Positions 1-39,667 of a DNA stretch of 39,667 nucleotides are shown here, in pieces (position 1 is the first letter of the stretch; every line of letters starts with the position of its first letter). The stretch is from the NCBI GenBank assembly GCA_002779355.1, contig PEWS01000027.1, positions 1 to 39,667 on the forward strand. The letters are read 5' to 3'. Position numbers and translations under genes: made by a program. The notes below the pieces were generated by a model. The model was not told the DNA's origin, ran no database searches, and worked only from the letters and a program-made list of their open reading frames with translations. The DNA is from Candidatus Nealsonbacteria bacterium CG07_land_8_20_14_0_80_39_13 (lineage in GTDB: Bacteria; Patescibacteriota; Minisyncoccia; Minisyncoccales; GCA-002779355).

Positions 1-119
1 AAAGAGTATTTTGCTTGGCGGCGAACGTTAGCGAGCAGTGGCGGGGCGGCTTCCTTTGTTCAGGAATTTTTGATAAAGTAGGTTCGAGCGCAGTCATATA
101 GATACTCAGCAAAAAATAT

Positions 120-191
120 GCCGGAGTAACTCAGCGGTAGAGTAGCTGTTTCGTAAATAGCAAGTCGCGAGTTCAAATCTCGCCTCCGGCT
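120..191 (+). tRNA. tRNA-Thr (anticodon CGU)
   Basis: Hand-folded cloverleaf: acceptor GCCGGAG/CTCCGGC, D arm ACTC-AGCGGTA-GAGT, anticodon arm GCTGT-TTCGTAA-ATAGC, T arm GCGAG-TTCAAAT-CTCGC. CCA is not encoded. Confidence 0.85.
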
Positions 192-259
192 CACCTTTAA
201 GGCGCCGATAAGCGCTAATATTAAGCTGATTTCCGCAGATATGCGTAGCGGATAATCCG

Positions 260-284
260 AAAGGAGCTTGGCTCCCTTTTATTT
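260..284 (+). terminator. Possible intrinsic terminator after tRNA-Thr
   Basis: GGAGC-TTG-GCTCC hairpin followed by CTTTTATTT. Confidence 0.45.
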
Positions 285-294
285 GCTTAGAAAA

Positions 295-323
295 TTGACA
301 TTGATATGGTTGTGCGGTATTAT
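295..323 (+). promoter_or_regulatory. Sigma70-type promoter (TTGACA-17-TATTAT)
   Basis: Consensus -35 at 295-300, a 17-nt spacer, and TATTAT at 318-323. An ATG-TAA start-stop pair begins 6 nt downstream, at 330-335. Confidence 0.6.
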
Positions 324-701
324 TTCTGTATGTAAATCTACGCTACCCTACGCGCTCTTTTAAATTTTAAACGGCCTTAATATTCGGAATGTCCGGAATG
401 GTCAGAATAAATTAAAAAGAGAAAGATGAAGGTAAAAATATAAAAATTAAAAATATAAAATATAAAAATAAAAATCTAAAAAAATGAACGCACGGGTAAT
501 GATTGCAAGAAGGAGAAAAAGAATTAAAGGAAAAACAGAAACAGGAGGGGGTTGCGGATGGACAGGGCTTCTTAAAAAAGATCCAAACAGACGTCATCTT
601 CGTGCCTGAACAAACCCCTTGGAGAACCATTCTTTTATCGGCTCTTCTTTTTTTGCTTTAAGTTTTGCGGAAAAAATGATAAGCTGTATTTATATTAAGG
701 T

Positions 702-1815
702 ATGGAAAATTTGAAAGAAAAACAAGAGAAACAGGAAGAGCTGCAAAAAAGAATCCTCGCGCTTGAGGACTGTCTTTGACGTTGAGAAAAAGAAAAACAT
801 GATAATTGAGATGGAAAAAGAAACCCTGTCTCCTAATTTTTGGGAGAGAAGGGAGGACGCAGTCAGGATCAGTCAGGAATTATCCCAGTTGAAAGAGGAT
901 GTGGCGGAAATGAATTGCCTGAAAGAGGATTTTGAGATAATAAGGGACTTAGGCGAAGAATTAGAGCTGGAAAAATTGGAAAAGAGAATAAAAGAAAAAG
1001 AAAAAATGCTTTTTCTTTCCGGAAAGTATGACAAGGGCAACGCCTTCCTGACTATTTATTCCGGGGCAGGCGGACAGGATGCGCAGGATTGGGTGGCTAT
1101 TCTGTTGAGAATGTATGAAAAATATTGTTCCCGCAAGAATTTTAAAGTAAAGATTTTGGATCAGGCCTTCGGAGAAGGAGGCGGGCCGGAAGGAAGAATT
1201 GGAGTAAAGCAAGTTTCTTTAGAAATTATCGGTCCATACGCCTACGGTCTTTTAAGAGGAGAAATGGGAGTTCATAGGTTGGTCAGGATTTCTCCTTTTT
1301 CTTCTAAATCTTTAAGGCACACCTCATTTACTTTAGTGGAGGTTTTGCCCGAAGTGAAGGAAGCGGGAGATATGATTGTTCCTCCGGATGATTTGAGAGT
1401 TGATCTTTATCGTTCTTCAGGGCCGGGCGGGCAGAATGTCAATAAAAGAGAGACAGCAGTCAGAATAACTCATTTGCCGACAGGAATTGTTGTCGCCTGC
1501 CAATCAGAAAGGTTGCAGGGTTCAAACAAACAGAAAGCGCTGGAAATTCTTTATTCAAAACTTTATGAATTGAATAAAGATAACAAAAAAAAGGAGATGT
1601 CTGAAATAAAGGGAGGAAGGATTTCAGCTGAATGGGGAAGCCAGATAAGATCTTATGTCGTTCATCCTTATAAAATGGTAAAAGATTTAAGGACGGATGT
1701 TGAGACTTCCGATGTGGATAAAATTTTAGACGGGGGACTTGATGATTTCATTGAAGCGGAACTTAAATTACCTGCCCGCAATGCTGAATATAGCGATGCA
1801 GGCGGGAAAAGCTAA
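702..1815 (+). CDS. prfB: Peptide chain release factor 2, made by +1 programmed frameshift (ORF0 702-776, then 778-1815)
   Basis: ORF0 reads MENLKEKQEKQEELQKRILALEDCL and ends at CTT TGA C (774-780), the classic RF2 shift site. The downstream frame carries the SPF and GGQ motifs (RISPFSS, SGPGGQNVNK). Confidence 0.93.
1771..1806 (+). repeat. GC-rich palindromic element, in-frame copy at the prfB C-terminus
   Basis: CCTGCCCGCAATGCT-GAATAT-AGCGATGCAGGCGGG. The arms pair, with wobbles and mismatches. It encodes PARNAEYSDAGG. Confidence 0.7.
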
Positions 1816-1817
1816 AA

Positions 1818-2513
1818 ATGATAACATTTGAATCAGTAACAAAAGTTTATTCTTCTAAAAAATGCAAGGAGCCGATGAAGGCTTTGGACAATGTTTCTTT
1901 TGAGATAAAACCTAAGGAATTTGTTTCCATCGTCGGCAGGTCGGGTTCAGGGAAGACAACTTTATTGAAAATTATTCTGGCCGAGGAGAAGCCGACAGAG
2001 GGGGCGGTTTTTTTTGAAGGTTGCAATATCCATAAGCTGAAAATGAAAGGCCTTCCTTTCTATAGGAGAAAGATAGGCGCTATTTTTCAGGATTACAAGC
2101 TCCTTTGCTCTAAAACGGTTTATGAAAATATCGCTTTCGTGATGCAGGTTACCGGAGCCGGCGACGTGGAAATAAAAAAAGACGTTCCTAAGGTTTTGGA
2201 AATAGTCGGCTTAGCGGAAAAGTCCAACAACTATCCGGCTGAACTTTCCGGAGGAGAGAAGCAAAGAGTGGCCATTGCCAGAGCCTTGATTCATCGTCCG
2301 GAGGTAATTCTGGCCGATGAGCCGACCGGCAATTTAGACCCTTACAATGTCTTGGAAATTATCAATCTTTTAGTTAAGATTCAGGAGATGGGTACGACCG
2401 TTATTTTAGCCTCTCATAATAAAGATGTAGTTAATTCCATCGGGAAAAGGGTTATTACTTTAGAAAAAGGAAAAATAATAAGAGACGAAGAAAACGGAAG
2501 ATTCATTCTATAA
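1818..2513 (+). CDS. ftsE: Cell division ABC ATPase FtsE
   Basis: Walker A GRSGSGKTT, ABC signature LSGGEKQR, Walker B ILADEPTGNLD. It is adjacent to an FtsX-like permease. Confidence 0.9.
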   Translation: MITFESVTKVYSSKKCKEPMKALDNVSFEIKPKEFVSIVGRSGSGKTTLLKIILAEEKPTEGAVFFEGCNIHKLKMKGLPFYRRKIGAIFQDYKLLCSKTVYENIAFVMQVTGAGDVEIKKDVPKVLEIVGLAEKSNNYPAELSGGEKQRVAIARALIHRPEVILADEPTGNLDPYNVLEIINLLVKIQEMGTTVILASHNKDVVNSIGKRVITLEKGKIIRDEENGRFIL

Positions 2514-2536
2514 TTTTTTTAATTTTTTAAATTTTT

Positions 2537-3445
2537 ATGTTTGTTGCGATTAAGAGGGCTTTAAAAACAGGGTGGAAAAGTTTTTGTTGGAACATCGGCT
2601 CAACCATAGCCACTATTTTTGTTTTGACGATAACTCTTCTTATTTTCAGCTCTATATTTTTGATGAAAGATGTGAGCGATTTTATGATTTCAAAAGTTCA
2701 GGAAAAAGTTGATGTCTCTGTTTATTTTTTGGAAACAACGGATGATAAAAGTATTTCAAAGTTCAAGGAAGAAGTTTTGAAAATAAAAGAGATAAAAGAG
2801 ATAAATTATGTTTCCAAGGAGCAGGTTCTGGCTGATTTTGAGGAGAGGCATAAAGGCGACCCTATTCTGATGAGCGCTTTGGAGGAAGTGGGAGGCAATC
2901 CTTTCTCTTCAGTCCTGAATATCAAGGCTGAAGAAATGGACCAGTATGAATCAATAAAAAATTCTTTGGAGAAAATTCCTTCCGAAGCCGTTGTTAAAAA
3001 AATAGATTATTTCCAGAGGAAGCCGATGATTGAAAGGATTGTCAATTTGACTAAGGCGGCAAGCAACGTCGGCATCAGTCTTTCAGTTGCTTTGGCGCTG
3101 ATATCGGTTTTAGTGACCTTCAGCACAATCAGGCTGGCGATCTATAACAATAGAGAGGAAATAAAGATACAAAGATTAGTCGGCGCTTCCAATTGGTTTG
3201 TCAGGGGTTCTTTCTTGGCCGAAGGAGCTCTCTGCGGTTTCTTGGCGGCCGTCATTTGTTTATCCATAGTTGCTTTGCTTTCGTGGCTTCTTTCGCCTAA
3301 GATTGAATATTTCTTTTCCGGTTTGAATATTTATGAATTTTTTTGTCAAAAAATATGTTCATTGGCTTTAATTCAAATTTCCATCGGAGTAGGATTAGGG
3401 ATAATTTCAGCTTTTATCGCCACCAGGAAACATTTAAAAATATGA
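2537..3445 (+). CDS. ftsX: Cell division permease-like protein FtsX
   Basis: N-terminal TM segment, an extracellular domain, then three C-terminal TM segments. It lies directly after ftsE. Confidence 0.85.
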   Translation: MFVAIKRALKTGWKSFCWNIGSTIATIFVLTITLLIFSSIFLMKDVSDFMISKVQEKVDVSVYFLETTDDKSISKFKEEVLKIKEIKEINYVSKEQVLADFEERHKGDPILMSALEEVGGNPFSSVLNIKAEEMDQYESIKNSLEKIPSEAVVKKIDYFQRKPMIERIVNLTKAASNVGISLSVALALISVLVTFSTIRLAIYNNREEIKIQRLVGASNWFVRGSFLAEGALCGFLAAVICLSIVALLSWLLSPKIEYFFSGLNIYEFFCQKICSLALIQISIGVGLGIISAFIATRKHLKI

Positions 3446-3462
3446 AAATAAAATAATAAAAT

Positions 3463-3915
3463 ATGACTAAATATCTGACCAAAGAGGGTTTGGAAAAATT
3501 AAAAAAGGAATTGGATTATCTGAAAAACATTAAAAGAAAAGAAGTGTCCGCGGCCATTAAATATGCCGCTGATTTTGGCGACTTAAAAGAGAACGCCGCT
3601 TATGACGAAGCTAAAGACGCTCAAGGATTTGTGGAGGGCAAAATTTTGGAACTGGAGAGAGCCGTCGCCCAAGCCCATGTTATTGAAGCGATAAATAACG
3701 GCAAAATTCAAATAGGCTCAATTGTTTCAATCCGTTCTGGAGAAAGAGAAGATAGATTTCATATTGTCGGCCAGGAAGAATCGGATATTATGCAGGGGAA
3801 AATTTCGTATCAATCTCCTCTGGGGTCAGCTCTTATGGGCAAGACTGAAGGAGAAAAGGTTATCATTAAAATTGCGGAAAACAAGACTGAATATAAAATA
3901 ATTAAAGTTGAATAA
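3463..3915 (+). CDS. greA: Transcription elongation factor GreA
   Basis: LTKEGLEKLKKELDYL, then GDLKENAAYDEAKD in the coiled-coil finger, then a C-terminal FKBP-like domain. Confidence 0.92.
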   Translation: MTKYLTKEGLEKLKKELDYLKNIKRKEVSAAIKYAADFGDLKENAAYDEAKDAQGFVEGKILELERAVAQAHVIEAINNGKIQIGSIVSIRSGEREDRFHIVGQEESDIMQGKISYQSPLGSALMGKTEGEKVIIKIAENKTEYKIIKVE

Positions 3916-3927
3916 TTTTTCAGGAAA

Positions 3928-4674
3928 ATGAAAATTAATCTGCTGATTATAGGTTTTGCTACGGGATTTATAAGTTCTTTTTTGGGTATCGGCGGAGGGG
4001 TTTTTCTTGTTCCGGCCTTGGAGTATTTTTGGGGCTATAATTTTGAAAGAGCCATCGGCGCTTCCTTGGCCATAATAGCTCCGATTGTTTTGGCCGGATT
4101 GCTGTTCCATTTTTTGATAGAAGCCGAGAATATTAAGCTGGTGTTTGCCGCTTTTGCCGTTCTTGGTTCAATTATCGGAGCTAAGATCGGCGCTAATCTG
4201 GCTAACAAAATAGAGGACGGATTGCTGGCAAAAATTTTCTCTTTTGTTTTTGTTTTAGCCGGATTGAAGCTGACGGGAATAATTTGTTTTCCCATAGAAC
4301 AAATTTTCAGTGAAAATATTTATCCGCTTCTGATTGTCTTAGGGCTGGCCGCCGGAATAATATCAGCTCTTTTCGGCATAGGAGAGGGACTGATAATTGT
4401 TCCGGGTTTAAGCCTTTTTTTCGGCTTTTCAATGCAGGAAGCCATAGCTACTTCTTTGGCTGTGATATTTCCAACGACATTAGCCGGGGCGCTGTTTCAT
4501 CATAAATTTAATAATATAGAAATGGATGTTGTGAAGAATTTGATTCCCGCGGCTTTAGCCGGAGCTTTTTTCGGCGCGCTTTGCGTCAATATCATCCCTT
4601 CTCTTTTCGTAGAAAAGATTTTCGGAATTTTCATGATTCTTTATTCAATTAAAACCTTTTTAAGAAAAAATTAA
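3928..4674 (+). CDS. TauE/SafE (DUF81) family membrane transporter
   Basis: Polytopic membrane protein with an internal duplication. The GIGGG / GIGEG motifs are typical of this family. Confidence 0.75.
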   Translation: MKINLLIIGFATGFISSFLGIGGGVFLVPALEYFWGYNFERAIGASLAIIAPIVLAGLLFHFLIEAENIKLVFAAFAVLGSIIGAKIGANLANKIEDGLLAKIFSFVFVLAGLKLTGIICFPIEQIFSENIYPLLIVLGLAAGIISALFGIGEGLIIVPGLSLFFGFSMQEAIATSLAVIFPTTLAGALFHHKFNNIEMDVVKNLIPAALAGAFFGALCVNIIPSLFVEKIFGIFMILYSIKTFLRKN

Positions 4675-4769
4675 TGTCAATTTTGACCAAAAAGATAAGC
4701 TGGCCAATTGTAATTTTAATCTCCCTTTTCTTGAGCGCCCTCCTTCTCTTTTTAGAAGTCCATTTTATT
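4674..4769 (+). CDS. Possible 31-aa single-TM peptide (MSILTKKISWPIVILISLFLSALLLFLEVHFI)
   Basis: Its start overlaps the upstream stop as TAATG, and the core is hydrophobic. It is below the ORF-track cutoff. Confidence 0.25.
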
Positions 4770-4794
4770 TAAAAAATGAAAAATTAGAAAAACT

Positions 4795-5931
4795 ATGGAG
4801 CCGTTGGCGTCTAAAATAAGGCCGAAAAATTTAAGCGAATTTGTCGGCCAAAAACATCTGACAGGAGAGGGAAAGCCCCTCAATGTTGCTATTAAAAACA
4901 AGCATCTGTTTTCTTTTATTCTTTGGGGCCCGCCGGGAGTGGGAAAAACAACTTTGGCGAAAATATACGCTAACGCTTTAGACGCCTGCCTTTACGAACT
5001 TTCTGCCGTTTCAGCCGGAAAAGCTGATATAAGAAAAATAATCAGCGAAGATACAGGAGATAAGCCGAAGATATTATTTCTTGATGAAATCCATCGTTTT
5101 AATAAAGCCCAGCAAGATTTTCTTTTACCTTTCGTTGAAACGGGGAAAATTACTTTAGTTGGCGCGACTACGGAGAATCCGAGTTTTGAAGTTATCTCCG
5201 CCTTGCTTTCCCGTTGCCGGGTTTTTGTTTTAAACGAACTTTCAAAAGAGGAAATGGCAGGAATAATTAAAATGACCGGTTTTAAGCTTAATAAGGAAGC
5301 TGAAGAATGGTTGATAGCTATGGCTAATGGCGACGCTCGGCAGGCGATTACGATGCTGGAAAATGCCTCTGAATTATATGGGAAGATTACAAAGGAAACG
5401 TTGAAAGACACTCTTCAGTCAAAATTTTTACGTTACGACAAACAGGGAGAAGAACATCATAATACCATCAGCGCTTTTATTAAAAGCATGAGGGCCGGAC
5501 AGCCTGATGCCGCCTTGTATTATCTGGCCAGAATGATAACTTCCGGCGAAGACCCTAAATTTATCGCCAGAAGAATGGTTATTTTTGCCAGTGAAGATAT
5601 CGGCTTGGTTCAGCCGACGGCTTTAGTGGTGGCCAATGCGGTTTTTCGGGCAGTGGAAATAATCGGCCTGCCGGAATGCGGAATAAATTTAGCCACAGGG
5701 GTTGTTTATTTGTCCACCTGTAAAAAAGACAGAAGCGCTTACGACGCTTATCTTTTGGCGATGGAAGATGCGGAGGCCTACGGGAATCTTCCGGTTCCTT
5801 TGAAGATAAGAAATGCTCCGACAAAGCTGATGAAGAATTTGGATTATGGCAAGGGTTATGAGCCGTATTCAAAAGAAGATTTCTTGCCCGACGAGATCAA
5901 AGGCAAAAAATATTTCCTCCCTAAGGCTTGA
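4795..5931 (+). CDS. rarA: Replication-associated recombination protein A (AAA+ ATPase, MgsA/RarA)
   Basis: Walker A [9 protein letters not shown], Walker B [11 protein letters not shown], and the C-terminal MgsA domain ([27 protein letters not shown]). Confidence 0.92.
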   Translation: [378 protein letters not shown]

Positions 5932-6012
5932 CGAGACTTTATCTTTTTGCTGAAATAGAGTTATACGGAGATTCAATACCTCGGACATTCATCATTTCTA
6001 ATAGGTGATTTA

Positions 6013-6648
6013 TTGATAGACCCTTTCTCGGAAGGAGAATTTTACTTTAAAGATGAACAGGAGGATGCAAAATGTAAAATTATCTGCATTTCTCATGACA
6101 CTCATTTGGAAGAGGTTTTTGAATTGGCGAGGATCAATGACGCTGTAATTGTGGCCGTAGAACAGATCGCTAAAATAGCTTTAACTAATGGATTAAAATC
6201 AGAAGAAATGAATATAGGGGGATGGATAAGAATAAGAAATTGGAAAATAAAAATGGTGGAGGCTGTTCATTCTTCAGGGACAGGGCATTCAGTCGGATTT
6301 ATACTGGAGGATATGGATTCAAACACAAAGATTTATCATTCCGGCAATACCGGTTTGTTTGGGGATATGAAATTAATCGGAGAAGAGGATATTGATATCG
6401 CTATGCTTCCGATAGGAGACAGATATACGATGGGGATAAAAGACGCTTTAAGGGCAGTCGATTTTATTAAGCCGAAAGTTGTGGTTCCTATGCATTACAA
6501 TACATTTCCCGCTATCGGAGCTGACCCGGAAGGTTTTGCTAAAATGTGCCACGCTAAAGTTGAGATTTTTAACATCGGAGAAATAAAAAATTATAGCGTA
6601 GGTAAAAAATCGTTCGTCCCTTTTACAGGAAAAGACAACCTCGCCTAA
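6013..6648 (+). CDS. UPF0173-type metallo-beta-lactamase-fold hydrolase; start unclear (frame open from 5959) and degenerate metal motif
   Basis: Family blocks are present: LIDPF, MNIGG, HSS, GDTGLFGDMKLIGE, LPIGD.YTMG, PMHYNTFP. See the related finding. Confidence 0.7.
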   Translation: MIDPFSEGEFYFKDEQEDAKCKIICISHDTHLEEVFELARINDAVIVAVEQIAKIALTNGLKSEEMNIGGWIRIRNWKIKMVEAVHSSGTGHSVGFILEDMDSNTKIYHSGNTGLFGDMKLIGEEDIDIAMLPIGDRYTMGIKDALRAVDFIKPKVVVPMHYNTFPAIGADPEGFAKMCHAKVEIFNIGEIKNYSVGKKSFVPFTGKDNLA

Positions 6649-6684
6649 AAATATTAAAATAGCGTTTGAGAACAACGGAGGAGA

Positions 6685-6709
6685 ACAACGGAGGACGGGC
6701 CTCCGTTGT
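6685..6709 (+). terminator. 10-bp GC-rich hairpin after the hydrolase gene
   Basis: ACAACGGAGG-ACGGG-CCTCCGTTGT, preceded by a direct repeat of GAGAACAACGGAG. There is no strong U tract. Confidence 0.4.
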
Positions 6710-6734
6710 AAAATTATCTCAAATATACTAATAT
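6706..6734 (+). promoter_or_regulatory. Promoter TTGTAA-17-TAATAT, 7 nt before the ATG (leaderless layout)
   Basis: -35 at 6706-6711, -10 at 6729-6734, ATG at 6742. Confidence 0.55.
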
Positions 6735-6741
6735 TGTAAAT

Positions 6742-6990
6742 ATGGCAAACATCTATCTTCAAAAGCAATTAGAATACTTTAAGGCGCGTCAAAAAGAACT
6801 CGTAGAAAAATACGAAGGGAAATTTCTTGTCATCAATGGCCAGAAAGTCCATGGCGTTTATGATACAGAAATAGAAGCATATGCTGACGCTAAAAAGAAA
6901 TTTGAATTAGGCAATTTTTTAATCCAACAATGTCTATCCGGTCAAGAAAGCTATACCCAAACCTTTCATTCTCGGGTTGCGCTTTCTTGA
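6742..6990 (+). CDS. Small DUF5678-like protein
   Basis: The pattern KYEGKFLVINGQKVHGVYDTEIEAYADAKKKF resembles DUF5678 small proteins. This is from memory of the family, not a search. Confidence 0.45.
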   Translation: MANIYLQKQLEYFKARQKELVEKYEGKFLVINGQKVHGVYDTEIEAYADAKKKFELGNFLIQQCLSGQESYTQTFHSRVALS

Positions 6991-7042
6991 TTTCATGTAG
7001 CATCATGCATTTACCATCCGACATAACGGACAAGTAAGAGTA

Positions 7043-7555
7043 TTGTTTACTAAAGTGAATGTGTCTTTGCCGATTACCCCAGAAGAAGCGCAAACACAAA
7101 AAGTTGAACTCAAAGAGTATATTGCGATTTGGGATACAGGGGCAACGCACTCTGCTATAACGAAAAAGGTTGTAGATGATTTAAAATTGCAACCTACGGG
7201 AATGCGGGAGACGAGGCACGCTGGAGGAAAATCTTCGAATAATACATATCTCGTTAATATCGCATTACCTAATAATGTGATGGTACATCATGTGCGAGTG
7301 ACAGAAATCCAGCTTATTCCAGATGATAATGCATCGGACGATGAGCAACCCCAGCTTTTGATAGGAATGGATATAATTGGACTTGGTGATTTTGCTGTTA
7401 CTAATGTTAACAGCAGAACTACTTTTTCATTCAGGATTCCAGCGGTTGAGGAGATAGATTTTATACCGGATGCTCAAGAGAATAATGTGATGGAAAGCGG
7501 CAATAGGCAAGAGTGGCGCGCTTTTCAAGCGAATAAAAGGAAAGGGCTGATTTAA
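7043..7555 (+). CDS. Retropepsin-like (clan AA) aspartic protease; non-ATG start (TTG 7043 or GTG 7055)
   Basis: The active-site motif IWDTGATHSAI (D-T-G-A) lies about 35 residues from the N-terminus, and LIGMDIIG lies in the C-terminal half. Confidence 0.7.
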   Translation: MFTKVNVSLPITPEEAQTQKVELKEYIAIWDTGATHSAITKKVVDDLKLQPTGMRETRHAGGKSSNNTYLVNIALPNNVMVHHVRVTEIQLIPDDNASDDEQPQLLIGMDIIGLGDFAVTNVNSRTTFSFRIPAVEEIDFIPDAQENNVMESGNRQEWRAFQANKRKGLI

Positions 7556-7585
7556 AAAGTTATTACTGCCAAAATTTTTATATTA

Positions 7586-7615
7586 GAAGCTTTGGAAAAT
7601 AAGCTTCCTTTTTTT
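7586..7615 (+). terminator. Intrinsic terminator between the convergent protease and pyk genes
   Basis: GAAGCTT-TGGAAAAT-AAGCTTC followed by CTTTTTTTG. Confidence 0.7.
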
Positions 7616-7627
7616 GTTTAAAATCCG

Positions 7628-9034
7628 TTAGTTGATTTTGGCGATGGCCAGGGAGTTATTAATCTCTATTCTTTTCCAGTTGCCTCCGTGAATTATCAGA
7701 ACATTCTCTCCGACTTTAACCAATCCTTGTTTTTTTAATTCATTTAGGATGGGGAGCGGGCTTCTGAAAGCTCCTGTTGGAAATTTTACAAAAAAACTTG
7801 TTACTCCATACAGCAAAGCTGAAAACTCGGCGGTTTTTTTATTGTTGGTTATGGCAATCACCGGTATGCTTGGCCTTAAGCTGGATAGGGCTCTGACTGA
7901 ATACCCGGTGGAAGTGAAAACAAGAGCTTTCGTTATATTGAAGTCTTTATGATTTTCAATTATTTCCATGCCTGCTTCAGAAATCAATTCCACAAAGCTG
8001 TTGGGCTTAGGAGCTAATCTTAAAGAGGGGCATTCTTTTTCATTGAAATCCAATATTCGGGACATTGTCTCAATTGTCTTGATCGGATATTTTCCGGCGG
8101 CGGTTTCTTCGGAAAGCATTACTGCGTCGGTGCCGTTGAAAACAGCATTGGCGACATCCGTCGCCTCCGCTCTTGACGGGCTGGGATTATCAATCATTGA
8201 CATAAGCATTTGGGTGGCGACGATAACCGGTTTTCTTTTTTCCCGGCATTTGGAAATGATGGATTTTTGCCAGTAAGCGATCTGCTCAATTGGTATCTCA
8301 ACTCCGAGGTCTCCTCTGGCTATCATTATTGCGTCAGCCGATTCAATGATTTCTTCTATATTGTTCAGAGCTTCTTTATTTTCTATTTTAGCGACGATTT
8401 GAGCTGTTATTTTTCTTTTCTTCATTTCCTTCCTTAGGAATTCAACGTCCTCCTTTGTTCTGCAGAAAGAAAGGGCGATAAAGTCAATTTTAACTCTGGC
8501 CGCCATATCCAGTTTTTTCAGGTCGTCGTTGATAAGGGAAGGCAAGCCTGTCTTTTTCCCGGGGAAATTGACGCCTTTCCTGTTTTTTATAATTCCGTCT
8601 CCGAGGGCTCGGGCGTATAAAAATCCGTTTTTCTTTTCAATCACTTCAAATTCAAAAAACCCATTATCTATTGAGAAAAGGTCTTTCGGTTTCAGCATTT
8701 TTAAAATATTGGAGTGGGGAATGACTATTTTTATTTCCGGAGAGGAAAAAGATTTCCCGAAAATTAAGGACTCGTTTTTTTTGAAAATTACAGCCTCTTT
8801 GTTTTTTGTGAAAATTCTGACTTCAGGTCCCTGGAGGTCTATCATGATGCCGACAGGGATTTCCAGAGAATCTGATATCTCTTGGACTATTTTTATTTTT
8901 TCATTATGCCATTCAACGGTAGAATGTTTCATATTGAAGCGAAAAACATTCACGCCGGCTTTTATAAGAGCGGCTATGTCTTTAGGGCTTTCCGAAACTG
9001 GCCCTATTGTAGCAATAATTTTCGTCTTTTTCAT
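7628..9034 (-). CDS. pyk: Pyruvate kinase
   Basis: TKIIATIGP, NVFRFNMKHS, MIARGDLGVEIP, ATQMLMSM, and a C-terminal domain. Confidence 0.95.
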   Translation of the reverse strand: MKKTKIIATIGPVSESPKDIAALIKAGVNVFRFNMKHSTVEWHNEKIKIVQEISDSLEIPVGIMIDLQGPEVRIFTKNKEAVIFKKNESLIFGKSFSSPEIKIVIPHSNILKMLKPKDLFSIDNGFFEFEVIEKKNGFLYARALGDGIIKNRKGVNFPGKKTGLPSLINDDLKKLDMAARVKIDFIALSFCRTKEDVEFLRKEMKKRKITAQIVAKIENKEALNNIEEIIESADAIMIARGDLGVEIPIEQIAYWQKSIISKCREKRKPVIVATQMLMSMIDNPSPSRAEATDVANAVFNGTDAVMLSEETAAGKYPIKTIETMSRILDFNEKECPSLRLAPKPNSFVELISEAGMEIIENHKDFNITKALVFTSTGYSVRALSSLRPSIPVIAITNNKKTAEFSALLYGVTSFFVKFPTGAFRSPLPILNELKKQGLVKVGENVLIIHGGNWKRIEINNSLAIAKIN

Positions 9035-9046
9035 AGATATTTGTTT

Positions 9047-9090
9047 AGGATTATACTAGGATTATAATAGGATTATACAAGGATATATTA
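9047..9090. repeat. 11-bp tandem repeat x4 (AGGATTATACT-like) just upstream of pyk
   Basis: Read on the pyk strand, each unit contains TATAAT, giving three phased -10-like hexamers. Confidence 0.7.
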
Positions 9091-9236
9091 TAGCATCATT
9101 CAGGAGATTGACGAACAAAATATGTCCGGGAAGGACGCCCTGCAGGCGCGCCCTGCAGATTTGTCTATGAAATCAGCGGATTTGACTGGGGATGTTTGAA
9201 AGTGTAAAATGAAAATATCAGATTAAATTTACTTCT

Positions 9237-10703
9237 ATGGCGCTGAAGAAGAAAAAAACGAAAAAAATAAATAAAAAAACAAAACCAATCTTCGCTAAGG
9301 CGATGACCAAGAAAAGGCCCGCCCTTATTAAGGTTGTAGAGGCGCAGCCGATTGACGAGAAAGGAGATTTTCTGAAGAAGGTCAAAATAAGGATAATCGG
9401 CATCGGCGGAGGCGGAGGGACAATTGTTTCAGAAATTGTTCCTAAGGTTGAAAAGGTGAGTTTTGTTATTGCCAATACCGATCGCCAGGCGCTGAAAGTG
9501 GCCAGTAATAAAGCTATTCATTTCCAATTCGGAGAGAGTTTAACAAGGGGTTTGGGGACAGGCATGAACGCCGGACTAGGAGAGGAAGTGGCTCTGCAGG
9601 AAAAGGATAAAATAGAAAAATTATTGCAGGGACAGGATTTGTGCATAATTATTTCTTGTTTGGGCGGAGGCGCCGGTTCAGGCGCAGCTTCTGTCTTTGC
9701 CCAAATTTCTAAAAATTTAGGGAACTTAACTTACGGAATATTTACTTTGCCTTTTAAATTTGAAGGAGAGAGAAAAATGGAAATTGCCAAAGAAGCCTTG
9801 AAGAAAATAAAACCGAAATTGAACGCCATTTCAATTATTCCTAACGAAAGAATTTTCCAAATTATTGACAGAAACACTCCCTTAAAGTCAGCTTTATCGG
9901 CAATAAATGAAAAATTAGCCGATAACTTGGAAGATCTCGTGGAAATTATTTATGAACCGGGGCTTATTAATATTGATTTTGCCGATTTGAGAACTGCTTT
10001 AAGCGGAGATAGGGGAAAGTTGACTTATTTGAATACAATTAAGATTAAAAGAAGCGAGAACGCTGTTCAGGAGGCGATTGAGAAAGTTTTAAATTCTCCG
10101 CTCTATTCCTACGGAATTAAAGGGGCTAAGGGAGTTTTGCTTAATATCGCCGGAGAAGATAATTTAAGCATAGAAGAGGTTAATCAAATTTCAGAAACAG
10201 TTTCCTGTCTTTTGAATAAAGATGCGAAAATTGTTTTCGGGATTTCTCAAGGGAAAAAATATGCTGACGCTATAAAAACAACTTTGCTTGCCGTCGGTTG
10301 CGGGGCAAAAATTTTCTCTGAAGAAAAGGAGGCTAAGAATGACAATGAGGAGGGAAAACCGAAGAAAATACAGAAAATAAAAAAAAGAAAAATTAAAAGA
10401 AAAATTAAAACAGAAAAAGCAAAAGTTCCCAGAAAAAAGAATATTTCTAAGAAAAAAAAGAAGAGAGTTTCTCAAGAGAAAGCTACGGATAAAAAAGAAG
10501 AAAAAACAGAAGGTATTCAAAATCCGGTTGAGGTAAGCGAGGAGGGGAAATACCCGCCCGTTCAGGAATCAAAGCCTATGGAGATCAGCAGGAAAAATGC
10601 TCTTCAAATGAGAAAAGATGCTGAAGATGAAGAAAAAGAAATGATAGAAAAGGAAGAATTTTGGGAAACGCCGGCTTTTTTAAGAAGTAAAAACATCAAA
10701 TAA
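9237..10703 (+). CDS. ftsZ: Cell division GTPase FtsZ with Lys-rich N- and C-terminal extensions
   Basis: IGIGGGGG, GLGTGMNAGLG, GGGAGSGAASV tubulin-like motifs. The conserved C-terminal peptide TPAFLRSK is present. Confidence 0.92.
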   Translation: MALKKKKTKKINKKTKPIFAKAMTKKRPALIKVVEAQPIDEKGDFLKKVKIRIIGIGGGGGTIVSEIVPKVEKVSFVIANTDRQALKVASNKAIHFQFGESLTRGLGTGMNAGLGEEVALQEKDKIEKLLQGQDLCIIISCLGGGAGSGAASVFAQISKNLGNLTYGIFTLPFKFEGERKMEIAKEALKKIKPKLNAISIIPNERIFQIIDRNTPLKSALSAINEKLADNLEDLVEIIYEPGLINIDFADLRTALSGDRGKLTYLNTIKIKRSENAVQEAIEKVLNSPLYSYGIKGAKGVLLNIAGEDNLSIEEVNQISETVSCLLNKDAKIVFGISQGKKYADAIKTTLLAVGCGAKIFSEEKEAKNDNEEGKPKKIQKIKKRKIKRKIKTEKAKVPRKKNISKKKKKRVSQEKATDKKEEKTEGIQNPVEVSEEGKYPPVQESKPMEISRKNALQMRKDAEDEEKEMIEKEEFWETPAFLRSKNIK

Positions 10704-10713
10704 TTTTAAACAT

Positions 10714-11595
10714 ATGGAAGAAGAAATAAAAGAAATATTAAAGGGAATTTATAAAGAAAGGCCAAAAGGGACATATTTCAGAAAATATGATTTTGGTATG
10801 GTTTTGGTTATCGGCGGAGGTAATTTTTATTCAGGGTCGCCGGCTTTATCGGCTATGGCAGCTTTGGAAACCGGAGCGGATATGACCAGGATCATTGCTC
10901 CAAAGAGAGCGGCTGATATTATCGCCGGTTTCTCGCCTGACTTGGCCGCTTACCCCTTGAAAGGGGATTATATTTCCAAATGCCATTTGACTGACTTGAT
11001 TTCAATGACTGAATCAGCCAAGGCTGTGTCAAGAGGAAACTTGTCAGTGGTCATCGGCGGAGGCATGGGCAGATCGCCGGAAACACAGGAAACAATCCTT
11101 GAATACATTTCAAAAGTTGACGTTCCGATGGTTATTGATGCTGACGCCATTTACGCCCTGAACAGCAAGCCGGAAGGAGTTAAATTAATAGCTGGAAAAG
11201 ATTTTTTGATCACGCCTCATAAGTACGAGTTTTTTGTATTAACAGGAAAAGATATTGAAGGTATTTCCCATGCCGATAAAGTGGAAGTTGTCAGGGAAGA
11301 AGCCGGTCGTCTCAAAACCAACATACTTCTCAAGGAAAGTCCGGATATAATTTCCAACGGGAAAGATGTTCTTTTGAATAAAGTCGGCAGTCCCTATATG
11401 AGCGTTGGCGGAACAGGAGATTCTTTAGCCGGAATTTGTGGCGCTTTGATGGCTAGAAGAATAAATCCTTTCAAGGCTGCTCAAATTGCTACTTATATCA
11501 ATGGCCGAGCCGGAGAAATCGCAGCTGAACGCAGAAAAGACAGCTTGAAAGCGACTGACGTCATATCCACCATCAACCAAGCCATCTTCTCGTAA
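10714..11595 (+). CDS. nnrD: NAD(P)H-hydrate dehydratase (YjeF C-terminal-type carbohydrate kinase)
   Basis: KYDFGMVLVIGGG, VIDADA, GGTGDSLAGICGALMA. Confidence 0.8.
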   Translation: MEEEIKEILKGIYKERPKGTYFRKYDFGMVLVIGGGNFYSGSPALSAMAALETGADMTRIIAPKRAADIIAGFSPDLAAYPLKGDYISKCHLTDLISMTESAKAVSRGNLSVVIGGGMGRSPETQETILEYISKVDVPMVIDADAIYALNSKPEGVKLIAGKDFLITPHKYEFFVLTGKDIEGISHADKVEVVREEAGRLKTNILLKESPDIISNGKDVLLNKVGSPYMSVGGTGDSLAGICGALMARRINPFKAAQIATYINGRAGEIAAERRKDSLKATDVISTINQAIFS

Positions 11596-11835
11596 TTTTC
11601 AATTTTTAATTTTCAATGAATTTTCAATTTTCCAATTTTCAAAAAATAATATCAATGCCAATTGGGATTTTGATTTTTTCAGGGATTTTTTTAATGACGA
11701 ATTGTGTTTATGCGGGCATGGATCATGGCTTGACGTGCCGGATATTAATTCCATAGAAGAACCAAAAATCCTCGATCAAATAATTTCCACTTTTAAGTTT
11801 TTGAAGTAAAAATTGAATTTTGGTGAAAAATTTGA

Positions 11836-11841
11836 TAATAT
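11836..11841 (+). promoter_or_regulatory. Extended -10 (TGATAATAT), 6 nt before the DUF433 ATG
   Basis: TG at 11833-11834, TAATAT at 11836-11841, ATG at 11848. Confidence 0.45.
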
Positions 11842-11847
11842 TAAAAT

Positions 11848-12063
11848 ATGAATCGAATCGCATATAATAAGAAAATACTTGGTGGCAAACCTATTATTAA
11901 GGGAACAAGGATTTCCATTGAATTTATATTGGAACTTTTAGCATCGGGAATGGAACCGGAGCAAATTATAAAAGAATATCCTTCCCTTAAAAAGCAAGAT
12001 ATTTTAGCTGTTCTTGAGTATGCAGCCATAACCGTAAAAAGAGAAGAGTTTATCTTCGCTTAA
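11848..12063 (+). CDS. DUF433 antitoxin-like protein
   Basis: GGKPIIKGTRISIEFILELLASGMEPEQIIKEYPSLKKQDILAVLEYA is the typical DUF433 core. Confidence 0.75.
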   Translation: MNRIAYNKKILGGKPIIKGTRISIEFILELLASGMEPEQIIKEYPSLKKQDILAVLEYAAITVKREEFIFA

Positions 12064-12066
12064 TTT

Positions 12067-12426
12067 ATGGGTATTATGAAATTTTTAGCTGATGAAAATA
12101 TAGCGCCTCGCGTAGTTTTAGTTTTAAGGGAAAACGGGTTTAATGTAACGAGTATTTGCGAAGAGAAATTTTCCGGCGCTTCAGATGAAAAAATTCTTAA
12201 ATTAGCTCAAAAACAAAAGAGGATTATTCTAACCCACGATAAAGATTTCGGCGATTTAATCCACCAACCATTTCAGCCTCCTTGTGGGGTAATCTTATTA
12301 AGATTGAGAAATCAATCGCCGGACAGCGTTATAAATCATTTAATTCCTTTTTTAGGGAAAATTGGTCTGGAAAAAATTAAAAACAGGCTAGTTATCCTAT
12401 GTGAAGGAAAGATAAGAATAATCTAA
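12067..12426 (+). CDS. DUF5615 PIN-like toxin partner of DUF433
   Basis: MKFLADENI...SD.KIL.LA...RIILTHDKDFGDL pattern. It starts 4 nt after the DUF433 gene. Confidence 0.7.
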   Translation: MGIMKFLADENIAPRVVLVLRENGFNVTSICEEKFSGASDEKILKLAQKQKRIILTHDKDFGDLIHQPFQPPCGVILLRLRNQSPDSVINHLIPFLGKIGLEKIKNRLVILCEGKIRII

Positions 12427-12502
12427 AACAACATGAGGCCAGATGCTTTCTACGTTTAAATTTATTAAAAATTAAAAATTAAAAATTAAAAATTTTACGA
12501 AT

Positions 12503-13423
12503 ATGTACGATATTATAATTATTGGGGGAGGGCCGGCGGGAATAAACGCCGGAATATACGCAGCCAGATACAGATTAAAAACGCTTTTGATAACGGAAAA
12601 TTTCGGCGGACAGATAGTCTGGAAATCAGTTGATATAGAAAATTATCTCGGTTTTGGAAAAATTTCCAGTCCGGATTTAATTAAGAAATTCAGAGAACAT
12701 CTGAAGAATTTTGAAGTAGAAATTATGGAAGGCGATTCAGTAATAGGTGTTTCTAAGGGGGAAGCAGGGTTCCTTGTTAAAACGAAGAGCGGAAAGGATT
12801 TTGAAGGGAAAACAGCTATCGTCGCTTCAGGGGCAAGTCCTCGTCATTTGAATGTCGCCGGAGAAAAAGAATTTATCGGCAGAGGCGTGAGTTATTGCGC
12901 TACTTGCGATGCTGCTATGTTCAAAAATAAATCTGTTGCCGTAATCGGCGGAGGCAATGCCGGATTTGAAGCGGCTTTAGCTTTAAGCAAGTGGGCTGAC
13001 AAAATCTATATTTTGGAATTCGCTCCGACAATGCCGGCTGATGAAGCCAATAAATCAATGGCTGCTGAAACCGGGAAAATAGAGTTGATTGCCGGCGTCG
13101 CCTTGAAAGAAATTAAAGGAGCTCAATTTGTAAGTTCCATAAATTACGAAGACAGGGTTTCCAAGGAAATTAAAAGCCTTAACGTAGAAGGAGTTTTTAT
13201 TGAAATAGGGCATCAGCCGGCTAATGTTTTTGTTAAGGACTTGGTTGAATTCAATGAAAAAAGCGAGATAAAAGTTGACGATAATTTTATGTCTAAAACG
13301 CCGGGTTTTTTTGCCGCCGGGGACGTTAACAATACAAAATACAAGCAGATTATAGTCGCCGCCAGCGAGGGCGCTCAGGCGGCCTTATCGGCCTACGAAT
13401 ACCTCAGAACATATGGAAAATAA
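12503..13423 (+). CDS. trxB: Thioredoxin-disulfide reductase
   Basis: FAD site IIIGGGPAG, redox CATCDA, NADPH site VIGGGNAG, GDV. Confidence 0.92.
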   Translation: MYDIIIIGGGPAGINAGIYAARYRLKTLLITENFGGQIVWKSVDIENYLGFGKISSPDLIKKFREHLKNFEVEIMEGDSVIGVSKGEAGFLVKTKSGKDFEGKTAIVASGASPRHLNVAGEKEFIGRGVSYCATCDAAMFKNKSVAVIGGGNAGFEAALALSKWADKIYILEFAPTMPADEANKSMAAETGKIELIAGVALKEIKGAQFVSSINYEDRVSKEIKSLNVEGVFIEIGHQPANVFVKDLVEFNEKSEIKVDDNFMSKTPGFFAAGDVNNTKYKQIIVAASEGAQAALSAYEYLRTYGK

Positions 13424-14669
13424 TAAAATTAAATCAATAAGGGCGAGAGAAATTTTGGATTCAAGGGGAAATCCGACAGTTGAAGTTGAATTGAAAACCA
13501 AGCTCGGCTGTTTTTACGCTTCGGTTCCGTCGGGCGCGTCAACAGGGGAATGCGAGGCAGTTGAATTAAGGGACGGCGGAGAAAGATATGGCGGGAAAGG
13601 AGTTTTGAAAGCTCTAAAAAACATCAACGAAATTATTGCCCCTAAACTTAAAGGGAAAAGCGTTTTAGAACAGAAAAAAATAGATGATATAATGATTAAG
13701 CTGGATGGCACGGAGAATAAATCAAAATTAGGCGCTAATGCTATTTTGCCGGTTTCAATGGCGGTTTGCCGAGCCGGCGCTGCCACAAGCAACATTCCCC
13801 TGTATAAATATATCAACAAAATTCAAAATTCAAAATTCAAAATTCAAAATTTCAGAGCGCCTTCTCCTTGTTTTAATATCATTAATGGAGGAGCGCATTC
13901 CAGCAGCAATCTGGATATTCAGGAATTTATGATCATTCCTCAGGGGAATAATTTTGCGGAAAATCTTCAAATTTCAACGGAAATTTATCATAATTTGGAA
14001 TCTATTTTTGAGAAAAAATTTGGCGCCGGGTCCGTGAGTCTGGGAGACGAGGGAGGGTTCAGTTCAATGACCCTTGGCGTTGAAGATGCTCTGGATATTA
14101 TAATGAAGGCTGTAAATCACAAGAAATACGGAGAAAAAATAAAATTGGGCCTGGATTGCGCCGCCAATCATTTTAAAAAGAAAAATTCCAGCCAATACTT
14201 TTTGGAAAATAGAGAGCTTTCATCAGAAAGTTTAATGAATTTTTATCAGGATCTTGTTGATGAATATCCGATTATATTTTTGGAAGATCCATTTGCCGAA
14301 AAAGACTTTAACGGTTTCAAGGAAATTCAGCGGCTATTGAGAGAAAAAATATTGATTATCGGCGATGATTTGATATGCACTAATCCTAAAATGATCAGAA
14401 AAGCGAAAGAAGAGAATTTATGCAATGGGATGATTGTAAAAATGAATCAAATAGGAACAATTTCAGAAACATTAGAGGCAGCGGCCTTGGCTAAGTCGTT
14501 CAGCTGGAAACTCATCACTTCTCACCGGTCAGGCGACACCTGCGATGATTTTATCGCTGATTTAGCAGTGGGAATTGGTAGCGACTTTATAAAATCCGGC
14601 GCTCCGGCCCGCGGTGAACGCGTGGCAAAATACAATCGCTTGTTGAAAATCGAGCAAGAACTTAATTAG
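13413..14669 (+). CDS. eno: Enolase
   Basis: ILDSRGNPTVEVE, SVPSGASTGE.EA.ELRDG, NGGAHS, IQEFMI, SHRSGDT. Confidence 0.95.
   Translation: MENNKIKSIRAREILDSRGNPTVEVELKTKLGCFYASVPSGASTGECEAVELRDGGERYGGKGVLKALKNINEIIAPKLKGKSVLEQKKIDDIMIKLDGTENKSKLGANAILPVSMAVCRAGAATSNIPLYKYINKIQNSKFKIQNFRAPSPCFNIINGGAHSSSNLDIQEFMIIPQGNNFAENLQISTEIYHNLESIFEKKFGAGSVSLGDEGGFSSMTLGVEDALDIIMKAVNHKKYGEKIKLGLDCAANHFKKKNSSQYFLENRELSSESLMNFYQDLVDEYPIIFLEDPFAEKDFNGFKEIQRLLREKILIIGDDLICTNPKMIRKAKEENLCNGMIVKMNQIGTISETLEAAALAKSFSWKLITSHRSGDTCDDFIADLAVGIGSDFIKSGAPARGERVAKYNRLLKIEQELN
13818..13853 (+). repeat. Heptanucleotide tandem repeat (AAAATTC x4 plus a partial unit) inside eno
   Basis: Direct reading. It translates as KIQNSKFKIQNF in a variable surface loop. 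Confidence 0.9.
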
Positions 14670-14762
14670 TTTTTTGTAAAATAAAATGACAATTATTGAC
14701 GAAATTGTTATTGAAGTCATATTGTTGATGTCAGACGTCAATATAAAATTTTCATATAAATC

Positions 14763-15455
14763 ATGCCCTACAGAAAAGAACAGTTTATCAATGAAGAGAT
14801 TTATCATATTGTTATAAGGGGAATTGACGAAAACTTAATTTTTAAGAATATAGACGATTATTATCGCGGCATTTTTTCCATATACGAATTTAATACAATA
14901 AAACAGGTAACTATAAGGGAGCGTCGCAGTATTCGCGCTAAAATAAAAGCCGAAATGAAAACTAACAGAGACCCGATCTCTGTAACCGATTCGAGGGAAA
15001 AATTAGTGGAGATTTTATGTTTTTGCTTTATGCCAAACCACATGCATTTGCTTTTAAGGCAAATTAAAGACAATGGCATTAGTAAATTCATGGCCAAATT
15101 TGGTATTGGATACGGAGGATATTTTAATAGGAAATATAGCAGAAAGGGGTATGTTTTTCAGCAAAGATTTTTCGCTGTTCGTGTAAAAACCCAAAAACAA
15201 TTTGAAACAGTTTTTGTTTATATCCATGCCAATCCAGTATCATTAATTGAGCCGAAATGGAAAGAAAAGGGAATCAAAAATCCAAGAAAGGTAATTAATT
15301 TTTTAGAAAATTATAAATGGTCAAGCTATCAAGACTATGTTGGTAAAAAGAATTTTCCTTCCGTTACGGATAGAGAATTTATGTCAAAGACCATGGGTGA
15401 TGAGGAGGGATGTAGAGAAATTATTAAAAATTGGATAGAATATAAAGAAGAATAA
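14763..15455 (+). CDS. HUH Y1 transposase, IS200-like / REP-associated tyrosine transposase (RAYT)-like
   Basis: HUH motif in FMPNHMHLLL. Y1-type C-terminal region VYIHANPV. N-terminal YHIVIRG strand. Confidence 0.8.
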   Translation: MPYRKEQFINEEIYHIVIRGIDENLIFKNIDDYYRGIFSIYEFNTIKQVTIRERRSIRAKIKAEMKTNRDPISVTDSREKLVEILCFCFMPNHMHLLLRQIKDNGISKFMAKFGIGYGGYFNRKYSRKGYVFQQRFFAVRVKTQKQFETVFVYIHANPVSLIEPKWKEKGIKNPRKVINFLENYKWSSYQDYVGKKNFPSVTDREFMSKTMGDEEGCREIIKNWIEYKEE

Positions 15456-15476
15456 TTACAGAGATCGGGTCTCTGT
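15456..15476. repeat. 21-nt hairpin; exact reverse complement of 14965-14985 inside the transposase ORF
   Basis: TTACAGAGATCGGGTCTCTGT here and ACAGAGACCCGATCTCTGTAA inside the ORF. Each has an 8-bp stem (TACAGAGA/TCTCTGTA). Confidence 0.85.
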
Positions 15477-15537
15477 AGGGTCTTTGTACGATGGGCGGAA
15501 ATTAGAAATCGGAAATTAGAAATTAAAAGGTTTTTTT

Positions 15538-16758
15538 ATGAAAATAATATTGATACTTATTGATGGTTTAGGAGATGAACCGATTCCCGCTTTGGGGAAC
15601 AAGACTCCGCTTGAGGTGGCTGAAACGCCGAATTTGGATTTTATGGCAAAAAACGGCCGATGTGGTTTGGTTAAGACATTTAGATTTCCGGAAGAAAATG
15701 AGCCGACTTCAGAGGGAGCGCACATTGCTTTGTTTGGTTACGAAGATAACTTTCTCGGCAGGGGCGCTTACGAAGCAATGGGTATTGGGATTAAATTAAA
15801 AAAGACAGATGTTGCCTTAAGGGTGAATTTCGCTTTTGTTTTTCAGGAAGAAGAAAGCGGGCTAACTATCGTTGACCGAAGGGCCGGTCGGATAGAAAAA
15901 ACCCAGCCACTGATTAAAGCTCTTTCCGGAATTAAAATTCAAGGGATAACATTCTTACTGAAAAAGGCCTTTGGACACAGGGCAGTTTTAGTAATGAGGG
16001 GAAAAGGTTTGTCGAAAAATATTTCCGACGGCGATTCTCATGCGGAAAATGGCCTTGTAAAAAATATTCTTCCCTTAGACGATTCGAAAGAGGCGAAATT
16101 TACAGCCGAGGTTTTGAATCAATTCCTTGCCCAGTCCCATCAGATTCTGGAAAATAGCGTTTTTAATAAAAAAAGGGGAAAGAACGGACTTTTGCCGGCC
16201 AATTTTCTTTTGATTAGAAGAGCCGGACAGATTGGGGACATTGTAAGTTTTAAGAATAAATATGGATTGAGGTCAGGTTTTGTCGCAGGAGGAGGACTTT
16301 ATAAGGGCATGGCAAGGATTTTAGGAATGAAGGAAATAAAGGTTAAAGGCGCCACCGGATTTTATAATACCAATCTTAAAGGAAAAATTTCAGCCGTTAA
16401 GAAAAATATTAATAATTTTAATTTCATTTTTTGCCATATAAAAGCGACTGATACTTTCGCTCACGACGGAGATTTTCAAGGAAAAAAAGATTTTATAGAA
16501 AAGATAGATAAAAATTTGAAACCGCTTTTGAATTTAAAGAATACTTTAATTGTTGTCACCGGAGATCATTCTACCTGTTCTTTAGAGAAAGATCATTGCT
16601 GTTTGCCTGTTCCAATTTTTGTTTATGGCGAAGAAAAAGATTTGATAAATAAGTTTTCAGAGAGAGATTGCTTGAAGGGGAGTCTGGGGACAATTAAGCA
16701 GGAAGATTTTATGCAAATTATTTTGAATTATGCTAAAATAAACAATAATAAACAATAA
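15538..16758 (+). CDS. apgM: Cofactor-independent phosphoglycerate mutase, archaeal type
   Basis: ILILIDGLGDEPIPALGNKTPLEVAETPNLDFMAKNG, and TGDHSTC near the C-terminus. Confidence 0.85.
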   Translation: MKIILILIDGLGDEPIPALGNKTPLEVAETPNLDFMAKNGRCGLVKTFRFPEENEPTSEGAHIALFGYEDNFLGRGAYEAMGIGIKLKKTDVALRVNFAFVFQEEESGLTIVDRRAGRIEKTQPLIKALSGIKIQGITFLLKKAFGHRAVLVMRGKGLSKNISDGDSHAENGLVKNILPLDDSKEAKFTAEVLNQFLAQSHQILENSVFNKKRGKNGLLPANFLLIRRAGQIGDIVSFKNKYGLRSGFVAGGGLYKGMARILGMKEIKVKGATGFYNTNLKGKISAVKKNINNFNFIFCHIKATDTFAHDGDFQGKKDFIEKIDKNLKPLLNLKNTLIVVTGDHSTCSLEKDHCCLPVPIFVYGEEKDLINKFSERDCLKGSLGTIKQEDFMQIILNYAKINNNKQ

Positions 16759-16791
16759 TCAATAAACAATAACTAATAACTAATAAAAAAT

Positions 16792-17865
16792 ATGATGTTG
16801 AAGATGCCGTCAAAAAAAATACTTGTTTTATCGGCCGTACATGTTGTTGCGATTATCGTTATCGCCGTAATTTCCATAGGAGGAGCTTATTTGTATTTGG
16901 ACAAAAATAAAAAAATTGACCATCGTGGAGAGACTATGATTTCCGGACAGGAAGCGGCCGGGAAAGCAGTCAGTTTTATTAAAGAAACCTATTTTAAAGT
17001 TGACGGAGTGGATGTCTCCTTAGTTAGTGTTTCCGAAGACGGGGATTTATATAAATTCAAATTTGAAGTAAAACAAGGAGAACAGAAGCAGGAATACGAT
17101 TCTTATGTAAGCAAGGACGGGAAGTTTGTTTTTCCCGAGAGAATTGATTTGGTTGAGGCAACCGCTATGGGCGCCATGGAAGATATTGAAAAGAAGGACA
17201 AGCCGGAAGTTAAACTTTTCGTAATGGCTTATTGTCCTTATGGGTTGCAGGCGCAAAAAGCGCTCTTACCGGTTATGGGTTTATTGAAAGATAAGGCGGA
17301 CATAGGCGTATATTTTGTTGACTACATCATGCATGAAAAAAAAGAAATTGATGAGAACTTGAGGCAGTATTGCATCCAGAAAGATCAAAAAGATAAATAC
17401 ATTAATTATTTGAGCTGTTTTACCACTTCGGCCAGTGGCGACTATAAAGGGTGTCTTTCTAAAGCCGGAATTGATGAAGCGAAAATGAAATCTTGCATTT
17501 CAGAGACTGATTCAGCTTATAAGGTTACCGCAAATTATAACGATAAAAAAACATGGTCAAATGGGCAATTCCCGACATTTAATGTTCAAAAAGATCTTAA
17601 TGATGAATATGAAATTGGCGGTTCTCCGTCCTTAGTTATAAATGACACCGTTATAGTTTCCGACCAGAAATCTTGTCCGCAGAATGGGGCAAAATGCATA
17701 GTTGCTAACATAAGCAGAACCCCTGAAGAATTTAAAAAAGCTGTCTGCGCGACCTTTGCTTCTTCTCCTTCGGAATGTTCGACGACATTATCCGCTGATG
17801 AGGTTGCGCCGGGATTCGGTTCTGCGACAGGAGCAGGATCTTCAAACGGCGACTGCGGCCAATAA
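16792..17865 (+). CDS. Membrane-anchored thioredoxin-fold (DsbA-like) protein with CPYG in place of CxxC
   Basis: N-terminal TM segment. FVMAYCPYGLQAQKAL followed by a Cys-containing helical insert and GSPSLVIND. Confidence 0.5.
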   Translation: MMLKMPSKKILVLSAVHVVAIIVIAVISIGGAYLYLDKNKKIDHRGETMISGQEAAGKAVSFIKETYFKVDGVDVSLVSVSEDGDLYKFKFEVKQGEQKQEYDSYVSKDGKFVFPERIDLVEATAMGAMEDIEKKDKPEVKLFVMAYCPYGLQAQKALLPVMGLLKDKADIGVYFVDYIMHEKKEIDENLRQYCIQKDQKDKYINYLSCFTTSASGDYKGCLSKAGIDEAKMKSCISETDSAYKVTANYNDKKTWSNGQFPTFNVQKDLNDEYEIGGSPSLVINDTVIVSDQKSCPQNGAKCIVANISRTPEEFKKAVCATFASSPSECSTTLSADEVAPGFGSATGAGSSNGDCGQ

Positions 17866-17896
17866 ATAAAAATATAAAAATCTAAAAACATAAAAA

Positions 17897-18133
17897 ATGA
17901 CGACAAAAGTTTATTCAACTCCGATGTGCCCATACTGCGAAACCCTCAAAATGTTCTTAAGGGACAATGGTATTGAATTTGAAGCAATTGATGTTTCTAA
18001 AGATGATAAGGCCAGAGAAGAAATGGTTGAAAAAACAGGGCAAATGGGAGTTCCTGTAATCAGTATTGATGAGCAATTTATAGTCGGGTTTAATAGAGCA
18101 AAAATAGTTGAGCTATTAGGCATTAAAGATTGA
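17897..18133 (+). CDS. Glutaredoxin-like protein (NrdH/YruB type)
   Basis: CPYC active site, GVPVI, and a length of 78 aa. Confidence 0.85.
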   Translation: MTTKVYSTPMCPYCETLKMFLRDNGIEFEAIDVSKDDKAREEMVEKTGQMGVPVISIDEQFIVGFNRAKIVELLGIKD

Positions 18134-18139
18134 TAATCT

Positions 18140-19153
18140 ATGATAAAAATTGCTATTAATGGTTTTGGGAGAATAGGCAGGGCAACAGCTAAAATTATTT
18201 TAGATAATTACCCCGCTCTTGATTTGGCTGTAATTAATGACCTTACTGATAATAAAACATTAGCTCATCTGCTGAAATATGATTCTGTCTATGGTATTTA
18301 TTCTAAGGAAGTGGATTTCTCAAAAGAAGGCATATCTGTCAAGGGAAAAAATGTAAAAATTACAGCCGAGTCAGATCCGGAAAAGCTTCCATGGAAAAAA
18401 GAGAAAATAGATATTGTTTTGGAATGCACGGGCAGATTTATTGATTACGAAGGAGCAAAGAAACATCTGATTGCCGGCGCTAAGAAGGTTATTATTTCCG
18501 CCCCATCAAAATCCCCTGAAATTAATTCTTTTATATTGGGAGTAAACGAAGAAAAATTTGATTCTAAAAAAGATGAAATTGTTGATATGGGTTCCTGCAC
18601 CACTAATTGTTTGGCTCCTATCGCTAAAATTTTAGACGAAGAATTCGGGATTGAAAGAGGTTTTATAACCACTGTTCATAGCTATACCAATGATCAAAGA
18701 ATATTGGATTTGCCTCATGAGGATTTAAGGCGGGCAAGGGCGGCCGGTTTGAATATAATACCGACCACCACCGGAGCGGCCAAAGCAATAGGCAAGGTTT
18801 TGCCTAATTTAAAAGGAAAATTAGACGGAATTGCTTTAAGAGTTCCTACTCCGACCGTTTCAGTTCTGGATTTGATTTGTCAGGTAAAAAAAGGGACCAC
18901 AATTAGCGAGGTTAATGATATTTTTAAGAAATATTCTCAACAAAAAGAACTTAAGGAGATATTGGCAGTCGAAAATATTCCCTTGGTTTCTTCGGATTAT
19001 ATAGGTAATTCATTTTCGTCTATAATCGATTCGGAATTGATGATGGCTAACGAAAATCTTATCAAGGTTGTCGCTTGGTATGATAATGAGTGGGGATATT
19101 CCTGTCGTTTGGCCGGATTTTCCGATTATATAGCGAAGAAATTAAGAAATTAA
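18140..19153 (+). CDS. gap: Glyceraldehyde-3-phosphate dehydrogenase, type I
   Basis: INGFGRIGR, catalytic SCTTNCLAP, WYDNEWGYS. Confidence 0.95.
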   Translation: MIKIAINGFGRIGRATAKIILDNYPALDLAVINDLTDNKTLAHLLKYDSVYGIYSKEVDFSKEGISVKGKNVKITAESDPEKLPWKKEKIDIVLECTGRFIDYEGAKKHLIAGAKKVIISAPSKSPEINSFILGVNEEKFDSKKDEIVDMGSCTTNCLAPIAKILDEEFGIERGFITTVHSYTNDQRILDLPHEDLRRARAAGLNIIPTTTGAAKAIGKVLPNLKGKLDGIALRVPTPTVSVLDLICQVKKGTTISEVNDIFKKYSQQKELKEILAVENIPLVSSDYIGNSFSSIIDSELMMANENLIKVVAWYDNEWGYSCRLAGFSDYIAKKLRN

Positions 19154-19160
19154 AAAAAAT

Positions 19161-20033
19161 ATGTTAAGTAAAGGGAAAGGTTTCACTATAATTGAACTTT
19201 TAGTCGTCATTGCCATCATCGGTTGCTTGTCCAGCATTGTTTTGGTTACCATGTCCGGCCAGAGGGAAAAGGGGAGAATTGCCGGCGCCTTGAAATTTAG
19301 CGATGGACTTATATATGGTCTTGGCGATGGCCTTGTCGGCAACTGGGATTTTAATGGGAATGTTGGCACTCTTGCTCCTCCCACTACTTTCTATGACTCT
19401 TCTGGCTATGGAAATAATTGTTCTATCTCTGGTCTCACGTATCTTACTCGAGAAAATAATGACATTCCTTGCTCTAATTGTAAATTAGGTCAATCATTGA
19501 CTTTTCCTGATCTGAATCCGACAATTGATTGCCGGAGTGGCGTAAGTATGGATATTTCTTCCGCCGTTACAGTTGAAGCGTGGATAAAGTCTACGAGCAA
19601 TACTGGCAGTATCATTGTTAAGGGAAGTGGCACTGCGATAAATTATGGCATGGATATTGGTAACGGCGGAAATAACGGGAAATTGAGATTTTTTGGTTAT
19701 GCGTCGGGGGGGGGGATAAAAGGAATATCTTCTGCAGGCGGTACCAAAATTAATGATGGAAAATGGCACCATATCGCAGGAACTTTTAATGGCGACAAGG
19801 ATTGGGTCATTTATGTTGACGGGAATAGCAATCAAACAAAAACAGAAGTGGCAAAAGTGACATTGGCAGTAACTACACAATCGTTGCAAATAGGAGCAGT
19901 CCAAGGGCTGGCACCATATTTTGTAGGCTCCATTGACGAAGTTAGGATTTATTCAAAATCGCTTACGGCCATGGAAATACAACAGCATTATGCCGAGGGA
20001 GCAGGAAGACATCAATTGGCCGAAGCCAATTGA
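19161..20033 (+). CDS. Type IV pilin-like protein with a LamG (concanavalin-like) domain
   Basis: Prepilin signal KGFTIIELLVVIAIIG. LamG_3-type C-terminus (GKWHHIAGTF, YVDG, IDEVRIYSKSLTAMEIQQHY). Confidence 0.85.
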   Translation: MLSKGKGFTIIELLVVIAIIGCLSSIVLVTMSGQREKGRIAGALKFSDGLIYGLGDGLVGNWDFNGNVGTLAPPTTFYDSSGYGNNCSISGLTYLTRENNDIPCSNCKLGQSLTFPDLNPTIDCRSGVSMDISSAVTVEAWIKSTSNTGSIIVKGSGTAINYGMDIGNGGNNGKLRFFGYASGGGIKGISSAGGTKINDGKWHHIAGTFNGDKDWVIYVDGNSNQTKTEVAKVTLAVTTQSLQIGAVQGLAPYFVGSIDEVRIYSKSLTAMEIQQHYAEGAGRHQLAEAN

Positions 20034-20075
20034 TGCTTCAATTTTCAATTTTCAATTTTTAATTTTTAATTTACA

Positions 20076-22079
20076 ATGATGGTTAAAAAGGAAGATTCAT
20101 TTTATCCGGGCAAGGAGTTTCAAAAAAGGGCTTGGGTAAAAAATAAATCCATTTATAAGGAAGCGGAAAAAAGTCCGATTAAATTTTGGGAGAAATTAGC
20201 CAAAGAACTTTTTTGGTTTAAGAAATGGAAGAAGGCATTTACTCACGACCCGAAGAAATTAAAGTTTCAATGGTTTTCCGGCGGAAAAATTAACATCACC
20301 GCTGATATTTTTGAAAACAATTTTCTCGGCTGGGATTCGGCTGAAAGCGGAATAAAAAACAAGCTGGCTTTGATTTGGGAACCGGAATCAACGGATGAGA
20401 AAGAGAGAAAATTTACCTATCAGGAATTATTTTCAGAAGTTAATCGTTTCGCCAACGCTCTTAAGAAAAGCGGGGTAAAGAAAGGCGATAGGGTGGGAAT
20501 ATACTTGCCGATGATTCCGGAGGCGGTGATTTCTATGCTTGCTTGCGCCAGAATAGGCGCTGTTCATGCTGTTGTTTTTTCCGCTTTTTCCGCAGAATCC
20601 TTAAGGGTTCGGCTTCAAGATACGAAAGCAAAAGTTTTAATTACTGTTGACGGTTATCATAGGAGAGGGAAAGTGGTTGACCTGAAGAAAAATGCTGATG
20701 AGGGAATTAAAGAGACAAGCATAGAAAAAATAATTATTTTCAAAAGAGCGGGGAATCCCGTTGACTGGAAGGATGGCAGGGATTTTTGGGCAAGCGAATT
20801 AACTAAGAATGAGAGCGATTATTGTAAACCGGCTATAATGGACGCTGAGGATTTGATGTTTATTCTTTACACCAGTGGCAGTACCGGCAAGCCAAAGGGT
20901 TGCGAGCATGTTTGTGGCGGTTATGCTGTTCAGTCATATTGGACAGGCAAATGGATATTTGATTTACATGGACCTGCCCGCAATGCTTCCGCCACAACTT
21001 CGCAGATGTTGGCGGATGCAGGCGGGGATGATATTTTTTGGTGCACAGCTGATATCGGCTGGGTGACAGGCCACACCTACGCCGTGTATTCTCCTTTGCT
21101 TAACGGAGCAACCTCTGTTATTTTTGAAGGCGCTCCTGATTGGCCGGGACCGGATAGGTGGGCTCAAATTATTGAGAAATACGGAATTACAGTTTTTTAT
21201 ACTGCGCCTACAGCTATCAGAATGTTTAAAAAGATGGGAGCGGAAATTATTAAAAAATACGGTTTTAAGACATTGCGGGTAATCGGTTCAGTAGGGGAAC
21301 CCATAGATGATACGGCTTGGAATTGGTATTTTGAAGAAGTTGGGAGAGGCAACTGTCCTCTGGTTGATACTTGGTGGCAGACGGAAACAGGGGGAATTTT
21401 GATCAGCTCTCTGCCCGGAGTCGGCCCCTTCAAGCCGTCTTTTACCGGCCGACCTTTTCCCGGATTAAAATTTGATATTTTGGATGACAATGGAAAGCCT
21501 GTTAAAACTGGAAAAGAGGGGAATTTGGTTTTATTCCCGCCCTTTTCCCCTTCGCTGTTGAGGGGAATTTATAAGAATTTTAAAAAATATAAGGAAACTT
21601 ATTGGAGTCAGTATGGAGGTAAAATATATGTTACTTCAGATACTGCTCTTAAAGATAAAAATGGTTTGATCAGAATAGTCGGCAGAGCCGATGACGTGAT
21701 TAAAGTGGCCGGGCATAGGATTACTACCGGTGAAATGGAGGCTGTAATTAATCGCTGTCCAGAAATAGCCGAGTGCGCAGTGATAGGAGTTTTTGATGAA
21801 ATAAAAGGTCAGGTTCCTGTAGTTTTTGCTGATATTAAGGGTGTGGAGAGAGATGTTGAAAAAATTAAGGAAGATATTGTCGTGCAAATACGGAAAGAAA
21901 TAGGGCCAATAGCGCTACCTAAGCAGGTCTACTTGGTTGACGAATTGCCAAAAACCCGTTCAGGCAAAATTATGCGCAGGATTTTGAGAAAATTATTTAC
22001 CGGAGAAGAATTAGGCGATTTATCCACTCTCTCAAATCCGGAAGCAGTAGAAGAAATCAGAAACCAAATAATTAAATAA
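20076..22079 (+). CDS. acs: Acetyl-CoA synthetase (AMP-forming)
   Basis: YTSGSTGKPKG, WCTADIGWVTGH, DTWWQTETGG, PKTRSGKIMRRILRK. Confidence 0.95.
   Translation: MMVKKEDSFYPGKEFQKRAWVKNKSIYKEAEKSPIKFWEKLAKELFWFKKWKKAFTHDPKKLKFQWFSGGKINITADIFENNFLGWDSAESGIKNKLALIWEPESTDEKERKFTYQELFSEVNRFANALKKSGVKKGDRVGIYLPMIPEAVISMLACARIGAVHAVVFSAFSAESLRVRLQDTKAKVLITVDGYHRRGKVVDLKKNADEGIKETSIEKIIIFKRAGNPVDWKDGRDFWASELTKNESDYCKPAIMDAEDLMFILYTSGSTGKPKGCEHVCGGYAVQSYWTGKWIFDLHGPARNASATTSQMLADAGGDDIFWCTADIGWVTGHTYAVYSPLLNGATSVIFEGAPDWPGPDRWAQIIEKYGITVFYTAPTAIRMFKKMGAEIIKKYGFKTLRVIGSVGEPIDDTAWNWYFEEVGRGNCPLVDTWWQTETGGILISSLPGVGPFKPSFTGRPFPGLKFDILDDNGKPVKTGKEGNLVLFPPFSPSLLRGIYKNFKKYKETYWSQYGGKIYVTSDTALKDKNGLIRIVGRADDVIKVAGHRITTGEMEAVINRCPEIAECAVIGVFDEIKGQVPVVFADIKGVERDVEKIKEDIVVQIRKEIGPIALPKQVYLVDELPKTRSGKIMRRILRKLFTGEELGDLSTLSNPEAVEEIRNQIIK
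20973..21027 (+). repeat. GC-rich palindromic element, long variant, in frame in acs
   Basis: CCTGCCCGCAATGCT-TCCGCCA..TGGCGGA-TGCAGGCGGGG. It encodes PARNASATTSQMLADAGG. Confidence 0.8.
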
Positions 22080-22156
22080 GTTATTGTTTATATTACAGAT
22101 ACGCTTCGTATAAAAACGAGTTGTACGCAATGATTTTTTATATTTAACAAAATTAT

Positions 22157-22747
22157 ATGTTTAATTTTTTTAAAAAAGACGATAAAAAACCAAAAAAACT
22201 TTGGCAACAATTTAAAGGCAAGAAAAACACAGAGGATCTTTTAGTCGAAAAAGCAAAAGCTTTAGCTCCTGTTATTATTGGACTTTCGGTCACAGGGTCA
22301 CAAAAACTTAAAAAGTACCACGAACTAAAAAACGTATCAGATGATAAGGTAAAAGAATTATCTTATGAATTGATACCATTTTGTATTCATTGCGCAGATA
22401 GAATAGCATTTCAATATTTTGAACCGGAACAGCGAAAAAAATTTATCATCGCACTTTTTACAGAAATAAGGGGGGATTTATCCAGTGTTTGCGAAAATAA
22501 AAATGATGCTATCCAGATTATGTCTACTTTTACAGATACATATTTTAATAGGCAGGAAGAATATAGTAAATATGAAATGTCTGTCGATAAAGATAATGGA
22601 CATAAAAATGATTTATTTATGGGGTTCAGCATAAAAACCGCACATATGTTAGGCTACGAAATGGATATGAGAATAGTAATGTATATATTTATGACGGTTT
22701 CTTCTTCACTATCTGCCTTTCAGTTGCCAGAGCTTTTTCAAGAATAA
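22157..22747 (+). CDS. Hypothetical protein (196 aa)
   Basis: Long ORF with an A-rich start context. I recognise no motif. Confidence 0.5.
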   Translation: MFNFFKKDDKKPKKLWQQFKGKKNTEDLLVEKAKALAPVIIGLSVTGSQKLKKYHELKNVSDDKVKELSYELIPFCIHCADRIAFQYFEPEQRKKFIIALFTEIRGDLSSVCENKNDAIQIMSTFTDTYFNRQEEYSKYEMSVDKDNGHKNDLFMGFSIKTAHMLGYEMDMRIVMYIFMTVSSSLSAFQLPELFQE

Positions 22748-22968
22748 AAAATTAAACTACTTAAGGTTGATAAGGAATTTGCATTGTACAACAGCGTACA
22801 TGATTTCGCTCCCATTGGTCGCTCACCCATATTTTACTCCGCTACGCTTCGCAAAACATCAGATACACACGTACGTTAAGTGAAATACCCCTTTTTTGCG
22901 TTATCGCCAAATTGTTTTAAAAAATTATAAAATTTCTTTCTCATTAATTAAAAAGTTGCGCTGACTTT

Positions 22969-22991
22969 CATGTTGACGTCTGACGTCAACA
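22969..22991. promoter_or_regulatory. Perfect 11-1-11 palindrome ATGTTGACGTC-T-GACGTCAACAT upstream of hicBA (candidate operator)
   Basis: Direct reading. It is also flanked by TTGCGC / GCGCAA. Confidence 0.6.
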
Positions 22992-23015
22992 TTGCGCAAG
23001 GATATACTAAGAGAA

Positions 23016-23043
23016 TTTGACATAATCTCTCATTTTGATAAAT
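23016..23043 (+). promoter_or_regulatory. Promoter TTGACA-16-TAAAAT (with TGn), 7 nt before the hicB ATG
   Basis: -35 at 23016-23021, -10 at 23038-23043, ATG at 23051. Confidence 0.55.
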
Positions 23044-23050
23044 TTAAGGT

Positions 23051-23308
23051 ATGTTCCAAGATTTTTTGACTTTTTATTTGAATAAAGCCAAATACGAGCT
23101 GATTGAAAACGGCAAGGTTTATTATGGGGAGATTTCCGAACTAAGAGGTGTTTGGGCAACAGGAAAAACTATCGAAGAATGCAGAAAGAATCTTTTAGAA
23201 ATTATTGAAGGATGGGTAATTTTGAGATTGAGAAAAAATTTATCGATTCCAAATTTTAAGATTCCTTACAAGAAAATTTCTTTTAACAGGGTTTATGCCA
23301 AAGCTTAA
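23051..23308 (+). CDS. hicB: HicB-family antitoxin
   Basis: YYGEISELRGVWATGKTIEECRKNLLEIIEGW matches the HicB/UPF0150 pattern. It overlaps the hicA start. Confidence 0.7.
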   Translation: MFQDFLTFYLNKAKYELIENGKVYYGEISELRGVWATGKTIEECRKNLLEIIEGWVILRLRKNLSIPNFKIPYKKISFNRVYAKA

Positions 23309-23516
23309 ACCAATTTCTTGGCGAGAATTAGTAAAATATCTGAAGGGGTTTGGTTTTGAGAGACCATATCAATCGGGGAAACATCCCTATATGGTTAATG
23401 GCGATCTAGTTTTAACCATTTCAAATCCTCACTCTAAGGATATCAGCCAAGATCTTCTTTCTAGAATTTTGAATCAAGCCGGAATCAGCAGAGAAGATTG
23501 GGAAATAAAGAAATAA
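23295..23516 (+). CDS. hicA: HicA-family mRNA interferase toxin
   Basis: ISWRELVKYLKGFGFE....GKHPYM pattern, 73 aa. Confidence 0.75.
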   Translation: MPKLKPISWRELVKYLKGFGFERPYQSGKHPYMVNGDLVLTISNPHSKDISQDLLSRILNQAGISREDWEIKK

Positions 23517-23529
23517 ATTTAAAAGAAAT

Positions 23530-25917
23530 ATGGAAAATCAAAAAGAACAAAAAAATATTTTGTGGTTTAGCGAGATATCTAAAAAAGATGGCGCTTTAGT
23601 CGGTGGGAAGAATGCTTCCTTGGGCGAAATGTTCAATCGGCTGATTGTCAAAAGGATAAGAGTGCCTAACGGCTTTTGTTTGACTTCAAAAGCTTATTGG
23701 TATTATTTGGACTCAAACGGAATTACCGGAAAAATAAAAGAGATTTTGGATAAATTCAATCCTAAGAGCATGGCCAGTTTGAAAAAAACAGGCGCCTCCA
23801 TCCGGGCGTTGATATTGGGCGGTAAATTTCCGAAGGATTTAGAGGATGAAATAATTGAAAGTTATAAAAAATTATCCGGAGAATACGGAGAGAAAAATAT
23901 GATCGTGGCTGTCCGTTCTTCAGCCACAGCCGAAGATTTGAAGGACGCCAGTTTTGCCGGCCAAATGGAATCATATTTAAATATTTCAGGGAAAGAAAGT
24001 CTGTTAAGAGCAATTAAAAATTGTACAGCTTCTTTATTTACTGACAGGGCCATAGCTTATCGCGAGGAAAAAGGCTTTGACCGTTTTAAGATAGCTTTAT
24101 CAGCCGGAGTTTTAAAGATGATAAGATCTGATTTAGCTTCTGCCGGCATAATGTTCACATTGGACACAGAAACAGGATTTAGAAATGTTGTCTCCATAAA
24201 CTCAATCTGGGGAGCGGGAGAGATGATCGTTAAGGGAAAAATAACTCCGGATCAATTTTACGTCTTCAAACCGACCCTTCAGCAGGCTCAAGGCTACAAG
24301 CCAATTATCTCCAGAAATTTAGGAAGAAAAGATAAGAAATATATATTTGCGGAACAGGGATTGAAAGAAGTGAAGGTTTCCAAAGAAGACGAGATGAGAT
24401 TTTCCGTTTCCGATGAGGATATTTTAACTTTGGCCAAATGGGCCATGCTGATAGAAGAGCATTACAATTTCCCTCAAGATATTGAATGGGCTAAGGATGG
24501 GAAAACAGGAGAGCTTTTTATAGTTCAGTCCCGGCCGGAAACAATTCATTCTCTGGAGAAAAAAAATTCTTACGAAGAATATAAAATAAGCCAGATCAAA
24601 GAGCCGATTTTGAACGGCATTGCTATTGGAAGTAAAATAGGGGAAGGAAGGGTTAGGGTAATTTCCGACGTTTCCAAAATAGGAGAATTTAAAAGAGGAG
24701 AGGTTTTGGTTACAAAAATGACTGACCCTGATTGGTGTCCTATCTTTCCTTTGGCATCAGCCATAATTACCGAAGAGGGCGGAGCCACTTGCCATGCCGC
24801 TATTGTCTCCAGGGAGATGGGCATTCCGGCAATGGTTGGAGTAAAGGGCGCCCTTAAAGCTTTGAAAACAGGGCAGACGGTTACGGTTGATTGCACCAGT
24901 AGCCGGGCCGGAAAAATATTTTTAGGGAAAATTCCTTATACGGTTAAAAAATATGACCTTGATAAATTGCCTCAATTGGAAACGAAAATAATGATAAATA
25001 TCGGCTCACCTGATTTGGCGTTTAAATATTCTTCTTTGCCGAACGAGGGCGTGGGATTGGCAAGGGAGGAGTTTATCATCGCTGAAAAAATAAAAATTCA
25101 TCCTTTAGCGCTCTATCATTTTAAAGAATTAAAGGATAAGAAGGCGAAGAAAATTATTGAAGAAATCACGGCTGGATATAAAGATAAGAAAAAATATTTT
25201 ATTGATAAATTAGCTGAAGGCGTTTCTCAAATCGCAGCCGCTTTTTATCCGAAAACAGTCATTGTCAGGTTTTCCGATTTTAAAACCAATGAATATAAAA
25301 ATTTAATCGGCGGAGAAATTTTTGAAAGAACCGATGAATCAAATCCAATGATGGGTTTCAGGGGCGCTTGCCGTTATATAGATAAGAACTATCAGCCGGC
25401 CTTTGAGATGGAATGCCAAGCGATTAAGAAAGCCAGAGAAGAGTTCGGATTGAAAAACATCACAGTGATGGTCCCTTTCTGCCGGACGCTTGAGGAGGGC
25501 AAGGCGGTCGTGGGATTAATTGAGAAGTTCGGCCTTGAAAGAGGGAAAGACGGTTTACAAGTCATTATGATGTGCGAGATTCCTTCCAATGTTATTTTGG
25601 CCGAGGAATTTTTAGAAATTTTTGACGGAATGTCCATCGGCTCCAATGATCTGACTCAATTGACTCTGGGATTGGACAGGGACAATAGCGGACTTGCCCA
25701 TATTGGAGATGAAAGGAATGAAGCGGTAAAAAGAATGATTGAGAGGGTAATTAAGGTCTGTATCTCCAAGAACAAGTATTGCGGGATTTGCGGAGACGCC
25801 CCTTCTTCTTTTCTGGATTTTGCCGATTTTTTAATAGAGAATAAAATTTCCTCCATCTCTCTTTCTCCTGACGCAGTCATCAAAACCATAATTTCTCTCT
25901 CTAAGAAGAATAATTAG
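23530..25917 (+). CDS. ppsA: Phosphoenolpyruvate synthase (pyruvate, water dikinase)
   Basis: N-terminal GGKNASLGEM, phospho-His region GGATCHAAIVSREMGIPA, and a C-terminal PEP-utilising TIM barrel (GSNDLTQL). Confidence 0.92.
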   Translation: MENQKEQKNILWFSEISKKDGALVGGKNASLGEMFNRLIVKRIRVPNGFCLTSKAYWYYLDSNGITGKIKEILDKFNPKSMASLKKTGASIRALILGGKFPKDLEDEIIESYKKLSGEYGEKNMIVAVRSSATAEDLKDASFAGQMESYLNISGKESLLRAIKNCTASLFTDRAIAYREEKGFDRFKIALSAGVLKMIRSDLASAGIMFTLDTETGFRNVVSINSIWGAGEMIVKGKITPDQFYVFKPTLQQAQGYKPIISRNLGRKDKKYIFAEQGLKEVKVSKEDEMRFSVSDEDILTLAKWAMLIEEHYNFPQDIEWAKDGKTGELFIVQSRPETIHSLEKKNSYEEYKISQIKEPILNGIAIGSKIGEGRVRVISDVSKIGEFKRGEVLVTKMTDPDWCPIFPLASAIITEEGGATCHAAIVSREMGIPAMVGVKGALKALKTGQTVTVDCTSSRAGKIFLGKIPYTVKKYDLDKLPQLETKIMINIGSPDLAFKYSSLPNEGVGLAREEFIIAEKIKIHPLALYHFKELKDKKAKKIIEEITAGYKDKKKYFIDKLAEGVSQIAAAFYPKTVIVRFSDFKTNEYKNLIGGEIFERTDESNPMMGFRGACRYIDKNYQPAFEMECQAIKKAREEFGLKNITVMVPFCRTLEEGKAVVGLIEKFGLERGKDGLQVIMMCEIPSNVILAEEFLEIFDGMSIGSNDLTQLTLGLDRDNSGLAHIGDERNEAVKRMIERVIKVCISKNKYCGICGDAPSSFLDFADFLIENKISSISLSPDAVIKTIISLSKKNN

Positions 25918-25940
25918 GGAATTTATGGTAAAATTAAAAT

Positions 25941-26924
25941 ATGTTAGACATTATTACTTTTGGCTCGGCGGCCATTGATATTTATCTTAAATCAAAAAAA
26001 CTTAATCTCGTTGACAGCAATAAATTCCCGACCGGCACAGGAGTCTGTTTTTCTTTAGGATCCAAAATAGAGATTGATGATATTATTTTCCTCGGCGGAG
26101 GAGGAGGAACGAATACCGCAGAAACTTTTTCCCGGCAAGGGCTGAAGACAGGATATTGCGGAATGGTTGGAAAAGATATGGCCGGAGAAGAAGTCATTAA
26201 AGACTTGGCTGATTCCGGCGTGGAAAGCTTTATCGTCAGAACTGATAAGAGAAAAACTAATCAGTCAGTCATTCTTTCCCAAAACGGCAACGAAAGAAGT
26301 GTTTTGGTTTACAGGGGAGCGTCAGGAGAACTTTCAAGAAAAGACATTCCCTTTAATAAACTGAAAGCGAAGTTTTTTTATTTTGCTCCTTTGTCTGGCA
26401 AGCTTTGCCATGACTTTGAATTTTTGGTTAACTTCGCCCATGAGAGCGGAGCTAAGGTGGTTGTCAATCCCAGTTCTTATCAACTCGCCTTACCCAAAGA
26501 TAAATTTAAAAGAATTATTAAAAAAGTTGACATTTTGATATTAAATCAAGAAGAAGCGTCTCTTCTTACGGGAATACCGTTTGAGAAAGAAGAAGAACTT
26601 TTCAAAAAAATAGATTGTTATTGCCCTGGGATAGCCATAATGACAAAAGGATCGGAAGGGGTGGTTGTTTCTGACGAGAAAAACATTTATCGGGCCAAGT
26701 CTTTAAAAACTAAAGAAGTGAATGCTACCGGCGCCGGCGACGCATTCAGTTCAGGATTTGTTTCCGGTTTCATTGAAACCAATGGAGATATTGAGTATGC
26801 CATCCGGCTGGGAATAGCCAACAGCGTTTCCTGCATAAAGAAAATGGGAGCGAGGAATGGTTTGCTGAAAAGAGGAGATAAGTGGGAAAAGGTAAAAGTT
26901 GAAAAGATAGCTATCAAAAATTAA
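25941..26924 (+). CDS. PfkB-family carbohydrate kinase
   Basis: GGGGGTN near the N-terminus and the NATGAGDAF anion hole near the C-terminus. Confidence 0.8.
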   Translation: MLDIITFGSAAIDIYLKSKKLNLVDSNKFPTGTGVCFSLGSKIEIDDIIFLGGGGGTNTAETFSRQGLKTGYCGMVGKDMAGEEVIKDLADSGVESFIVRTDKRKTNQSVILSQNGNERSVLVYRGASGELSRKDIPFNKLKAKFFYFAPLSGKLCHDFEFLVNFAHESGAKVVVNPSSYQLALPKDKFKRIIKKVDILILNQEEASLLTGIPFEKEEELFKKIDCYCPGIAIMTKGSEGVVVSDEKNIYRAKSLKTKEVNATGAGDAFSSGFVSGFIETNGDIEYAIRLGIANSVSCIKKMGARNGLLKRGDKWEKVKVEKIAIKN

Positions 26925-27763
26925 TGAAAAATCTCAATTATTATCTAAATAAAGCAAGAAAAGAGGGCTGGGCCATCGGCCAGTTTAATTTTTCCAATTT
27001 AGAAACATTGAAAGCCGTCATCGGGGCAGCCAAAAAGAGCAAAAGCCCTGTTATTTTGGGAACGTCAGAAGGGGAGAGTTCCTTTGTCGGATTAAAACAG
27101 GCGGTGGCTTTGGTGAAAAGCTACAGAGAAGAAACAGGCTTGCCTTTGTTCTTGAATCTTGACCACGGCAAATCTTTCAGCTATATTAAGGAAGCGATAG
27201 ATTCCGGTTATGACACTGTTCATTTTGACGGTTCAGGCTTGCCTTTAGCCGAAAATATAAAAGAAACCGTAAAAGTTTTAAAGTACGCTAAAAAATTTAA
27301 AGTTTTCGTTGAGGGAGAAGTGGGCGTGATCGGCCAAGCTTCGGAATCAAAGGAAACCTTGACTGATGTTGCGGAGGCTCTGGAATTCGCAAGAAAGACA
27401 GGCGTTGATAGGTTGGCTGTTTCCATAGGGAGCGTTCATGGGATTGAAAAAGGAGGAATTAATCCCGGATTAAATTTGGAAAGATTGGCGGAAATAAGAA
27501 AAGCCTTGAAAGATATACCCCTTGTTCTTCATGGCGGGTCAGGAACCCCGGAAGAAGATGTCAGGAAAGCCATAAGGATAGGGATGGCTAAGGTTAATAT
27601 AAACACAGAATTAAGAATGGCTTACACGGAGAATTTGAGAGCCTCTCTTGATGAAAAAAAAGATGAAAACACGCCTTATAAATATATGTCCAAGGCGATA
27701 GAAGCGGTTCAAAGAATAGTTGAGGGGAAAATCAAATTATTCAGCTCTGATAACAAAATTTAA
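26924..27763 (+). CDS. fba: Class II fructose/tagatose-bisphosphate aldolase
   Basis: NLDHG, HFDGS, GSVHG, LVLHGGSG. Confidence 0.88.
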   Translation: MKNLNYYLNKARKEGWAIGQFNFSNLETLKAVIGAAKKSKSPVILGTSEGESSFVGLKQAVALVKSYREETGLPLFLNLDHGKSFSYIKEAIDSGYDTVHFDGSGLPLAENIKETVKVLKYAKKFKVFVEGEVGVIGQASESKETLTDVAEALEFARKTGVDRLAVSIGSVHGIEKGGINPGLNLERLAEIRKALKDIPLVLHGGSGTPEEDVRKAIRIGMAKVNINTELRMAYTENLRASLDEKKDENTPYKYMSKAIEAVQRIVEGKIKLFSSDNKI

Positions 27764-27775
27764 AAAAGAAAAAAT

Positions 27776-28483
27776 ATGTTAAAAATTTCAGCTCAAATAA
27801 GAGATAAAGGAGATAAAGACTTGTCCGCGCTTAAAAAAGAAGGGTTTCTCCCTGGCGTTTTGTACGGTCCAAAAATAGGAAATAAAAATATTAAAATCGG
27901 AGTTAAGGAATTCGCCACGGTCTATAAAGGCGCCGGCGAAAGTTCCCTTATTTCCCTGATTGTTCCTGATCAGGGTGGCAAAGAGGAGAAATTTTCAGTT
28001 TTGATACATCAGGTTGATTTTCATCCGTTGAACGGAGAAATAATTCACGCTGATTTTTACCAACCGAATTTAACAGAGAAAGTAACGACCAAGGTTCCTT
28101 TAGTTTTTGAAGGAATTTCTTTAGCGGTTAAAGATCTGGCCGGAACTTTAATAAAAAATATTCAGGAAATTGAAGTAAGGGCTCTGCCCCAAGACCTTCC
28201 TCATGAGCTCGTTGTGAACATTGAGCCTCTTAAAACTTTTAATGATGAAATTCTGGTTAAAAACCTTATTATTCCCGCCAATGTGGAGGTTTTGAAGAGC
28301 CCTGAAGAAAATGTAGCTTTGGTTCTGCCTCCTGAAGATATAGAAGCGGAATTGAAAGCTCCTATTGAAGAAAAAGTGGAAGATGTTGAGAAGGTAGAGA
28401 AGAAGAAGGAGGAAGAAGTGGCAGAGGTGGAGGAAAAGAAAGAAAAGGAAGAGAAAGGAGGAGAGAAGAAAGAACATAAATAA
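27776..28483 (+). CDS. rplY: Ribosomal protein L25 (Ctc form) with an acidic/Lys-rich tail
   Basis: GFLPGVLYG, HQVDFHPL, and the two-domain Ctc layout. Confidence 0.88.
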   Translation: MLKISAQIRDKGDKDLSALKKEGFLPGVLYGPKIGNKNIKIGVKEFATVYKGAGESSLISLIVPDQGGKEEKFSVLIHQVDFHPLNGEIIHADFYQPNLTEKVTTKVPLVFEGISLAVKDLAGTLIKNIQEIEVRALPQDLPHELVVNIEPLKTFNDEILVKNLIIPANVEVLKSPEENVALVLPPEDIEAELKAPIEEKVEDVEKVEKKKEEEVAEVEEKKEKEEKGGEKKEHK

Positions 28484-28613
28484 GAAACTCAAATTACAAA
28501 TTTCAAATTACAAATTCCAAATCAATAATTAAAGTCCAAAATCTAAAACATTTTTGATATTTGGGTTTTGAATTTGATTTGACATTTGAGCTTTGATATT
28601 TGGCATTATATTT

Positions 28614-30014
28614 ATGTCTATCTTTGCTCTACAAAAAATAAAACCATCTATATTGATTTCATCAATGATATTGATAGCGGTTTTTATTTTGCCGATTTTT
28701 TTCGCTTTTCCTTTTGTCGGCAAGATTCCTTTTGCGTCAGCTGAAGGAGAGCAGGAGGCAGCGACTGTTGAAAGAACTGCTTTGGAAAAAGAATTGGCGG
28801 AATTGGAAATCCAGATAGATAAATATGAGAAAGACATCAGCAAGACCGCCGAAGAAAAAAAGACTCTTCAAAATCAGATATCCATTTTAAAAAATAAAAT
28901 CAGCAAATTGGATCTTCAAATAAAGCAGAGTAATCTTGTTATAAAAGACCTCACCGGCCAAATAAAAGACACAGAGTCGTCCATCTCGGAAACGATGGTT
29001 AAGGTCGCTGACGTTCAGAGGCAATTAGGAGATATTCTTCAGGTTATGTATGAAAATGACAGAAAGTCTTTGATTGAGATATTACTTTCCGAGAAAGAGA
29101 TGTCTGATTTTTTTGACGATATAATGGCTTTAGAGGTTTTGAATTCCAAAAATCAGGATATGCTGGAAGAAATAAAGAAACTGAAAGCGTATCTGGAAAG
29201 CCAAAAAACTTCTTTGGACGGAGAAAAGACGGAATTAGAAACAACGGTTAAAATTCGAACGCTCCAAAAGGAAGAAAGTTTAAAAAACCAAAAGGGGAAA
29301 GATAAATATTTAAAATTAACCGAAGCGCAGTATCAAAAATCTCTTAGTGAAAAAAAAGAAATAGAAAAGAAAGTGGCTGGAATCAGGTCAAGGATTTTTG
29401 AATTAATCGGTGTTCCGGATGCTCCCACCTTCGGCGAGGCGCTGGAAATGGCAAAAACAGTTTCCGCTTCAACCGGAATCAGGCCAGCCTTTCTTTTGGC
29501 TGTTCTTACCCAAGAGTCAAATATCGGCAAGAACGTAGGACAATGTTTTCTGAAAGACGCTAAAACAGGAGCCGGGGTTGTTGCCAGTAGCAACAAGAGC
29601 ATCTCCAATGTTATGAGTCCGAAAAGAGATACGGCTCCATTTATAGAAATTACAAAAGAATTAGGCAGGGATCCTTTTAATACTTTGGTTTCTTGCCCTA
29701 TGAGCTATGGTTATGGGGGGGCTATGGGTCCGGCTCAATTTATTCCTTCCACTTGGCAATCTTATAAAGATAGAATAAAGGCCGCCACAGGAAAAGCGGC
29801 TGATCCTTGGAACATCCGGGACGCTTTTTTTGCCGCCGGTTTTTATTTAAGCGATTATGGGGCGAAAAAGCAGACAGCGGATGCGGAATGGAAAGCGGCG
29901 ATGATTTATTTTTCCGGAGGCACTAACGTGAAATACCGTTTTTATGGCGATTCAGTTGTTTCAATTACTAAGCAGTATTTGTCCGACATCGCCGACCTCG
30001 ACACCGTTAAATAA
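28614..30014 (+). CDS. Membrane-anchored coiled-coil protein with a C-terminal MltB-like lytic transglycosylase domain
   Basis: TM segment, a long heptad-rich region, then LTQESNIG and GAMGPAQFIPSTW. The track start 28593 is TTG; the ATG at 28614 is preferred. Confidence 0.75.
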   Translation: MSIFALQKIKPSILISSMILIAVFILPIFFAFPFVGKIPFASAEGEQEAATVERTALEKELAELEIQIDKYEKDISKTAEEKKTLQNQISILKNKISKLDLQIKQSNLVIKDLTGQIKDTESSISETMVKVADVQRQLGDILQVMYENDRKSLIEILLSEKEMSDFFDDIMALEVLNSKNQDMLEEIKKLKAYLESQKTSLDGEKTELETTVKIRTLQKEESLKNQKGKDKYLKLTEAQYQKSLSEKKEIEKKVAGIRSRIFELIGVPDAPTFGEALEMAKTVSASTGIRPAFLLAVLTQESNIGKNVGQCFLKDAKTGAGVVASSNKSISNVMSPKRDTAPFIEITKELGRDPFNTLVSCPMSYGYGGAMGPAQFIPSTWQSYKDRIKAATGKAADPWNIRDAFFAAGFYLSDYGAKKQTADAEWKAAMIYFSGGTNVKYRFYGDSVVSITKQYLSDIADLDTVK

Positions 30015-30015
30015 A

Positions 30016-31140
30016 TTATTCTTCCTGCTCTTCGGCTGATTCCATGGCTTCTATAATGGGGTCAAGTCTTCCTTCCATTATCTCTTCAATGCCGTGGAAA
30101 GATTTTTTAATTCGGTGGTCGGTTACTCTGTCTTGAGGAAAATTGTAGGTTCTGTTTTTCTCCGCTCTTTTGGCCCTTCCTATTTGTCCTTTTCTGTCCC
30201 CGCCTAATTTTTGAGCCTCTTCCTCCTCTCTTATTTCAAGGAGGCGAGCTGATAGAACGCTCAAGGCGTTTTCTTTATTTTGGAGCTGGTTTCTTTCGGT
30301 CTGGGATTCAACGACCAATCCTGTCGGGATATGGACTATTCTTACAGCCGTCTCTCTTTTATTGACGTTTTGCCCGCCCGGTCCTGACGAACGGCAATAT
30401 TCAATTTTTAATTCATCAGGTTTAATTTCCAATTGAGTATTTTTCGGTTTCGGAAGAATGGCCACTGAAACGGTGGAAGTGTGTATTCTTCCGCTTTTTT
30501 CCGTTTCGGGAATTCTCTGGACTCTATGGACCCCGGACTCGTTTTTCATTTTAGAGAAAATATCGCCGTTCCCGTCCGCATCGCTATGCGAAGCGTTGCG
30601 GGTGGATTCCAGCTGAAATACGATTTCTTTAAATCCGCCAGTTTCAGTAGGGCTGGAATTAAGGATTTTTTGCCTCCAACCTTGCTGTTCCGCGAACCTT
30701 GAATACATCTTGAATAAATCTCCGACGAATAAAGCTGCTTCGTCTCCCCCTGCGCCGGCCCTGATTTCAACGATTATGTCTTGCGGTTCAGAGCTTTCTT
30801 TCTGGCCTTTGATTAATTTTTTTAATTCTTTTTCCAAGACCTCCTTTCTTTCCCTGAATTGAGTAATCTCAATTTCAGCCAAGGAGGATAATTCGGGGCC
30901 TTCTTTCCCATTCAGGATCGCCCTGTTTTCTTCAATTCTGTCGTCAATTTCTTTTATTTCTTTTTCTTTCTCAATTATTTTTTCAAGATAGCTTTTCCTT
31001 TTAGATAGTTCTTCAAATTTTTTCCAGCCCGCATCGCTACGCGAAGCGTTGCTGGCGGGCCAATCAGAAATCAGCTCAGGGTTGCTGAGCTGATTTAAAA
31101 TTTCTTTATATTCCCGCTGAATATCGCTTAGGTTATCCAT
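30016..31140 (-). CDS. prfA: Peptide chain release factor 1
   Basis: P-E-T tripeptide (RIPETEKSGRIHTS), GGQ (SGPGGQNVNK), and DHR near the C-terminus. Confidence 0.93.
   Translation of the reverse strand: MDNLSDIQREYKEILNQLSNPELISDWPASNASRSDAGWKKFEELSKRKSYLEKIIEKEKEIKEIDDRIEENRAILNGKEGPELSSLAEIEITQFRERKEVLEKELKKLIKGQKESSEPQDIIVEIRAGAGGDEAALFVGDLFKMYSRFAEQQGWRQKILNSSPTETGGFKEIVFQLESTRNASHSDADGNGDIFSKMKNESGVHRVQRIPETEKSGRIHTSTVSVAILPKPKNTQLEIKPDELKIEYCRSSGPGGQNVNKRETAVRIVHIPTGLVVESQTERNQLQNKENALSVLSARLLEIREEEEAQKLGGDRKGQIGRAKRAEKNRTYNFPQDRVTDHRIKKSFHGIEEIMEGRLDPIIEAMESAEEQEE
30571..30605 (-). repeat. GC-rich palindromic element, in-frame copy inside prfA
   Basis: On the coding strand: CCACCCGCAACGCTTCGCATAGCGATGCGGACGGG. 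It encodes TRNASHSDADG. Confidence 0.8.
31024..31062 (-). repeat. GC-rich palindromic element, in-frame copy near the prfA N-terminus
   Basis: On the coding strand: TGGCCCGCCAGCAACGCTTCGCGTAGCGATGCGGGCTGG. It encodes WPASNASRSDAGW. Confidence 0.8.
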
Positions 31141-31155
31141 TTCCTGATTGAGCGA

Positions 31156-31425
31156 TTAATCCTTCTTTGATGTCTTTTCGGCTGTCCGTTTTCTTCTTTT
31201 TTCTTTCTTACTTTTGGCATCAGTCTTATGAGACATTCTCTTTCTGAATTTTTCCACCTTAGCCATAGCGTCGGTATCTTTTTCTTTTCCGGTATAAAAA
31301 GGATGGCATTGAGAGCAGATTTCAGTCTCAATGTATTCCTTAGTTGAACCGACGGTAAAAGTATGTCCGCAGGCGCATTTGACCTTGGTCTCGGGATAAT
31401 ATTTTGGATGAATATCTTCTTTCAT
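31156..31425 (-). CDS. rpmE: Ribosomal protein L31 with a Lys-rich C-terminal extension
   Basis: MKEDIHPKYY, CACGH...CSQCHPFYTGK zinc-ribbon type. Confidence 0.92.
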   Translation of the reverse strand: MKEDIHPKYYPETKVKCACGHTFTVGSTKEYIETEICSQCHPFYTGKEKDTDAMAKVEKFRKRMSHKTDAKSKKEKRRKRTAEKTSKKD

Positions 31426-31432
31426 ATTGAGT

Positions 31433-31461
31433 ATAATAACAAATCCCTAAATTAAAAGCAA
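31433..31461 (-). promoter_or_regulatory. Promoter TTGCTT-17-TATTAT, 7 nt before the rpmE ATG (leaderless layout)
   Basis: Minus-strand reading: -35 at 31456-31461, -10 at 31433-31438, start codon at 31423-31425. Confidence 0.55.
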
Positions 31462-31537
31462 TACTTGCGTTAAAACATGATATGTGATAAATATTGAAGT
31501 ATGATTTGTTAAGATTTTTAATTATAATTTTTAAAAA

Positions 31538-32302
31538 ATGACCGAAGATAAAAAGAAGAATAAAATAAAAACAGCAGACGAAGCAAAGGAAGGACTTGAC
31601 TTTGAAGAATTAGTTAAGGCCGGTTTGTATTTTGGCCACAAAACTTCAAGCACTCATCCTAAGATGAAGCAATACATTGAATCGTCAAGGAATAGAATTC
31701 ATATTATTGATTTGGCGAAAACAGCGGAAAAATTAAAAGAAGTTCTTGATTTTATCGGCGATCTGGTTTCTCAAGGGAAAGAAATTCTTTTTGTCGGCAC
31801 CAAGATTCAGGTAAAAGATAAAATAAAAGAGGTGGCTGAAGAATGCCATCTTCCTTACGTCAATCAAAGATGGCTCGGAGGAACATTCACTAATTTCGAA
31901 ACAATCAAAAAGAGATTGGAATATTTCAGGAGTTTGGAAATGCAGAAGGCTTCAGGCGAGCTCCAAAAATACGTAAAGAAAGAAAGACTTAAGATTGACA
32001 GAGAAATAGAGGGGCTGAGGAAGAAATTCGGAGGCATTAAAAATTTGGAAAAACTTCCGACAGCTGTATTCGTTACAGATATGAAAGAAAACATCCTGGT
32101 TGTAAAGGAGGCCAGAGAGAAGGGGATAATAGTGATTGCTATCGCTGACACTAATGTTAACCCGGCGTTGGCGGATCATTTCATTCCCGCTAACGACGAC
32201 GCTATTTCTTCGTTAAATTATATTCTGGACAGAGTGAAGAAAGCAATTTTAGAAGCCAAACCCCAGCCAAAGGCCAGTCAGCCTCTGGCTGACAAAAAAT
32301 AA
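31538..32302 (+). CDS. rpsB: Ribosomal protein S2
   Basis: GLYFGHKTS..HPKM, ILFVGTK, VFVTD, AIADTN. Confidence 0.95.
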   Translation: MTEDKKKNKIKTADEAKEGLDFEELVKAGLYFGHKTSSTHPKMKQYIESSRNRIHIIDLAKTAEKLKEVLDFIGDLVSQGKEILFVGTKIQVKDKIKEVAEECHLPYVNQRWLGGTFTNFETIKKRLEYFRSLEMQKASGELQKYVKKERLKIDREIEGLRKKFGGIKNLEKLPTAVFVTDMKENILVVKEAREKGIIVIAIADTNVNPALADHFIPANDDAISSLNYILDRVKKAILEAKPQPKASQPLADKK

Positions 32303-32304
32303 TT

Positions 32305-32892
32305 ATGGCAAGTATTGAGGAAATAAAAAAACTCCGCGAAGAAACAGGAATTTCTTTGATGGAATGCCGGAAGGCTCTTGAAAAATCAGGCGATGATATT
32401 GAGAAGGCAAGGGATATTTTGAGAACATGGGGTAAGGAAGTCGCCAAGAAAAAAGGGGCGGAAAGAACAGCCGGCCAAGGTTTAATTGAGAGCTACATTC
32501 ACCCTAATAAAAAAATAGGGGTTTTATTGAGCATTCGCTGCGAATCAGATTTTGTGGCCATGTCTGATAACTTCAAGAATTTAAGCCATGAAATATGTCT
32601 TCAGGTGGCGGCTTCAAATCCGATGTTCGTCAGAAGAGAAGATATCTCTGCTGAAGTATTGGAGAAAGAAAAGGAAATTTACAAAGAACAAATGAAGGAC
32701 TCCGGCAAGTCCCAACAGATTCTTGAGCAAATCACAGAAGGCAAGCTAAGAAAATACGAGGAGCAAAATTGCCTGCTTCTTCAGCCGTGGATAAAGGAGC
32801 CGGACAAGAAAGTTGAAGATTTGGTCAATGAGTATATTTCTAAAATCGGCGAAAAAATCGTCATTGAAAAATTTACAAGATATGAGTTATGA
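32305..32892 (+). CDS. tsf: Elongation factor Ts (short form)
   Basis: IKKLREETGISLMECRKALE UBA-like N-terminus and SYIHPNKKIGVLL. It directly follows rpsB. Confidence 0.92.
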   Translation: MASIEEIKKLREETGISLMECRKALEKSGDDIEKARDILRTWGKEVAKKKGAERTAGQGLIESYIHPNKKIGVLLSIRCESDFVAMSDNFKNLSHEICLQVAASNPMFVRREDISAEVLEKEKEIYKEQMKDSGKSQQILEQITEGKLRKYEEQNCLLLQPWIKEPDKKVEDLVNEYISKIGEKIVIEKFTRYEL

Positions 32893-33223
32893 AACAATAA
32901 TCGCTTTAATTGCGATGGGGGCCGGTTTTCTCGGGGCGAGCATTATTTTTTTTAAGAAAATTCCGGCACTCGCGAGTTTGCCGGAGGTAGCAGAGGCAGG
33001 CTCGGCTAAAAGCCATTGGTCAGAATCAATTATCGCTTCGGGAAAAAAGCATCAGGAAAAAATAATCAAAACAGCCGTATCCGGGATGAAATCAGTGAGG
33101 TCAATGAAATCAATAACAGAGGTTAAGGCTTCGGAGTGGATTAAAAATTTGCAGAAAAGAACAAAGAAGGAGAAGAAGAAAGATAATTATTGGGATGAGA
33201 TCAGAAAATCCTTCAAGAAATAA
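32882..33223 (+). CDS. Small membrane protein (hypothetical)
   Basis: MSYETIIALIAMGAGFLGASIIFF TM segment and a basic tail. The ATG at 32882 is preferred over the track start 32813, which overlaps tsf by 80 nt. Confidence 0.45.
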   Translation: MSYETIIALIAMGAGFLGASIIFFKKIPALASLPEVAEAGSAKSHWSESIIASGKKHQEKIIKTAVSGMKSVRSMKSITEVKASEWIKNLQKRTKKEKKKDNYWDEIRKSFKK

Positions 33224-33228
33224 TTTCC

Positions 33229-33301
33229 GCCAGAATAGCTCAGCGGTAGAGCAACTGTTTTGTAAACAGTAGGTCGGCGGGTCCGAATCCCCCTTCTGGC
33301 T
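33229..33301 (+). tRNA. tRNA-Thr (anticodon UGU)
   Basis: Acceptor GCCAGAA/TTCTGGC, D arm GCTC-AGCGGTA-GAGC, anticodon arm ACTGT-TTTGTAA-ACAGT. The T arm GCGGG-TCCGAAT-CCCCC has one C-C mismatch, and the variable loop is 6 nt. Confidence 0.75.
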
Positions 33302-33308
33302 CAGGGTG

Positions 33309-33337
33309 TTGACATGTAATTTTGGAAAAGCTAATAT
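33309..33337 (+). promoter_or_regulatory. rRNA promoter TTGACA-17-TAATAT
   Basis: -35 at 33309-33314 and -10 at 33332-33337, about 135 nt upstream of the 16S 5' end. Confidence 0.7.
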
Positions 33338-33470
33338 GGATGAACGGAGAAATGAAAAAAATAAAAGAAGAAATGGAAAGGACGTTGAAAATTAAATACA
33401 GTAATAGTTCTAAGTCAGTTTTTTTGAGTTGTTCCGAATATTTTTGGAATTTCTCAAAAGATTCCAAGTT

Positions 33471-34962
<1,492 letters not shown>

Positions 34963-35076
34963 AATTGTTTGTCGACCGTGGTTGAGAAATGAGAATTCTT
35001 TTCTCAACTTTGCGGGGTTGGTCGAATTCCTGAAAAAATCGACCTTCGGAACAACTCAAAGATACTGAAGAACTAC

Positions 35077-35102
35077 AAAAAACAAGGCAGGCCTTGTTTT
35101 TT
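35077..35102 (+). terminator. Intrinsic terminator after the 16S trailer
   Basis: AAAAAACAAGGC-AG-GCCTTGTTTTTT. Confidence 0.8.
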
Positions 35103-35148
35103 GGGTTTAATTTGCTAAAATTAAAATCACTTTTCATAATCAACCCAA

Positions 35149-35742
35149 ATGATTTTTTATAAAATTTTTTCTTATATATACAAAAGAGCGGCTCGGAGCA
35201 TGTGCCTGGACTGCAAGGATTTTATAAAGAATGGGGCGAAAATTCTTGATTTAGGTTGCGGTTCGGGAATAGCCGGAGATTATTTTAAAAAATTTTTTAA
35301 GGCCGAGGTTTTTGGGGTGGATGTAAAAAATAATAGGGTGGTTGATCTTCCCTTTAAAAAAATAGACGGGAAAAATCTTCCCTTTGATGATAATTCGTTT
35401 GACGCAGTTCTGATATGCTATGTTCTTCACCACGCCGAAGACCCCATCGCCGTTTTAAAAGAAGCGAGGAGGGTGGGGAAGGAAAGGATTGTTATTTACG
35501 AAGATATGGCTGACGGATTTTTTTCAAAATTATTCTGCCGTTTCCATGGATTAAGCTTTGATATTTTCTTTCAGGGATTTGTCGGCAAAAAGCGGGAAAA
35601 TCCGGAATATTTTTTTAAGGGGGAGAAAGAATGGCAGGGGATTTTTAAGGGATTGGGGCTGAAAGTTGTTTTTGAGAAAAGGATTTCGTTGCCGATTTCC
35701 CCGGTCGCCAAAAGAATTTTTATTTTAGATATCGTAAAATAA
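35149..35742 (+). CDS. Class I SAM-dependent methyltransferase
   Basis: Motif I ILDLGCGSGIAG and the post-I acidic residue; FDAVLICYVLHH. Confidence 0.8.
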   Translation: MIFYKIFSYIYKRAARSMCLDCKDFIKNGAKILDLGCGSGIAGDYFKKFFKAEVFGVDVKNNRVVDLPFKKIDGKNLPFDDNSFDAVLICYVLHHAEDPIAVLKEARRVGKERIVIYEDMADGFFSKLFCRFHGLSFDIFFQGFVGKKRENPEYFFKGEKEWQGIFKGLGLKVVFEKRISLPISPVAKRIFILDIVK

Positions 35743-35767
35743 TATGCGTTTGAAAATATAATAATAT

Positions 35768-35831
35768 GCGTGTGTAGCTTCGGCCTCGTCCAGAGGACGA
35801 TCAGCCTTTGGCTGAGGTTAGAGCGCGTCAC
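35768..35831 (+). pseudogene. Decayed duplicate of the 5' half of tRNA-Ile (nt 1-32), with 37 nt replacing 6 nt of the D loop
   Basis: GCGTGTGTAGCT + 37 nt + GTTAGAGCGCGTCAC, compared with the intact GCGCGTGTAGCT-CAGTTG-GTTAGAGCGCGTCAC at 36091-36123. Confidence 0.7.
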
Positions 35832-35839
35832 CTTTGGAT

Positions 35840-36100
35840 ATGTTCTGTGTGTATTTTTTGAAAAGCATTAAAAATGGTAAGATTTACGTAGGATTTACTT
35901 CTAAAAATATTGAGGTAAGGGTTGAAGAACATAATAGCGGTTCAAACGTTTTTACGAAAAACAATAAGCCATGGGTTTTGGTATATTATGAGATATTTAG
36001 TTGTGAAAAATGCGCTAGAGCGAGAGAGAAGTTTTTTAAATCGGGTATGGGTAAAAGATTAAAAAAGATAATTGTAGATAATTTTAATATGCGCGTGTAG
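35840..36100 (+). CDS. Small GIY-YIG nuclease family protein
   Basis: VYFLKS..GKIYVGFTSKNIEVRVEEHNSG is the GIY-YIG motif. The stop codon TAG lies inside the tRNA-Ile gene. The track start 35834 is TTG. Confidence 0.8.
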   Translation: MFCVYFLKSIKNGKIYVGFTSKNIEVRVEEHNSGSNVFTKNNKPWVLVYYEIFSCEKCARAREKFFKSGMGKRLKKIIVDNFNMRV

Positions 36101-36164
36101 CTCAGTTGGTTAGAGCGCGTCACTGATAATGACGAGGTCCGTGGTTCGAGTCCACGCTCGCGCA
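36091..36164 (+). tRNA. tRNA-Ile (anticodon GAU)
   Basis: GCGCGTG-TA-GCTC-AGTTGGTTA-GAGC-G-CGTCA-CTGATAA-TGACG-AGGTC-CGTGG-TTCGAGT-CCACG-CTCGCGC-A. Confidence 0.9.
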
Positions 36165-36243
36165 CTCTTTCACCTCGCTCTCTTGCCGTTATTCGGCAGG
36201 GGGAACGGAGTTTTGTTTTAAGGCGGTTTTTTGTTTGAAATAC

Positions 36244-36272
36244 TTGACAAGATTTATATAGTATGCTATACT
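36244..36272 (+). promoter_or_regulatory. Consensus promoter TTGACA-17-TATACT
   Basis: -35 at 36244-36249 and -10 at 36267-36272. An ATG follows 6 nt later, at 36279. Confidence 0.7.
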
Positions 36273-36278
36273 TACATC

Positions 36279-36422
36279 ATGAGAGTTAATCCTGAGCAGA
36301 CATACGAAAAAGTGCTCAGGGGAAAGTACGGAGAGGTGTATTATCTTTCGTTCACAAGGGGGACGCCCGTACCGCCGAACGTAGGCGATTGCAGGAGATT
36401 TTCTCATCCATGGAAGAGCTAA
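36279..36422 (+). other. Leaderless 47-codon sORF or a ~127-nt structured RNA; status unresolved
   Basis: As an ORF it reads MRVNPEQTYEKVLRGKYGEVYYLSFTRGTPVPPNVGDCRRFSHPWKS. The same bases fold into a closing stem ATGAGAG/TTCTCAT plus three hairpins. Confidence 0.35.
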
Positions 36423-36854
36423 AGAAGTTCCTTCTTAGTCAGGAGGATTTCAATGATTTTTCTAGATTTGAAGATGCAGAGAGCTGCATTTTCAAGGACG
36501 AAAAATTCCCGTGCGCCTTCACGGGATAGGTGTTTAAGGGAGCACGACAATAATTGTCCTCTGCCCCTATATTTCTAAGTTCGGAATTACATTATTAAAA
36601 AATTACGAATTTAGAAATGCTCCGGTCCCGCTGAAAGCGGGACGGGGGTTTAAAGAAAGAAGTCGGAAGCGCTTTCGCGACGGGGATATCTCTTTCCAGT
36701 TCTTCGCAAGAAGAACAATCTCTGTTACGAAAGCACCCCCGGCTTTTTTCAGTCCAGAGGACTATTCAGCCCAGAGAGCTTTCAAGTTGTAAATGTGTCA
36801 ATGAGGAGGTAAAATAGAAAAATAAGAACAATATTTAGAATATTTTTGAACTCT

Positions 36855-37814
36855 ATGAAAACTCGAAAGGAAGATAATATAATTTACCATGGTAGTAATT
36901 GGGTATTGGTTGAAACCCAAGATGATAATCTTTTTGATATATTGTACAAAGAAGGGTACGAGAGAGTGGTTTTGGTGAATCAATTGGGTGTGGACGGTAC
37001 ATTTGAATATATTATTGGCAAAAAAACAGAAAAAACGGATGATTTTCCGGTCGGCCCAGAAACCGAAGAAGGATCGATACTTTTCGAATTAAATAAATTA
37101 GAGATGGGTTGGGCTGGCAGTATTCAGTATGGTGGAGCGCCAATAAATACTGATGGTTCGAGATCATTGCTTACTCCGCAGATGGTCATCAGTGTTATTA
37201 ATAAAGTTGTCAATAAAAAGGATGAACAAAATTTTCTAATCGGCAAAGATCAACAATTTGAAATTGACCCGGAAAAATTATTCTCCAAAGAATCATCATG
37301 CTATCAAGTGGAAACAGATCGGCTGGGCAAAGTATCCTATGTAAACATAGATAACGCCGCTACAACTCCGCCTTTTATATCGGTGCAAAATGGCGTTAAT
37401 GATTATTTAAAGACTTATGGTTCAGTTCATCGTGGAGCTGGTACTAAATCAAAAATATCTACTGATATTTACGAACAAACACGGCAAGTCATTAAAAATT
37501 TTGTTGGGGCTCCGGAAAATTTTTATGTTCTTTTTTCCGGAAACACAACTGGAGCCATGAATAATGTAGCCTATTTTTTCTCATTTCTTGATGGAAAGGT
37601 GGCGGTATCGGAAATAGAGCATAGCTCATCTTGGTTGCCATGGATTAAAGCTGAAGGTGAAAGATCGTTGGGAGCAAATCGCGTTGATTTTGCACATGTG
37701 CATGAAACACAAGAAAAAATACAAGAAGCGGGTCGTGAAATGGTTTTGAGGTATCCACTCAATAGCGAAGGTGAGTTTGACCTCGCTGGCATTGAAGAAA
37801 TGCTAAAAAAATAA
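36855..37814 (+). CDS. Class V aminotransferase / cysteine desulfurase-like PLP enzyme, 5' fragment with ~150-aa N-terminal extension
   Basis: NIDNAATTPPF, SVHRGAG, FSGNTTGAMN, EIEHSS..PW. It ends at a TAA right after an A7 run. Confidence 0.75.
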   Translation: MKTRKEDNIIYHGSNWVLVETQDDNLFDILYKEGYERVVLVNQLGVDGTFEYIIGKKTEKTDDFPVGPETEEGSILFELNKLEMGWAGSIQYGGAPINTDGSRSLLTPQMVISVINKVVNKKDEQNFLIGKDQQFEIDPEKLFSKESSCYQVETDRLGKVSYVNIDNAATTPPFISVQNGVNDYLKTYGSVHRGAGTKSKISTDIYEQTRQVIKNFVGAPENFYVLFSGNTTGAMNNVAYFFSFLDGKVAVSEIEHSSSWLPWIKAEGERSLGANRVDFAHVHETQEKIQEAGREMVLRYPLNSEGEFDLAGIEEMLKK

Positions 37815-37833
37815 TAAAATTAAGGCGTTTATT

Positions 37834-38607
37834 TTGACTGCCTCGTCAAATCTGACTGGTTATCGTCCAGATATTAAAAAAATTGGCGAACTTGTTCATA
37901 AATATGGAGCATACTATATTATCGATGCTTGCCAATTTTTGCAACACCACAAAGTTGATATGATGGAAATGGGAATAGACTTTCTGGCCGTTTTCGGACA
38001 CAAATTTTACGCGCCTTATGGTGGTGGTTTTCTTATTGGGCCAAAAAACTTTTTGGATGAATTTTTGCCGTATCAGATTGGCGGTGGCAACTTGCCCTAC
38101 ATTACAAGGGAGGGTGTGTTCTTGCGCTATAAAAATCAATTAGCGCATGATCCCGGTACACCAAACGCCGTTGGCGCTGTCTCTATGGCTATCGCGCTTA
38201 ATCAATTGAAAAAAATCGGAATCGAAAAAATTGAATCATATGAATCAAATTTAGCGAGAGAAGCATTTGACGTTTTGAAAAAAAACGAAAAGGTTCGTCT
38301 GCTTGTAAAGAGTAATCACTTAAGTACAGTAATACCTTTTATCATAGAAGGGCAGGATTCACAGATAGTTGCCGAACGCTTAAATAAAGAATTTGGAATA
38401 GGCGTTCGCGCTGGAAGTTTTTGCGTGTATGACGTGGTAAGAAATCTTTTGGGAATAGAGGACGAGCAGAAAATAATTGAGGCCGTTAATCATGGCGATA
38501 CCTCGCTTATACCAGGAATTATTCGGGCATCTTTTGCGCTTTGCAACTCAAGAAATGATGTAAAAAGATTTATTCAAGCAATAAATTGCGTTACTCAAAA
38601 TAATTAA
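37834..38607 (+). CDS. Class V aminotransferase-like PLP enzyme, 3' fragment (frame open from 37807)
   Basis: TASSNLTGY, IIDACQ, the PLP-lysine block FGHKFYAPYGGGFLIG, and VRAGSFC. Confidence 0.75.
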   Translation: MTASSNLTGYRPDIKKIGELVHKYGAYYIIDACQFLQHHKVDMMEMGIDFLAVFGHKFYAPYGGGFLIGPKNFLDEFLPYQIGGGNLPYITREGVFLRYKNQLAHDPGTPNAVGAVSMAIALNQLKKIGIEKIESYESNLAREAFDVLKKNEKVRLLVKSNHLSTVIPFIIEGQDSQIVAERLNKEFGIGVRAGSFCVYDVVRNLLGIEDEQKIIEAVNHGDTSLIPGIIRASFALCNSRNDVKRFIQAINCVTQNN

Positions 38608-38740
38608 ATATATGAATAATAAAAAATCACAAATGTTTAGCGAAACACCAGCTGTACTGCAACGCGAGGATCATAAGTATATGTCTACCGAAGACAAAAA
38701 ATGTGAAAAGGAAATAACCGAAGAAAAAAAAGAGAGGTAG

Positions 38741-39667
38741 AGGCAAATCCTTCGCAAGATTCCGGTTGCAGTAAATAACTTTTACGGTGATCCTGTTATA
38801 CAGTGGGAAAACACAATTGAAAAATTAGGAAATTTAGAAAAAAGTCGTCATACTGGTCCAATTGGGATTATTATGAAGGGGAAGCTTGACGAGAGGAAAG
38901 TAACGGAACTTAAAGAAAAAAAAGAGAAGGGATTAAATTTAGTAATTTTAATTTCTATTTCTGAATTAACAGAGTTAGAAGGAACTGATTCTGCGCATCG
39001 TTATGAAAATATCCGTATGTTAACCGAGGCCGGCGTACCAGCTATTGCTTATATTCGTCCGATGATGCCCCCCTTTAATACTTCTGAGGAGGTGATTGGC
39101 AAAATTTTTTCACAGTTAAAAGAGGCCGGTTGCACTTCCGCAGTTGCATCTGGTTTTCGTGGCGACGAAGCTTTAGTGGAAAGACTTTCTCCCGACGAAA
39201 GAGTGCAATGGGCTATGCGGGTAAAGGTAATGCCCGGAGAAATTTTTAAAAGAATCAAAAAATATGCCGAAGCAAATAACATCCAGTTATTTACTCGAAC
39301 CGCTTGCGCTGTTTCTGCTGCCACTGGAGGAGAAAGAACCTATAATCCATACTACAATAGTCCTAATTTAGTTAAATGCACGGAATTAAATTGTCCGATA
39401 CAGGACACTTGCGCTCCGCTTTCCGAGCCGAAAGAAGGATCGCTTGAACTTATAAAACGATTAGGGTTTGATGTGGAATTTGTTCCTTCTGCCAATGGAA
39501 AAGCGTGTGGTGTAAGCGGGGAAGACAGATTGAGATGTCCCTCTTGTTGCACGACTTGTTATTTTTCCAGCAATATTCCCCACTTATTGGTTAGGGGCAA
39601 TGTGAATTTAGGAGACTTGGCTTTTATCAGATTTACGACCGGCATGATGGCTATGCAACCAGGACGA
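38741..39667 (+). CDS. Partial ORF running off the window; TIM-barrel-like region, then a Cys-rich CPSCCTTCY (CX3CX2C) motif
   Basis: Hand translation gives an open frame from 38741 to 39667 with no stop. It is in the same frame as the 42-codon ORF 38612-38740, separated by one TAG. It is not in the ORF track. Confidence 0.55.

Follow-up and report, generated by a model that had tools for sequence, protein, structure and literature searches.

The prfB locus and its 36-nt element

In the stretch of DNA analyzed here (39,667 nucleotides, called the window throughout), the gene encoding release factor RF2 is followed by ftsE, and the features at this locus are as follows:

702..1815, + strand: prfB (RF2), host gene of the insert (ORF0 702-776, ORF1 778-1815)
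1771..1806, + strand: copy of a 36-nt palindromic element, in frame in prfB, with the sequence CCTGCCCGCAATGCTGAATATAGCGATGCAGGCGGG
1818..2513, + strand: ftsE (ABC ATPase), with its ATG 11 nt 3′ of the element

The +1 frameshift site of prfB (CTTTGAC) is at 774-780, and ORF calling also gives a 763..1815 frame. The translation of the insert is PARNAEYSDAGG (P-A-R-N-A-E-Y-S-D-A-G-G), followed by K-S and a stop codon (TAA, 1813-1815) located 6 nt 3′ of the element end. This in-frame sequence bears out the preliminary description, in which an element copy formed the C-terminal tail of RF2 and lay close to the start of ftsE. The 14-bp stem with 2 mismatches that had been paired by hand agrees with the computed fold, a 14-pair hairpin with 2 internal mismatches (-18.7 kcal/mol; z = -3.9), and equally good folds were obtained in 0 of 200 shuffles. 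The prfB copy has type-A arms and a variant loop, GAATAT. Its arms match the family consensus at 30/30 positions and all 4 differences are confined to the loop, a pattern of which random decay is a poor account (P ~3e-4).

We compared the C-termini of 120 RF2 homologues, in which the PCRF and RF-1 domains are present. The tail was observed only in P0001, which is 99% identical, and the 119 remaining homologues, which lack it, stop 1-13 residues past a conserved F[IV]EAE[IV]K-type motif. This agrees with the earlier statement that RF2 usually stops soon after LDxFIEA, and no element-free orthologue has the tail. The nearest orthologues, P0002 and P0003 (84% identity), end in ...EIKL/KS-stop, which represents an empty site. 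At the DNA level, the alignment with the orthologues shows TTA and AAAAGC of prfB cleanly separated by 36 inserted bp, and the empty site ...GAAATTAAATTA/AAAAGCTAA was seen in L001 and L002. No target-site duplication was found at RF2 (empty TTA/AAAAGC versus TTA, 36 bp and AAAAGC when filled). Besides the window, three 99%-identical contigs (L004-L006), each from a separate sample, have the 36 bp, and the prfB-ftsE-ftsX-greA synteny also occurs in relatives without the element, with the same prfB-ftsE junction. In addition, the copies in prfA and acs were missing from the nearest orthologues (P0122 and P0242), and we counted 0 element copies in the contigs of the nearest relative (~31 kb) versus 4 in the window. 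Taken together, these sequence comparisons confirm 1771-1806 as an exact 36-bp in-frame insertion in prfB. It would have entered between the ...KL and KS-stop codons, with no target-site duplication, after the split from the nearest sequenced relatives.

Copies, reading frame and spread of the element

Three other copies were observed in the window:

20973..21026, + strand: 54-nt variant in acs (acetyl-CoA synthetase), encoding PARNASATTSQMLADAGG
30571..30606, - strand: decayed element copy, prfA site 2 (TRNASHSDADGN; QLE/STRNASHSDADG/NGD), with 3 mismatches to the consensus
31024..31059, - strand: element copy, prfA site 1 (ISDW/PASNASRSDAGW/KKF), identical to subtype CCCGCCAGC...GGGCTGG

The acs variant keeps the family termini CCTGCCCGCAATGCT...GATGCAGGCGGG around a longer inner hairpin. 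All four window copies (one in prfB, two in prfA, one in acs) are intragenic and have one common frame relative to the host gene; the kinship of the prfA and acs copies, proposed on the basis of their frame and peptide, was thus confirmed for both. RF2, RF1 (twice interrupted) and acs are nevertheless all full length, with intact domains. The element, 36 nt long with 14-15 pairs, thus has 4 copies in 39.7 kb, the 54-nt variant included. A core-pattern scan of the window gave 6 strand-hits versus 0.21 expected, and a scan of 20 shuffled windows with a relaxed consensus gave no match.

To describe the family, an exact-pattern scan with 21 specified positions was run on species-representative genomes. 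Near-identical 36-mers were found at at least 120 loci, where about 1 would be expected by chance according to our estimate. Among the matches listed, the record labels are 63 Patescibacteria, 31 Verrucomicrobiota, 3 Kiritimatiellia, 1 Lentisphaerae, 7 Gammaproteobacteria, 4 Bdellovibrionales and 1 each of Margulisiibacteriota, Chloroflexota and Terriglobales, with 8 lacking a taxon. Positions left free in the pattern are still conserved in these matches, with the loop TCGCRT in ~97% of copies and CCYG/CNGG at the ends; it is exactly at positions 0 and 37 that conservation drops off. The termini CCYGCCNGC / GCNGGCRGG are common to variants with differing interiors. The same 36-mer lies in the middle of RF1, acs, tRNA synthetase and many other genes, and also in intergenic regions. 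Copies nested exactly at the loop center of other copies were seen in L034, L043, L044, L055, L104 and L172, and one Verrucomicrobia genome has the 36-mer within a classical 165-bp TIR MITE. A phage or plasmid vector was rejected: the element matched nothing among INPHARED phages and PLSDB plasmids and only 4 contigs in IMG/VR, none of which carries a GIY-YIG ORF. Rfam gave no gathering-level hit at any window copy and only chance-level matches at 1730-1850 (E >= 3), so that a known RNA family was discarded as the identity of the element. The literature searched for the sequence, the peptide and GIY-YIG or REP-type links contained no description of the 36-nt family.

Intragenic copies were defined as those inside ORFs of at least 150 aa, at the loci below 45% GC among the matches listed; 41 of 63 copies qualified. 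Of these 41, 31 are in frame S0 and read P-A-R-N-A-S-x-S-D-A-G-G (P ~1e-16 against an expectation of 1/6), while the sole stop-bearing frame (TAG) is used by none. The proposal that the shared frame reflects selection for a tolerated peptide is upheld by these counts: the four window copies and most intragenic copies would share one frame because selection removes landings in the others. The frame statistics also suggest that the prfB insert is translated. Its 12 codons, open in the prfB frame, would be read through by the ribosome, and RF2 would gain a hydrophilic loop capped by glycine and proline at a dispensable C-terminal end, a tail that appears harmless and is presumably of no use to the host, which tolerates it. 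Where genomes are gene-dense and low in GC, selection would purge copies that sit in other frames or at structurally sensitive positions.

Concerning the fold shared by the copies, covariation was observed at 3-30, 12-20 and 7-34 among the matches listed. The plain palindrome register showed none (500/500 shuffles were equal or better) and was therefore ruled out as the relevant structure. Covariation thus supports two slipped hairpin registers rather than a plain palindrome. The alternative pairings (1-5 with 28-32, or 5-9 with 32-36) would place either end of the element at the foot of the stem.

We then considered the insertion sites. The window and L212 have the identical 36-mer at the same codon boundary of RF1 (site 1), in RF1 proteins that are 64% identical. 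At RF1 site 2, perfect consensus copies are present in L213 and L214, and other orthologues are empty. The flanks of 123 copies among the matches listed show no conservation beyond a slight preference for purines, and no consistent target motif was found in them. In 8 of 122 of these copies, three flanking bases equal the element 3′ end (~2 expected), and junction identity of 3-6 nt between the 5′ flank and that end is exemplified by TGG (RF1 site 1, L079) and GGCTGG (L098). Such identity is not general and no duplication exists at RF2; target-site duplication and a fixed motif were both rejected. Reconstructed empty sites showed no preference for predicted hairpin loops (0.24 versus a background of 0.20), so that hairpin-loop targeting is unsupported as a general rule and true only of nested copies and of loops in tRNA fragments. 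Mobility of the element is inferred from presence and absence at orthologous sites and from the identity of the copies. Overall, the best reading of the element is a discrete, widespread, selfish and translated mini-element of REP/RPE-like type, and it is likely that at prfB a palindromic mobile element of only 36 nt was inserted and is tolerated in translation.

The GIY-YIG association and alternative explanations

A different kind of feature with a GC-rich hairpin was found towards the other end of the window:

35768..35831, + strand: duplicated 5′ part of tRNA-Ile (acceptor and D-arm), 5′ of the GIY-YIG ORF
35840..36100, + strand: small GIY-YIG nuclease ORF, 86 aa, UPF0213/SLX1-like (PF01541)

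The match to PF01541 has an E-value of 3e-16 for the window ORF and 3.6e-15 for that of L019, and UPF0213 proteins and SLX1, a structure-specific nuclease, are the nearest relatives of the family, structure matches included. The D-loop of the duplicated tRNA-Ile part is interrupted by a GC-rich hairpin (35782-35817), which is other than the 36-nt family, and an intact tRNA-Ile follows the ORF at 36091-36165. A nuclease serving the 36-nt family, should one exist, is absent from the window. GIY-YIG ORFs of this kind typically lie within partial duplications of tRNA (or tmRNA), and 13 of 15 tRNA-adjacent loci have the same architecture, with the hairpin at the same D-loop position. Near small GIY-YIG ORFs of the UPF0213/SLX1-like type, at distances up to 120 nt, hairpins with the family termini are ~58-fold enriched. 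Across 80 metagenomic GIY-YIG loci, 22 of 25 such hairpins are within this distance of the ORF, in 20 loci, and the other 146.7 kb contain 3 (P ~2e-18). In 5/5 cases, the distance between a family-1 copy and the ORF is 15-45 nt, and GTDB loci added four further adjacent cases. A hairpin with the family termini occurs, however, in only 25% of GIY-YIG loci.

When the ORFs around the matches listed were clustered, no transposase-like family recurred; the small families that did were GIY-YIG and 23S_rRNA_IVP. The 23S_rRNA_IVP four-helix-bundle genes were discarded as mobilizers, being present in 6 loci among these matches and never adjoining the element, as were the remaining neighbor clusters, which are housekeeping genes. 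An enzyme that acts in trans and recognizes the folded ends of the element may move it; the best candidates would be the ~80-90-aa UPF0213/SLX1-like GIY-YIG nucleases whose genes have a hairpin alongside. On this positional evidence, a GIY-YIG mobilizer of the 36-nt element is plausible but unproven. GIY-YIG nucleases cut DNA, and we know of no joining activity among them. Tentatively, and with rather less than even confidence, the 36-nt hairpin can be seen as the non-autonomous partner of a new mobile class driven by minimal GIY-YIG nucleases. A nuclease cassette would home beside tRNA or tmRNA genes and leave a pseudo-tRNA whose D-loop or variable loop contains the hairpin. Both slipped conformations would be recognized by this same nuclease, which would spread solo copies across phyla, and these copies would also enter essential genes at preferred sites.

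Alternatively, no dedicated enzyme would be involved: host replication or repair, by template switching onto a hairpin or circle donor or by gene conversion, would have produced the copies, and the GIY-YIG adjacency would be a by-product. This adjacency could reflect hairpins accumulating in the neutral pseudo-tRNA fragments made by the cassettes. The junction identity at some sites, the lack of target duplication at RF2 and the 75% of GIY-YIG loci without the hairpin all fit such an origin. However, microhomology is missing at most junctions, and the D-loop position in the tRNA-adjacent cassettes is too regular for passive accumulation. Moreover, the sharp invariant ends and conserved interior recur across phyla, in over 100 genomes, as if a specific sequence or structure were being recognized, and we regard an origin by replication or repair as rather unlikely.

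A second alternative places selection on the hairpin itself, as a cis-regulatory RNA (an attenuator, a terminator, or a signal for mRNA stability or coupling) at the prfB-ftsE junction, with an incidental peptide. The hairpin is stable and close to both the prfB stop and the ftsE ATG, and REP elements of other bacteria can stabilize upstream mRNA (PMC3733652). Nevertheless, the suggestion of a terminator or attenuator between the two genes was not supported. No terminator-like site was found on either strand of 1500-2100, and the hairpin is followed by AAAAGCTAAAAATG, with no T-run and hence no U-tract; this identity was rejected. The nearest relatives keep the same junction without the element, the tail is confined to a single near-identical homologue, and the 36-mer occurs in unrelated mid-gene and intergenic contexts; its position is therefore not specific to the prfB-ftsE junction. 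We consider a selected regulatory hairpin improbable, and ftsE is probably affected, if at all, only by a stronger translational dependence on ribosomes arriving from prfB.

It is highly improbable that the release factors of this lineage were selected for the 12 residues as a functional C-terminal extension or interaction motif, conserved as a peptide. The single frame in RF2, RF1 (twice) and acs, and the occupation of RF1 sites 1 and 2 in several orthologues, would be expected of such a motif, but conservation is at the DNA level, with identical 36-mers across phyla and almost no synonymous variation. Copies are also intergenic, in other frames and in the opposite orientation; the nearest relatives lack all four inserts, and the host proteins are functionally unrelated.

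More doubtful still is an insert present in DNA and left untranslated, whether the ribosome skips it or the mRNA has lost it. Lang and colleagues reportedly described in 2014 how the mobile GC clusters of AT-rich yeast mitochondria, the closest conceptual parallel, gave rise to bypassed "byp" elements, and the hairpin is strong. Bypassing would nonetheless make needless both a length divisible by three and the strong preference for one open frame with avoidance of the stop frame, which are expected of translation. Finally, there is a negligible probability that the insert is foreign to the real prfB and stems from a chimeric join or from an artefact of assembly or sequencing. Sequencing of short GC-rich palindromes is difficult in AT-rich genomes and the data are all metagenomic, but the insert is exactly 36 bp, in frame and repeated in the contigs of three separate samples. 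The family also appears in assemblies made by many laboratories with many methods, among them long contigs and a single-cell genome (L105).

Significance and comparison with known systems

Genes containing small palindromic repeats are known in Rickettsia and for some REP families, and such repeats are usually lineage-specific. Here, one 36-nt sequence is shared, near base-for-base, by Patescibacteria, Verrucomicrobiota and other phyla, strikes the same codon boundaries of essential translation factors repeatedly, and shows a close positional link to a very common mini GIY-YIG family (UPF0213). Such inserts need to be recognized in annotation and in phylogenetic marker alignments (RF1, RF2, tRNA synthetases, ribosomal proteins). 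If the GIY-YIG link were causal, it would give a function to UPF0213-type proteins, add a new enzyme class to hairpin mobilization and account for many of the odd short inserts that inflate the proteins of ultra-small bacteria.

The mobile GC clusters of yeast mitochondria include in-frame insertions in coding genes. They resemble the 36-nt element as short GC-rich palindromes with in-frame coding insertions in an AT-rich, gene-dense genome, but they are organellar, differ in sequence and have no GIY-YIG/tRNA cassette described. The RPEs, ~100-150 bp long and confined to Rickettsia, are likewise palindromic, in frame in essential genes of a reduced genome and read through at tolerated surface positions. 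Compared by description, the 36-nt element (54 nt in one variant) differs in its size and in its presence in several phyla.

Typical MITEs measure 70-300 bp. The element shares with them a non-autonomous nature and conserved inverted termini (CCYGCCNGC / GCNGGCRGG) around an interior that varies among variants, but it is far shorter, and at RF2, where the insertion site is resolved, the target is not duplicated; a parent insertion sequence carrying a DDE transposase was not found for it. The absence of target duplication and the hairpin-defined ends recall IS200/IS605. In IS608, a guide sequence pairs with the cleavage site, and by analogy the covariation at 3-30 and 7-34 would relate end segments of 4-5 nt to internal ones. 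Unlike IS200/IS605, the whole 36-nt element is one hairpin, there is no fixed tetranucleotide target and no Y1 transposase cluster nearby, and the 5′ flanks are heterogeneous among the matches listed.

The associated ORF can be compared with SegB of phage T4, a free-standing GIY-YIG homing endonuclease beside tRNA genes (PMC2330249). It has the GIY-YIG catalytic domain and adjoins tRNA or tmRNA genes with a duplicated fragment, a pattern expected of a homing-type cassette. Unlike SegB and I-TevI, it is a bare catalytic domain of ~80-90 aa with no DNA-binding domain. The literature searched described no constant partner hairpin for GIY-YIG homing endonucleases or for UPF0213/SLX1 nucleases.

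To our knowledge, the REP-RAYT pair is the only one in which an enzyme mobilizing such repeats is known. REP/REPIN sequences are non-coding, GC-rich imperfect palindromes of 20-40 nt that occur in many copies, occasionally inside genes, and whose mobilization in trans is attributed to a single-copy gene of nuclease type, itself flanked by the hairpins (PMC3733652). The 36-nt element is similarly short, GC-rich, imperfectly palindromic, non-coding by nature, multicopy and putatively mobilized in trans. In contrast, it has no GTAG or CGTC tag at either end in 123 copies among the matches listed, and no RAYT-like ORF cluster was seen at the loci of these matches. REP/REPIN are mainly extragenic, whereas the copies in Patescibacteria are mostly intragenic, and REPINs are lineage-specific and vertically inherited, whereas the element is near-identical across phyla. 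The adjacent gene also differs, being a GIY-YIG nuclease where RAYT is a Y1 HUH transposase. If the tentative reading of a nuclease-driven class were true, the hairpin and its nuclease would form a GIY-YIG counterpart of REP-RAYT that is horizontally mobile.

Palindromic element copies in prfB, prfA and acs

The preliminary description had read the C-terminal tail of RF2, the prfB product, as a copy of a 36-nt palindromic element, and its coordinates, frame and hairpin were confirmed in every detail. The window has a G+C content of 39% and encodes a bacterial 16S rRNA as well as three tRNAs; the proteins most similar to its own come from Parcubacteria/Patescibacteria metagenome bins. The following features concern the element:

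702 to TAA at 1813-1815, plus strand: prfB, read in the +1 frame after the frameshift site
774-780, plus strand: +1 frameshift site CTT TGA C, of the classical prfB type
1771-1806 exactly, plus strand: element copy in prfB, 36 bases (CCTGCCCGCAATGCTGAATATAGCGATGCAGGCGGG)
From 1818, plus strand: ftsE, downstream of prfB
20973-21026, plus strand: 54-nt variant with the termini of the 36-mer, in the acetyl-CoA synthetase gene (acs)
30571-30606, minus strand: element copy in prfA
31024-31059, minus strand: element copy in prfA

A GAGGA Shine-Dalgarno-like motif lies upstream of the frameshift site at 774-780, ORF0 running from the ATG at 702. In the host frame, the prfB copy reads PARNAEYSDAGG and is followed by the final K-S-stop, which places the insert two residues before the C-terminus of RF2. 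As a single strand it is predicted to fold into a 14-pair hairpin (-18.7 kcal/mol, z = -3.9). Compared with the first main form of the family, the arms are intact (30/30) and all four differences fall within the loop, a pattern unlikely to result from random decay (P about 3e-4). The element had no match in Rfam. We rejected a terminator identity for the hairpin, since the search for terminator-like sites found no intrinsic terminator at the prfB element. The four window copies (prfB, prfA twice, acs) share an identical frame relative to their host genes; no additional copy was found in the window at up to 10 mismatches, and scanning 20 shuffled windows gave zero copies. In RF1, the prfA product, one insert lies in a turn that precedes the conserved GVHRVQRIP segment, the other in the N-terminal helical domain.

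Among 120 RF2 homologues, the tail was present only in P0001 (99% identical), which represents 13 sequences whose contigs stem from three samples. The RF2 proteins ranking next in similarity, P0002 ('Candidatus Parcubacteria bacterium A4') and P0003, both at 84% identity, end in FIEAEIKLKS-stop, whereas the window protein ends in FIEAELKL-PARNAEYSDAGG-KS-stop. At the DNA level, the empty site of the relatives reads GAAATTAAATTA/AAAAGCTAA and the filled site of the window holds exactly 36 bp between TTA and AAAAGC; the DNA alignment with these relatives revealed no duplicated target bases. Both prfA inserts are absent from the nearest RF1 orthologue (P0122, 78%, BLASTP), and the nearest acs orthologue (P0242, 82%) reads FDLHK/DDILW where the window protein carries an 18-residue insert. 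No element copy was detected in about 31 kb of a relative's contigs. The reading of the tail as an element copy thus survived the comparison, as orthologues sharing it were not found and the nearest ones end without the insert. P0242 itself carries two short inserts elsewhere in the protein (PSESSGQ, and RVSAQGGPAFGW plus 3 aa), and their sequences resemble what other GC-rich hairpin elements would encode. Overall, we read the RF2 tail as a repeated palindromic element of which a copy was inserted recently, is probably translated and stays in a frame that the host tolerates. It is very probably useless to the host, and we consider an account by selfish in-frame insertion likely.

Distribution, reading frame and folding of the family

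We scanned GTDB (one genome per species, 2 x 596 Gb) with the pattern CCNGCAAYGCTNNNNNNAGCGATGCRGG, which has 21 specified positions and for which we estimate about one chance match, and obtained at least 120 loci. Among the matches listed, record titles assign 63 to Patescibacteria (many classes), 31 to Verrucomicrobiota, 3 to Kiritimatiellia and 1 to Lentisphaerae; 7 are labelled Gammaproteobacteria, 4 Bdellovibrionales, Margulisiibacteriota, Chloroflexota and Terriglobales have 1 each, and 8 lack a taxon name. The listed loci come from many source laboratories and include one single-cell genome. In the 123 copies among these matches, positions left free by the pattern are still conserved (loop TCGCRT in about 97%), the ends are CCYG and CNGG, and conservation drops sharply at positions 0 and 37. 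Two main forms, CCTGCCCGCAATGCTTCGCATAGCGATGCAGGCGGG and CCCGCCCGCAACGCTTCGCGTAGCGATGCGGGCGGG, account for 33 and 15 identical copies among the matches listed. The element had no match in cultured-phage and plasmid collections and is rare in IMG/VR (4 contigs).

Some copies are arranged in larger repeats. In Verrucomicrobia bacterium KR13_Ju.mb.40 (L022, L035, L069), the 36-mer forms part of a larger repeat, about 165 bp long and bounded by 20-nt terminal inverted repeats (TGAGTCAGTTTCAAAAGTCC...); the larger unit is a classical MITE with the hairpin as its passenger. Inverted, REPIN-like copy doublets with matching flanks occur about 270-700 nt apart in L114 (3990-4360) and L025 (5164-5894), and direct-repeat copies with 120 nt spacing in L049 (3653-3808). 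Small 23S_rRNA_IVP (four-helix-bundle) genes are present in 6 of the 120 listed loci (L012, L026, L030, L034, L063, L072), not next to the element.

Five of the six frames of the 36-mer are open. In loci under 45% G+C, 41 of the listed copies fall within ORFs of 150 aa or more; of these, 31 are read as P-A-R-N-A-S-x-S-D-A-G-G (P about 1e-16), the remaining 10 are spread over three other frames, and none uses the TAG-containing frame. The favoured peptide is hydrophilic with Pro and Gly-Gly caps; read directly from the sequence, the peptides of alternative frames, LPAMLRIAMQA and PACIAMRSIAGR among them, are hydrophobic. Given this frame bias, the character of the peptides and the insert positions, the simplest reading would be that the element is read through, with purifying selection against disruptive frames and positions. 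The earlier proposal that the shared frame reflects selection for a tolerated peptide is supported by these counts.

The plain palindrome register showed no covariation (500/500 shuffles as good or better). A first slipped register (1-5/28-32, 7-9/23-25, 11-14/18-21) gave 35 double-change cells, reached by 0/500 shuffles. Pair 3-30 is U-A in 23, C-G in 18 and U-G in 7 copies, and pair 12-20 is C-G in 25 and U-A in 17. A second slipped register with covariation combines 5-9/32-36 with 12-15/22-25, pair 7-34 being C-G, A-U or U-A. With so few subtypes, the covariation as a whole amounts to about four independent double changes. The stem foot holds the 5' end in one slipped register, leaving CNGG free, and the reverse in the other, leaving CCYG free. 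By analogy with IS608, where guide and cleavage site pair, the slipped registers might define the ends by structure.

Association with GIY-YIG nuclease cassettes

GIY-YIG (PF01541) was the most recurrent non-housekeeping family, in 8 of the 120 listed loci, as a small ORF closest to UPF0213 proteins and the structure-specific nuclease SLX1. The element lies in the duplicated 3' part of tRNA-Val directly after this ORF (L019, L024), in the D-loop of a duplicated tRNA-Gln 5' part directly before it (L122), or after it (L073). In L133 (1501-2164), smpB and the tmRNA gene flank the cassette, with the 36-mer directly next to the predicted 5' end of the tmRNA; L073 (7240-7700) likewise has a GIY-YIG ORF between smpB and tmRNA and an abutting 36-mer.

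In a reverse test, we fetched 80 metagenomic loci (184.5 kb) of relatives of the window's own GIY-YIG ORF. All five copies of the 36-nt family were found 15-45 nt from the ORF. Hairpins with termini CCYGCYNGC...GCNRGCRGG numbered 25, of which 22, from 20 loci, were at most 120 nt away from the ORF and only 3 in the other 146.7 kb, an enrichment of about 58-fold (P about 2e-18). Fifteen of the ORFs lie at most 60 nt from a same-strand tRNA, and for 13 of these the upstream 160 nt contain a tRNA 5' fragment whose D-loop holds such a hairpin. The positional association is solid. That the nucleases mobilise the element is an idea we hold only tentatively: a hairpin with these termini occurs in only a quarter of the GIY-YIG loci, the hairpin in the window's own cassette is of another family, and DNA joining is not known for GIY-YIG enzymes. 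Alternatively, neutral pseudo-tRNA fragments might simply be places where hairpins build up. Unrelated GC-rich hairpins flank other GIY-YIG ORFs (TCCCGCCTGCGCGGGAATGAC in L119, CGTCATTGCGAGG... in L099), which points to different hairpin partners in different nuclease lineages.

The cassette of the window has the same architecture as the element-bearing ones, with a hairpin of another family:

35768-35831: pseudo-tRNA-Ile 5' fragment, interrupted by a hairpin at 35782-35817
35840-36100: GIY-YIG ORF (PF01541)
36091-36165: intact tRNA-Ile

The last codons of the ORF overlap the start of the intact tRNA-Ile. The duplication covers tRNA-Ile positions 1 to about 25 plus the preceding 6-7 nt, and the repeat TAATATGCG(T/C)GTGTAGCT is found twice, near 35763 and near 36085, while TAATATGCGT is present once more at 35740. 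The second hairpin family is represented by TCAGCCTCTGGCTGA at 32263-32292, in the rpsB C-terminal tail (...PKASQPLADKK-stop), and by TCAGCCTTTGGCTGA within the 35782-35817 hairpin upstream of the ORF. Its pattern gave 2 matches in the window vs 0.07 expected, and this family may belong to the window's own cassette. Within the window, no 23S gene follows the 16S rRNA gene (33471-34961). Downstream of it lie a methyltransferase ORF (35149-35742), then the cassette and tRNA-Ile, and then about 650 nt free of long ORFs, in which a strong hairpin is found at 36617-36651 (TCCGGTCCCGCTGAAAGCGGGACGGGGG).

Target sites and comparison with known systems

The element copy at RF1 site 1, one of the two occupied prfA codon boundaries of the window, is identical to that of L212 (36/36), at the same boundary after TGG. 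The L212 RF1 is only 64% identical to that of the window, and closer orthologues are empty at this site, which is also occupied in P0124, P0189, P0193 and P0237. At RF1 site 2, L213 and L214 carry perfect consensus copies, those of L213 being a tandem pair. As the copies are young and the lineages that share a boundary are old, the hits must have been repeated and independent. Nested copies lie exactly at the loop centre of other copies in L034, L043, L044, L055, L104 and L172. No general target motif was detected in the copy flanks, nor any general preference for predicted hairpin loops as targets; three flank bases equal the element 3' end in 8 of 122 copies vs about 2 expected. The rpmE-prfA neighbourhood occurs in 5 of the 120 listed loci (L012, L051, L053, L091, L117) and in the window; L053 has a GIY-YIG ORF between the two genes and L091 a third RF1 insertion site (ILGK/PARNASHSDAGG/DKEA). 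Copies are also present in several genes for class I tRNA synthetases (L041, L048, L084).

In-frame palindromic inserts are already established (PMC3733652). We found no description of this sequence, its peptide or a GIY-YIG link to REP or palindromes in the literature, of which our coverage was incomplete, so that an earlier description is possible. The element is a selfish palindrome of the REP/RPE/MITE-like kind. It is not a REP, as it lacks a GTAG or CGTC tag, its copies are mostly intragenic and no RAYT was found among the ORFs of the 120 listed loci. Its 36-nt length and multi-phylum distribution separate it from RPE, the lack of target duplication at the prfB site, with no parent IS found, from classical MITEs, and the lack of a fixed 5' target, with no Y1 transposase cluster among the ORFs of the 120 listed loci, from IS200/IS605-like elements. 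It stands above a routine repeat by a sequence near-invariant across phyla, the repeated hits at the same release-factor codon boundaries, two slipped end-pairing conformations with covariation, and its strong association in position with the mini GIY-YIG nuclease cassettes of tRNA/tmRNA genes.

Follow-up and report, generated by a model that had tools for sequence, protein, structure and literature searches.

Promoters positioned six nucleotides before ATG and a predicted minority of leaderless genes in a bacterial genome without the anti-SD motif

The window and its candidate start sites

The window, by which we mean the whole stretch of DNA that was analysed, is a single contig (C12, 39,667 bp) of a 586-kb draft genome (G000; 44 contigs, 39% GC, approximately 96% estimated completeness). 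Within it, a pair of promoter hexamers directly precedes a DUF5678 gene at 6742, and similar pairs stand before several other ATGs (Table 1). The window also carries the 16S rRNA gene, the 3′ tail of which lacks the anti-SD motif.

The −35 box of the DUF5678 promoter runs into a hairpin, AACGGAGG-N5-CCTCCGTT with a 10-bp stem, that is found at four intergenic loci: window 6668–6709, two places on contig C31, and C38:8667. For the copy in the window (hairpin 6685–6709), the left arm is present as two tandem units of 13 nt, and the TTG with which the −35 box opens at 6706 is part of the right (3′) arm. These hairpins are probably a family of bidirectional terminators.

Table 1. Coordinates of the features discussed, in the window unless a contig is named.
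Feature	Coordinates	Strand	Elements and spacing	Support or remark
Near-consensus promoter (11/12) with ATG 330	295..335	+	TTGACA 295-300, 17 nt, TATTAT 318-323, 6 nt, ATG 330	not a gene start
prfB with its own extended −10	677..704	+	TGaTAAGCT 677-685, 16 nt, ATG 702	predicted leader ~10 nt
Promoter and DUF5678 gene (6742-6990)	6706..6990	+	TTGTAA 6706-6711, 17 nt, TAATAT 6729-6734, 7 nt, ATG 6742	sequence; Pfam DUF5678 E=1e-5
Extended −10 and DUF433 antitoxin-like gene (11848-12063)	11833..12426	+	TGaTAATAT 11833-11841 (TGa 11833-11835, TAATAT 11836-11841), 6 nt, ATG 11848	
UPF0150/HicB-like gene (23051-23308)	23017..23308	+	TTGACA 23017-23022, 16 nt, TGa-TAAATT 23036-23044, 6 nt, ATG 23051	Pfam UPF0150 E=1.3e-25; offset-6 class
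Site missed by the first-pass annotation	25926..26924	+	TGgTAAAAT, 6 nt, ATG 25941	327-aa gene
rpmE (bL31) (31425-31156)	31156..31461	-	TTGCTT 31461-31456, 17 nt, TGt-TATTAT 31441-31433, 7 nt, ATG 31425	Pfam Ribosomal_L31 E=5e-26; residue 1 = profile position 1
16S rRNA gene	33471-34961			3′ end ...GGGGAACCTGCGCATAGATCAATAATTTTT
16S rRNA 3′ tail	34949..34962	+	GATCA-ATAAT-TTTT	ATAAT in place of CCTCC; anti-SD absent
Strong promoter with 47-codon ORF at ATG 36279	36244..36422	+	TTGACA 36244-36249, 17 nt, TATACT 36267-36272, 6 nt, ATG 36279	sequence; ORF list
S1-domain matches (PNPase, NusA) and loci checked for bS1	C43:9270-9557, C43:32309-33664, C38:7936-8750			in G000

The first-pass annotation of the window had picked six promoters by eye, each with a −10 box 6–7 nt before the A of an ATG. 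On re-reading the sequence, we find the geometry as described at five of them (including 6742, 11848 and rpmE); at 23051 the −35 box, the spacer and the 6-nt gap are also present, but the hexamer had been misquoted as TAAAAT. As gene starts, four of the six (6742, 11848, 23051 and 31425) precede real genes, in all of which a Pfam profile begins within the first ten residues, and those at 330 and 36279 fail. The DUF433 gene (Pfam E=4e-23, profile from residue 4), a member of the offset-6 class defined below, has the highest promoter score among the window's leaderless-layout sites; the next gene, at 12067–12426, is DUF5615/PIN-like (Pfam DUF5615, E=2.5e-28). At the additional site, 25941, the gene starts 23 nt past the preceding one, with its promoter embedded in the 3′ end of that upstream gene; its product, judged by eye, is presumably sugar kinase-like.

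The two sites that fail do so in different ways. At 330 the codon following the ATG is TAA and there is no gene; the promoter is placed for a transcript that opens with a start-stop pair, AUG-UAA, approximately 370 nt ahead of prfB. The region from 330 to 700 includes an extreme A-rich stretch (410–485) and no recognisable gene, and an Rfam search of window 200–900 at a permissive threshold found no family. The release factor gene itself begins with a short frame ending at the CTT TGA shift site and, having its own promoter, is a leadered counter-example. At 36279 the promoter lies directly after tRNA-Ile and heads approximately 570 nt (36244–36850) in which there is one ORF of 47 codons. This ORF has no Pfam match (Pfam returned nothing for the 47-, 41- and 52-aa ORFs), a DNA search with 36166–36860 in 40 relatives gave short promoter-like matches only and no conservation of the ORF, and Rfam, again at a permissive threshold, found the tRNA alone over 34950–36900. 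The region 36244–36850 may encode a small RNA that has escaped recognition, or may form a long leader for the gene at 36846. Because both of these sites look perfect and yet lack a credible ORF, the layout alone is no proof of a leaderless gene. Moreover, sigma-70-like matches are common in AT-rich DNA (71 were found in 20 kb, with 49±7 expected), and since single promoter-like matches come so cheaply, we tested a fixed offset instead.

A fixed offset between −10 box and ATG

The 645 genes used here were called from codon statistics (codon log-odds) by a home-made procedure that takes the first ATG, GTG or TTG of an ORF as its start and uses no promoter information; 567 were usable for the offset test. 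We defined a full promoter as TANNNT accompanied either by TGn or by a TTxxxx −35 box (at least 4/6 matches) at 16–18 bp. Measured across the genome, as the first-pass annotation had proposed, the distance from −10 box to start codon shows a sharp spike: the first start codon is preceded by a full promoter at a distance of exactly 6 nt in 46 of the 567 genes, compared with 2.5±1.9 at offsets 12–120 and with 0, 6 and 4 at offsets 5, 7 and 8. The claimed 6–7-nt distance is therefore borne out at 6 but not at 7, the spacing of two of the four real examples, which has no general excess genome-wide. The same preference appears when gene calls are left out entirely, with TGNTANNNT-N6-ATG occurring 59 times vs 6–29 (about 18) for each of the remaining offsets between 0 and 24; in this genome-wide count GTG, TTG and CTG have no spike at offset 6. 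The offset-6 layout is real and far from chance.

These counts bear directly on the idea that the pattern arises from AT-rich composition, from in-frame TAA/TAG stop codons that delimit ORF starts, or from picking by eye. That idea draws on the many sigma-70-like matches expected by chance (49 per 20 kb), on the two of six picks that are not genes, and on the TANNNT counts, which do ripple with a period of 3 (offsets 0 and 9 are raised) as a result of in-frame stops. Nevertheless, the offset profile is flat at 14,313 non-start ATGs used as a control, the reversed pattern gives 3 matches vs 59, and TA[TC]NNT, which cannot contain a stop codon, retains its offset-6 excess (20 vs about 8), ruling out the in-frame stop artefact. 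For the class as a whole, the offset-specific, stop-free, non-start and reversed controls lead us to reject a compositional origin, to which we give hardly any credence; for single sites such as 6742 a chance pattern could still hold. A leaderless start at 6742 is plausible, the individual case being weak given that its offset of 7 has no genome-wide excess.

The 46 aligned sequences resemble promoters in positions that played no part in their selection, with T at −17 in 74% and T at −1 in 78%. T at −35 is found in 80%; the alternative −35 criterion demands T there, so this figure is independent only in part, and T−15 (80%) and G−14 (85%) belong to the TGn that was one of the selection criteria. 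The resulting consensus, TnTGnTAnaaT, is that of an extended −10 promoter of the low-GC Gram-positive kind. The class starts almost exclusively with ATG (44/46, vs 77–86% in other gene classes) and includes 24 of 192 operon-leading genes vs 5 of 237 internal ones, making it about six times commoner in the former.

From these sequence features we consider it probable that some 50–70 genes of the 586-kb genome are transcribed as leaderless mRNAs. In the mechanism that we propose, a sigma-70-type promoter, usually with an extended −10 element (T-17 n T-15 G-14 n TAnaaT) and with or without a TTG −35 box at 16–18 bp, would present its hexamer at −12 to −7 from the A of the ATG. Six nucleotides between hexamer and ATG put that A at the canonical +1, and RNA polymerase would start on it. 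The ribosome would then bind the 5′-terminal AUG directly and without SD pairing, which is impossible here because the 16S rRNA has no CCUCC; by analogy with leaderless mRNAs in other bacteria, where these modes are established, binding may be by 70S ribosomes or dependent on IF2. The other ~90% of the genes, including all that are internal to operons, would be leadered, with an A-tract at −7 to −2, U at −1 and weak predicted structure.

The promoters might instead be real while transcription starts 1–3 nt before the ATG, or while a downstream ATG is used, in which case the mRNAs would be near-leaderless or leadered. Offsets 7 and 8 do occur (7 at rpmE; 8 and 12 genes, respectively, in the relative G040; 7 and 11 in G031), three dnaE orthologues have offset 8, and recA has a second ATG at its canonical N-terminus. 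On the other hand, the spike in G000 is confined to offset 6, with 5, 7 and 8 near background; RNA polymerase usually prefers a pyrimidine-purine start, which T−1/A+1 provides; and the restriction to ATG fits recognition of a 5′-terminal AUG. We give this reading a slim chance. A different objection would make TAnnnT at −12 to −7 an A/U-rich translation enhancer, acting at the mRNA level within a normal leader, rather than a promoter element. The upstream regions of all genes are A/U-rich and free of SD motifs, and Bacteroidia have A-rich motifs at −11 to −14 (PMC6847099). However, the TG at −15/−14 (with 85% G at −14), T−17 and the TTG −35 box at 16–18 bp are meaningful only for RNA polymerase, and internal genes, which are necessarily translated from within an mRNA, lack the motif, as reflected in its roughly sixfold preference for operon-leading genes. 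We therefore regard an enhancer as a very remote prospect and retain leaderless transcription as our interpretation of the class.

Members of the class include dnaE, lepA, tyrS, rpsT, rpsF, rpmE, greA, pth and a class I aminoacyl-tRNA synthetase gene that we take to be ileS, together with several HicB-, DUF433-, XRE- and Fic-type genes. For rpmE, rpsT, rpsF, pth, dnaE, lepA, HicB and DUF433, the match to the Pfam profile begins within residues 1–7 of the predicted protein, which supports the predicted ATGs as true starts. The case of recA is ambiguous: the leaderless ATG adds 24 residues before the canonical N-terminus, and translation may really begin at the internal ATG, in which case the leader would be 72 nt long.

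In all, 46–51 genes lie at offset 6, with perhaps 10–20 more at offsets 7–8, corresponding to ~8–12% of genes. To see how these relate to other promoters, we scanned the regions upstream of 212 leading genes with a position-weight matrix built from the class, using the 99.9% random threshold as cut-off; 140 of them have a promoter above it. By distance (d) from the start codon, these fall into 27 at d=6, 5 at d=7, 5 at d=8–9, 3 at d=10–19, 31 at d=20–39, 32 at d=40–79 and 36 beyond. Predicted leaders are thus bimodal, either none or ~15 nt and longer, with 4–13 nt avoided. About a quarter of the leading genes with a detectable promoter (27–37 of 140) have the leaderless layout, that is, no or almost no leader, and in the window the same is predicted for 4–5 of ~20 transcription units. 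The first-pass suggestion that initiation is mainly leaderless is contradicted by these proportions: leaderless starts are a minority route in this genome.

The leadered majority and the relatives

For the remaining genes, the description of 5′ ends as A-rich and unstructured, which the first-pass annotation had also put forward, agrees well with what we find. There is no enrichment of G upstream of either leading or internal genes, G being depleted at −12 to −1, and GGAG, GAGG or AGGA is present in 8% of upstream regions vs 17% inside genes. What is enriched is a positioned A-tract at −7 to −2: AAAAA starts peak at −7/−6, A makes up 53–61% at −6 to −3, and AAAA lies within −8 to −2 in 28% of genes vs 7% in the control. 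Directly after the tract, T occupies −1 in 55–60% of all genes (consensus uAAAAAAU-AUG); under the idea of an extended anticodon, a U in this position might form a pair with A37 of the initiator tRNA. The mean predicted folding energy of 40-nt segments is −2.4 kcal/mol at starts vs approximately −5 inside genes, and the GC content around the start is 26% vs 40%. The first 40 nt of the predicted leaderless mRNAs are weakly structured as well (−3.0 kcal/mol). AUG, which is depleted near starts in Bacteroidia, is observed here at 0.45 of expectation at −20 to −2, compared with ~0.6–0.68 elsewhere, a measure that is biased by the first-start-codon rule.

We also considered the A-tract, or some other motif, as a replacement SD matched to the new 16S tail, and judge this improbable: 5-mers complementary to AUAAU (ATTAT, TTATT) are neither enriched nor positioned. 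Pairing of the A-tract with the 16S tail is unlikely, as only A-runs are enriched and −7 to −2 is too close to the AUG.

Ribosomal protein bS1 appears to be missing as well. Searches of the whole G000 assembly with Pfam S1 and NCBIfam rpsA match PNPase and NusA only (Table 1), most relatives have a bS1 of 270–440 aa, and the G000 locus that is syntenic to the bS1 gene of G040 is on an intact contig and has no bS1. Loss of bS1 is probable in this 96%-complete draft, and it would be unusual for a genome to lack both the anti-SD and bS1. One could go further and suppose that the whole proteome is served by two start modes independent of both SD and S1, one using a 5′-terminal AUG and the other an A6-U tract abutting the AUG, and that the tract, beyond keeping the mRNA unstructured, acts as a specific signal for recruitment, recognised either by a ribosomal protein or by the U-rich tail that has taken the anti-SD's place in the 16S rRNA. 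We assign this extension a small, though not negligible, chance. If it were true, these organisms would serve as a naturally minimal model for initiation in bacteria, one nearer to the mitochondrial situation than to that of E. coli.

To place these features in a wider context, we examined the 40 nearest genomes, all of which belong to the same order and to different families. Among the 16S tails recovered, only that of G038 keeps GGATCACCTCCTTA; G032 has CATCTCC, and the rest are varied and A/U-rich. The pattern is more frequent at offset 6 than at offset 10 in 33 of the 40 (1228 vs 754; Wilcoxon p=3e-7), 15 relatives are individually significant at p<0.01, and the largest offset-6 excess is that of G000 itself (59 vs 24). 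With the TGn pattern there is no offset-6 excess in G038, G031, G033, G010, G004, G002 or G011; the tails of G004, G010, G031, G033 and G011 are without CCTCC, and that of G002 was not recovered.

We repeated the whole analysis on 344–400 kb of sequence from each of three relatives. In G038 (344 kb examined), where the anti-SD is intact, SD-like motifs lie upstream of 8% of genes, compared with 12% for the control; start codons are again preceded by A-rich sequence with T(−1), and the offset-6 signal is weak (8/318). Of the two without an anti-SD, G040 has a clear offset-6 spike (28/383 genes), and G031 a broader and smaller one (31/447 over offsets 6–8), its modest excess being seen with the broader promoter definition. 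The link that the first-pass annotation had drawn between leaderless or A-rich starts and the missing anti-SD is thus a loose one: because the CCUCC-keeping G038 also lacks SD motifs, SD-free initiation is order-wide rather than dependent on loss of the anti-SD. Similarly, we rejected the proposal that leaderlessness tracks anti-SD loss, as several relatives without the anti-SD show no TGn offset-6 excess; the comparison includes a single genome in which the motif is intact (G038, with no such excess either), too few for a control. The leaderless share varies between families. That SD use was lost before the anti-SD decayed is suggested by the one genome with an intact anti-SD, G038, which would represent a Bacteroidia-like situation inside the CPR.

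Individual genes differ in how well their layout is kept. The arrangement TTGATT-17-TGnTAAnAT-7-ATG precedes rpmE in no fewer than 12 of ~25 relatives that belong to other families, G038 among them. Of the six sites, rpmE has the strongest comparative support, despite its offset of 7. For dnaE, an offset of 6 is kept in 5 of 30 relatives; apart from the three at offset 8, the others have 13–24 nt between box and ATG, indicating that promoters slide over evolutionary time and that single cases are labile. In two relatives, G034 (L092) and G003 (L085), SD-like sequences (TAGGAGGG, AAGGAAG) lie 8–13 nt before the dnaE start; the 16S tails of these two were not recovered. Some parts of the order may still use SD motifs.

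Several practical and evolutionary consequences follow if these readings are right. Gene callers that assume SD motifs will misplace starts in these genomes, and the TGnTAnnnT-N6-ATG rule can both correct starts and predict promoters. The order-wide pattern suggests that SD use was abandoned first and that the anti-SD then decayed, with the leaderless share drifting between families.

Comparison with known systems

The layout corresponds to that of the "TA-led" leaderless genes of Zheng et al. (2011, BMC Genomics 12:361; PMC3160421), who used the −10 signature genome-wide across bacteria. The accepted computational signature is a −10 box ~10 bp (a 6–7-nt gap) before the start codon, with a TG peak in low-GC genomes (PMC3160421), and in Deinococcus transcriptomic and reporter data have confirmed a −10 motif 6–7 bp before ORFs as the mark of leaderless genes (Zhong et al., 2025; PMC12340547). 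As in those genes (PMC3160421, PMC12340547), TANNNT lies 6–7 bp before the start here, there would be no 5′ UTR, and many functional classes are represented; the TG peak before the box is shared with the low-GC Lactococcus and Mycoplasma (PMC3160421). The phylum of the present genome lies outside both surveys (PMC3160421, PMC12340547). The leaderless share is lower here, ~8–12% vs ~20% in Actinobacteria and 33–46% in Deinococcus. Furthermore, the leadered genes of TA-led organisms use SD motifs, whereas the present genome has neither SD-using genes nor an anti-SD in its 16S rRNA.

In Mycobacterium tuberculosis, Cortes and colleagues reportedly mapped experimentally, in 2013, a sizeable minority of transcripts with their 5′ ends at the start codon. 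Toxin-antitoxin modules are said to be prominent among those leaderless transcripts, in line with the HicB-like, DUF433 and XRE/Fic genes of the class described here. That system differs in that its starts were mapped experimentally and include GTG, and in that the genome is GC-rich with a functional SD/anti-SD pair; the start sites in our genome are predicted and the class is ATG-only.

The leadered ~90% of genes are most reminiscent of Bacteroidia, for which Baez et al. (2019; PMC6847099) described SD-independent initiation with "Kozak-like" upstream adenines: both have no SD, A-rich upstream regions and reduced predicted structure at the start. In Bacteroidia, too, leaderless mRNAs fail to account for the absence of SD motifs (PMC6847099). 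Bacteroidia keep an anti-SD, which is sequestered (bS21/bS18/bS6), whereas G000 has AUAAU for CCUCC and is not a member of that group. The A signal also differs, being contiguous from −7 to −2 and followed by U−1 here, and located at −3, −6, −12 and −13 in Bacteroidia.

The closest precedent for the 16S trait is the work of Tsurumaki et al. (2022, RNA 28:1041; PMC9297842), who reported a subgroup of Parcubacteria without the anti-SD motif, the motif being detected in only 48% of Parcubacteria. The clade and the 16S trait are the same as here. Their paper contains no treatment of mRNA start regions, promoters or leaderless genes ("leaderless" and "upstream" have no matches in the full text of PMC9297842). 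The published loss of the anti-SD (PMC9297842) thus left unaddressed how start codons are found, and our analysis of one genome and three relatives gives a first concrete answer: SD motifs go unused, also in the genome that retains the anti-SD; promoters are fused to the start codon in a minority of genes (up to ~8–12% here); and the rest have a positioned A-tract and U−1. Our full-text literature searches found no paper on leaderless genes in CPR/Patescibacteria/Parcubacteria. The leaderless start is a known way of starting genes that is newly documented in this lineage.

Follow-up and report, generated by a model that had tools for sequence, protein, structure and literature searches.

The analyzed stretch of DNA (39,667 nt, referred to below as the window) originates from the genome of Candidatus Nealsonbacteria bacterium CG07_land_8_20_14_0_80_39_13 (GCA_002779355.1, PEWS01000027.1:1-39667). 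An ORF of 230 aa, predicted to encode a RAYT-like Y1/HUH nuclease, was distinguished on its + strand at positions 14763-15455 (stop codon TAA at 15453-15455). It is preceded by an enolase gene (13413-14669) and followed by a gene encoding an ApgM-type phosphoglycerate mutase (15538-16758). A conserved eno-X-pgm position of this gene was considered as well and ruled out, the eno neighbour being common to locus L040 only.

The ORF carries a 21-nt sequence, ACAGAGACCCGATCTCTGTAA (14965-14985, + strand), which provides codons N68-V74 (NRDPISV) upstream of the HUH motif, and its exact reverse complement (15456-15476, − strand) begins on the first base past the stop codon. The initial annotation had placed the two arms of this repeat at the same coordinates and had ascribed an 8-bp stem to each copy. 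A stem of this length is present in the downstream hairpin (15457-15477), with a 5-nt loop reading TCGGG on the + strand, whereas the hairpin proper of the in-ORF copy (14965-14983, + strand) has a perfect stem of 7 bp (ACAGAGA/TCTCTGT) and the loop CCCGA; the downstream stem is the longer one because of a flanking T/A pair. Folded as single-stranded DNA, either 21-mer hairpin reaches −5.4 to −6.2 kcal/mol (z −4.4 to −5.1). The downstream copy, situated 0 nt from the stop codon, is weakly terminator-like, i.e. it matches a lax terminator pattern. No Rfam RNA family was detected within region 14400-15800 at E values up to 1.

No match to the 21-mer other than these two was found in the 39.7-kb window with up to three mismatches allowed, so the number of cognate copies in the window is two, and the chance expectation for such a match is 0 (100 shuffles). 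Three independent metagenome assemblies (L092, L097 and L109) contain the same locus at 99.6-99.9% identity, and it is therefore no assembly artefact. The 21-nt inverted repeat is thus confirmed to be real and non-random. No remnant of a cognate hairpin could be found upstream of the gene in the window, where the best match has nine mismatches, a value equal to background. The window contains the in-ORF and downstream copies only, and the gene is not flanked there by a cognate pair in inverted orientation.

Palindromes of other kinds were identified in the window. Half-sites TTGA(C/A/T)G, which the initial annotation had reported upstream of the gene together with a terminal palindrome, are located at positions 14696, 14711 and 14725, with an inverted one at 14736 (cluster 14696-14741). 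The cluster is genuine and has no second occurrence in the window (P about 3e-5 per 52 nt), but the palindrome inside it, GTTGATGTCAGACGTCAAT (14724-14742), belongs to a class different from that of the 21-mer and does not represent a copy of the cognate hairpin. It is a 2-mismatch copy of a hairpin at 22972-22990 (0 expected by chance), forms a weak hairpin itself (−2.7 kcal/mol, z −1.0), and represents a class present also upstream of a HicB/HicA pair. The half-site cluster is absent from the homologous loci, and a role of the half-sites as a regulatory feature of the family was ruled out, as they were found in the window only.

The CCCG-loop class is represented by an intergenic hairpin with another stem, ACAACGGAGGACGGGCCTCCGTTGT (6685-6709), which has a 10-bp stem and a folding energy of −11.6 kcal/mol (z −6.5). 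The hairpins of seven homologous loci (L010, L025, L038, L040, L042, L053 and L054) have exactly the same core, GAGGCCCGTCCTC, and the cognate gene of the intergenic hairpin is presumably a paralog located elsewhere in the genome. The gene encoding RF1 in the window contains in-frame palindromic elements of another class, in keeping with the parallel to in-frame elements elsewhere in the window that had been suggested earlier.

The encoded protein and its linker

Profile matches and the predicted fold support the assignment of the ORF product as a RAYT-like (TnpA_REP-like) Y1/HUH protein of a Patescibacteria genome, as proposed in the initial annotation. The Pfam profile PF01797 (Y1_Tnp) scored 39.5 bits, above its cut-off of 23, while the NCBIfam equivalog NF047646 (REP_Tyr_transpos) scored 46.8 bits, below its cut-off of 80. 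Searches of the PDB by sequence gave only marginal matches, and a fold search was needed. For an AlphaFold2 model built with 64 homologs (pLDDT 81), the best Foldseek match was 4ER8_A, E. coli TnpA_REP bound to REP (E 1.4e-5). Matches to 4ER8, 2A6O, 2VJV and 2XM3 each had a probability of 1.0, and the TnpA proteins of IS608 and ISDra2 ranked after 4ER8.

In total, 2406 homologs were found, with more than 2400 cluster representatives at 63-71% identity. The HUH motif, H93-M-H95 (15039-15047), and the putative catalytic tyrosine, Y153 (15219-15221) in the sequence YIHANP, are invariant at H93, H95 and Y153 across both homolog alignments (A1 and A2), and the spacing of 58 aa from H95 to Y153 is an ordinary HuH-Y distance. 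About 70 conserved residues after the Y motif form a C-terminal extension, as judged from the alignment and the model. The window ORF is without the nearly invariant C-terminal tail of the family, GEIKxFxxLxLE, which was apparently lost when about 10 codons were deleted and the stop codon thereby came to adjoin the hairpin. Since this tail is missing, the window copy of the gene may be an impaired member of the family.

The codons provided by the in-ORF 21-mer belong to a region encoding a hypervariable linker (14955-15005, + strand; residues ~65-81), located between a basic helix (residues 51-64) and the strand leading to the HUH motif. The linker is variable in both length and sequence in alignments A1 and A2. 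In the model of the window protein, residues 67-75 have a pLDDT below 50 and no predicted secondary structure, and this is the sole internal stretch of that kind. Compared with E. coli RayT, the window protein has ~34 extra residues, linker included, before the post-linker anchor (residues 1-74 versus RayT 1-40).

The NRDPISV peptide had been suspected to be an insertion. This view was abandoned, and with it the idea of an insertion unique to the window gene, as aligned homologs carry RDPxSV, RDRVSV, RGPSSV and similar sequences at the same place and keep the hairpin as well as the peptide. The recurrence of RDPxSV and RDRVSV is explained at the DNA level, by retention of the hairpin.

Cognate hairpins across the Patescibacteria family

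For comparison, 80 homologous genome loci were fetched, all of them from Patescibacteria MAGs, with labels including Staskawicz-, Nealson- and Wildermuthbacteria, Parcubacteria, Paceibacterota and, in many cases, "uncultured Candidatus Saccharibacteria". Several genomes carry 2-4 paralogs of the gene. The best perfect hairpin of the whole coding sequence is located at nt 165-270 in 50 of the 80 loci, compared with ~12 expected. A GC-rich hairpin of at least 15 nt was present at the linker site in 57 of 81 loci (~65 of 81 on a looser reading), and the family retaining it spans 52-100% protein identity. Long perfect palindromes are frequent among these in-ORF hairpins (27-46 nt in L002, L009, L038, L067 and L070).

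The sequence of the in-ORF hairpin differs from locus to locus. It uses all three reading frames (23:22:10) and occurs in both orientations (30:25 overall). Stems vary, whereas 46 of 55 hairpins keep the CCG core of the apical loop (CCCGA, CCCGT or CCG). Only 4 of 212 hairpin strands have the foot of classical REPs, GT[AG]G or CGTC. Pairing within the stem was examined in an ungapped alignment of ten loci, which was anchored on the PNH motif and is therefore not fitted to the structure. Changes on both sides were observed in 10 of 11 pairs, and none of 500 shuffles attained the observed value of covariation. Pairing amounted to 74.5%, falling to at most 48% once the partner columns were slid.

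RAYT genes are typically flanked by inverted palindromes (Nunvar 2010). The flanks of the homologous genes were screened for copies of the respective in-ORF hairpin within 150 nt upstream, or from 40 nt before the stop codon to 150 nt after it. The hairpin of a locus is repeated in its own flanks in 46 of 57 cases, compared with 2.3% of non-cognate locus pairs. The upstream region had first been taken as a control and was found to contain the same hairpin element.

A typical homolog has three copies: upstream, in-ORF and downstream, the last of these falling between ~30 nt before and ~65 nt after the stop codon. The copies of one locus are often identical over 15-33 nt, sometimes together with a few bases outside the palindrome (L004, L025 and L039); this long identity and the shared bases beyond the palindrome indicate that they are true repeats. 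Where both flank copies are present, they are mutually inverted in 29 of 36 loci, and 22 of these 29 pairs have the preferred polarity. The in-ORF copy agrees with either flank copy equally (11:11 within the main flank pattern). The two 21-mers of the window can accordingly be regarded, as originally suggested, as cognate REP-like hairpins in inverted orientation. The further suggestion that a left flanking hairpin had been absorbed in frame into the coding sequence did not hold: an upstream copy exists separately in the homologs, which makes the in-ORF copy a third one, placed in either orientation at a linker conserved as a site throughout the family.

Against this background a chance inverted repeat, or a downstream hairpin serving merely as a terminator and unrelated to the in-ORF copy, has practically no probability left. 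The fit of the downstream hairpin to a lax terminator pattern speaks in favour of such an explanation; however, no 21-mer match is expected by chance, and the same architecture recurs with other sequences in dozens of homologous loci. The shuffles, the cognate flank copies and the covariation together refute it.

The copies are not permanent. In six loci (L006, L019, L020, L021, L033 and L066) the internal copy has decayed while flank copies were kept, and in four loci all hairpin copies are gone. Where one genome has several paralogs, their hairpins differ, and each hairpin is restricted to the locus of its paralog. Many of the loci are syntenic orthologs with flanks at 65-72% identity, which indicates vertical inheritance of the gene; their hairpins nonetheless differ, and the hairpin triad therefore evolves in concert and in place.

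These relationships bear on the possibility that the gene belongs to an autonomous insertion sequence of the IS200/IS605 type, with its left-end hairpin inside the transposase gene. The Y1/HUH transposase fold, the hairpins at or near the gene ends and the presence of 2-4 family members in several genomes are all compatible with such an element. Yet vertical inheritance of syntenic orthologs argues against recent transposition, and the paralogs of one genome are diverged and have different hairpins. The flank hairpins are mutually inverted, whereas the end hairpins of IS200/IS605 elements lie on the same strand; the protein (230-250 aa) has a C-terminal extension and is not accompanied by tnpB; and a segment delimited by the in-ORF and downstream copies would not comprise a complete gene. 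Mobility of the IS type was ruled out by the syntenic orthologs and by the diverged paralogs with hairpins of their own, and we regard an autonomous element of this kind as highly improbable.

Dispersal of the hairpins and possible role of the in-ORF copy

Uniqueness to this locus, which would have spoken against the initial annotation, was not observed: the 19-nt hairpin of the window was found in 40 metagenome stretches. Three of them represent this locus, and the remaining 37 lie elsewhere, in ~19 contexts, several of which are in frame in other genes. These contexts are placed on low-GC contigs, which may not originate from the genome of the window. On the contigs carrying the 19-mer, no homolog of the gene was detected except in L112 (a 60%-identical one, 3.4 kb from the hairpin), and none of the contexts has the foot tag.

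About half of the contexts are in frame within long ORFs, including RtcA-, TatD-, DprA- and ComM-like genes and a P-type-ATPase-like gene with two copies, as well as others. For the TatD-like gene, comparison with solved TatD structures shows an insertion of 7 aa (21 nt) where the element lies. The hairpin of the RtcA-like gene, present in exact form in three diverged orthologs, takes the place of native residues with no change of length.

Additional cognate hairpins occur kilobases away from the gene in five homologous loci (L003, L007, L027, L040 and L054), one of which (L027) has 21-nt tandem arrays, and some of the fetched loci have hairpins within neighbouring genes. The enolase gene of L040, which adjoins the RAYT-like gene as it does in the window, contains a 15-aa in-frame insertion that consists of two cognate hairpins; the window enolase is without this insertion.

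In E. coli, REPs near stop codons reportedly reduce translation, and a role of the repeats in mRNA was considered. In one version the 21-nt repeats form a long-range duplex that closes ~470 nt of coding sequence and acts as an RNase III target or a block to translation; in the other, the local hairpins act separately, the 3′ hairpin at the stop codon stabilizing the transcript or stalling terminating ribosomes. The minimum free energy RNA fold of region 14940-15500 does pair both 21-mers (−140.5 kcal/mol, z −5.0), and the weakly terminator-like downstream copy at the stop codon agrees with the second version; however, the folding program pairs any perfect inverted repeat, and the region has no Rfam match. 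The orientation of the internal copy is free and both orientations are about equally frequent, so an RNA loop is not conserved on the sense strand. Moreover, the same hairpins also lie in front of the gene, within other genes and between genes, on one strand or the other, and this distribution points to an element acting as DNA. A role in mRNA is thus improbable.

The reading that we consider probable, taking its parts jointly, is a REPtron-like system composed of a RAYT-like nuclease/transferase for single-stranded DNA and its cognate hairpin, in which the in-ORF copy is a passenger tolerated in the linker. On single-stranded DNA, the enzyme would recognize the hairpin in its folded form, with the apical loop and its conserved CCCG(A/T) sequence possibly serving as a common handle and the variable stem as the determinant of locus specificity. 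Nearby copies may be held identical by repeated copy-correction, either through cleavage and strand transfer by the enzyme or through gene conversion between repeats separated by a few hundred bases. Binding and cleavage of the hairpin by the protein, as well as the manner of copy homogenization, are inferred from these patterns. Points that weigh against this reading are the NCBIfam score below the RAYT cut-off, the rarity of the classical foot among the hairpins, the presence of two copies only in the 39.7 kb of the window with no cognate one upstream, and the missing C-terminal tail.

The NRDPISV peptide would then arise as a by-product of the hairpin, and the linker, being a floppy surface loop, would tolerate it. 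As for the intragenic copy, it is most likely to be a self-perpetuating passenger, which might at most offer an extra binding site in cis and would not be essential to the protein. This view of the copy as a passenger is based on its free frame and orientation, on the disorder of the peptide in the model and on the occasional loss of the internal copy with persistence of the flanks. On the other hand, retention of the internal hairpin at one linker exceeds what a neutral passenger would obviously predict, which suggests that there is room for a function.

Some HUH replication proteins have their nick site within their own gene, as in the case of phiX174 gene A and pT181 repC, and the in-ORF hairpin might by analogy be a functional cis element at the DNA level. 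It could allow autoregulation: the hairpin would be extruded when the gene is transcribed or replicated, and binding of the encoded enzyme to it would limit expression of that enzyme. Alternatively, it could be a protected "master copy" that keeps each enzyme tied to its own hairpin lineage. Retention of the linker hairpin in 57 of 81 loci by the strict count (~65 by the looser one), the long perfect palindromes of several loci and the strict covariation of the hairpin with the flank copies are in line with such a role, and orientation-independence fits an action on DNA rather than on RNA.

Nevertheless, decay of the internal copy alongside persisting flank copies is seen in at least six loci, the frame and orientation of the internal copy are unconstrained, and cutting at the internal site and at a flank site of the same strand would destroy the gene. 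We therefore regard a cis function of the in-ORF hairpin as unlikely. A broader proposal, that a selected cis element, as master copy or autoregulatory site, physically ties enzyme to hairpin lineage throughout the Patescibacteria, within a system that also writes frame-preserving 21-nt palindromes into housekeeping proteins of the reduced genomes, appears doubtful.

Significance and comparison with known systems

The ways in which RAYT enzymes and palindromes recognize each other, spread and persist are so far only partly understood. The Patescibacteria family is of use in this respect: it supplies dozens to thousands of natural cognate pairs in which the target hairpin lies inside the gene of its presumed recognizer, and, given a constant loop and a co-varying stem, the determinants of specificity could be read from sequence. 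Should the broader proposal of a selected cis element be true, hundreds of enzyme-hairpin pairs would constitute a ready-made specificity code for Y1/HUH enzymes. Frame-preserving palindromes also decorate housekeeping proteins of reduced genomes (enolase, TatD-like, RtcA-like and RF1), and such palindromes matter when proteins of uncultured bacteria are annotated or modelled.

Insertion sequences of the IS200/IS605 group (IS608 and ISDra2) encode enzymes of the same superfamily, which recognize subterminal hairpins on single-stranded DNA. Unlike these elements, the Patescibacteria family has inverted hairpins, syntenic vertical inheritance and longer proteins, and it does not form identical multicopy units.

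RAYT biochemistry is available for three proteobacterial systems only. With the classical REPtron, represented by E. coli rayT (yafM) and its BIME/REP sequences (Nunvar 2010; Ton-Hoang 2012; Messing 2012, PDB 4ER8), the present family shares the Y1/HUH fold, inverted flanking palindromes, paralog-specific palindrome families, vertical inheritance and conserved synteny. E. coli rayT, analyzed as a control, has BIMEs on both sides and no REP within its coding sequence, and its product does not have the N-terminal addition of ~34 residues to which the linker belongs. E. coli REPs have a GTAG head and a bulged stem and are present in hundreds of copies, whereas the Patescibacteria hairpins have short perfect stems, a conserved CCCG(A/T) loop, no tag and an apparently low copy number. 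Loop and foot determinants are known to vary between REP systems (Corneloup 2021).

Palindromes embedded in genes have been encountered before as well. The palindromic elements of Rickettsia reportedly lie in frame inside host genes. REPs have been found within genes in several species (Di Nocera 2013, PMC3733652). Both resemble the elements described here in being short palindromes placed in frame in unrelated housekeeping genes. They differ from the present unit, which is ~21 nt long, a multiple of three, and which in the RtcA-like copy replaces residues without a change of length.

The closest parallel is provided by TnpA_REP subclass 2.4 (RAYT group 4), in which REPs are located in frame inside the tnpA_REP genes, in a variable peripheral region (Quentin 2018, PMC6006769); the phenomenon of the intragenic REP as such was therefore already known. 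In both cases a RAYT-type gene is flanked by cognate palindromes and contains in-frame copies that do not disrupt the ORF. The internal copies of subclass 2.4 occupy a region predicted to be peripheral to the DNA-binding and catalytic sites, those of the Patescibacteria family a linker predicted to be disordered, and both regions are variable in length and sequence.

The differences concern the site, the protein, the palindrome and the lineage. In the Patescibacteria family the copy precedes the HuH motif (aa 68-74 versus 93-95 in the window protein) and the HuH-Y spacing is the ordinary one of 58 aa, while the site in subclass 2.4 is a different one. Proteins of subclass 2.4 are without a C-terminal extension of the core, whereas ~70 residues follow the Y motif here. 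The REPs of subclass 2.4 have a GT[AG]G foot, which the Patescibacteria hairpins do not have, and the subclass belongs to Cyanobacteria and Bacteroidetes. The 2018 report of REPs inside RAYT genes is thereby extended to a second, independent site and lineage, which suggests that RAYT biology gives rise to the intragenic REP repeatedly and that this arrangement is no oddity of a single subclass. The present case is set apart by the Patescibacteria lineage, the site preceding the HuH motif in a protein with normal HuH-Y spacing and a C-terminal extension, the footless hairpin, the conserved apical loop and the unit of ~21 nt.

Hairpins in and around RAYT-like genes

The RAYT-like ORF of the window (14763-15455) ends in ...WIEYKEE*, directly before its downstream hairpin (window region 15440-15540), and is devoid of the tail GEIKxFxxLxLE, which is nearly invariant among its homologs. 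The stop codon seems to have been placed against the hairpin by an in-frame loss of approximately 10 codons from this ORF.

Various arrangements of the hairpins were distinguished at homologous loci of other Patescibacteria. At locus L040, the gene adjoining the RAYT-like homolog encodes an enolase with a 15-aa in-frame insertion (3253-3296), composed of two copies of the homolog's cognate hairpin, and an inverted (REPIN-like) hairpin doublet follows the stop codon of the homolog itself (4767-4810). The hairpin of locus L027 forms head-to-tail arrays with a 21-nt period, as well as inverted doublets located upstream of the gene, within the hypervariable linker that precedes the HUH motif, and within the last codons of the gene (arrays and doublets together: 1387-1445, 3867-3978, 4204-4241, 4755-4792 and 8332-8369). 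Downstream of the stop codon at locus L018, the hairpin is followed by four tandemly repeated copies of the half-stem TCTCCCAATAA. Loci L006 and L003 carry paralogs within one genome. The in-ORF hairpin of L006 has been lost (linker HQDSEFLND), and both its upstream and downstream flanks contain a near-copy (at most one mismatch) of the hairpin of L003.

Palindrome shared with a HicB/HicA locus

A perfect palindrome with a 10-bp stem, ATGTTGACGTCTGACGTCAACAT (22970-22992), is located approximately 58 nt upstream of a toxin-antitoxin gene pair, HicB(UPF0150)/HicA (23051-23516). The RAYT-like gene is preceded, at a distance of 21 nt, by a copy with two mismatches (14724-14742). The two sites could represent a shared operator or, alternatively, members of a second class of REP-like elements, whose loop is CTG. 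The region preceding the RAYT-like gene also contains four TTGA(C/A/T)G half-sites in 52 nt (14696-14741), three of them direct (14696, 14711 and 14725) and one inverted (14736). The window has no other cluster of this kind (P about 3e-5), and none was found upstream of the 80 homologs of the RAYT-like gene.

Palindromic element of the release factor genes and other hairpins

Comparison with solved RF1 structures revealed two insertions of approximately 12 aa, PASNASRSDAGW and TRNASHSDADGN, in the RF1 encoded by the window (30016-31140, minus strand). Both coincide with copies (30569-30605 and 31022-31058) of TTCCCGTCCGCATCGCTATGCGAAGCGTTGCGGGTGG, a GC-rich palindrome of 37 nt that belongs to a class distinct from the CCCG-loop hairpins of the RAYT-like family. 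The window's second release-factor ORF (763-1815) has a third, more diverged copy at its 3′ end (1769-1805).

The window also contains a bacterial 16S rRNA gene (33471-34961) and three tRNA genes (120-191, 33229-33301 and 36091-36164). One perfect hairpin (33536-33559) lies inside the span of the 16S rRNA gene. Another (36625-36643) is located past this gene and the last of the tRNA genes, and its copies, with one or two mismatches, are present on two further contigs (L093 and L105).

Hairpin within RtcA-like ORFs

The exact 19-nt hairpin of the window occurs in RtcA-like ORFs of metagenome contigs L090, L115 and L118/L119, occupying the same codon positions in the three orthologs, and the flanks of these orthologs have diverged. 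The hairpin-encoded YRDRVSV stands where solved RtcA structures have AKEISID. Since this alignment is gapless, the hairpin overwrites native residues of the RtcA-like proteins and is not an insertion.

What the first reader, a model, noticed from the sequence alone, without database searches (positions are those of the whole stretch)
20973..21027. GC-rich palindromic element inserted in frame in acetyl-CoA synthetase (18 extra codons)
The conserved Acs block, known from E. coli as [21 protein letters not shown], reads here FDLHG-[PARNASATTSQMLADAGG]-DDIFWCTADIGWVTGH. The extra 54 nt are CCTGCCCGCAATGCT TCCGCCACAACTTCGCAGATGTTGGCGGA TGCAGGCGGG. The outer arms pair with each other, there is an inner 7-bp hairpin (TCCGCCA/TGGCGGA), and the segment is clearly more GC-rich than the AT-rich host gene. 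Shorter relatives with the same reading frame and peptide occur in prfB and twice in prfA. This is the signature of selfish palindromic DNA tolerated inside ORFs, as described for Rickettsia palindromic elements. I do not know of it being described for CPR-like genomes.
Basis: partly seen in the sequence, partly recalled or inferred. Interest (0 to 1): 0.85.

Follow-up and report, generated by a model that had tools for sequence, protein, structure and literature searches.

The report
Mobile hairpin DNA written into proteins
The 18 extra codons in this acetyl-CoA synthetase are an enlarged copy of a 36-base hairpin-forming selfish DNA repeat that sits in frame inside essential genes of many ultra-small bacteria and several other phyla, which appears to be an undescribed relative of the Rickettsia "protein-coding palindromes".

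Summary
Window 20973-21026 is a 54-nt, 65% GC, strongly folding insert in acs. It is absent from all 119 closest Acs homologues and from solved Acs structures. Three 36-nt relatives lie in frame in prfB and prfA.

The element is not private to this Candidatus Nealsonbacteria genome. Hosts are many Patescibacteria lineages plus MAGs labelled Verrucomicrobiota, Kiritimatiellia, Bdellovibrionales and Gammaproteobacteria.

Main properties of the family:
- Copies sit inside rpoB, rpoA, gyrA, uvrC, nrd, lepA, smc, tRNA synthetases, RF1 and RF2.
- Five of six frames are stop-free.
- Lengths are mostly multiples of three.
- 74% of ORF-embedded copies use one frame (PARNAS[HR]SDAGG).
- Empty versus filled sites show exact 36-nt insertion without target duplication.
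- Extra DNA, including other copies, sits exactly at the dyad centre. The Acs 54-mer is one such enlarged form, with a relative at an unrelated locus.
- Covariation supports two mirror-image, 4-nt-offset hairpins, not the simple palindrome.

Best reading: a REP/RPE-like non-autonomous mobile hairpin that is translated as a loop. No mobilising enzyme was found. I found no description of it in the searchable literature.

The parts
20973..21026 (+). 54-nt enlarged copy of the hairpin element, in frame in acs (codons 300-317, PARNASATTSQMLADAGG)
   Evidence: Absent from 119 homologues and from PDB Acs. The closest relative is the L235 55-mer, 50/54 identical, with compensatory changes in the inner stem.
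20973..20989 (+). 5' arm, equal to family positions 1-17 (CCTGCCCGCAATGCTTC)
   Evidence: nhmmer match to model positions 1-17. Identical to the prfB copy.
20988..21016 (+). Inner hairpin TCCGCCACAACTTCGCAGATGTTGGCGGA, which replaces the 4-bp apical stem of the 36-mer
   Evidence: Unique in the window. A related inner stem occurs in L235, L157 and L194.
21015..21026 (+). 3' arm, equal to family positions 25-36 (GATGCAGGCGGG)
1771..1806 (+). 36-nt copy at the extreme C-terminus of prfB (PARNAEYSDAGG, two codons before the stop); arms perfect, loop altered (GAATAT)
   Evidence: RF2 homology to solved structures ends just before it.
31024..31059 (-). 36-nt copy (variant CCCGCCAGC..GCTGG) in prfA after ..ELISDW (PASNASRSDAGW)
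   Evidence: The empty site in sister genome L246 differs by exactly these 36 nt.
30571..30606 (-). Diverged 36-nt copy in prfA between ..FQLE and NGD.. (STRNASHSDADG)
   Evidence: The empty site in L246 is CTGGAA^AATGGC.
20076..22079 (+). acs (acetate-CoA ligase), host gene
   Evidence: Pfam ACAS_N, AMP-binding and AMP-binding_C. PDB 2P2F E = 1e-169.
702..1815 (+). prfB (RF2) with a +1 frameshift site CTTTGAC at 774, host gene
30016..31140 (-). prfA (RF1), host gene with two copies

Best explanation
The Acs insert is a copy of a non-autonomous, mobile, hairpin-forming DNA repeat. It is REP/RPE-like, with a 36-nt core built from two 18-nt inverted halves.

Shown:
- The repeat has inserted, without target-site duplication, at many unrelated places in many genomes.
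- Extra DNA, such as mini-hairpins or further copies, accumulates exactly at its dyad centre. The Acs 54-mer is such an enlarged form.
- The element has no stop codon in five of six frames and is 36 nt long, or another multiple of three.
- Copies lie in frame in essential genes.

Inferred:
- ORF copies are read through and translated as a 12-18-residue flexible loop.
- What survives is what selection tolerates: permissive loops and termini, and predominantly the one frame that gives a small, polar, Pro/Gly-bounded peptide (PARNAS[HR]SDAGG).
- The active form is single-stranded DNA. Each strand can fold into the same bulged hairpin with a free 4-nt 5' tail (CCYG), and this shape is kept by compensatory changes.
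- The element is moved in trans by a structure-recognising enzyme, of the HUH/Y1 (RAYT, IS200/IS605-like) kind by analogy with REPs. I did not find this enzyme.
For: Indel and empty sites:
- The 18 aa are absent from 119 of 119 homologues and from PDB Acs.
- The sister genome GCA_017973875.1 lacks the Acs copy and both RF1 copies. The two RF1 sites differ by exactly 36 nt with no duplication.

Multiplicity and spread:
- The window holds 4 copies.
- 127 non-redundant 36-mers came from 120 GTDB loci and 119 enlarged forms from metagenomes.
- Record titles span at least 12 Patescibacteria lineages plus Verrucomicrobiota (Mb-sized long-read contigs), Kiritimatiellia, Bdellovibrionales and Gammaproteobacteria, and include one single-cell genome.

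Signs of translation:
- 90 of 119 enlarged forms have lengths that are multiples of 3.
- In low-GC loci, 90 of 142 copies lie in open frames of at least 150 codons. Of these, 67 use frame 1.
- Elements whose length is not a multiple of 3 lie almost only outside long ORFs (10 against 2).
- Orientation follows the gene, not GC skew.

Host genes: rpoB, gyrA, uvrC, nrd, lepA, smc, aaRS, rpoA, mnmA, ychF.

Loop placement: in the AF2 model, residues 301-316 have pLDDT below 50 and no secondary structure, between helix 280-293 and strand 320-323.

Structure: folds I and II have covariation 0.174 and 0.210, against shuffled means of 0.099 and 0.132, with 0 of 500 shuffles as high. Pairs include 7-34 (CG/AU/UA), 12-20 (CG/UA/GC) and 3-30 (CG/UA). 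The full-length palindrome shows none (0.090 against 0.105).

Nesting at the centre: GCTTCG^CRTAGC.

Recurrent use of the same RF1 sites: occupied RF1 sequences are scattered among unoccupied relatives.
Against: - No transposase or other mobilising gene was found. ORFs between neighbouring copies are housekeeping genes. No long element with the same ends occurs in 1.68 Mb of loci. There is no match in the plasmid or phage collections.
- The element has no terminal GTAG or CGTC tag, and no conserved target sequence.
- Near-identity across phyla is hard to reconcile with purely vertical, neutral 'junk'. It needs ongoing activity, horizontal spread, or selection on the sequence itself.
- Translation of the insert is inferred from sequence constraints only. 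There are no proteomic or transcript data.
- Copies are not independent samples, so the covariation statistics are not probabilities.
- ORF membership was judged by stop-to-stop length, which is unreliable in the high-GC loci.
Confidence: 0.75

Rival explanations
1. The hairpin is kept because it does something for the host at the DNA or RNA level. Examples would be a recombination or repair signal, a nucleoid or gyrase site, an mRNA stability or ribosome-pausing hairpin, or a DNA-uptake or recognition tag. Its spread would then be secondary, for example by gene conversion.
For: - The sequence is near-identical across phyla, and 32 of 127 copies are the identical V1.
- Compensatory changes keep two folds.
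- The AT-rich variant V1 is commoner in AT-rich loci, while the pairing is kept.
Against: - Positions are non-homologous, and close relatives lack them.
- There is no positional logic relative to gene starts or ends.
- All frames and both orientations occur.
- Decayed and partly deleted copies exist, such as PARPGG-type remnants.
- A function is not needed to explain conservation if the mobilising enzyme reads the structure.
Confidence: 0.12
2. It is a minimal MITE. The two 18-bp terminal inverted repeats would come from a cut-and-paste (DDE) or serine-recombinase transposon, with the centre being deleted or variable cargo.
For: - The two halves are inverted repeats, 13 of 18 identical in V1.
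- All extra DNA lies exactly between them, including an 80-nt AT-rich cargo in L071.
Against: - No target-site duplication is seen at three empty/filled comparisons or at nested junctions.
- Co-variation is absent in the register expected for two equivalent TIRs (i with 37-i). It is present in the offset hairpin registers.
- No full-length element was found.
Confidence: 0.08
3. The insert is not part of the mature protein. It would be removed at the RNA level or skipped by programmed translational bypassing, as for T4 gene 60 or the mitochondrial byp elements.
For: A GC-rich hairpin in an AT-rich gene resembles byp elements. A stable RNA fold is predicted.
Against: - Bypassed or excised elements need not keep the frame. 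Here ORF copies have lengths that are multiples of three and are stop-free, and one frame dominates.
- The frame that contains TAG is not used.
- No take-off/landing codon pair or splice-like motif flanks the copies.
Confidence: 0.03
4. It is an ancestral or adaptive Acs loop, a lineage-specific functional peptide, whose similarity to the prfA and prfB segments is coincidental. Alternatively it is an assembly artefact.
For: All 13 full-length members of the cluster at 90% identity or above keep the identical insert.
Against: - The insert is absent at 82% identity and beyond.
- The same DNA occurs in unrelated genes and intergenic DNA of hundreds of contigs from independent short-read, long-read and single-cell assemblies.
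- Other frames are also used.
Confidence: 0.02

Closest known systems
Rickettsia palindromic elements (RPE; Ogata et al. 2000, 2002, as summarised in PMC10969869)
   Same: Both are dispersed palindromic repeats inserted in frame into unrelated housekeeping genes, including translation and DNA-repair genes. Both are read through as extra peptide, are absent from orthologues, and have no known transposase.
   Different: Classical RPEs are about 100-150 bp and confined to Rickettsia. This core is 36 nt, found in several phyla with near-identical sequence, grows by nesting at its centre, and shows a 74% preference for one frame.
REP elements, GTAG- and CGTC-tagged, including intragenic REPs of Opitutus terrae and R. 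conorii RPE-4/-6 (Di Nocera et al. 2013, PMC3733652)
   Same: Both are 20-40-bp imperfect GC-rich palindromes with bulges and G-T pairs, in many copies, occurring as singles, dimers and clusters. Both insert into other palindromes. Intragenic cases encode 7-30 aa in repair, RNA and translation genes. One host phylum (Verrucomicrobia) is shared.
   Different: There is no GTAG or CGTC tag at an end: the free tail is CCYG, and GTAG occurs only inside variant V2. None of the published REP-encoded peptides matches. In low-GC genomes most copies are intragenic. A RAYT link is untested.
Palindromic GC clusters of yeast mitochondria (e.g. GC42; PMC4478555)
   Same: Both are short (about 18-48 nt) GC-rich hairpins that spread in AT-rich genomes. 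In both, stems are conserved more than loops, units merge or nest into larger ones, copies occasionally lie inside a coding gene (var1), and the mechanism is unknown.
   Different: GC clusters are organellar, mostly intergenic, and flanked by AG or ACT direct repeats. Here no duplication is seen and most copies are coding.
IS200/IS605-family ends and RAYT substrates (single-strand hairpin plus short 5' tetranucleotide; from general knowledge)
   Same: Both have an imperfect hairpin with a conserved bulge and an unpaired 5' tetranucleotide. Both insert without target duplication.
   Different: No associated HUH gene was found. There is no conserved target tetranucleotide, and no replication-strand bias.

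Membership tests
Rickettsia palindromic elements (RPE) | Multi-copy palindromic repeat inserted in frame in ORFs and absent from orthologues | tested here: met
Rickettsia palindromic elements (RPE) | Size class of about 100-150 bp and membership of RPE-1..10 sequence families of Rickettsia | tested here: not met
   The core is 36 nt and enlarged forms are 44-76 nt. Hosts are Patescibacteria, Verrucomicrobiota and others. Sequence was not compared with RPE consensus sequences, which were not at hand.
Rickettsia palindromic elements (RPE) | Insert lies in a surface loop compatible with the fold | tested here: inconclusive
   In the AF2 model, residues 301-316 have pLDDT below 50 and no secondary structure. 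The insert falls at a turn (P297/G298) of Salmonella Acs. Solvent exposure was not computed.
REP (repetitive extragenic palindromes, GTAG/CGTC super-families) | 20-40-bp imperfect palindrome in many copies | tested here: met
REP (repetitive extragenic palindromes, GTAG/CGTC super-families) | GTAG or CGTC tetranucleotide at one end, outside the stem | tested here: not met
   The ends are CCYG.. and ..CKGG. GTAG is internal and present only in V2.
REP (repetitive extragenic palindromes, GTAG/CGTC super-families) | Mainly extragenic, downstream of genes | tested here: not met
   90 of 142 copies in low-GC loci lie inside open frames of at least 150 codons. All 4 window copies are coding.
REP (repetitive extragenic palindromes, GTAG/CGTC super-families) | Cognate RAYT (HUH Y1 transposase) in the genome, flanked by the repeats | not testable with these tools
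   Whole genomes cannot be fetched. None is seen between neighbouring copies or in the window ORFs scanned.
MITE | Terminal inverted repeats | tested here: inconclusive
   The two 18-nt halves are inverted repeats. However, covariation is absent in the i:37-i register.
MITE | Target-site duplication | tested here: not met
   Exact 36-nt difference at RF1 sites 1 and 2, with only a 3-nt TGG ambiguity at site 1. Nested junction is TTCG^CRT.
MITE | Parent IS with the same ends | tested here: inconclusive
   None in 1.68 Mb of fetched loci. The collections were not scanned for it.
Mitochondrial palindromic GC clusters | Short GC-rich palindrome spreading in AT-rich DNA, merging into larger units | tested here: met
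   Comparison with PMC4478555.
Mitochondrial palindromic GC clusters | Flanking AG or ACT direct repeats; organellar host | tested here: not met
   The hosts are bacterial.
Programmed translational bypass elements (gene 60, byp) | Insert interrupts the frame or carries stops and is skipped by the ribosome | tested here: not met
   ORF copies are stop-free, have lengths that are multiples of three, and are frame-biased.

The most novel reading that the evidence does not exclude
This would be a previously unrecognised, cross-phylum mobile element: a 36-nt self-nesting single-strand hairpin whose two strands fold alike with a 4-nt 5' tail. It would still be active in Patescibacteria, Verrucomicrobiota and other lineages. 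It would be moved by an unknown, possibly new, structure-specific enzyme. It would be a major generator of loop insertions in essential proteins of ultra-small bacteria, having evolved a benign 'linker' reading frame.
Probability: 0.35. Interest if true: 0.85.

Novelty: new variant of a known kind. Interest (0 to 1): 0.7.

Why it matters
In-frame palindromic DNA has been regarded as a curiosity of Rickettsia and a few REP-rich genomes. Here one tiny element with almost the same sequence is written into rpoB, gyrA, release factors, tRNA synthetases and metabolic enzymes across a superphylum of uncultured bacteria and beyond.

If this holds, several things follow:
- It would explain part of the many unexplained short insertions that make CPR proteins hard to align and annotate.
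- It would give a natural experiment on which loops of essential proteins tolerate 12-24 extra residues.
- It would supply a sharply defined DNA substrate (a 5'-tailed bulged hairpin, with insertion at the dyad) with which to look for the missing mobilising enzyme, a question still open for RPEs and many REPs.
- It would be a practical marker for strain-level tracking, and a caution for gene callers and structure predictors.

Tried and rejected
- **Known RNA families.** Rfam at gathering threshold on the window gave only 16S and 3 tRNAs. Rfam at E up to 10 on a perfect copy gave only weak chance matches; the best relevant one was COG2908 RNA at 10.8 bits against a 58.7 cut-off. A known RNA family is rejected.
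- **Cultured-organism replicons.** The 36-mer has no megablast match in PLSDB plasmids or INPHARED phages. IMG/VR holds 3 contigs. Their neighbouring genes are ParB and Mu-like head proteins, with no transposase.
- **Literature.** Six sequence or peptide strings occur in no paper. Keyword searches on CPR with palindromic, in-frame, intragenic or REP terms found no description. The REP-encoded peptides in Di Nocera 2013, Additional file 3, do not match.
- **Mobilising gene.** ORFs lying between neighbouring copies are mnmA, ychF, rpoA, an aaRS and an amylase. A search for orphan half-sites or long elements with the same ends found nothing convincing.
- **Replication-coupled insertion.** I tested whether orientation follows GC skew. 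It follows the gene instead.
- **Conserved target motif.** Flanks show only purine-rich, Lys/Glu-codon composition.
- **Simple full-length palindrome as the conserved structure.** Rejected by covariation.
- **RF1 site 1 as a single ancestral insertion.** Occupied sequences do not form a clade in a distance tree. Precise loss cannot be excluded.
- **The Acs 54-mer as a 72-nt nested pair that lost 18 nt.** This is possible but needs several deletions. The L235 relative shows instead that it is a propagating subtype.
Full report
**1. The observation**

Window 20973-21026 reads CCTGCCCGCAATGCT TCCGCCACAACTTCGCAGATGTTGGCGGA TGCAGGCGGG. It lies in frame in a 667-aa ORF (20076-22079, + strand). Pfam and PDB identify this ORF as acetyl-CoA synthetase. 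The 54 nt encode residues 300-317, PARNASATTSQMLADAGG.
- The segment is 64.8% GC, against 41% for the rest of the gene.
- As RNA it folds at -29.7 kcal/mol (z = -2.98, 0 of 200 shuffles as good). As DNA, z = -4.35.
- None of the 119 best homologues (65-82% identity, mostly Parcubacteria/Patescibacteria) has residues at this position. They read FD[LFM]H-x-DD[IV]FWCT.
- The 82%-identical sister (GCA_017973875.1, L003) reads ..CAT AAA GAC GAT...
- Salmonella Acs 2P2F aligns with an 18-residue gap between P297 and G298.
- All 13 full-length members of the cluster at 90% identity or above keep the identical insert. The source is a Candidatus Nealsonbacteria MAG (PIU43887.1, contig 39,667 nt).

**2. 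Copies in the window**

Three 36-nt relatives exist, all in the same codon phase relative to their gene (nhmmer E = 5e-9 to 6e-12):
- prfB 1771-1806 (PARNAEYSDAGG, two codons before the stop).
- prfA 31059-31024 (PASNASRSDAGW).
- prfA 30606-30571 (STRNASHSDADG).

Against solved RF1 and RF2 structures, each copy is either a gap or lies beyond the conserved C-terminus. No intergenic copy was found in the window.

**3. The family is large and crosses phyla**

A degenerate 36-nt pattern was expected to match by chance about 17 times in 596 Gb, by my own information-content estimate. About 110 of those loci carry the complete element with conserved arms that were not part of the pattern.

I extracted 127 non-redundant 36-mers, 62 of them distinct. 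The main variants are:
- V1: CCTGCCCGCAATGCTTCGCATAGCGATGCAGGCGGG (32 copies).
- V2: CCCGCCCGCAACGCTTCGCGTAGCGATGCGGGCGGG (14 copies).
- V3: CCCGCCAGC...GGGCTGG.

By record title, the hosts include Daviesbacteria, Nomurabacteria, Moranbacteria, Giovannonibacteria, Staskawiczbacteria, Berkelbacteria, Saccharibacteria, Levybacteria, Roizmanbacteria, Jorgensenbacteria, Portnoybacteria, Gribaldobacteria, Komeilibacteria and Buchananbacteria. They also include Verrucomicrobiota (among them one long-read MAG with 0.4-1.3 Mb contigs that contributed four loci), Kiritimatiellia, and MAGs labelled Bdellovibrionales and Gammaproteobacteria, plus one single-cell genome. I did not verify the taxon labels independently.

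V1 is commoner in AT-rich loci and V2 in GC-rich loci, but both occur everywhere.

A second, metagenome scan looked for V1/V2 arms with a 16-46-nt centre.

**4. Evidence for mobility**

(a) Sites are non-homologous and lie in unrelated genes: rpoB, gyrA, uvrC, the ribonucleotide reductase large subunit, lepA, smc, class-I tRNA synthetases, rpoA, mnmA, ychF, a T4SS coupling protein, a Ser/Thr kinase and another AMP-binding enzyme.

(b) Empty sites are exact. The sister genome has ..GATTGG^AAAAAA.. and ..CTGGAA^AATGGC.. where the window carries exactly 36 extra nt. There is no duplication, only a 3-nt TGG ambiguity at the first site.

(c) The same RF1 positions are used repeatedly:
- Site 1 is occupied in 20 of 121 RF1 sequences.
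- The nearest relatives of these occupied sequences are mostly unoccupied, and the occupied set does not form a clade.
- L247 (62% identity) has the same V3 copy as the window at site 1.
- L248 has two fresh tandem copies at site 2.
- This indicates hot-spot re-insertion or frequent precise loss. I cannot tell which.

(d) Decayed and apparently internally deleted remnants occur at site 2, such as PARPGG and SARAG.

**5. Evidence that ORF copies are translated**

- The 36-mer is stop-free in five of six frames. The sixth contains TAG and is not used.
- Of the enlarged forms, 90 of 119 have lengths that are multiples of three: 72, 69, 54, 66, 48 and 45 nt.
- In loci below 45% GC, 90 of 142 copies lie in open frames of at least 150 codons. 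Of these, 67 (74%) use the frame CCT GCC CGC .. = PARNAS[HR]SDAGG, against 20% expected if the five open frames were equally used.
- Elements whose length is not a multiple of three are almost all outside long ORFs (10 against 2).
- The orientation bias follows the gene even for genes that oppose the GC skew (7 of 9). Outside ORFs it is weak (24 against 16). This points to selection on the product rather than replication-coupled insertion.
- Flanks show no target motif, only Lys/Glu-codon-rich sequence.
- In an AlphaFold2 model of this Acs (mean pLDDT 74), residues 301-316 have pLDDT below 50 and no secondary structure. They sit between helix 280-293 and strand 320-323.

Translation itself is inferred, not observed.

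**6. Anatomy**

Mutual information singles out the pairs 12-20, 7-34 and 3-30, followed by 16-26 and 17-25. These pairs belong to two mutually exclusive folds:
- Fold I: 5-9:32-36, 12-14:28-30 and 16-19:23-26, with a free 4-nt 5' tail. This is the minimum-free-energy structure of V1.
- Fold II: 1-5:28-32, 7-9:23-25 and 11-14:18-21. This is the mirror image of fold I.

| Structure | Covariation score | Shuffled mean | Shuffles as high | Slid controls |
|---|---|---|---|---|
| Fold I | 0.174 | 0.099 | 0 of 500 | 0.124 or lower (both folds) |
| Fold II | 0.210 | 0.132 | 0 of 500 | 0.124 or lower (both folds) |
| Full-length palindrome | 0.090 | 0.105 | 497 of 500 | not better than the structure |

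Pair 7-34 occurs as CG (37), AU (6) and UA (4). Pair 12-20 occurs as CG (29), UA (24) and GC (1). Pair 3-30 occurs as CG (25) and UA (25).

The simplest reading is that each DNA strand can adopt the same bulged hairpin with a free CCYG 5' tail. Two caveats apply. Copies are related, so these are not probabilities. Several stem positions were also fixed by the search pattern, but the co-varying positions were free.

All extra DNA sits exactly at the dyad centre, GCTTCG^C[AG]TAGC. It includes 16-18-nt mini-hairpins, 30-36-nt relatives (giving 66-72-mers), and an 80-nt AT-rich segment.

The Acs 54-mer keeps family positions 1-17 and 25-36 and the outer architecture of fold I. It replaces the 4-bp apical stem with an 11-bp stem. 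Its closest relative is a 55-mer at an unrelated, apparently non-coding locus (L235). That copy is 50/54 identical and has an A-T to G-C compensatory change in the inner stem. The enlarged form is therefore itself a propagating subtype.

**7. Mechanism**

Shown:
- Exact insertion without target duplication.
- Many sites and many hosts.
- Nesting at the centre.
- Structure conservation in offset registers.
- Frame and length constraints in ORFs.

Inferred:
- The element is moved as, or recognised in, single-stranded DNA by a trans-acting structure-specific enzyme.
- The nearest analogy is the REP/RAYT and IS200/IS605 system: an imperfect hairpin plus an unpaired 5' tetranucleotide, with no duplication.

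I found no such gene. The ORFs between copies are housekeeping genes. No long element with the same ends occurs in 1.68 Mb of loci. Nothing matches in the plasmid or phage collections. The three IMG/VR hits carry ParB and Mu-like head genes. The enzyme assignment is therefore low-confidence (about 0.3), although the 'selfish, translated hairpin repeat' reading is well supported.

A DDE-type MITE is disfavoured by the lack of duplication and by the absence of covariation in the TIR register.

**8. Comparison with what is known**

| Known system | Same | Different |
|---|---|---|
| RPEs (reviewed in PMC10969869) | Same behaviour | About 150 bp; restricted to Rickettsia |
| GTAG/CGTC REPs, including intragenic ones in the verrucomicrobium Opitutus terrae and R. 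conorii RPE-4/-6 (PMC3733652) | Size, imperfect palindromes, dimers, insertion into palindromes, intragenic cases in repair and translation genes | This element lacks the defining terminal tag; none of the published REP peptides matches |
| Yeast mitochondrial GC clusters (PMC4478555) | Small size, GC-in-AT contrast, merging of units | Flanked by AG or ACT repeats; mostly intergenic |

No paper in the searchable library contains the sequence or its peptides. Keyword searches found no description for CPR. Papers outside that library cannot be excluded.

**9. Verdict**

The element is a new, very short, cross-phylum variant of the REP/RPE kind of intragenic palindromic repeat.

The surprising points are the near-identity across phyla, the mirror-image offset folds, the self-nesting at the dyad, and the strong preference for one 'linker' frame in essential genes.

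Interest is 0.7. It is limited by the known precedent for in-frame palindromes and by the missing mobiliser.

Noticed in passing
window 702-1815 (site at 774-780): prfB starts at ATG 702 and carries the classical programmed +1 frameshift site CTT TGA C. The listed ORF 763-1815 is only the post-shift body. UGA is therefore a stop codon in this organism.
   Followed up: partly
window 32262-32294 and 35790-35819; L003 (Acs of GCA_017973875.1): A second GC-rich hairpin family (CCAGCCAAAGGC..GCCTYTGGCTGG) is present. It sits in frame at the C-terminus of rpsB (..KPQPKASQPLADKK*) and near a GIY-YIG ORF. It also forms the insert VSAQGGPAFGW in the sister genome's Acs. The PASAKATAGK inserts at RF1 site 1 in other genomes may belong to it.
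   Followed up: partly
L249 3001-4176 (and proteins P0143, P0173, P0176, P0210, P0211, P0222, P0246, P0250): A third in-frame repeat occurs in RF1 of other Patescibacteria. It is a 48-nt unit encoding G[DN]ESKDSSSRFAGARV, in 1-3 tandem copies, a few residues downstream of site 1.
   Followed up: partly
Acs homologues P0010, P0060, P0069, P0018, P0097, P0114 and others: Many other Patescibacteria Acs proteins carry sporadic short inserts rich in Pro, Ala, Arg, Gly and Ser at different positions (for example TPLNPRKARCSPKANNLTGS, RTMPRSARQNLDSSLRSEF, and SGQVG-type). This suggests that several such element families exist.
   Followed up: no
window 33471-36165: The 16S rRNA gene (33471-34961) is followed by a SAM-methyltransferase ORF (35149-35742) and a GIY-YIG nuclease ORF (35834-36100), which abuts tRNA-Ile (36091-36165). 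No 23S gene lies in the window.
   Followed up: partly
window 36846-38607: A class-V aminotransferase (cysteine desulfurase-like) is split into two ORFs (36846-37814 and 37834-38607) by TAA TAA. The first ORF has about 166 unmatched N-terminal residues.
   Followed up: no
window 11594-11642, 12458-12505, 20027-20079: AT-rich AATTTTCAATTTTTAATTTT-type repeats occur in intergenic DNA, in both orientations. One lies immediately upstream of the acs start codon and may be a promoter or UP-like element.
   Followed up: no
window 23051-23530: A HicB-like (UPF0150) and HicA toxin-antitoxin pair lies between acs and the PEP synthase/PPDK-like gene. The sister genome has a HicA/HicB pair next to prfA instead.
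   Followed up: no
Acs homologues P0006, P0019, P0047, P0048, P0070, P0082, P0086, P0097, P0109, P0117: A subset of Patescibacteria Acs proteins has a C-terminal extension of about 40 aa that is hydrophobic and looks transmembrane (..GF.V..LD.LF.A.G..L..). It is absent from the window protein.
   Followed up: no

What the first reader, a model, noticed from the sequence alone, without database searches (positions are those of the whole stretch)
30571..30605. Same palindromic element in frame inside RF1 domain 2/3
The E. coli RF1 context is [26 protein letters not shown]. Here it is LES-[TRNASHSDADGN]-GDIFSKMKNESGVHRVQRIPETE. The coding-strand DNA CCACCCGCAACGCTTCGCATAGCGATGCGGACGGG aligns base by base with the prfB and prfA N-terminal copies. 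It lies only about 25 residues upstream of the codon-recognition PxT tripeptide, in an essential translation factor.
Basis: partly seen in the sequence, partly recalled or inferred. Interest (0 to 1): 0.75.

Follow-up and report, generated by a model that had tools for sequence, protein, structure and literature searches.

The report
Mobile DNA hairpin inside release factor
A 36-base DNA hairpin repeat, found in at least 120 places in genomes labelled as several bacterial phyla and usually sitting next to a small nuclease gene, has inserted exactly in frame into the essential translation-termination gene prfA, adding a 12-residue loop.

Summary
Window 30571-30606 (- strand) is an exact 36-nt (12-codon) insertion in prfA, encoding S179-G190 (STRNASHSDADG). 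It ends 20 residues before the PET codon-recognition tripeptide.

Three related copies lie in the window:
- prfA codons 28-39
- prfB, two codons before the stop
- a 54-nt variant in acs

All four share one orientation and reading frame. The closest RF1 relative (83% identical) lacks exactly these 36 nt at both prfA sites, with no target duplication.

The unit CCYGCCCGCAAYGCTTCGCRTAGCGATGCRGGCGGG has sharp ends and unrelated flanks. It occurs at 120 or more loci: 58 CPR, 40 Verrucomicrobiota-group, others.
- About half lie in ORFs.
- The frame giving PARNASHSDAGG dominates.
- The stop-containing frame is nearly absent.

The element is tightly linked to about 80-aa single-domain GIY-YIG genes. 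Density is 0.78 hairpins/kb within 150 nt of these genes, against 0.005/kb elsewhere. These genes are typically nested in duplicated tRNA fragments.

This resembles two known systems: the Ssn nuclease with its hairpin repeats (2025), and Rickettsia palindromic elements. It fails both sequence definitions. I rate it a new variant of a known kind. The mobilisation mechanism is inferred, not shown.

The parts
30571..30606 (-). The finding: a 36-nt hairpin element forming prfA codons 179-190 (STRNASHSDADG). It has 3 substitutions from the 36-nt family consensus (C1>T, G4>A, G32>A) and mixes diagnostic bases of the two main variants.
   Evidence: Exact 36-nt gap in the orthologue on L124. Lies in a low-confidence loop, residues 182-191.
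31024..31059 (-). Second copy in prfA, codons 28-39 (PASNASRSDAGW). It is identical to the CCAGC/GCTGG subvariant found at 5 unrelated genome loci.
   Evidence: AF2 places it in a coil, residues 28-35.
1771..1806 (+). Copy in prfB (PARNAEYSDAGG), two codons before the stop. The loop bases have diverged (GAATA in place of TCGCA).
20973..21026 (+). A 54-nt (18-codon) variant in acetyl-CoA synthetase (PARNASATTSQMLADAGG). It has the same outer stems and a different inner hairpin, and is in the same frame.
   Evidence: (E 0.013). The same outer-stem, variable-inner pattern is seen beside GIY-YIG genes.
30016..31140 (-). Host gene prfA (RF1, 374 aa). GGQ and PET motifs are intact.
   Evidence: PF03462 and PF00472; E 1e-86 to Thermus RF1.
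703..1815 (+). Host gene prfB (RF2), with the canonical +1 frameshift site CTT TGA C at 774-780.
35840..36100 (+). Single-domain GIY-YIG nuclease gene (about 86 aa from the ATG), of the clade that elsewhere sits next to the 36-nt element.
   Evidence: 33% identical to the NTS-flanked gonococcal SsnA orthologue.
35768..35832 (+). Duplicated 5' fragment of tRNA-Ile, interrupted in its D-arm by a different ~38-nt hairpin (35780-35817). The architecture is the same as at GIY-YIG loci that carry the 36-nt element.
   Evidence: (-20.2 kcal/mol).
36091..36165 (+). Intact tRNA-Ile(GAT) immediately after the GIY-YIG gene.

Best explanation
The segment is one copy of a dispersed, directional 36-nt DNA hairpin repeat with consensus CCYGCCCGCAAYGCTTCGCRTAGCGATGCRGGCGGG.

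**Shown**
- It was added to prfA as a clean 36-nt block with no target-site duplication.
- It lies in a loop between a beta-strand and a short helix of RF1 domain 2.
- The same family occurs at many unrelated loci in genomes labelled as several phyla.

**Inferred: why it persists**
- The unit is exactly 12 codons, so it never shifts the reading frame.
- Five of its six frames are open.
- In the preferred frame it reads P-A-R-N-A-S-H-S-D-A-G-G, a small, polar peptide capped by Pro and Gly.
- It is therefore most likely translated as a flexible surface loop that RF1 tolerates.
- Selection then filters which insertions survive: permissive loops, benign frame.

**Inferred by analogy: origin and spread**
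- The family is the cognate hairpin of a clade of about 80-aa single-domain GIY-YIG nucleases.
- These are related to SsnA, a nuclease that binds a hairpin repeat in single-stranded DNA and cuts beside it.
- The nuclease genes sit in cassettes nested at tRNA genes.
- The duplicated tRNA fragment of each cassette carries the hairpin.
- Nicking of single-stranded DNA, followed by copying or repair, is the most likely route by which solitary hairpins are seeded elsewhere, including into coding DNA.
For: **Insertion**
- The orthologue on L124 (83% aa identity) lacks exactly 36 nt at both prfA sites. Its flanks are GAA|AAT and GAT(TGG)|AAA, with no duplication.
- Thermus RF1 structures show gaps at both sites.

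**Real, not an artefact**
- The allele occurs on five contigs; the four shown come from four samples and carry MEGAHIT- and SPAdes-style contig names.

**Dispersed family**
- My estimate of chance hits in 596 Gb is about 4.
- Conservation drops to background exactly at the 36-nt ends.

**Structure**
- An offset hairpin is supported: a 5' CCYG tail, a 5-bp outer stem, a 4-nt bulge and an inner stem.
- It shows compensatory changes (C-G, A-U and U-A at columns 7/34). No shuffle out of 500 reaches its covariation score.
- The fully symmetric palindrome shows no such signal.

**Translation-level selection**
- Among copies inside ORFs, frame F0 counts 33 against 7, 7, 5 and 4 for the other open frames.
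- After computationally removing the element, the counts are F0 27 and the stop-containing frame 2.
- All four window copies are in F0.

**Loop location**
- AF2 gives pLDDT below 50 and coil at residues 28-35 and 182-191.
- Among the 120 nearest RF1 homologues, 22 carry an insert at the N-terminal site and 20 at the mid site. Some look like decayed remnants (PAR..GG).
- P0014 has a perfect copy of a different subfamily in the same loop.

**GIY-YIG link**
- Five of 120 element loci have the gene within about 50 nt.
- In 80 independent metagenome loci of the gene, 5 of the 6 nhmmer hits with E below 1e-5 lie 15-30 nt from the gene.
- Superfamily hairpins: 18 in 23 kb near the gene, against 1 in 210 kb elsewhere.
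- The architecture recurs.
- The clade aligns over its full length, 32% identical with pairwise E 2e-12, to the gonococcal gene flanked by seven canonical NTS repeats.
- Published precedent: Chenal et al. 2025, PMC11893778.
Against: - No experiment or read-level data show that the 12 residues are present in the protein, or that this RF1 is fully active.
- I could not place the loop relative to the ribosome.
- The window's own GIY-YIG gene is flanked by a different hairpin. No cognate gene-plus-36-nt pair was seen in this genome.
- The element does not match the published SRM search pattern (0 of 136 copies).
- Similarity of the nuclease clade to SsnA is below the homology threshold used in that paper.
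- SsnA is only known to cut single-stranded DNA. No insertion activity has been shown for any Ssn protein.
- Only 15 of 80 GIY-YIG loci carry this hairpin superfamily within 150 nt.
- The direction of change (insertion versus precise loss) rests on parsimony.
Confidence: 0.62

Rival explanations
1. The element is a mobile hairpin repeat, but it is spread by something other than the GIY-YIG nuclease. Candidates are a REP-type Y1 (RAYT or IS200/IS605-like) transposase acting in trans, or replication and repair template switching at hairpins. On this view the GIY-YIG genes and the hairpins merely co-accumulate in tolerant tRNA-flanking DNA.
For: - There is no target duplication, and the hairpin is asymmetric, as with single-strand transposition.
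- Seven nested copies have one element inserted at the dyad centre of another. This suggests a structure-directed process.
- Only 15 of 80 GIY-YIG loci carry the hairpin.
- SsnA is known only as a nuclease.
Against: - No transposase-like family recurred within 2.5 kb of 120 element loci, whereas the GIY-YIG gene did.
- Enrichment is about 160-fold within 150 nt of the gene, and spacing is stereotyped at 15-30 nt.
- The element has no 5' GTAG or CGTC tag next to the palindrome.
Confidence: 0.25
2. The insert is a functional, selected feature of release-factor genes. It could be an mRNA hairpin that tunes translation of prfA and prfB, or a loop that alters RF1 function in this lineage.
For: - Three of the four window copies are in class-I release factor genes.
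- About 18% of related RF1s carry inserts at each of the same two sites.
- The hairpins are stable.
Against: - The same unit sits in unrelated genes (LeuRS, TrpRS, PNPase, acs), in tRNA fragments and in intergenic DNA across phyla.
- The nearest relative does without it.
- Different repeat families occupy the same N-terminal site in different RF1s.
Confidence: 0.07
3. The 36 nt are not translated. They are removed from the mRNA or bypassed by the ribosome, as with mitochondrial bypass elements, so the protein is a normal RF1.
For: - The element is a stable hairpin inside an essential gene.
- One copy interrupts the anticodon stem of a tRNA-Arg gene (L094). That tRNA would need the insert removed in order to work.
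Against: - The length is always a multiple of three in coding DNA: 36 or 54 nt.
- The stop-containing frame is almost absent and one benign frame dominates.
- Copies decay in situ while keeping the ORF open.
- No bacterial machinery is known for this (own knowledge).
Confidence: 0.05
4. It is an assembly or sequencing artefact.
For: All genome hits are MAGs or single-cell genomes. There were no matches in cultured-isolate plasmid or phage collections.
Against: - The same allele occurs on five contigs; the four shown come from four samples and carry MEGAHIT- and SPAdes-style contig names.
- Hit records include a single-cell genome (L100) and assemblies with several different contig-naming styles.
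- There is frame bias, in-situ divergence and covariation.
Confidence: 0.01

Closest known systems
Ssn (SsnA) GIY-YIG single-strand nucleases and their hairpin repeats (NTS / Ssn-related motifs), Chenal et al. 2025, PMC11893778
   Same: - A small single-domain GIY-YIG gene is flanked at close range by a 20-50-nt directional hairpin.
- That hairpin is also scattered through the genome, with many gene-repeat pairs of different sequence across phyla.
- The nuclease clade here aligns end to end with the NTS-flanked gonococcal orthologue.
   Different: - The hairpin sequence does not fit the SRM pattern and has no CGTC tag.
- About half of the copies are inside ORFs, in frame, against 2% for NTS.
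- The gene is usually nested in a tRNA duplication.
- Hosts are mainly CPR and Verrucomicrobiota-group bacteria.
- Similarity to SsnA is weak (32%).
Rickettsia palindromic elements (RPE), Ogata et al. 2000; reviewed in PMC10969869
   Same: - Palindromic selfish repeats are inserted in frame into unrelated housekeeping genes of small-genome bacteria.
- They are translated as extra peptide segments that the protein fold tolerates.
   Different: - RPEs are about 100-150 bp and encode 30-50 residues.
- RPEs are confined to Rickettsia.
- RPEs have no known associated gene.
- This unit is 36 nt and 12 residues, spans phyla, and has a linked nuclease gene.
REP / REPIN elements with RAYT transposases, including GTAG- and CGTC-tagged palindromes (PMC3733652, PMC3116915)
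   Same: - Hairpins are about 35 nt and GC-rich, with a non-palindromic directional tail.
- Copy number is high.
- A dedicated enzyme gene is flanked by the repeat.
   Different: - REPs are extragenic and species-specific.
- REPs carry a 5' GTAG or CGTC tag.
- REPs pair with a Y1 HUH transposase; none of these features was found here.
Mitochondrial GC clusters, double-hairpin elements and translational bypass elements of fungi (own knowledge; not tested here)
   Same: Short GC-rich mobile hairpins in AT-rich compact genomes that invade coding and RNA genes.
   Different: - They occur in organelles, not bacteria.
- Bypass elements are not translated and are not constrained to multiples of three.
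- No GIY-YIG link of this kind is known.
Free-standing GIY-YIG homing endonucleases of phage T4 (Seg proteins; SegB acts in the tRNA gene region; own knowledge, plus abstract of PMC13096335)
   Same: A GIY-YIG gene inserted beside or between tRNA genes and behaving as a selfish cassette.
   Different: Seg proteins carry DNA-binding domains, cut double-stranded DNA, and have no dispersed hairpin repeat.

Membership tests
Class I release factor RF1 (host gene) | PCRF and RF-1 domains, GGQ motif, PxT tripeptide | tested here: met
   The near-identical cluster P0001 carries PF03462 and PF00472. E 1e-86 to Thermus RF1. GGQ is present at 255-257 and PET at 211-213.
Ssn / SRM system | Hairpin repeat of 20-50 nt spatially associated with a single-domain GIY-YIG gene | tested here: met
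   Density is 0.78/kb within 150 nt of 80 gene loci, against 0.005/kb elsewhere. Spacing is 15-30 nt. The proteins are 80-83 aa with PF01541 only.
Ssn / SRM system | Repeat matches the published SRM pattern HGTCWYN(0-2)YYVSBRHN(0-5)WNVSBRGN(0-2)RNCYNB | tested here: not met
   0 of 136 copies match on either strand. A canonical NTS used as positive control matches.
Ssn / SRM system | Nuclease belongs to cd10448, or is an SsnA homologue at the paper's threshold (tblastn E < 1e-10) | tested here: inconclusive
   32% identity over 78 aa to the NTS-flanked gonococcal orthologue, pairwise E 2e-12. The same match gives only E 4e-4 in a 7.3-Gb search. No CDD library was available. The nearest solved structures are UPF0213 proteins at E 7e-5.
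Ssn / SRM system | Strand-specific binding and cleavage of single-stranded DNA beside the hairpin | not testable with these tools
   This needs a biochemical assay. The only computational hint is strand asymmetry of the conserved structure.
Rickettsia palindromic elements | Palindromic repeat inserted in frame into unrelated protein-coding genes | tested here: met
Rickettsia palindromic elements | Unit of about 100-150 bp encoding a conserved peptide of 30-50 residues, in Rickettsia | tested here: not met
   The unit is 36 nt and 12 residues. Hosts are CPR, Verrucomicrobiota and others. No Pfam model matches the translated repeat.
REP / RAYT | 5' GTAG or CGTC tetranucleotide adjoining the palindrome, and a flanking Y1 transposase gene | tested here: not met
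   The 5' tail is CCYG; GTAG occurs only in the loop. No transposase family recurred near 120 loci (limited to 2.5 kb).
MITE | Terminal inverted repeats with a target-site duplication | tested here: not met
   Most copies have no flanking direct repeat at all, and longer matches are rare (122 copies). None is seen at the two empty-versus-filled prfA sites.
CRISPR repeat | Regularly spaced array of the repeat | tested here: not met
   Copies are solitary or nested. No arrays appear in the window or loci.

The most novel reading that the evidence does not exclude
These are a family of coding-compatible DNA hairpins spread across phyla. Each is exactly 12 codons with a benign reading frame. They would be generated or spread by Ssn-like GIY-YIG nucleases whose genes home into tRNA genes. 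They would continually add and erode surface loops in essential proteins, such as release factors and aminoacyl-tRNA synthetases, of CPR and Verrucomicrobiota-group bacteria. That would give the newly described Ssn nucleases a role in repeat dissemination and protein evolution.
Probability: 0.4. Interest if true: 0.8.

Novelty: new variant of a known kind. Interest (0 to 1): 0.68.

Why it matters
- **Selfish DNA in streamlined genomes.** Short selfish DNA can colonise even the most constrained genes of very small genomes, and it leaves footprints that become protein loops.
- **A second hairpin class for the Ssn paradigm.** The 2025 work left the role of Ssn nucleases outside Neisseria open. 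This sequence class is largely intragenic and tied to tRNA-nested gene cassettes.
- **Direct experiments become possible.** Gene-hairpin pairs such as those on L115 and L132 could be used to test whether these nucleases spread their own repeats.
- **Practical consequences.** These inserts inflate protein lengths, perturb alignments and phylogenies of marker genes in uncultured bacteria, and could be mistaken for lineage-specific functional loops.

Tried and rejected
- **Rfam.** A gathering-threshold scan of the window and five loci found only rRNA and tRNA, nothing at the element.
- **Literature.** A full-text search for the DNA core on either strand and for the peptides found no paper. Searches for CPR palindromic or in-frame repeats found nothing specific.
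- **Plasmid and phage collections.** blastn found no match. IMG/VR gave only 3 hits, so a phage or plasmid vector is not supported.
- **Target-site duplication, target motif, extension of the stem into the flanks.** None beyond weak base preferences.
- **Symmetric palindrome as the conserved structure.** Rejected in favour of an offset hairpin.
- **SRM pattern.** No match.
- **Recurrent transposase near the copies.** None found.
- **tRNA-intron idea.** Only one tRNA gene (L094) carries the element. The other tRNA-like contexts are duplicated fragments beside GIY-YIG genes.
- **Pfam model for the translated repeat.** None.
- **SsnA sequence from the paper's supplements.** None are held. It was obtained instead from a gonococcal chromosome filed among the plasmids.
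- **Position of the loop on the ribosome.** I could not compute it, because model coordinates are not exposed.
Full report
**1. The observation**

prfA is the ORF at 30016-31140 on the - strand (374 aa). The reported 35-mer lies at 30571-30605 (-). With up to 3 mismatches it is unique in the window, and none is expected by chance.

Three related copies stand out in the repeat search (family D6, inverted pair I9). They align base by base, and nhmmer scores each at E about 1e-11. The three 36-nt copies each fold as a hairpin, at -17.7 to -21.7 kcal/mol with z-scores of -2.5 to -4.1; the acs variant region gives -17.8 kcal/mol in a sliding-window fold without a shuffle control.

Read in codons, the copies are:

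| Window position | Gene | Codons / peptide |
|---|---|---|
| 30571-30606 (-) | prfA | 179-190, STRNASHSDADG |
| 31024-31059 (-) | prfA | 28-39, PASNASRSDAGW |
| 1771-1806 (+) | prfB | PARNAEYSDAGG, two codons before the stop |
| 20973-21026 (+) | acetyl-CoA synthetase | 54-nt variant, PARNASATTSQMLADAGG |

The acs copy has the same ends and a different inner hairpin. All four copies share one orientation relative to their gene and one reading frame.

**2. It is an insertion, and it is real**

- The RF1 cluster 99% identical to the window protein is encoded on five contigs. The four shown come from four samples and carry MEGAHIT- and SPAdes-style contig names.
- The next relative, P0002, is 83% identical and 347 aa long. 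Its gene lacks exactly 36 nt at both sites.
- At the mid site the empty sequence is CTGGAA|AATGGC, and the filled one has the 36 nt between GAA and AAC.
- At the N-terminal site only a 3-nt TGG ambiguity exists.
- There is no target duplication at either site.
- Thermus thermophilus RF1, for which ribosome-bound structures exist, has gaps at both places. The mid insert falls in its VRG|PG turn, upstream of the PVT tripeptide.
- An AlphaFold2 model puts both inserts in low-confidence coil, at residues 28-35 and 182-191. The mid insert lies between strand 170-179 and helix 194-201.

**3. The same loops are hit repeatedly**

Among the 120 nearest RF1 homologues (CPR, Parcubacteria-type):
- 22 carry 6 or more extra residues at the N-terminal site.
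- 20 carry 4 or more extra residues at the mid site.

Some carry the same family:
- PASNASRSDAGW in P0010 and P0117.
- PARNASHSDAGG in P0014.
- Two tandem copies in P0003.

Some carry other repeat families, such as GDESKDSSSPFAGARV, which occurs in up to three tandem copies. Some carry short PAR..GG or SAGAGG stretches that look like eroded remnants.

P0014's mid-site copy is a perfect consensus copy of the other main subfamily (T, T, A, A at the four diagnostic positions). The window's copy is a diverged C/G-type copy. Independent insertions into one permissive loop are therefore more likely than an ancestral RF1 feature.

**4. The element is a family spread across phyla**

The 22-nt core GCAAYGCTTCGCRTAGCGATGC was scanned over one genome per GTDB species. 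My estimate is that only a handful of hits would occur by chance. By record title the hits are:

| Group | Loci |
|---|---|
| CPR / Patescibacteria | 58 |
| Verrucomicrobiota, Kiritimatiellia, Lentisphaerae | 40 |
| Bdellovibrionales | 7 |
| Gammaproteobacteria | 4 |
| Terriglobales | 1 |
| Chloroflexota | 1 |
| Margulisiibacteriota | 1 |
| Unclassified | 8 |

One of these records is a single-cell genome. Locus G+C content ranges from 0.29 to 0.66.

Further properties of the family:
- Conservation covers exactly 36 nt and drops to background in the flanks. There is no target duplication and no extension of the stem.
- Two main variants differ at four linked positions. Rarer variants show compensatory changes (CCAGC...GCTGG and CCTGC...GCAGG).
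- Seven loci hold nested copies, with one unit inserted at the dyad centre of another.

Counting pairs on 45 distinct copies gives a clear structural result:
- The fully symmetric palindrome shows no covariation signal.
- An offset hairpin does. It has a 4-nt 5' tail CCYG, a 5-bp outer stem, a 4-nt 3' bulge, an inner stem and a 6-nt loop.
- No shuffle out of 500 reaches its covariation score, and columns 7/34 show C-G, A-U and U-A pairs.

The element is therefore directional. It has no Rfam family, no hit in the plasmid or phage collections, only three hits in IMG/VR, and no mention in the literature searched.

**5. Evidence that it is translated and filtered by selection**

Five of the six frames of the unit are open. 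The third forward frame contains TAG.

| Frame | Copies inside a clear ORF | After removing the unit computationally |
|---|---|---|
| F0 (PARNASHSDAGG) | 33 | 27 |
| F1 | 7 | 4 |
| F2 (contains stop) | not callable | 2 |
| R0 | 7 | 4 |
| R1 | 5 | 5 |
| R2 | 4 | 5 |

In one search, a further 55 copies lay in no long ORF. Recurrent hosts are housekeeping genes:
- LeuRS, four times.
- RF1, TrpRS, PNPase and TatD.

A unit of exactly 12 codons never shifts the frame. A peptide that is small, polar and capped by Pro and Gly is what a surface loop tolerates. This is the logic described for Rickettsia palindromic elements, at a quarter of their size.

**6. The link to a small nuclease gene**

Clustering ORFs near the 120 loci revealed a recurrent 80-aa protein next to the element. 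It is a single-domain GIY-YIG protein, with PF01541 as its only domain-level match. It lies within about 50 nt of the element in five loci.

I then ran the reverse test. I retrieved 80 metagenome loci of relatives of this protein (252 kb in total):
- Five of the six nhmmer hits to the element with E below 1e-5 lie 15-30 nt from the gene. Several partial hits are also nearby.
- A pattern for the wider superfamily (same outer stems, variable inner part) finds 18 hairpins in the 23 kb within 150 nt of the gene. It finds 1 in the other 210 kb.

The architecture recurs in two forms:
- A duplicated tRNA 5' fragment interrupted in its D-arm by the hairpin, then the GIY-YIG gene, then the intact tRNA.
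- In Verrucomicrobia, an intact tRNA-Val, then the gene, then a duplicated 3' fragment with the hairpin in the T-arm.

The window holds the same arrangement at 35768-36165, but with a different ~38-nt hairpin. A reverse copy of that second hairpin lies in the C-terminal tail of rpsB.

**7. Comparison with what is known**

Chenal et al. (2025, PMC11893778) showed the following:
- Neisseria SsnA is a 94-aa single-domain GIY-YIG protein.
- It binds a directional hairpin repeat (NTS) only as single-stranded DNA and cuts beside it.
- Thousands of homologues across bacteria are flanked by their own 20-50-nt hairpins (SRM).
- Their biological role outside Neisseria is open.

I recovered the gonococcal orthologue, flanked by seven canonical NTS copies. 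The clade found here aligns with it end to end at 32% identity, pairwise E 2e-12. The window's own protein aligns at 33%.

The system here works like an Ssn-hairpin pair, but membership is not established:
- The element fails the published SRM pattern (0 of 136).
- The protein similarity is below that paper's threshold.
- No CDD assignment was possible.

It also differs in biology:
- NTS is 2% intragenic. About half of these copies are in ORFs.
- The genes here are nested in tRNA duplications.

It is not a REP/RAYT element, since it has no tag and no Y1 transposase. It is not a MITE, since it has no target duplication. It is not a CRISPR repeat, since it forms no arrays.

**8. Verdict**

- The finding is a genuine, clean, in-frame insertion of a dispersed hairpin repeat into an essential gene.
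- That it is translated and tolerated is a strong inference.
- That an Ssn-like nuclease spreads it is a reasonable but untested inference.
- The concentration in release factor genes within this window most likely reflects permissive loops, not a release-factor-specific function.

Noticed in passing
window 703-1815 (site at 774-780): prfB has the canonical autoregulatory +1 frameshift site CTT TGA C. The true start is ATG 703, and the listed ORF from TTG 763 is the post-shift frame. The organism therefore uses UGA as a stop codon.
   Followed up: yes
window 35768-36165: A GIY-YIG gene cassette sits between the 16S rRNA gene and tRNA-Ile. It consists of a duplicated tRNA-Ile 5' fragment interrupted by a ~38-nt hairpin of a second family (35780-35817), then the GIY-YIG gene (35840-36100), then the intact tRNA-Ile (36091-36165).
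   Followed up: partly
window 32259-32288: A reverse-complement copy (80% over 30 nt) of that second hairpin family lies in the C-terminal tail of rpsB (..KPQPKASQPLA..). At least two hairpin families have therefore entered coding DNA in this genome.
   Followed up: partly
window 33471-36165: The 16S rRNA gene is followed by a 197-aa ORF (35149-35742, function not checked) and the GIY-YIG gene before tRNA-Ile. No 23S gene follows within the window, so the rRNA operon is interrupted or unlinked.
   Followed up: no
L094 1826-1936 (-), Chloroflexota MAG: A tRNA-Arg(CCG) gene carries the 36-nt element within or at the edge of the 3' strand of its anticodon stem. Rfam still scores it 46.7 bits, but ARAGORN does not call it. 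It may be a dead tRNA or one that needs the insert removed.
   Followed up: partly
L031, L032, L044, L082, L099, L104, L110: These loci hold nested copies, with one element inserted exactly at the loop centre (TTCG^CGTA) of another. This is far more often than random targeting would give, and it hints at structure-directed insertion.
   Followed up: partly
L212 1080-1222 (RF1 of P0079); also P0038, P0040, P0069, P0088: A different 48-nt unit encoding G(D/N)ESKDSSSxFAGARV occupies the same N-terminal RF1 site. It occurs in up to three tandem copies. Its nature is unknown.
   Followed up: partly
L011 1280-1710 and L201 (Verrucomicrobia-type loci): The GIY-YIG gene is flanked by a 54-nt direct repeat. 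The repeat comprises the tRNA-Val 3' part, 24 nt downstream of it, and the gene's own start codon. The distal copy carries the 36-nt element in the T-arm. This looks like the footprint of a cassette integrating at tRNA genes.
   Followed up: partly
window 36607-36650: This is the strongest local hairpin in the window (-24 kcal/mol, CTCCGGTCCCGCTGAAAGCGGGACGGGGG). It lies outside every ORF of 100 aa or more. It may be a terminator or another repeat family.
   Followed up: no
L035, L070, L090, L103, L117 (Lentisphaerae GWF2_57_35): Five loci in one genome share a variant with a 2-nt insertion (GCGCAGGCGG). Their flanking sequences are also similar, so here the hairpin is part of a longer repeat.
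   Followed up: no

Follow-up and report, generated by a model that had tools for sequence, protein, structure and literature searches.

An exact 36-nt insertion in a release-factor gene

The peptide chain release factor 1 gene (prfA) of a Candidatus Nealsonbacteria contig contains a GC-rich palindrome near its 5' end, and raises the question of how such a segment came to lie inside an essential coding sequence. The contig (PEWS01000027.1, 39,667 nt, analysed in full and hereafter called the window) carries prfA at 30016..31140 on the minus strand. The ORF of 374 amino acids, which reads ...PELISDWPASNASRSDAGWKKFEEL, is intact, and its product has the PCRF and RF-1 domains, the GGQ and the conserved core. 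An initial annotation of the DNA had proposed a second palindromic copy in this gene, with GCCCGC/GCGGGC outer pairing and a GTAG tetranucleotide. Both of these features are present, and the copy, hereafter called copy B, proved to be an exact 36-nt insertion, CCCGCCAGCAACGCTTCGCGTAGCGATGCGGGCTGG, at 31024..31059 on the minus strand. On the plus strand, positions 31024-31062 read CCAGCCCGCATCGCTACGCGAAGCGTTGCTGGCGGGCCA, the reverse complement of which is the coding-strand sequence TGGCCCGCCAGCAACGCTTCGCGTAGCGATGCGGGCTGG. The insertion belongs to the A7/T34 variant, as opposed to C7/G34, and encodes PASNASRSDAGW in domain 1 of RF1; across it, the product reads ...SDWPASNASRSDAGWKK....

The empty site is found in the closest RF1 homolog (P0002, 347 aa; 78% identity to the window RF1 by BLASTP and 84% in the alignment), which reads ...GAT TGG/AAA AAA TTT... 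with the slash at the insertion point; the window has identical flanks plus exactly 36 nt. The exact 36-nt gain of copy B was scored relative to locus L127. Since TGG stands on both sides of the insertion, its boundary is ambiguous by 3 nt; the bounds given were set within that ambiguity, and a duplication of either 0 or 3 nt fits the site. The hydrophilic PASNASRSDAGW forms a loop between two helices of domain 1, predicted by AlphaFold as coil with a pLDDT of about 55. Copy B is in-frame, 12-codon mobile DNA that adds a 12-residue surface loop to the essential RF1 of an ultra-small CPR bacterium.

Four copies were found in the window, all in one orientation relative to the host gene and in one reading frame and sharing the peptide P-A-R/S-N-A-S-x-S-D-A-G-G/W. 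Three of them, as had been claimed, are in release-factor genes (two in prfA, one in prfB), and the fourth is in acs. Copy A (30571..30606, minus strand; 36 nt, TCCACCCGCAACGCTTCGCATAGCGATGCGGACGGG) encodes STRNASHSDADG in a domain-2 loop of RF1, differs from the consensus at 3 positions and is an exact 36-nt gain relative to the empty site, without flanking duplication. In the AlphaFold model residues 182-191 have pLDDT values below 50, and both RF1 inserts are predicted as low-confidence coil between secondary-structure elements. Copy C (1771..1806, plus strand; 36 nt) supplies most of the final 15 residues of RF2 (LPARNAEYSDAGGKS, followed by the stop), whose gene prfB (703..1815, plus strand) has the usual CTT TGA C +1 frameshift site at 773-779. 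Copy D (20973..21026, plus strand) is a 54-nt composite in acetyl-CoA synthetase (PARNASATTSQMLADAGG); its arms are those of the 36-nt copies (CCTGCCCGCAATGCT...GATGCAGGCGGG), its palindromic core is different and longer, and its predicted fold has -16.4 kcal/mol. Once aligned computationally, the copies are much more alike than chance would allow: 3 window loci matched a degenerate pattern of 26 nt, against 0.00 expected (100 shuffles), and copy B matched the family by nhmmer with E=4.6e-11.

A dispersed family with the properties of mobile DNA

At least 120 loci with near-identical 36-bp copies were present in the genome collection. Carriers among the listed loci include many CPR lineages, Verrucomicrobiota, Kiritimatiellia, Bdellovibrionales, uncultured Gammaproteobacteria and Terriglobales. 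The listed copies (122 in 120 loci) are related and partly clonal, and the retrieval pattern fixed 19 positions; at the remaining positions, conservation among them is nonetheless at least 90%. Two main variants were distinguished by four differences, of which three are at third codon positions and the fourth (position 20) exchanges His and Arg. Copies were located in genes, in spacers, within other copies and in one tRNA-Arg gene. About 9 of the listed matches are nested, each at the exact centre of another copy. In the tRNA gene (L107) the copy breaks the anticodon arm, and deletion of the 36 nt yields a perfect tRNA-Arg(CCG). Two other loci (L019 and L023) were considered as tRNA insertions and rejected: there is no intact tRNA, and the element lies just 3' of a GIY-YIG gene, adjoining a duplicated tRNA 3' fragment. 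Exact presence and absence, nesting and the many unrelated hosts are properties of mobile DNA.

Searches of reference collections returned nothing of this kind. Rfam at gathering thresholds, run over the whole window, gave the 16S rRNA and three tRNAs only, with no match at the element; neither main variant matched the plasmid (PLSDB) or phage (INPHARED) collections; and literature searches on the element sequence, its peptides and CPR palindromic, REP, RAYT or MITE repeats found no description of the 36-bp element.

An offset fold on each strand

The element ends in CCYGCC and GGCRGG. A simple symmetric hairpin was rejected, as it leaves 84.6% of the pairs formed across the copies, below shuffled controls in pair counts. 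Offset folds of the two strands are 94.6% and 94.8% paired, values reached by 0/500 shuffles, in counts that rest on related, partly clonal copies with 19 pattern-fixed positions. Each strand is predicted to form an offset hairpin with three helices, of 5 bp (outer), 3 bp (middle) and 4 bp (inner), the last closed by a loop of three nucleotides, and for copy B DNA this offset fold is the minimum-free-energy structure (-12.4 kcal/mol, z -3.05). Compensatory pairs were observed at 5-36, 7-34 and 12-30 on one strand and at 3-30 and 12-20 on the other; the switch at positions 3, 12, 20 and 30 runs in the AT/GC direction, so that genome composition could contribute to it. The outer 5-bp helix, with compensatory changes of its own, joins positions 5-9 to positions 32-36 at the 3' end. 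Covariation therefore supports the offset hairpin on each strand, against the symmetric one. Both strands also contain GCGNAGC, a motif that forms DNA mini-hairpins (PMC13037366).

Comparison with REP sequences and the candidate mobilizing enzyme

REP families are typically lineage-specific. The initial annotation had read the palindrome as a REP sequence recognised by RAYT transposases, and the corresponding explanation is that the element is a canonical REP or REPIN moved by a RAYT, with GTAG as the recognition tag and a Y1 gene in the window as the cognate transposase. Like the element, REP and REPIN sequences are GC-rich stem-loops of 20-40 bp present in many copies, and they are thought to move as single-stranded hairpins via a Y1 HUH enzyme. 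The density of the element (4 copies in 40 kb), the lack of a target duplication at site A and the presence of a Y1_Tnp/REP_Tyr_transpos-like gene 15 kb away are all consistent with this explanation. Intragenic REPs are also on record, Verrucomicrobia included; they have been reported to add residues to proteins, among them two insertions in a single ORF and insertions at a shared recB site in two Xanthomonas species (PMC3733652).

The GTAG tetranucleotide itself does not fit the role given to it. Published REPs have an unpaired GTAG tag at one end of the stem-loop in >90% of members (PMC3733652), whereas in the element it is apical (positions 20-23), with no unpaired GTAG or CGTC tag at the termini, and position 20 is G in 69/122 and A in 51/122 of the listed copies. 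Even within the window it is not conserved: ATAG replaces it in copies A and C, and copy D has no such tetranucleotide. In further contrast with REP/REPIN sequences, the window copies are intragenic, the 36-nt length is a fixed 12 codons, the sequence is near-identical across phyla, and the offset fold is backed on both strands.

The Y1 (HUH) transposase-like gene (14763..15455, plus strand) is the sole candidate mobilizing enzyme in the window. It matched PF01797 with E 7e-10 and 39.5 bits (cut-off 23), and scored 46.8 bits against the NCBIfam REP_Tyr_transpos model, under its cut-off of 80. The gene is flanked by CAGAGAYCGGRTCTCTG hairpins, unlike the 36-bp element, and the 60 kb covered by three homologous Y1 loci contain similar small flanking hairpins and zero copies of the element. 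Conversely, tblastn of the Y1 protein gave a match in 1/120 listed element loci, and all-against-all ORF clustering of the 120 listed loci yielded no gene family recurring beside the element. The neighbour families that did cluster are housekeeping genes only (aminoacyl-tRNA synthetases, ABC ATPases, RF1 and GTPases), together with small GIY-YIG and four-helix-bundle genes whose arrangement is not fixed. The Y1 gene and the element are linked only by their presence in the same window, and the gene is a candidate enzyme. Of the REP/RAYT proposal, the dispersed mobile palindrome and the Y1-like gene in the window stand, and the GTAG tag and the flanking of the Y1 gene by the element do not; taken as a whole it appears doubtful, though it is the strongest of the alternatives.

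Target sites

A comparison of flanks, suggested earlier as a way to reveal a target preference, was partly successful. Among the matches listed, TGG directly precedes the copy at 14/61 unique A7/T34-variant sites, a rule that covers about a quarter of sites only, and the left-flank trinucleotide equals the last three bases of the element at 7/122 sites versus 1.55 expected (p=0.001). No general target consensus was present among the 122 listed copies. A fixed-length target-site duplication, which together with terminal inverted repeats marks a classical MITE, was rejected: site A has none, the TGG of site B is ambiguous, and the flank match is limited to those 7/122 listed copies. Flank junctions were no likelier to fall in hairpin loops than controls (Fisher p=0.7; strong hairpins p=0.2), and the flanks had no more structure than controls did (p=0.55 and 0.43), which argues against general targeting of hairpin apices or of sites beside hairpins. 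The suspected enrichment in release-factor genes was not established. The figure of about 7e-4 for the window is post hoc arithmetic, and elsewhere, among the matches listed, RF1 accounts for 1/122 and 1/61 copies.

Reading frame and translation

One of the six frames of the element carries a stop (TAG, sense) and five are open. Among the matches listed, 71 copies lie in long ORFs, where the stop-containing sense frame is used by 0/71, the PARNAS frame by 38, the other sense frame by 12 and the antisense frames by 21; 52/122 listed copies have no long ORF. With its 12-codon length and a stop-free frame, the element in prfA would be read through, and since the stop frame never occurs in long ORFs, these frame statistics suggest that the element is translated, being neither spliced nor bypassed. 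A preference for targets that happen to fall on codon boundaries could account for part of the frame bias.

The same skew invites the explanation that the peptide PARNASxSDAGG is itself selected, as a functional module (a flexible linker or recognition tag) that has spread between proteins. One of the five open frames is used by 4/4 window copies and by the 38/71 listed long-ORF copies, most of the 61 listed A7/T34-variant sites are read in the PARNAS frame, and three of the four differences between the two main variants fall at third codon positions. The copies, however, lie in surface loops of unrelated host proteins, other frames including antisense are used too, many listed copies (the 52/122) are in no long ORF, and base pairing explains the variable positions equally well. 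Selection for the peptide is accordingly considered improbable.

Removal at the RNA level as a mini-intron, or ribosomal skipping by programmed bypass, would leave the host protein unaltered. Such a process would rescue the tRNA-Arg(CCG) whose anticodon arm is interrupted and which would otherwise be inactivated, and a stable hairpin would draw both ends of the element together. Removal before or during decoding would, however, need neither a frame skew nor a length in whole codons, and frame use is strongly skewed, with the stop frame absent from the listed long ORFs, while the window copies (three of 36 nt and the 54-nt copy D) are all multiples of three. These observations make removal or skipping very unlikely.

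A recurrent insertion site in RF1

The statement that RF1 proteins normally run straight through at site B held for most homologs: the three-residue junction is uninterrupted in 83/120. The site is occupied in about 22/120 Parcubacteria-type RF1s, and several of these share the A7/T34 variant, as might be expected if the insert were an old, vertically inherited and lineage-specific RF1 loop that was repeatedly lost, without any insertion. The distribution already contradicts that reading of insert B, which is given slightly less weight than removal from the RNA. The nearest relative is empty with a gap of exactly 36 nt; occupied RF1s are scattered over the tree, amid relatives without the insert; in one homolog (P0010) the insert is 36/36 identical although the RF1 protein is only 62% identical; and the 36-mer is also found in two further genes of the window (acs and prfB), in spacers, in a tRNA gene and in other phyla. 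The exact RF1 site B is a recurrent insertion hot spot.

No strain polymorphism was seen at either RF1 site: six near-identical contigs contain both copies without gaps, and unequal gene lengths among them reflect gene-calling differences only. An assembly or sequencing artefact (adapter or chimera), the suspicion that a short palindrome recurring in many metagenome assemblies would arouse, has a negligible probability, as the intact RF1 ORF is identical across 7 contigs from independent JGI and ENA assemblies, the copies are always in frame within conserved genes, and they have diverged with compensatory changes.

A perfect 12-bp hairpin was also noted within the prfA coding sequence at 31068..31096 on the minus strand, 8 nt 5' of site B. 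This hairpin is retained, with compensatory changes, by 7 RF1 genes, and may be a determinant of the hot spot or an unrelated mRNA structure.

Discussion

Copy B probably belongs to a family of non-autonomous mobile elements, 36 bp long, GC-rich and pseudo-palindromic, which would insert seamlessly as hairpins and be tolerated in the host protein as a loop. A selfish, seamlessly inserting hairpin is the best reading of the element. The form that moves would be folded single-stranded DNA that is cut and seamlessly rejoined by an enzyme acting in trans, for which an HUH/Y1 enzyme of the IS200/RAYT-like type is the leading candidate. A partial preference may operate for targets whose last three bases match the 3' end of the element (TGG for the A7/T34 variant), and selection would then retain copies only in permissive surface loops, mostly in the frame that gives a small polar peptide.

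Several known systems resemble this element in part. Rickettsia palindromic elements (RPEs) are about 100-150 bp, are limited to Rickettsia and close relatives, and have CGTC-tagged relatives. According to Ogata et al. 2000, they are reportedly selfish palindromes found in frame in protein and RNA genes and read as peptide. The 36-bp element is likewise an in-frame selfish palindrome in protein-coding and RNA genes that is apparently read through; it is set apart from RPE descriptions by its 36-bp length, presence in several phyla, self-nesting and lack of a CGTC tag. RPEs also figure in the literature as inserted palindromes by which genes are interrupted (PMC3733652).

As to the ends of IS200/IS605-family elements and their miniature derivatives, the shared traits are seamless insertion and, at site A, no target duplication. 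In IS608, short internal sequences pair with the element end and with the target. The analogue here would be the helix formed by positions 5-9 with the 3' end, insofar as that 3' end tends to recur in the left flank. One account of the IS200/IS605 family describes folded single-stranded hairpins with short internal sequences that pair with end and target (PMC6006769). In contrast, the present element is a single 36-bp unit without separate left and right ends, its target rule is partial, and its TnpA is a candidate only.

The GC clusters and bypass elements of fungal mitochondria are short GC-rich palindromes in AT-rich, gene-dense genomes, coding sequence included. They are organellar and some are skipped by the ribosome, whereas the frame statistics of the present element favour ordinary translation.

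A more tentative and less probable reading is that of an undescribed class of mobile DNA. Its unit would be a codon-length (36 bp) double hairpin, offset and GCGNAGC-capped on each strand, adapted to coding sequence, spread horizontally between distant bacterial phyla, with targets programmed by the internal 5-nt helix, and mobilized by an as yet unlinked enzyme. Certain sites would be hit repeatedly, examples being the position after TGG in RF1 and the motif GW/Y.TGD (slash at the insertion point) of AMP-binding enzymes. Should the internal helix indeed set the target, the element would amount to a DNA insertion unit of very small size that is naturally reprogrammable.

The occurrence of one 36-mer in distant phyla, unusual for REP-like repeats, implies that horizontal transfer is frequent or else that a mobilizing enzyme is widely shared. 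The inserts have practical consequences: alignments of RF1, aminoacyl-tRNA synthetases and ribosomal protein S2, which serve as marker proteins in phylogeny and completeness checks, become inflated and distorted, and the detection of tRNA genes can break down. The recurrent RF1 site marks a position at which the protein tolerates added residues. CPR genomes are tiny and gene-dense, with little spacer DNA; at exactly 12 codons and with five open frames out of six, the element illustrates a way for selfish DNA to survive there inside essential genes.

Precise insertions in the RF1 gene

Two inserts, copy B near the N-terminus (31024-31059, minus strand) and copy A (30571-30606, minus strand), were located in prfA (30016-31140, minus strand), which encodes a 374-residue release factor 1 (RF1) with PCRF and RF-1 domains and is neighboured by rpmE, rpsB and tsf. 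The sequence originally quoted for copy B is the reverse complement of plus-strand positions 31024-31062. With about 38% GC and a bacterial 16S gene, the AT-rich window has an RF1 whose relatives are labelled Parcubacteria, Pacebacteria or Nealsonbacteria, and it is accordingly assigned to a bacterium of the CPR/Patescibacteria. Because the identical RF1 was found on seven contigs of separate JGI and ENA assemblies, the copy B segment is no assembly artefact; six of these contigs were compared with the window as DNA and match it without gaps at 99.8% identity or more.

RF1 homologs mostly have 345-348 residues. Both extra segments are absent from the closest homolog, P0002 (78% identity by BLASTP, 84% in the alignment), against which sites A and B have each gained exactly 36 nt. 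At site B, the empty sequence ATT TCT GAT TGG/AAA AAA TTT GAA GAA (slash, insertion point) corresponds in the window to ATT TCT GAT TGG [CCC GCC AGC AAC GCT TCG CGT AGC GAT GCG GGC TGG] AAA AAA TTT GAA GAA; at site A, CTG GAA/AAT GGC corresponds to CTG GAA [TCC ACC CGC AAC GCT TCG CAT AGC GAT GCG GAC GGG] AAC GGC. No duplication flanking site A was seen in comparison with the empty site of P0002. At site B TGG stands on either side, so that 0-nt and 3-nt duplications are indistinguishable. In an AlphaFold model of RF1 built from 20 sequences (mean pLDDT 72), insert B was modelled as coil between helices 21-25 and 37-77 (pLDDT about 55) and insert A within a segment of pLDDT below 50. A perfect 12-bp hairpin (31068-31096; arms AAATCAGCTCAG and CTGAGCTGATTT, encoded peptide ...NQLSNPELI...) is situated 8 nt 5' of site B. 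Seven RF1 genes maintain it via compensatory changes that are partly non-synonymous (CAA/TTG, AAC/GTT, GAGATC/GATCTC), and it may represent a structure in the mRNA or the DNA.

Copies in the window and across phyla

Repeat finding, a degenerate pattern and nhmmer recovered three 36-nt copies in the window, A, B and C (1771-1806, plus strand), with E-values of 4e-11 to 1e-10; the pattern was expected to match shuffled sequence 0.00 times, and the similarity proposed between the copies thus withstood computational alignment. One further copy, D (20973-21026, plus strand), is a 54-nt composite with the arms of the 36-nt copies and a longer core. As had been noticed in the initial annotation, three of the four lie in release-factor genes, two in prfA and one at the C-terminus of prfB; the fourth is in acs. 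All four are in sense orientation and in one reading frame, encoding (P)A(R/S)NA(S/E)x(S)DA(G/D)G (the PARNAS frame). The consensus element is open in five of its six frames, and stop codons therefore do not force this shared frame. Since prfA is among the few minus-strand genes and both its copies are inverted along with it, orientation tracks the gene and not the chromosome strand. Side features of the window include a classical programmed +1 frameshift site (CTT TGA C, 773-779) in prfB (703-1815, plus strand), and a class-V, cysteine desulfurase-like aminotransferase split into plus-strand ORFs 36846-37814 and 37834-38607. One ORF matches the N-terminal and the other the C-terminal part of the Pfam model; the gene may be truly split, frameshifted or a pseudogene.

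A scan of one genome per species with a 24-nt pattern revealed a dispersed family in several phyla, with at least 120 matching loci. Among the matches listed, CPR hosts comprise Paceibacterota, Moranii-, Nomura-, Davies-, Roizman-, Berkel-, Saccharibacteria and others, and non-CPR hosts comprise Verrucomicrobiota, Kiritimatiellia, Bdellovibrionales, uncultured Gammaproteobacteria and Terriglobales; the loci span 29-66% GC, and the non-CPR matches are therefore not mis-binned CPR DNA. Among the same matches the commonest form is CCTGCCCGCAATGCTTCGCATAGCGATGCAGGCGGG (32 copies), followed by CCCGCCCGCAACGCTTCGCGTAGCGATGCGGGCGGG (14 copies), and positions unconstrained by the search pattern are at least 90% conserved. 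The element occurs on three IMG/VR contigs and was not found in the PLSDB plasmids and INPHARED phages searched.

Several arrangements beyond the simple 36-mer were observed. In one Verrucomicrobia MAG (L021, L034, L070) the 36-mer lies inside a 168-nt repeat, 96-98% identical on three contigs; the element therefore travels in a larger unit in some hosts. In two Verrucomicrobia loci (L019 1321-1662, L023 331-741) it lies 11-14 nt past the stop of a gene for a small GIY-YIG nuclease and immediately before a duplicated 3' fragment of a tRNA (...GGTTCGAACCC...CACCA), downstream of tRNA-Val, an arrangement resembling the border of an integrated element. A relative of roughly 30 nt at RF1 site B, known from its encoded PASAKATAGKE (homologs P0013, P0018, P0022, P0064, P0091, P0094, P0102 and P0109), resembles the 36-bp element in its arm-encoded residues (PAS...AGK) and differs in the core. 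Together with copy D, it points to a superfamily in which the arms are conserved and the cores exchangeable.

Mobility and recurrent sites

About nine nested copies were found among the matches listed, each at the exact centre (TTCG/CRTA) of another copy, in both orientations. In a 57% GC MAG (L107, about 690-726, minus strand) a copy interrupts the anticodon arm of a tRNA-Arg(CCG) gene, and ARAGORN recovered the perfect tRNA only once the 36 nt were deleted. Site B of RF1 carries an insert in about 22 of 120 homologs, of three kinds: the 36-bp element, the shorter same-arm relative, and an unrelated 48-nt unit. The last, an in-frame unit encoding GDESKDSSSPFAGARV in up to three tandem copies, lies two codons downstream of site B in another Parcubacterium's RF1 (L224, 501-1676) and in P0009, P0038, P0040 and P0069; it has the 9-mer ACGCTTCGC in common with the 36-bp element. 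In the RF1 tree, site-B-occupied sequences are scattered among empty ones, and the insert of P0010 is identical to copy B at 36 of 36 positions in an RF1 that is only 62% identical and has different flanking codons. This calls for gains that recurred at a single nucleotide position or for exact losses that recurred, and in both cases the element moves with precision. A second recurrent site was found in AMP-binding (acyl-CoA synthetase-type) genes of three lineages (L103, L156, L222), where the variant to which copy B belongs (A at position 7, T at 34; A7/T34) follows the W of a GW/Y.TGD motif at the same position.

Fold of the element

The symmetric hairpin was rejected as the conserved fold, being 84.6% paired, below nearly all shuffles, with pairs 3-34 and 7-30 often broken. 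For copy B and for the AT-rich consensus, the DNA fold of minimum free energy is an offset one, ....(((((..(((.((((...)))).))).))))), and is 94.6% paired over 51 distinct copies, with compensatory changes at 5-36, 7-34 (CG, AU, UA) and 12-30. Its mirror image, equivalent to this fold formed by the opposite strand, reaches 94.8% pairing and has compensatory changes at 3-30 and 12-20. None of 500 shuffles reached either value; the copies are related and partly clonal, and 19 positions were fixed by the search pattern. The two main forms differ at positions 3, 12, 20 and 30, a single linked set of pairs, and this switch also lies in the AT/GC direction. The inner stem-loop reads GCGTAGC on the sense and GCGAAGC on the antisense strand, both matching GCGNAGC, a DNA mini-hairpin motif whose stability PMC13037366 describes as extraordinary. 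Among the matches listed, conservation of GCTTCGC at unconstrained positions is 94% or higher.

Translation and frame

Among the matches listed, 71 of 122 copies lie within ORFs of at least 450 nt. The PARNAS frame is used by 38 of these, the other open sense frame by 12, antisense frames by 21, and the sense frame with a TAG stop by none. Of the 44 copies listed in loci below 48% GC, 29 use the PARNAS frame, as do most of the 61 unique metagenome sites of the copy B variant. This pattern is not expected from splicing or ribosomal bypass, and the frame statistics indicate that the element is translated and not removed. Selection for a small polar loop is the simplest explanation of the bias, the peptides of the other frames, for example LPAMLRIAMQAG, being hydrophobic. 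Part of it could come from a target preference coinciding with codon boundaries; among the matches listed, T is rare just before the element and A just after.

Target choice and release-factor genes

The proposed comparison of flanks gave a partial answer. No general target consensus was found in the flanks of the copies listed, and hairpins showed no general enrichment at or beside insertion sites. The A7/T34 variant ends CTGG, and TGG immediately precedes 14 of its 61 unique metagenome sites, including RF1 site B in L147. Over all variants listed, the three bases on the left flank match the last three of the element at 7 of 122 sites against 1.55 expected (p=0.001), a rule that holds for a minority of sites only; the mirror test on the right flank showed no enrichment. 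At IS200/IS605 ends, a guide pairs with the cleavage site. The left-right asymmetry, together with the covarying helix between positions 5-9 and the 3' end, resembles such guide pairing, at a minority of sites.

Three of four copies fall within 5.8% of the window (probability about 7e-4, by post hoc arithmetic). Elsewhere, RF1 accounts for one of the 122 genome copies listed (L094, at a third RF1 site) and one of 61 metagenome sites; the motif is present in 7 of 120 RF1 homologs versus 0 of 120 homologs of the Y1 gene described below. It is concluded that RF1 has a few permissive or preferred sites that are repeatedly hit; the suspected targeting of release factors as a class is not concluded.

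Candidate enzyme and relation to known elements

The GTAG had been read as a hallmark of REPs and RAYT transposases. The defining feature of REPs is a GTAG (or CGTC) tag that stands unpaired at one end, and RAYT genes have either their REPs or inverted repeats on their flanks (PMC3733652). In the 36-bp element GTAG lies at the apex and occurs in only 57% of the copies listed, which argues against that reading. The window holds a single-copy Y1/HUH (IS200/RAYT-like) gene (14763-15455, plus strand; 230 residues; passing PF01797 at E 7e-10) between enolase and phosphoglycerate mutase, with a REP_Tyr_transpos score of 46.8 against a cut-off of 80. Its family is large and well conserved (65-71% identity among best matches, many metagenomes). 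A hairpin unlike the 36-mer, CAGAGACCCGATCTCTG, lies inside the gene (14966-14982), and its reverse complement just past the stop codon (15459-15475); homologs, amid housekeeping genes, have comparable small hairpins with CCCG-type loops on their flanks. The 60 kb of homologous Y1 loci examined yielded no copy of the 36-mer, and no transposase recurs near the element at the other loci listed. The leading guess for the mobilizing enzyme, a tentative one that may well prove wrong, is an HUH protein acting in trans.

Searches by sequence, peptide and topic, with incomplete literature coverage, found no published description of the 36-bp element. Assignments as a GTAG-REP, an RPE or a classical MITE were each rejected, the element failing the defining tests of each class. 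In kind, it is selfish palindromic DNA tolerated in frame, as known from Rickettsia RPEs and intragenic REPs (PMC3733652). It differs from these in its fixed 12-codon size, its near-identity between phyla, its nesting in itself, its offset fold on both strands, and its presence at recurrent sites in essential genes.
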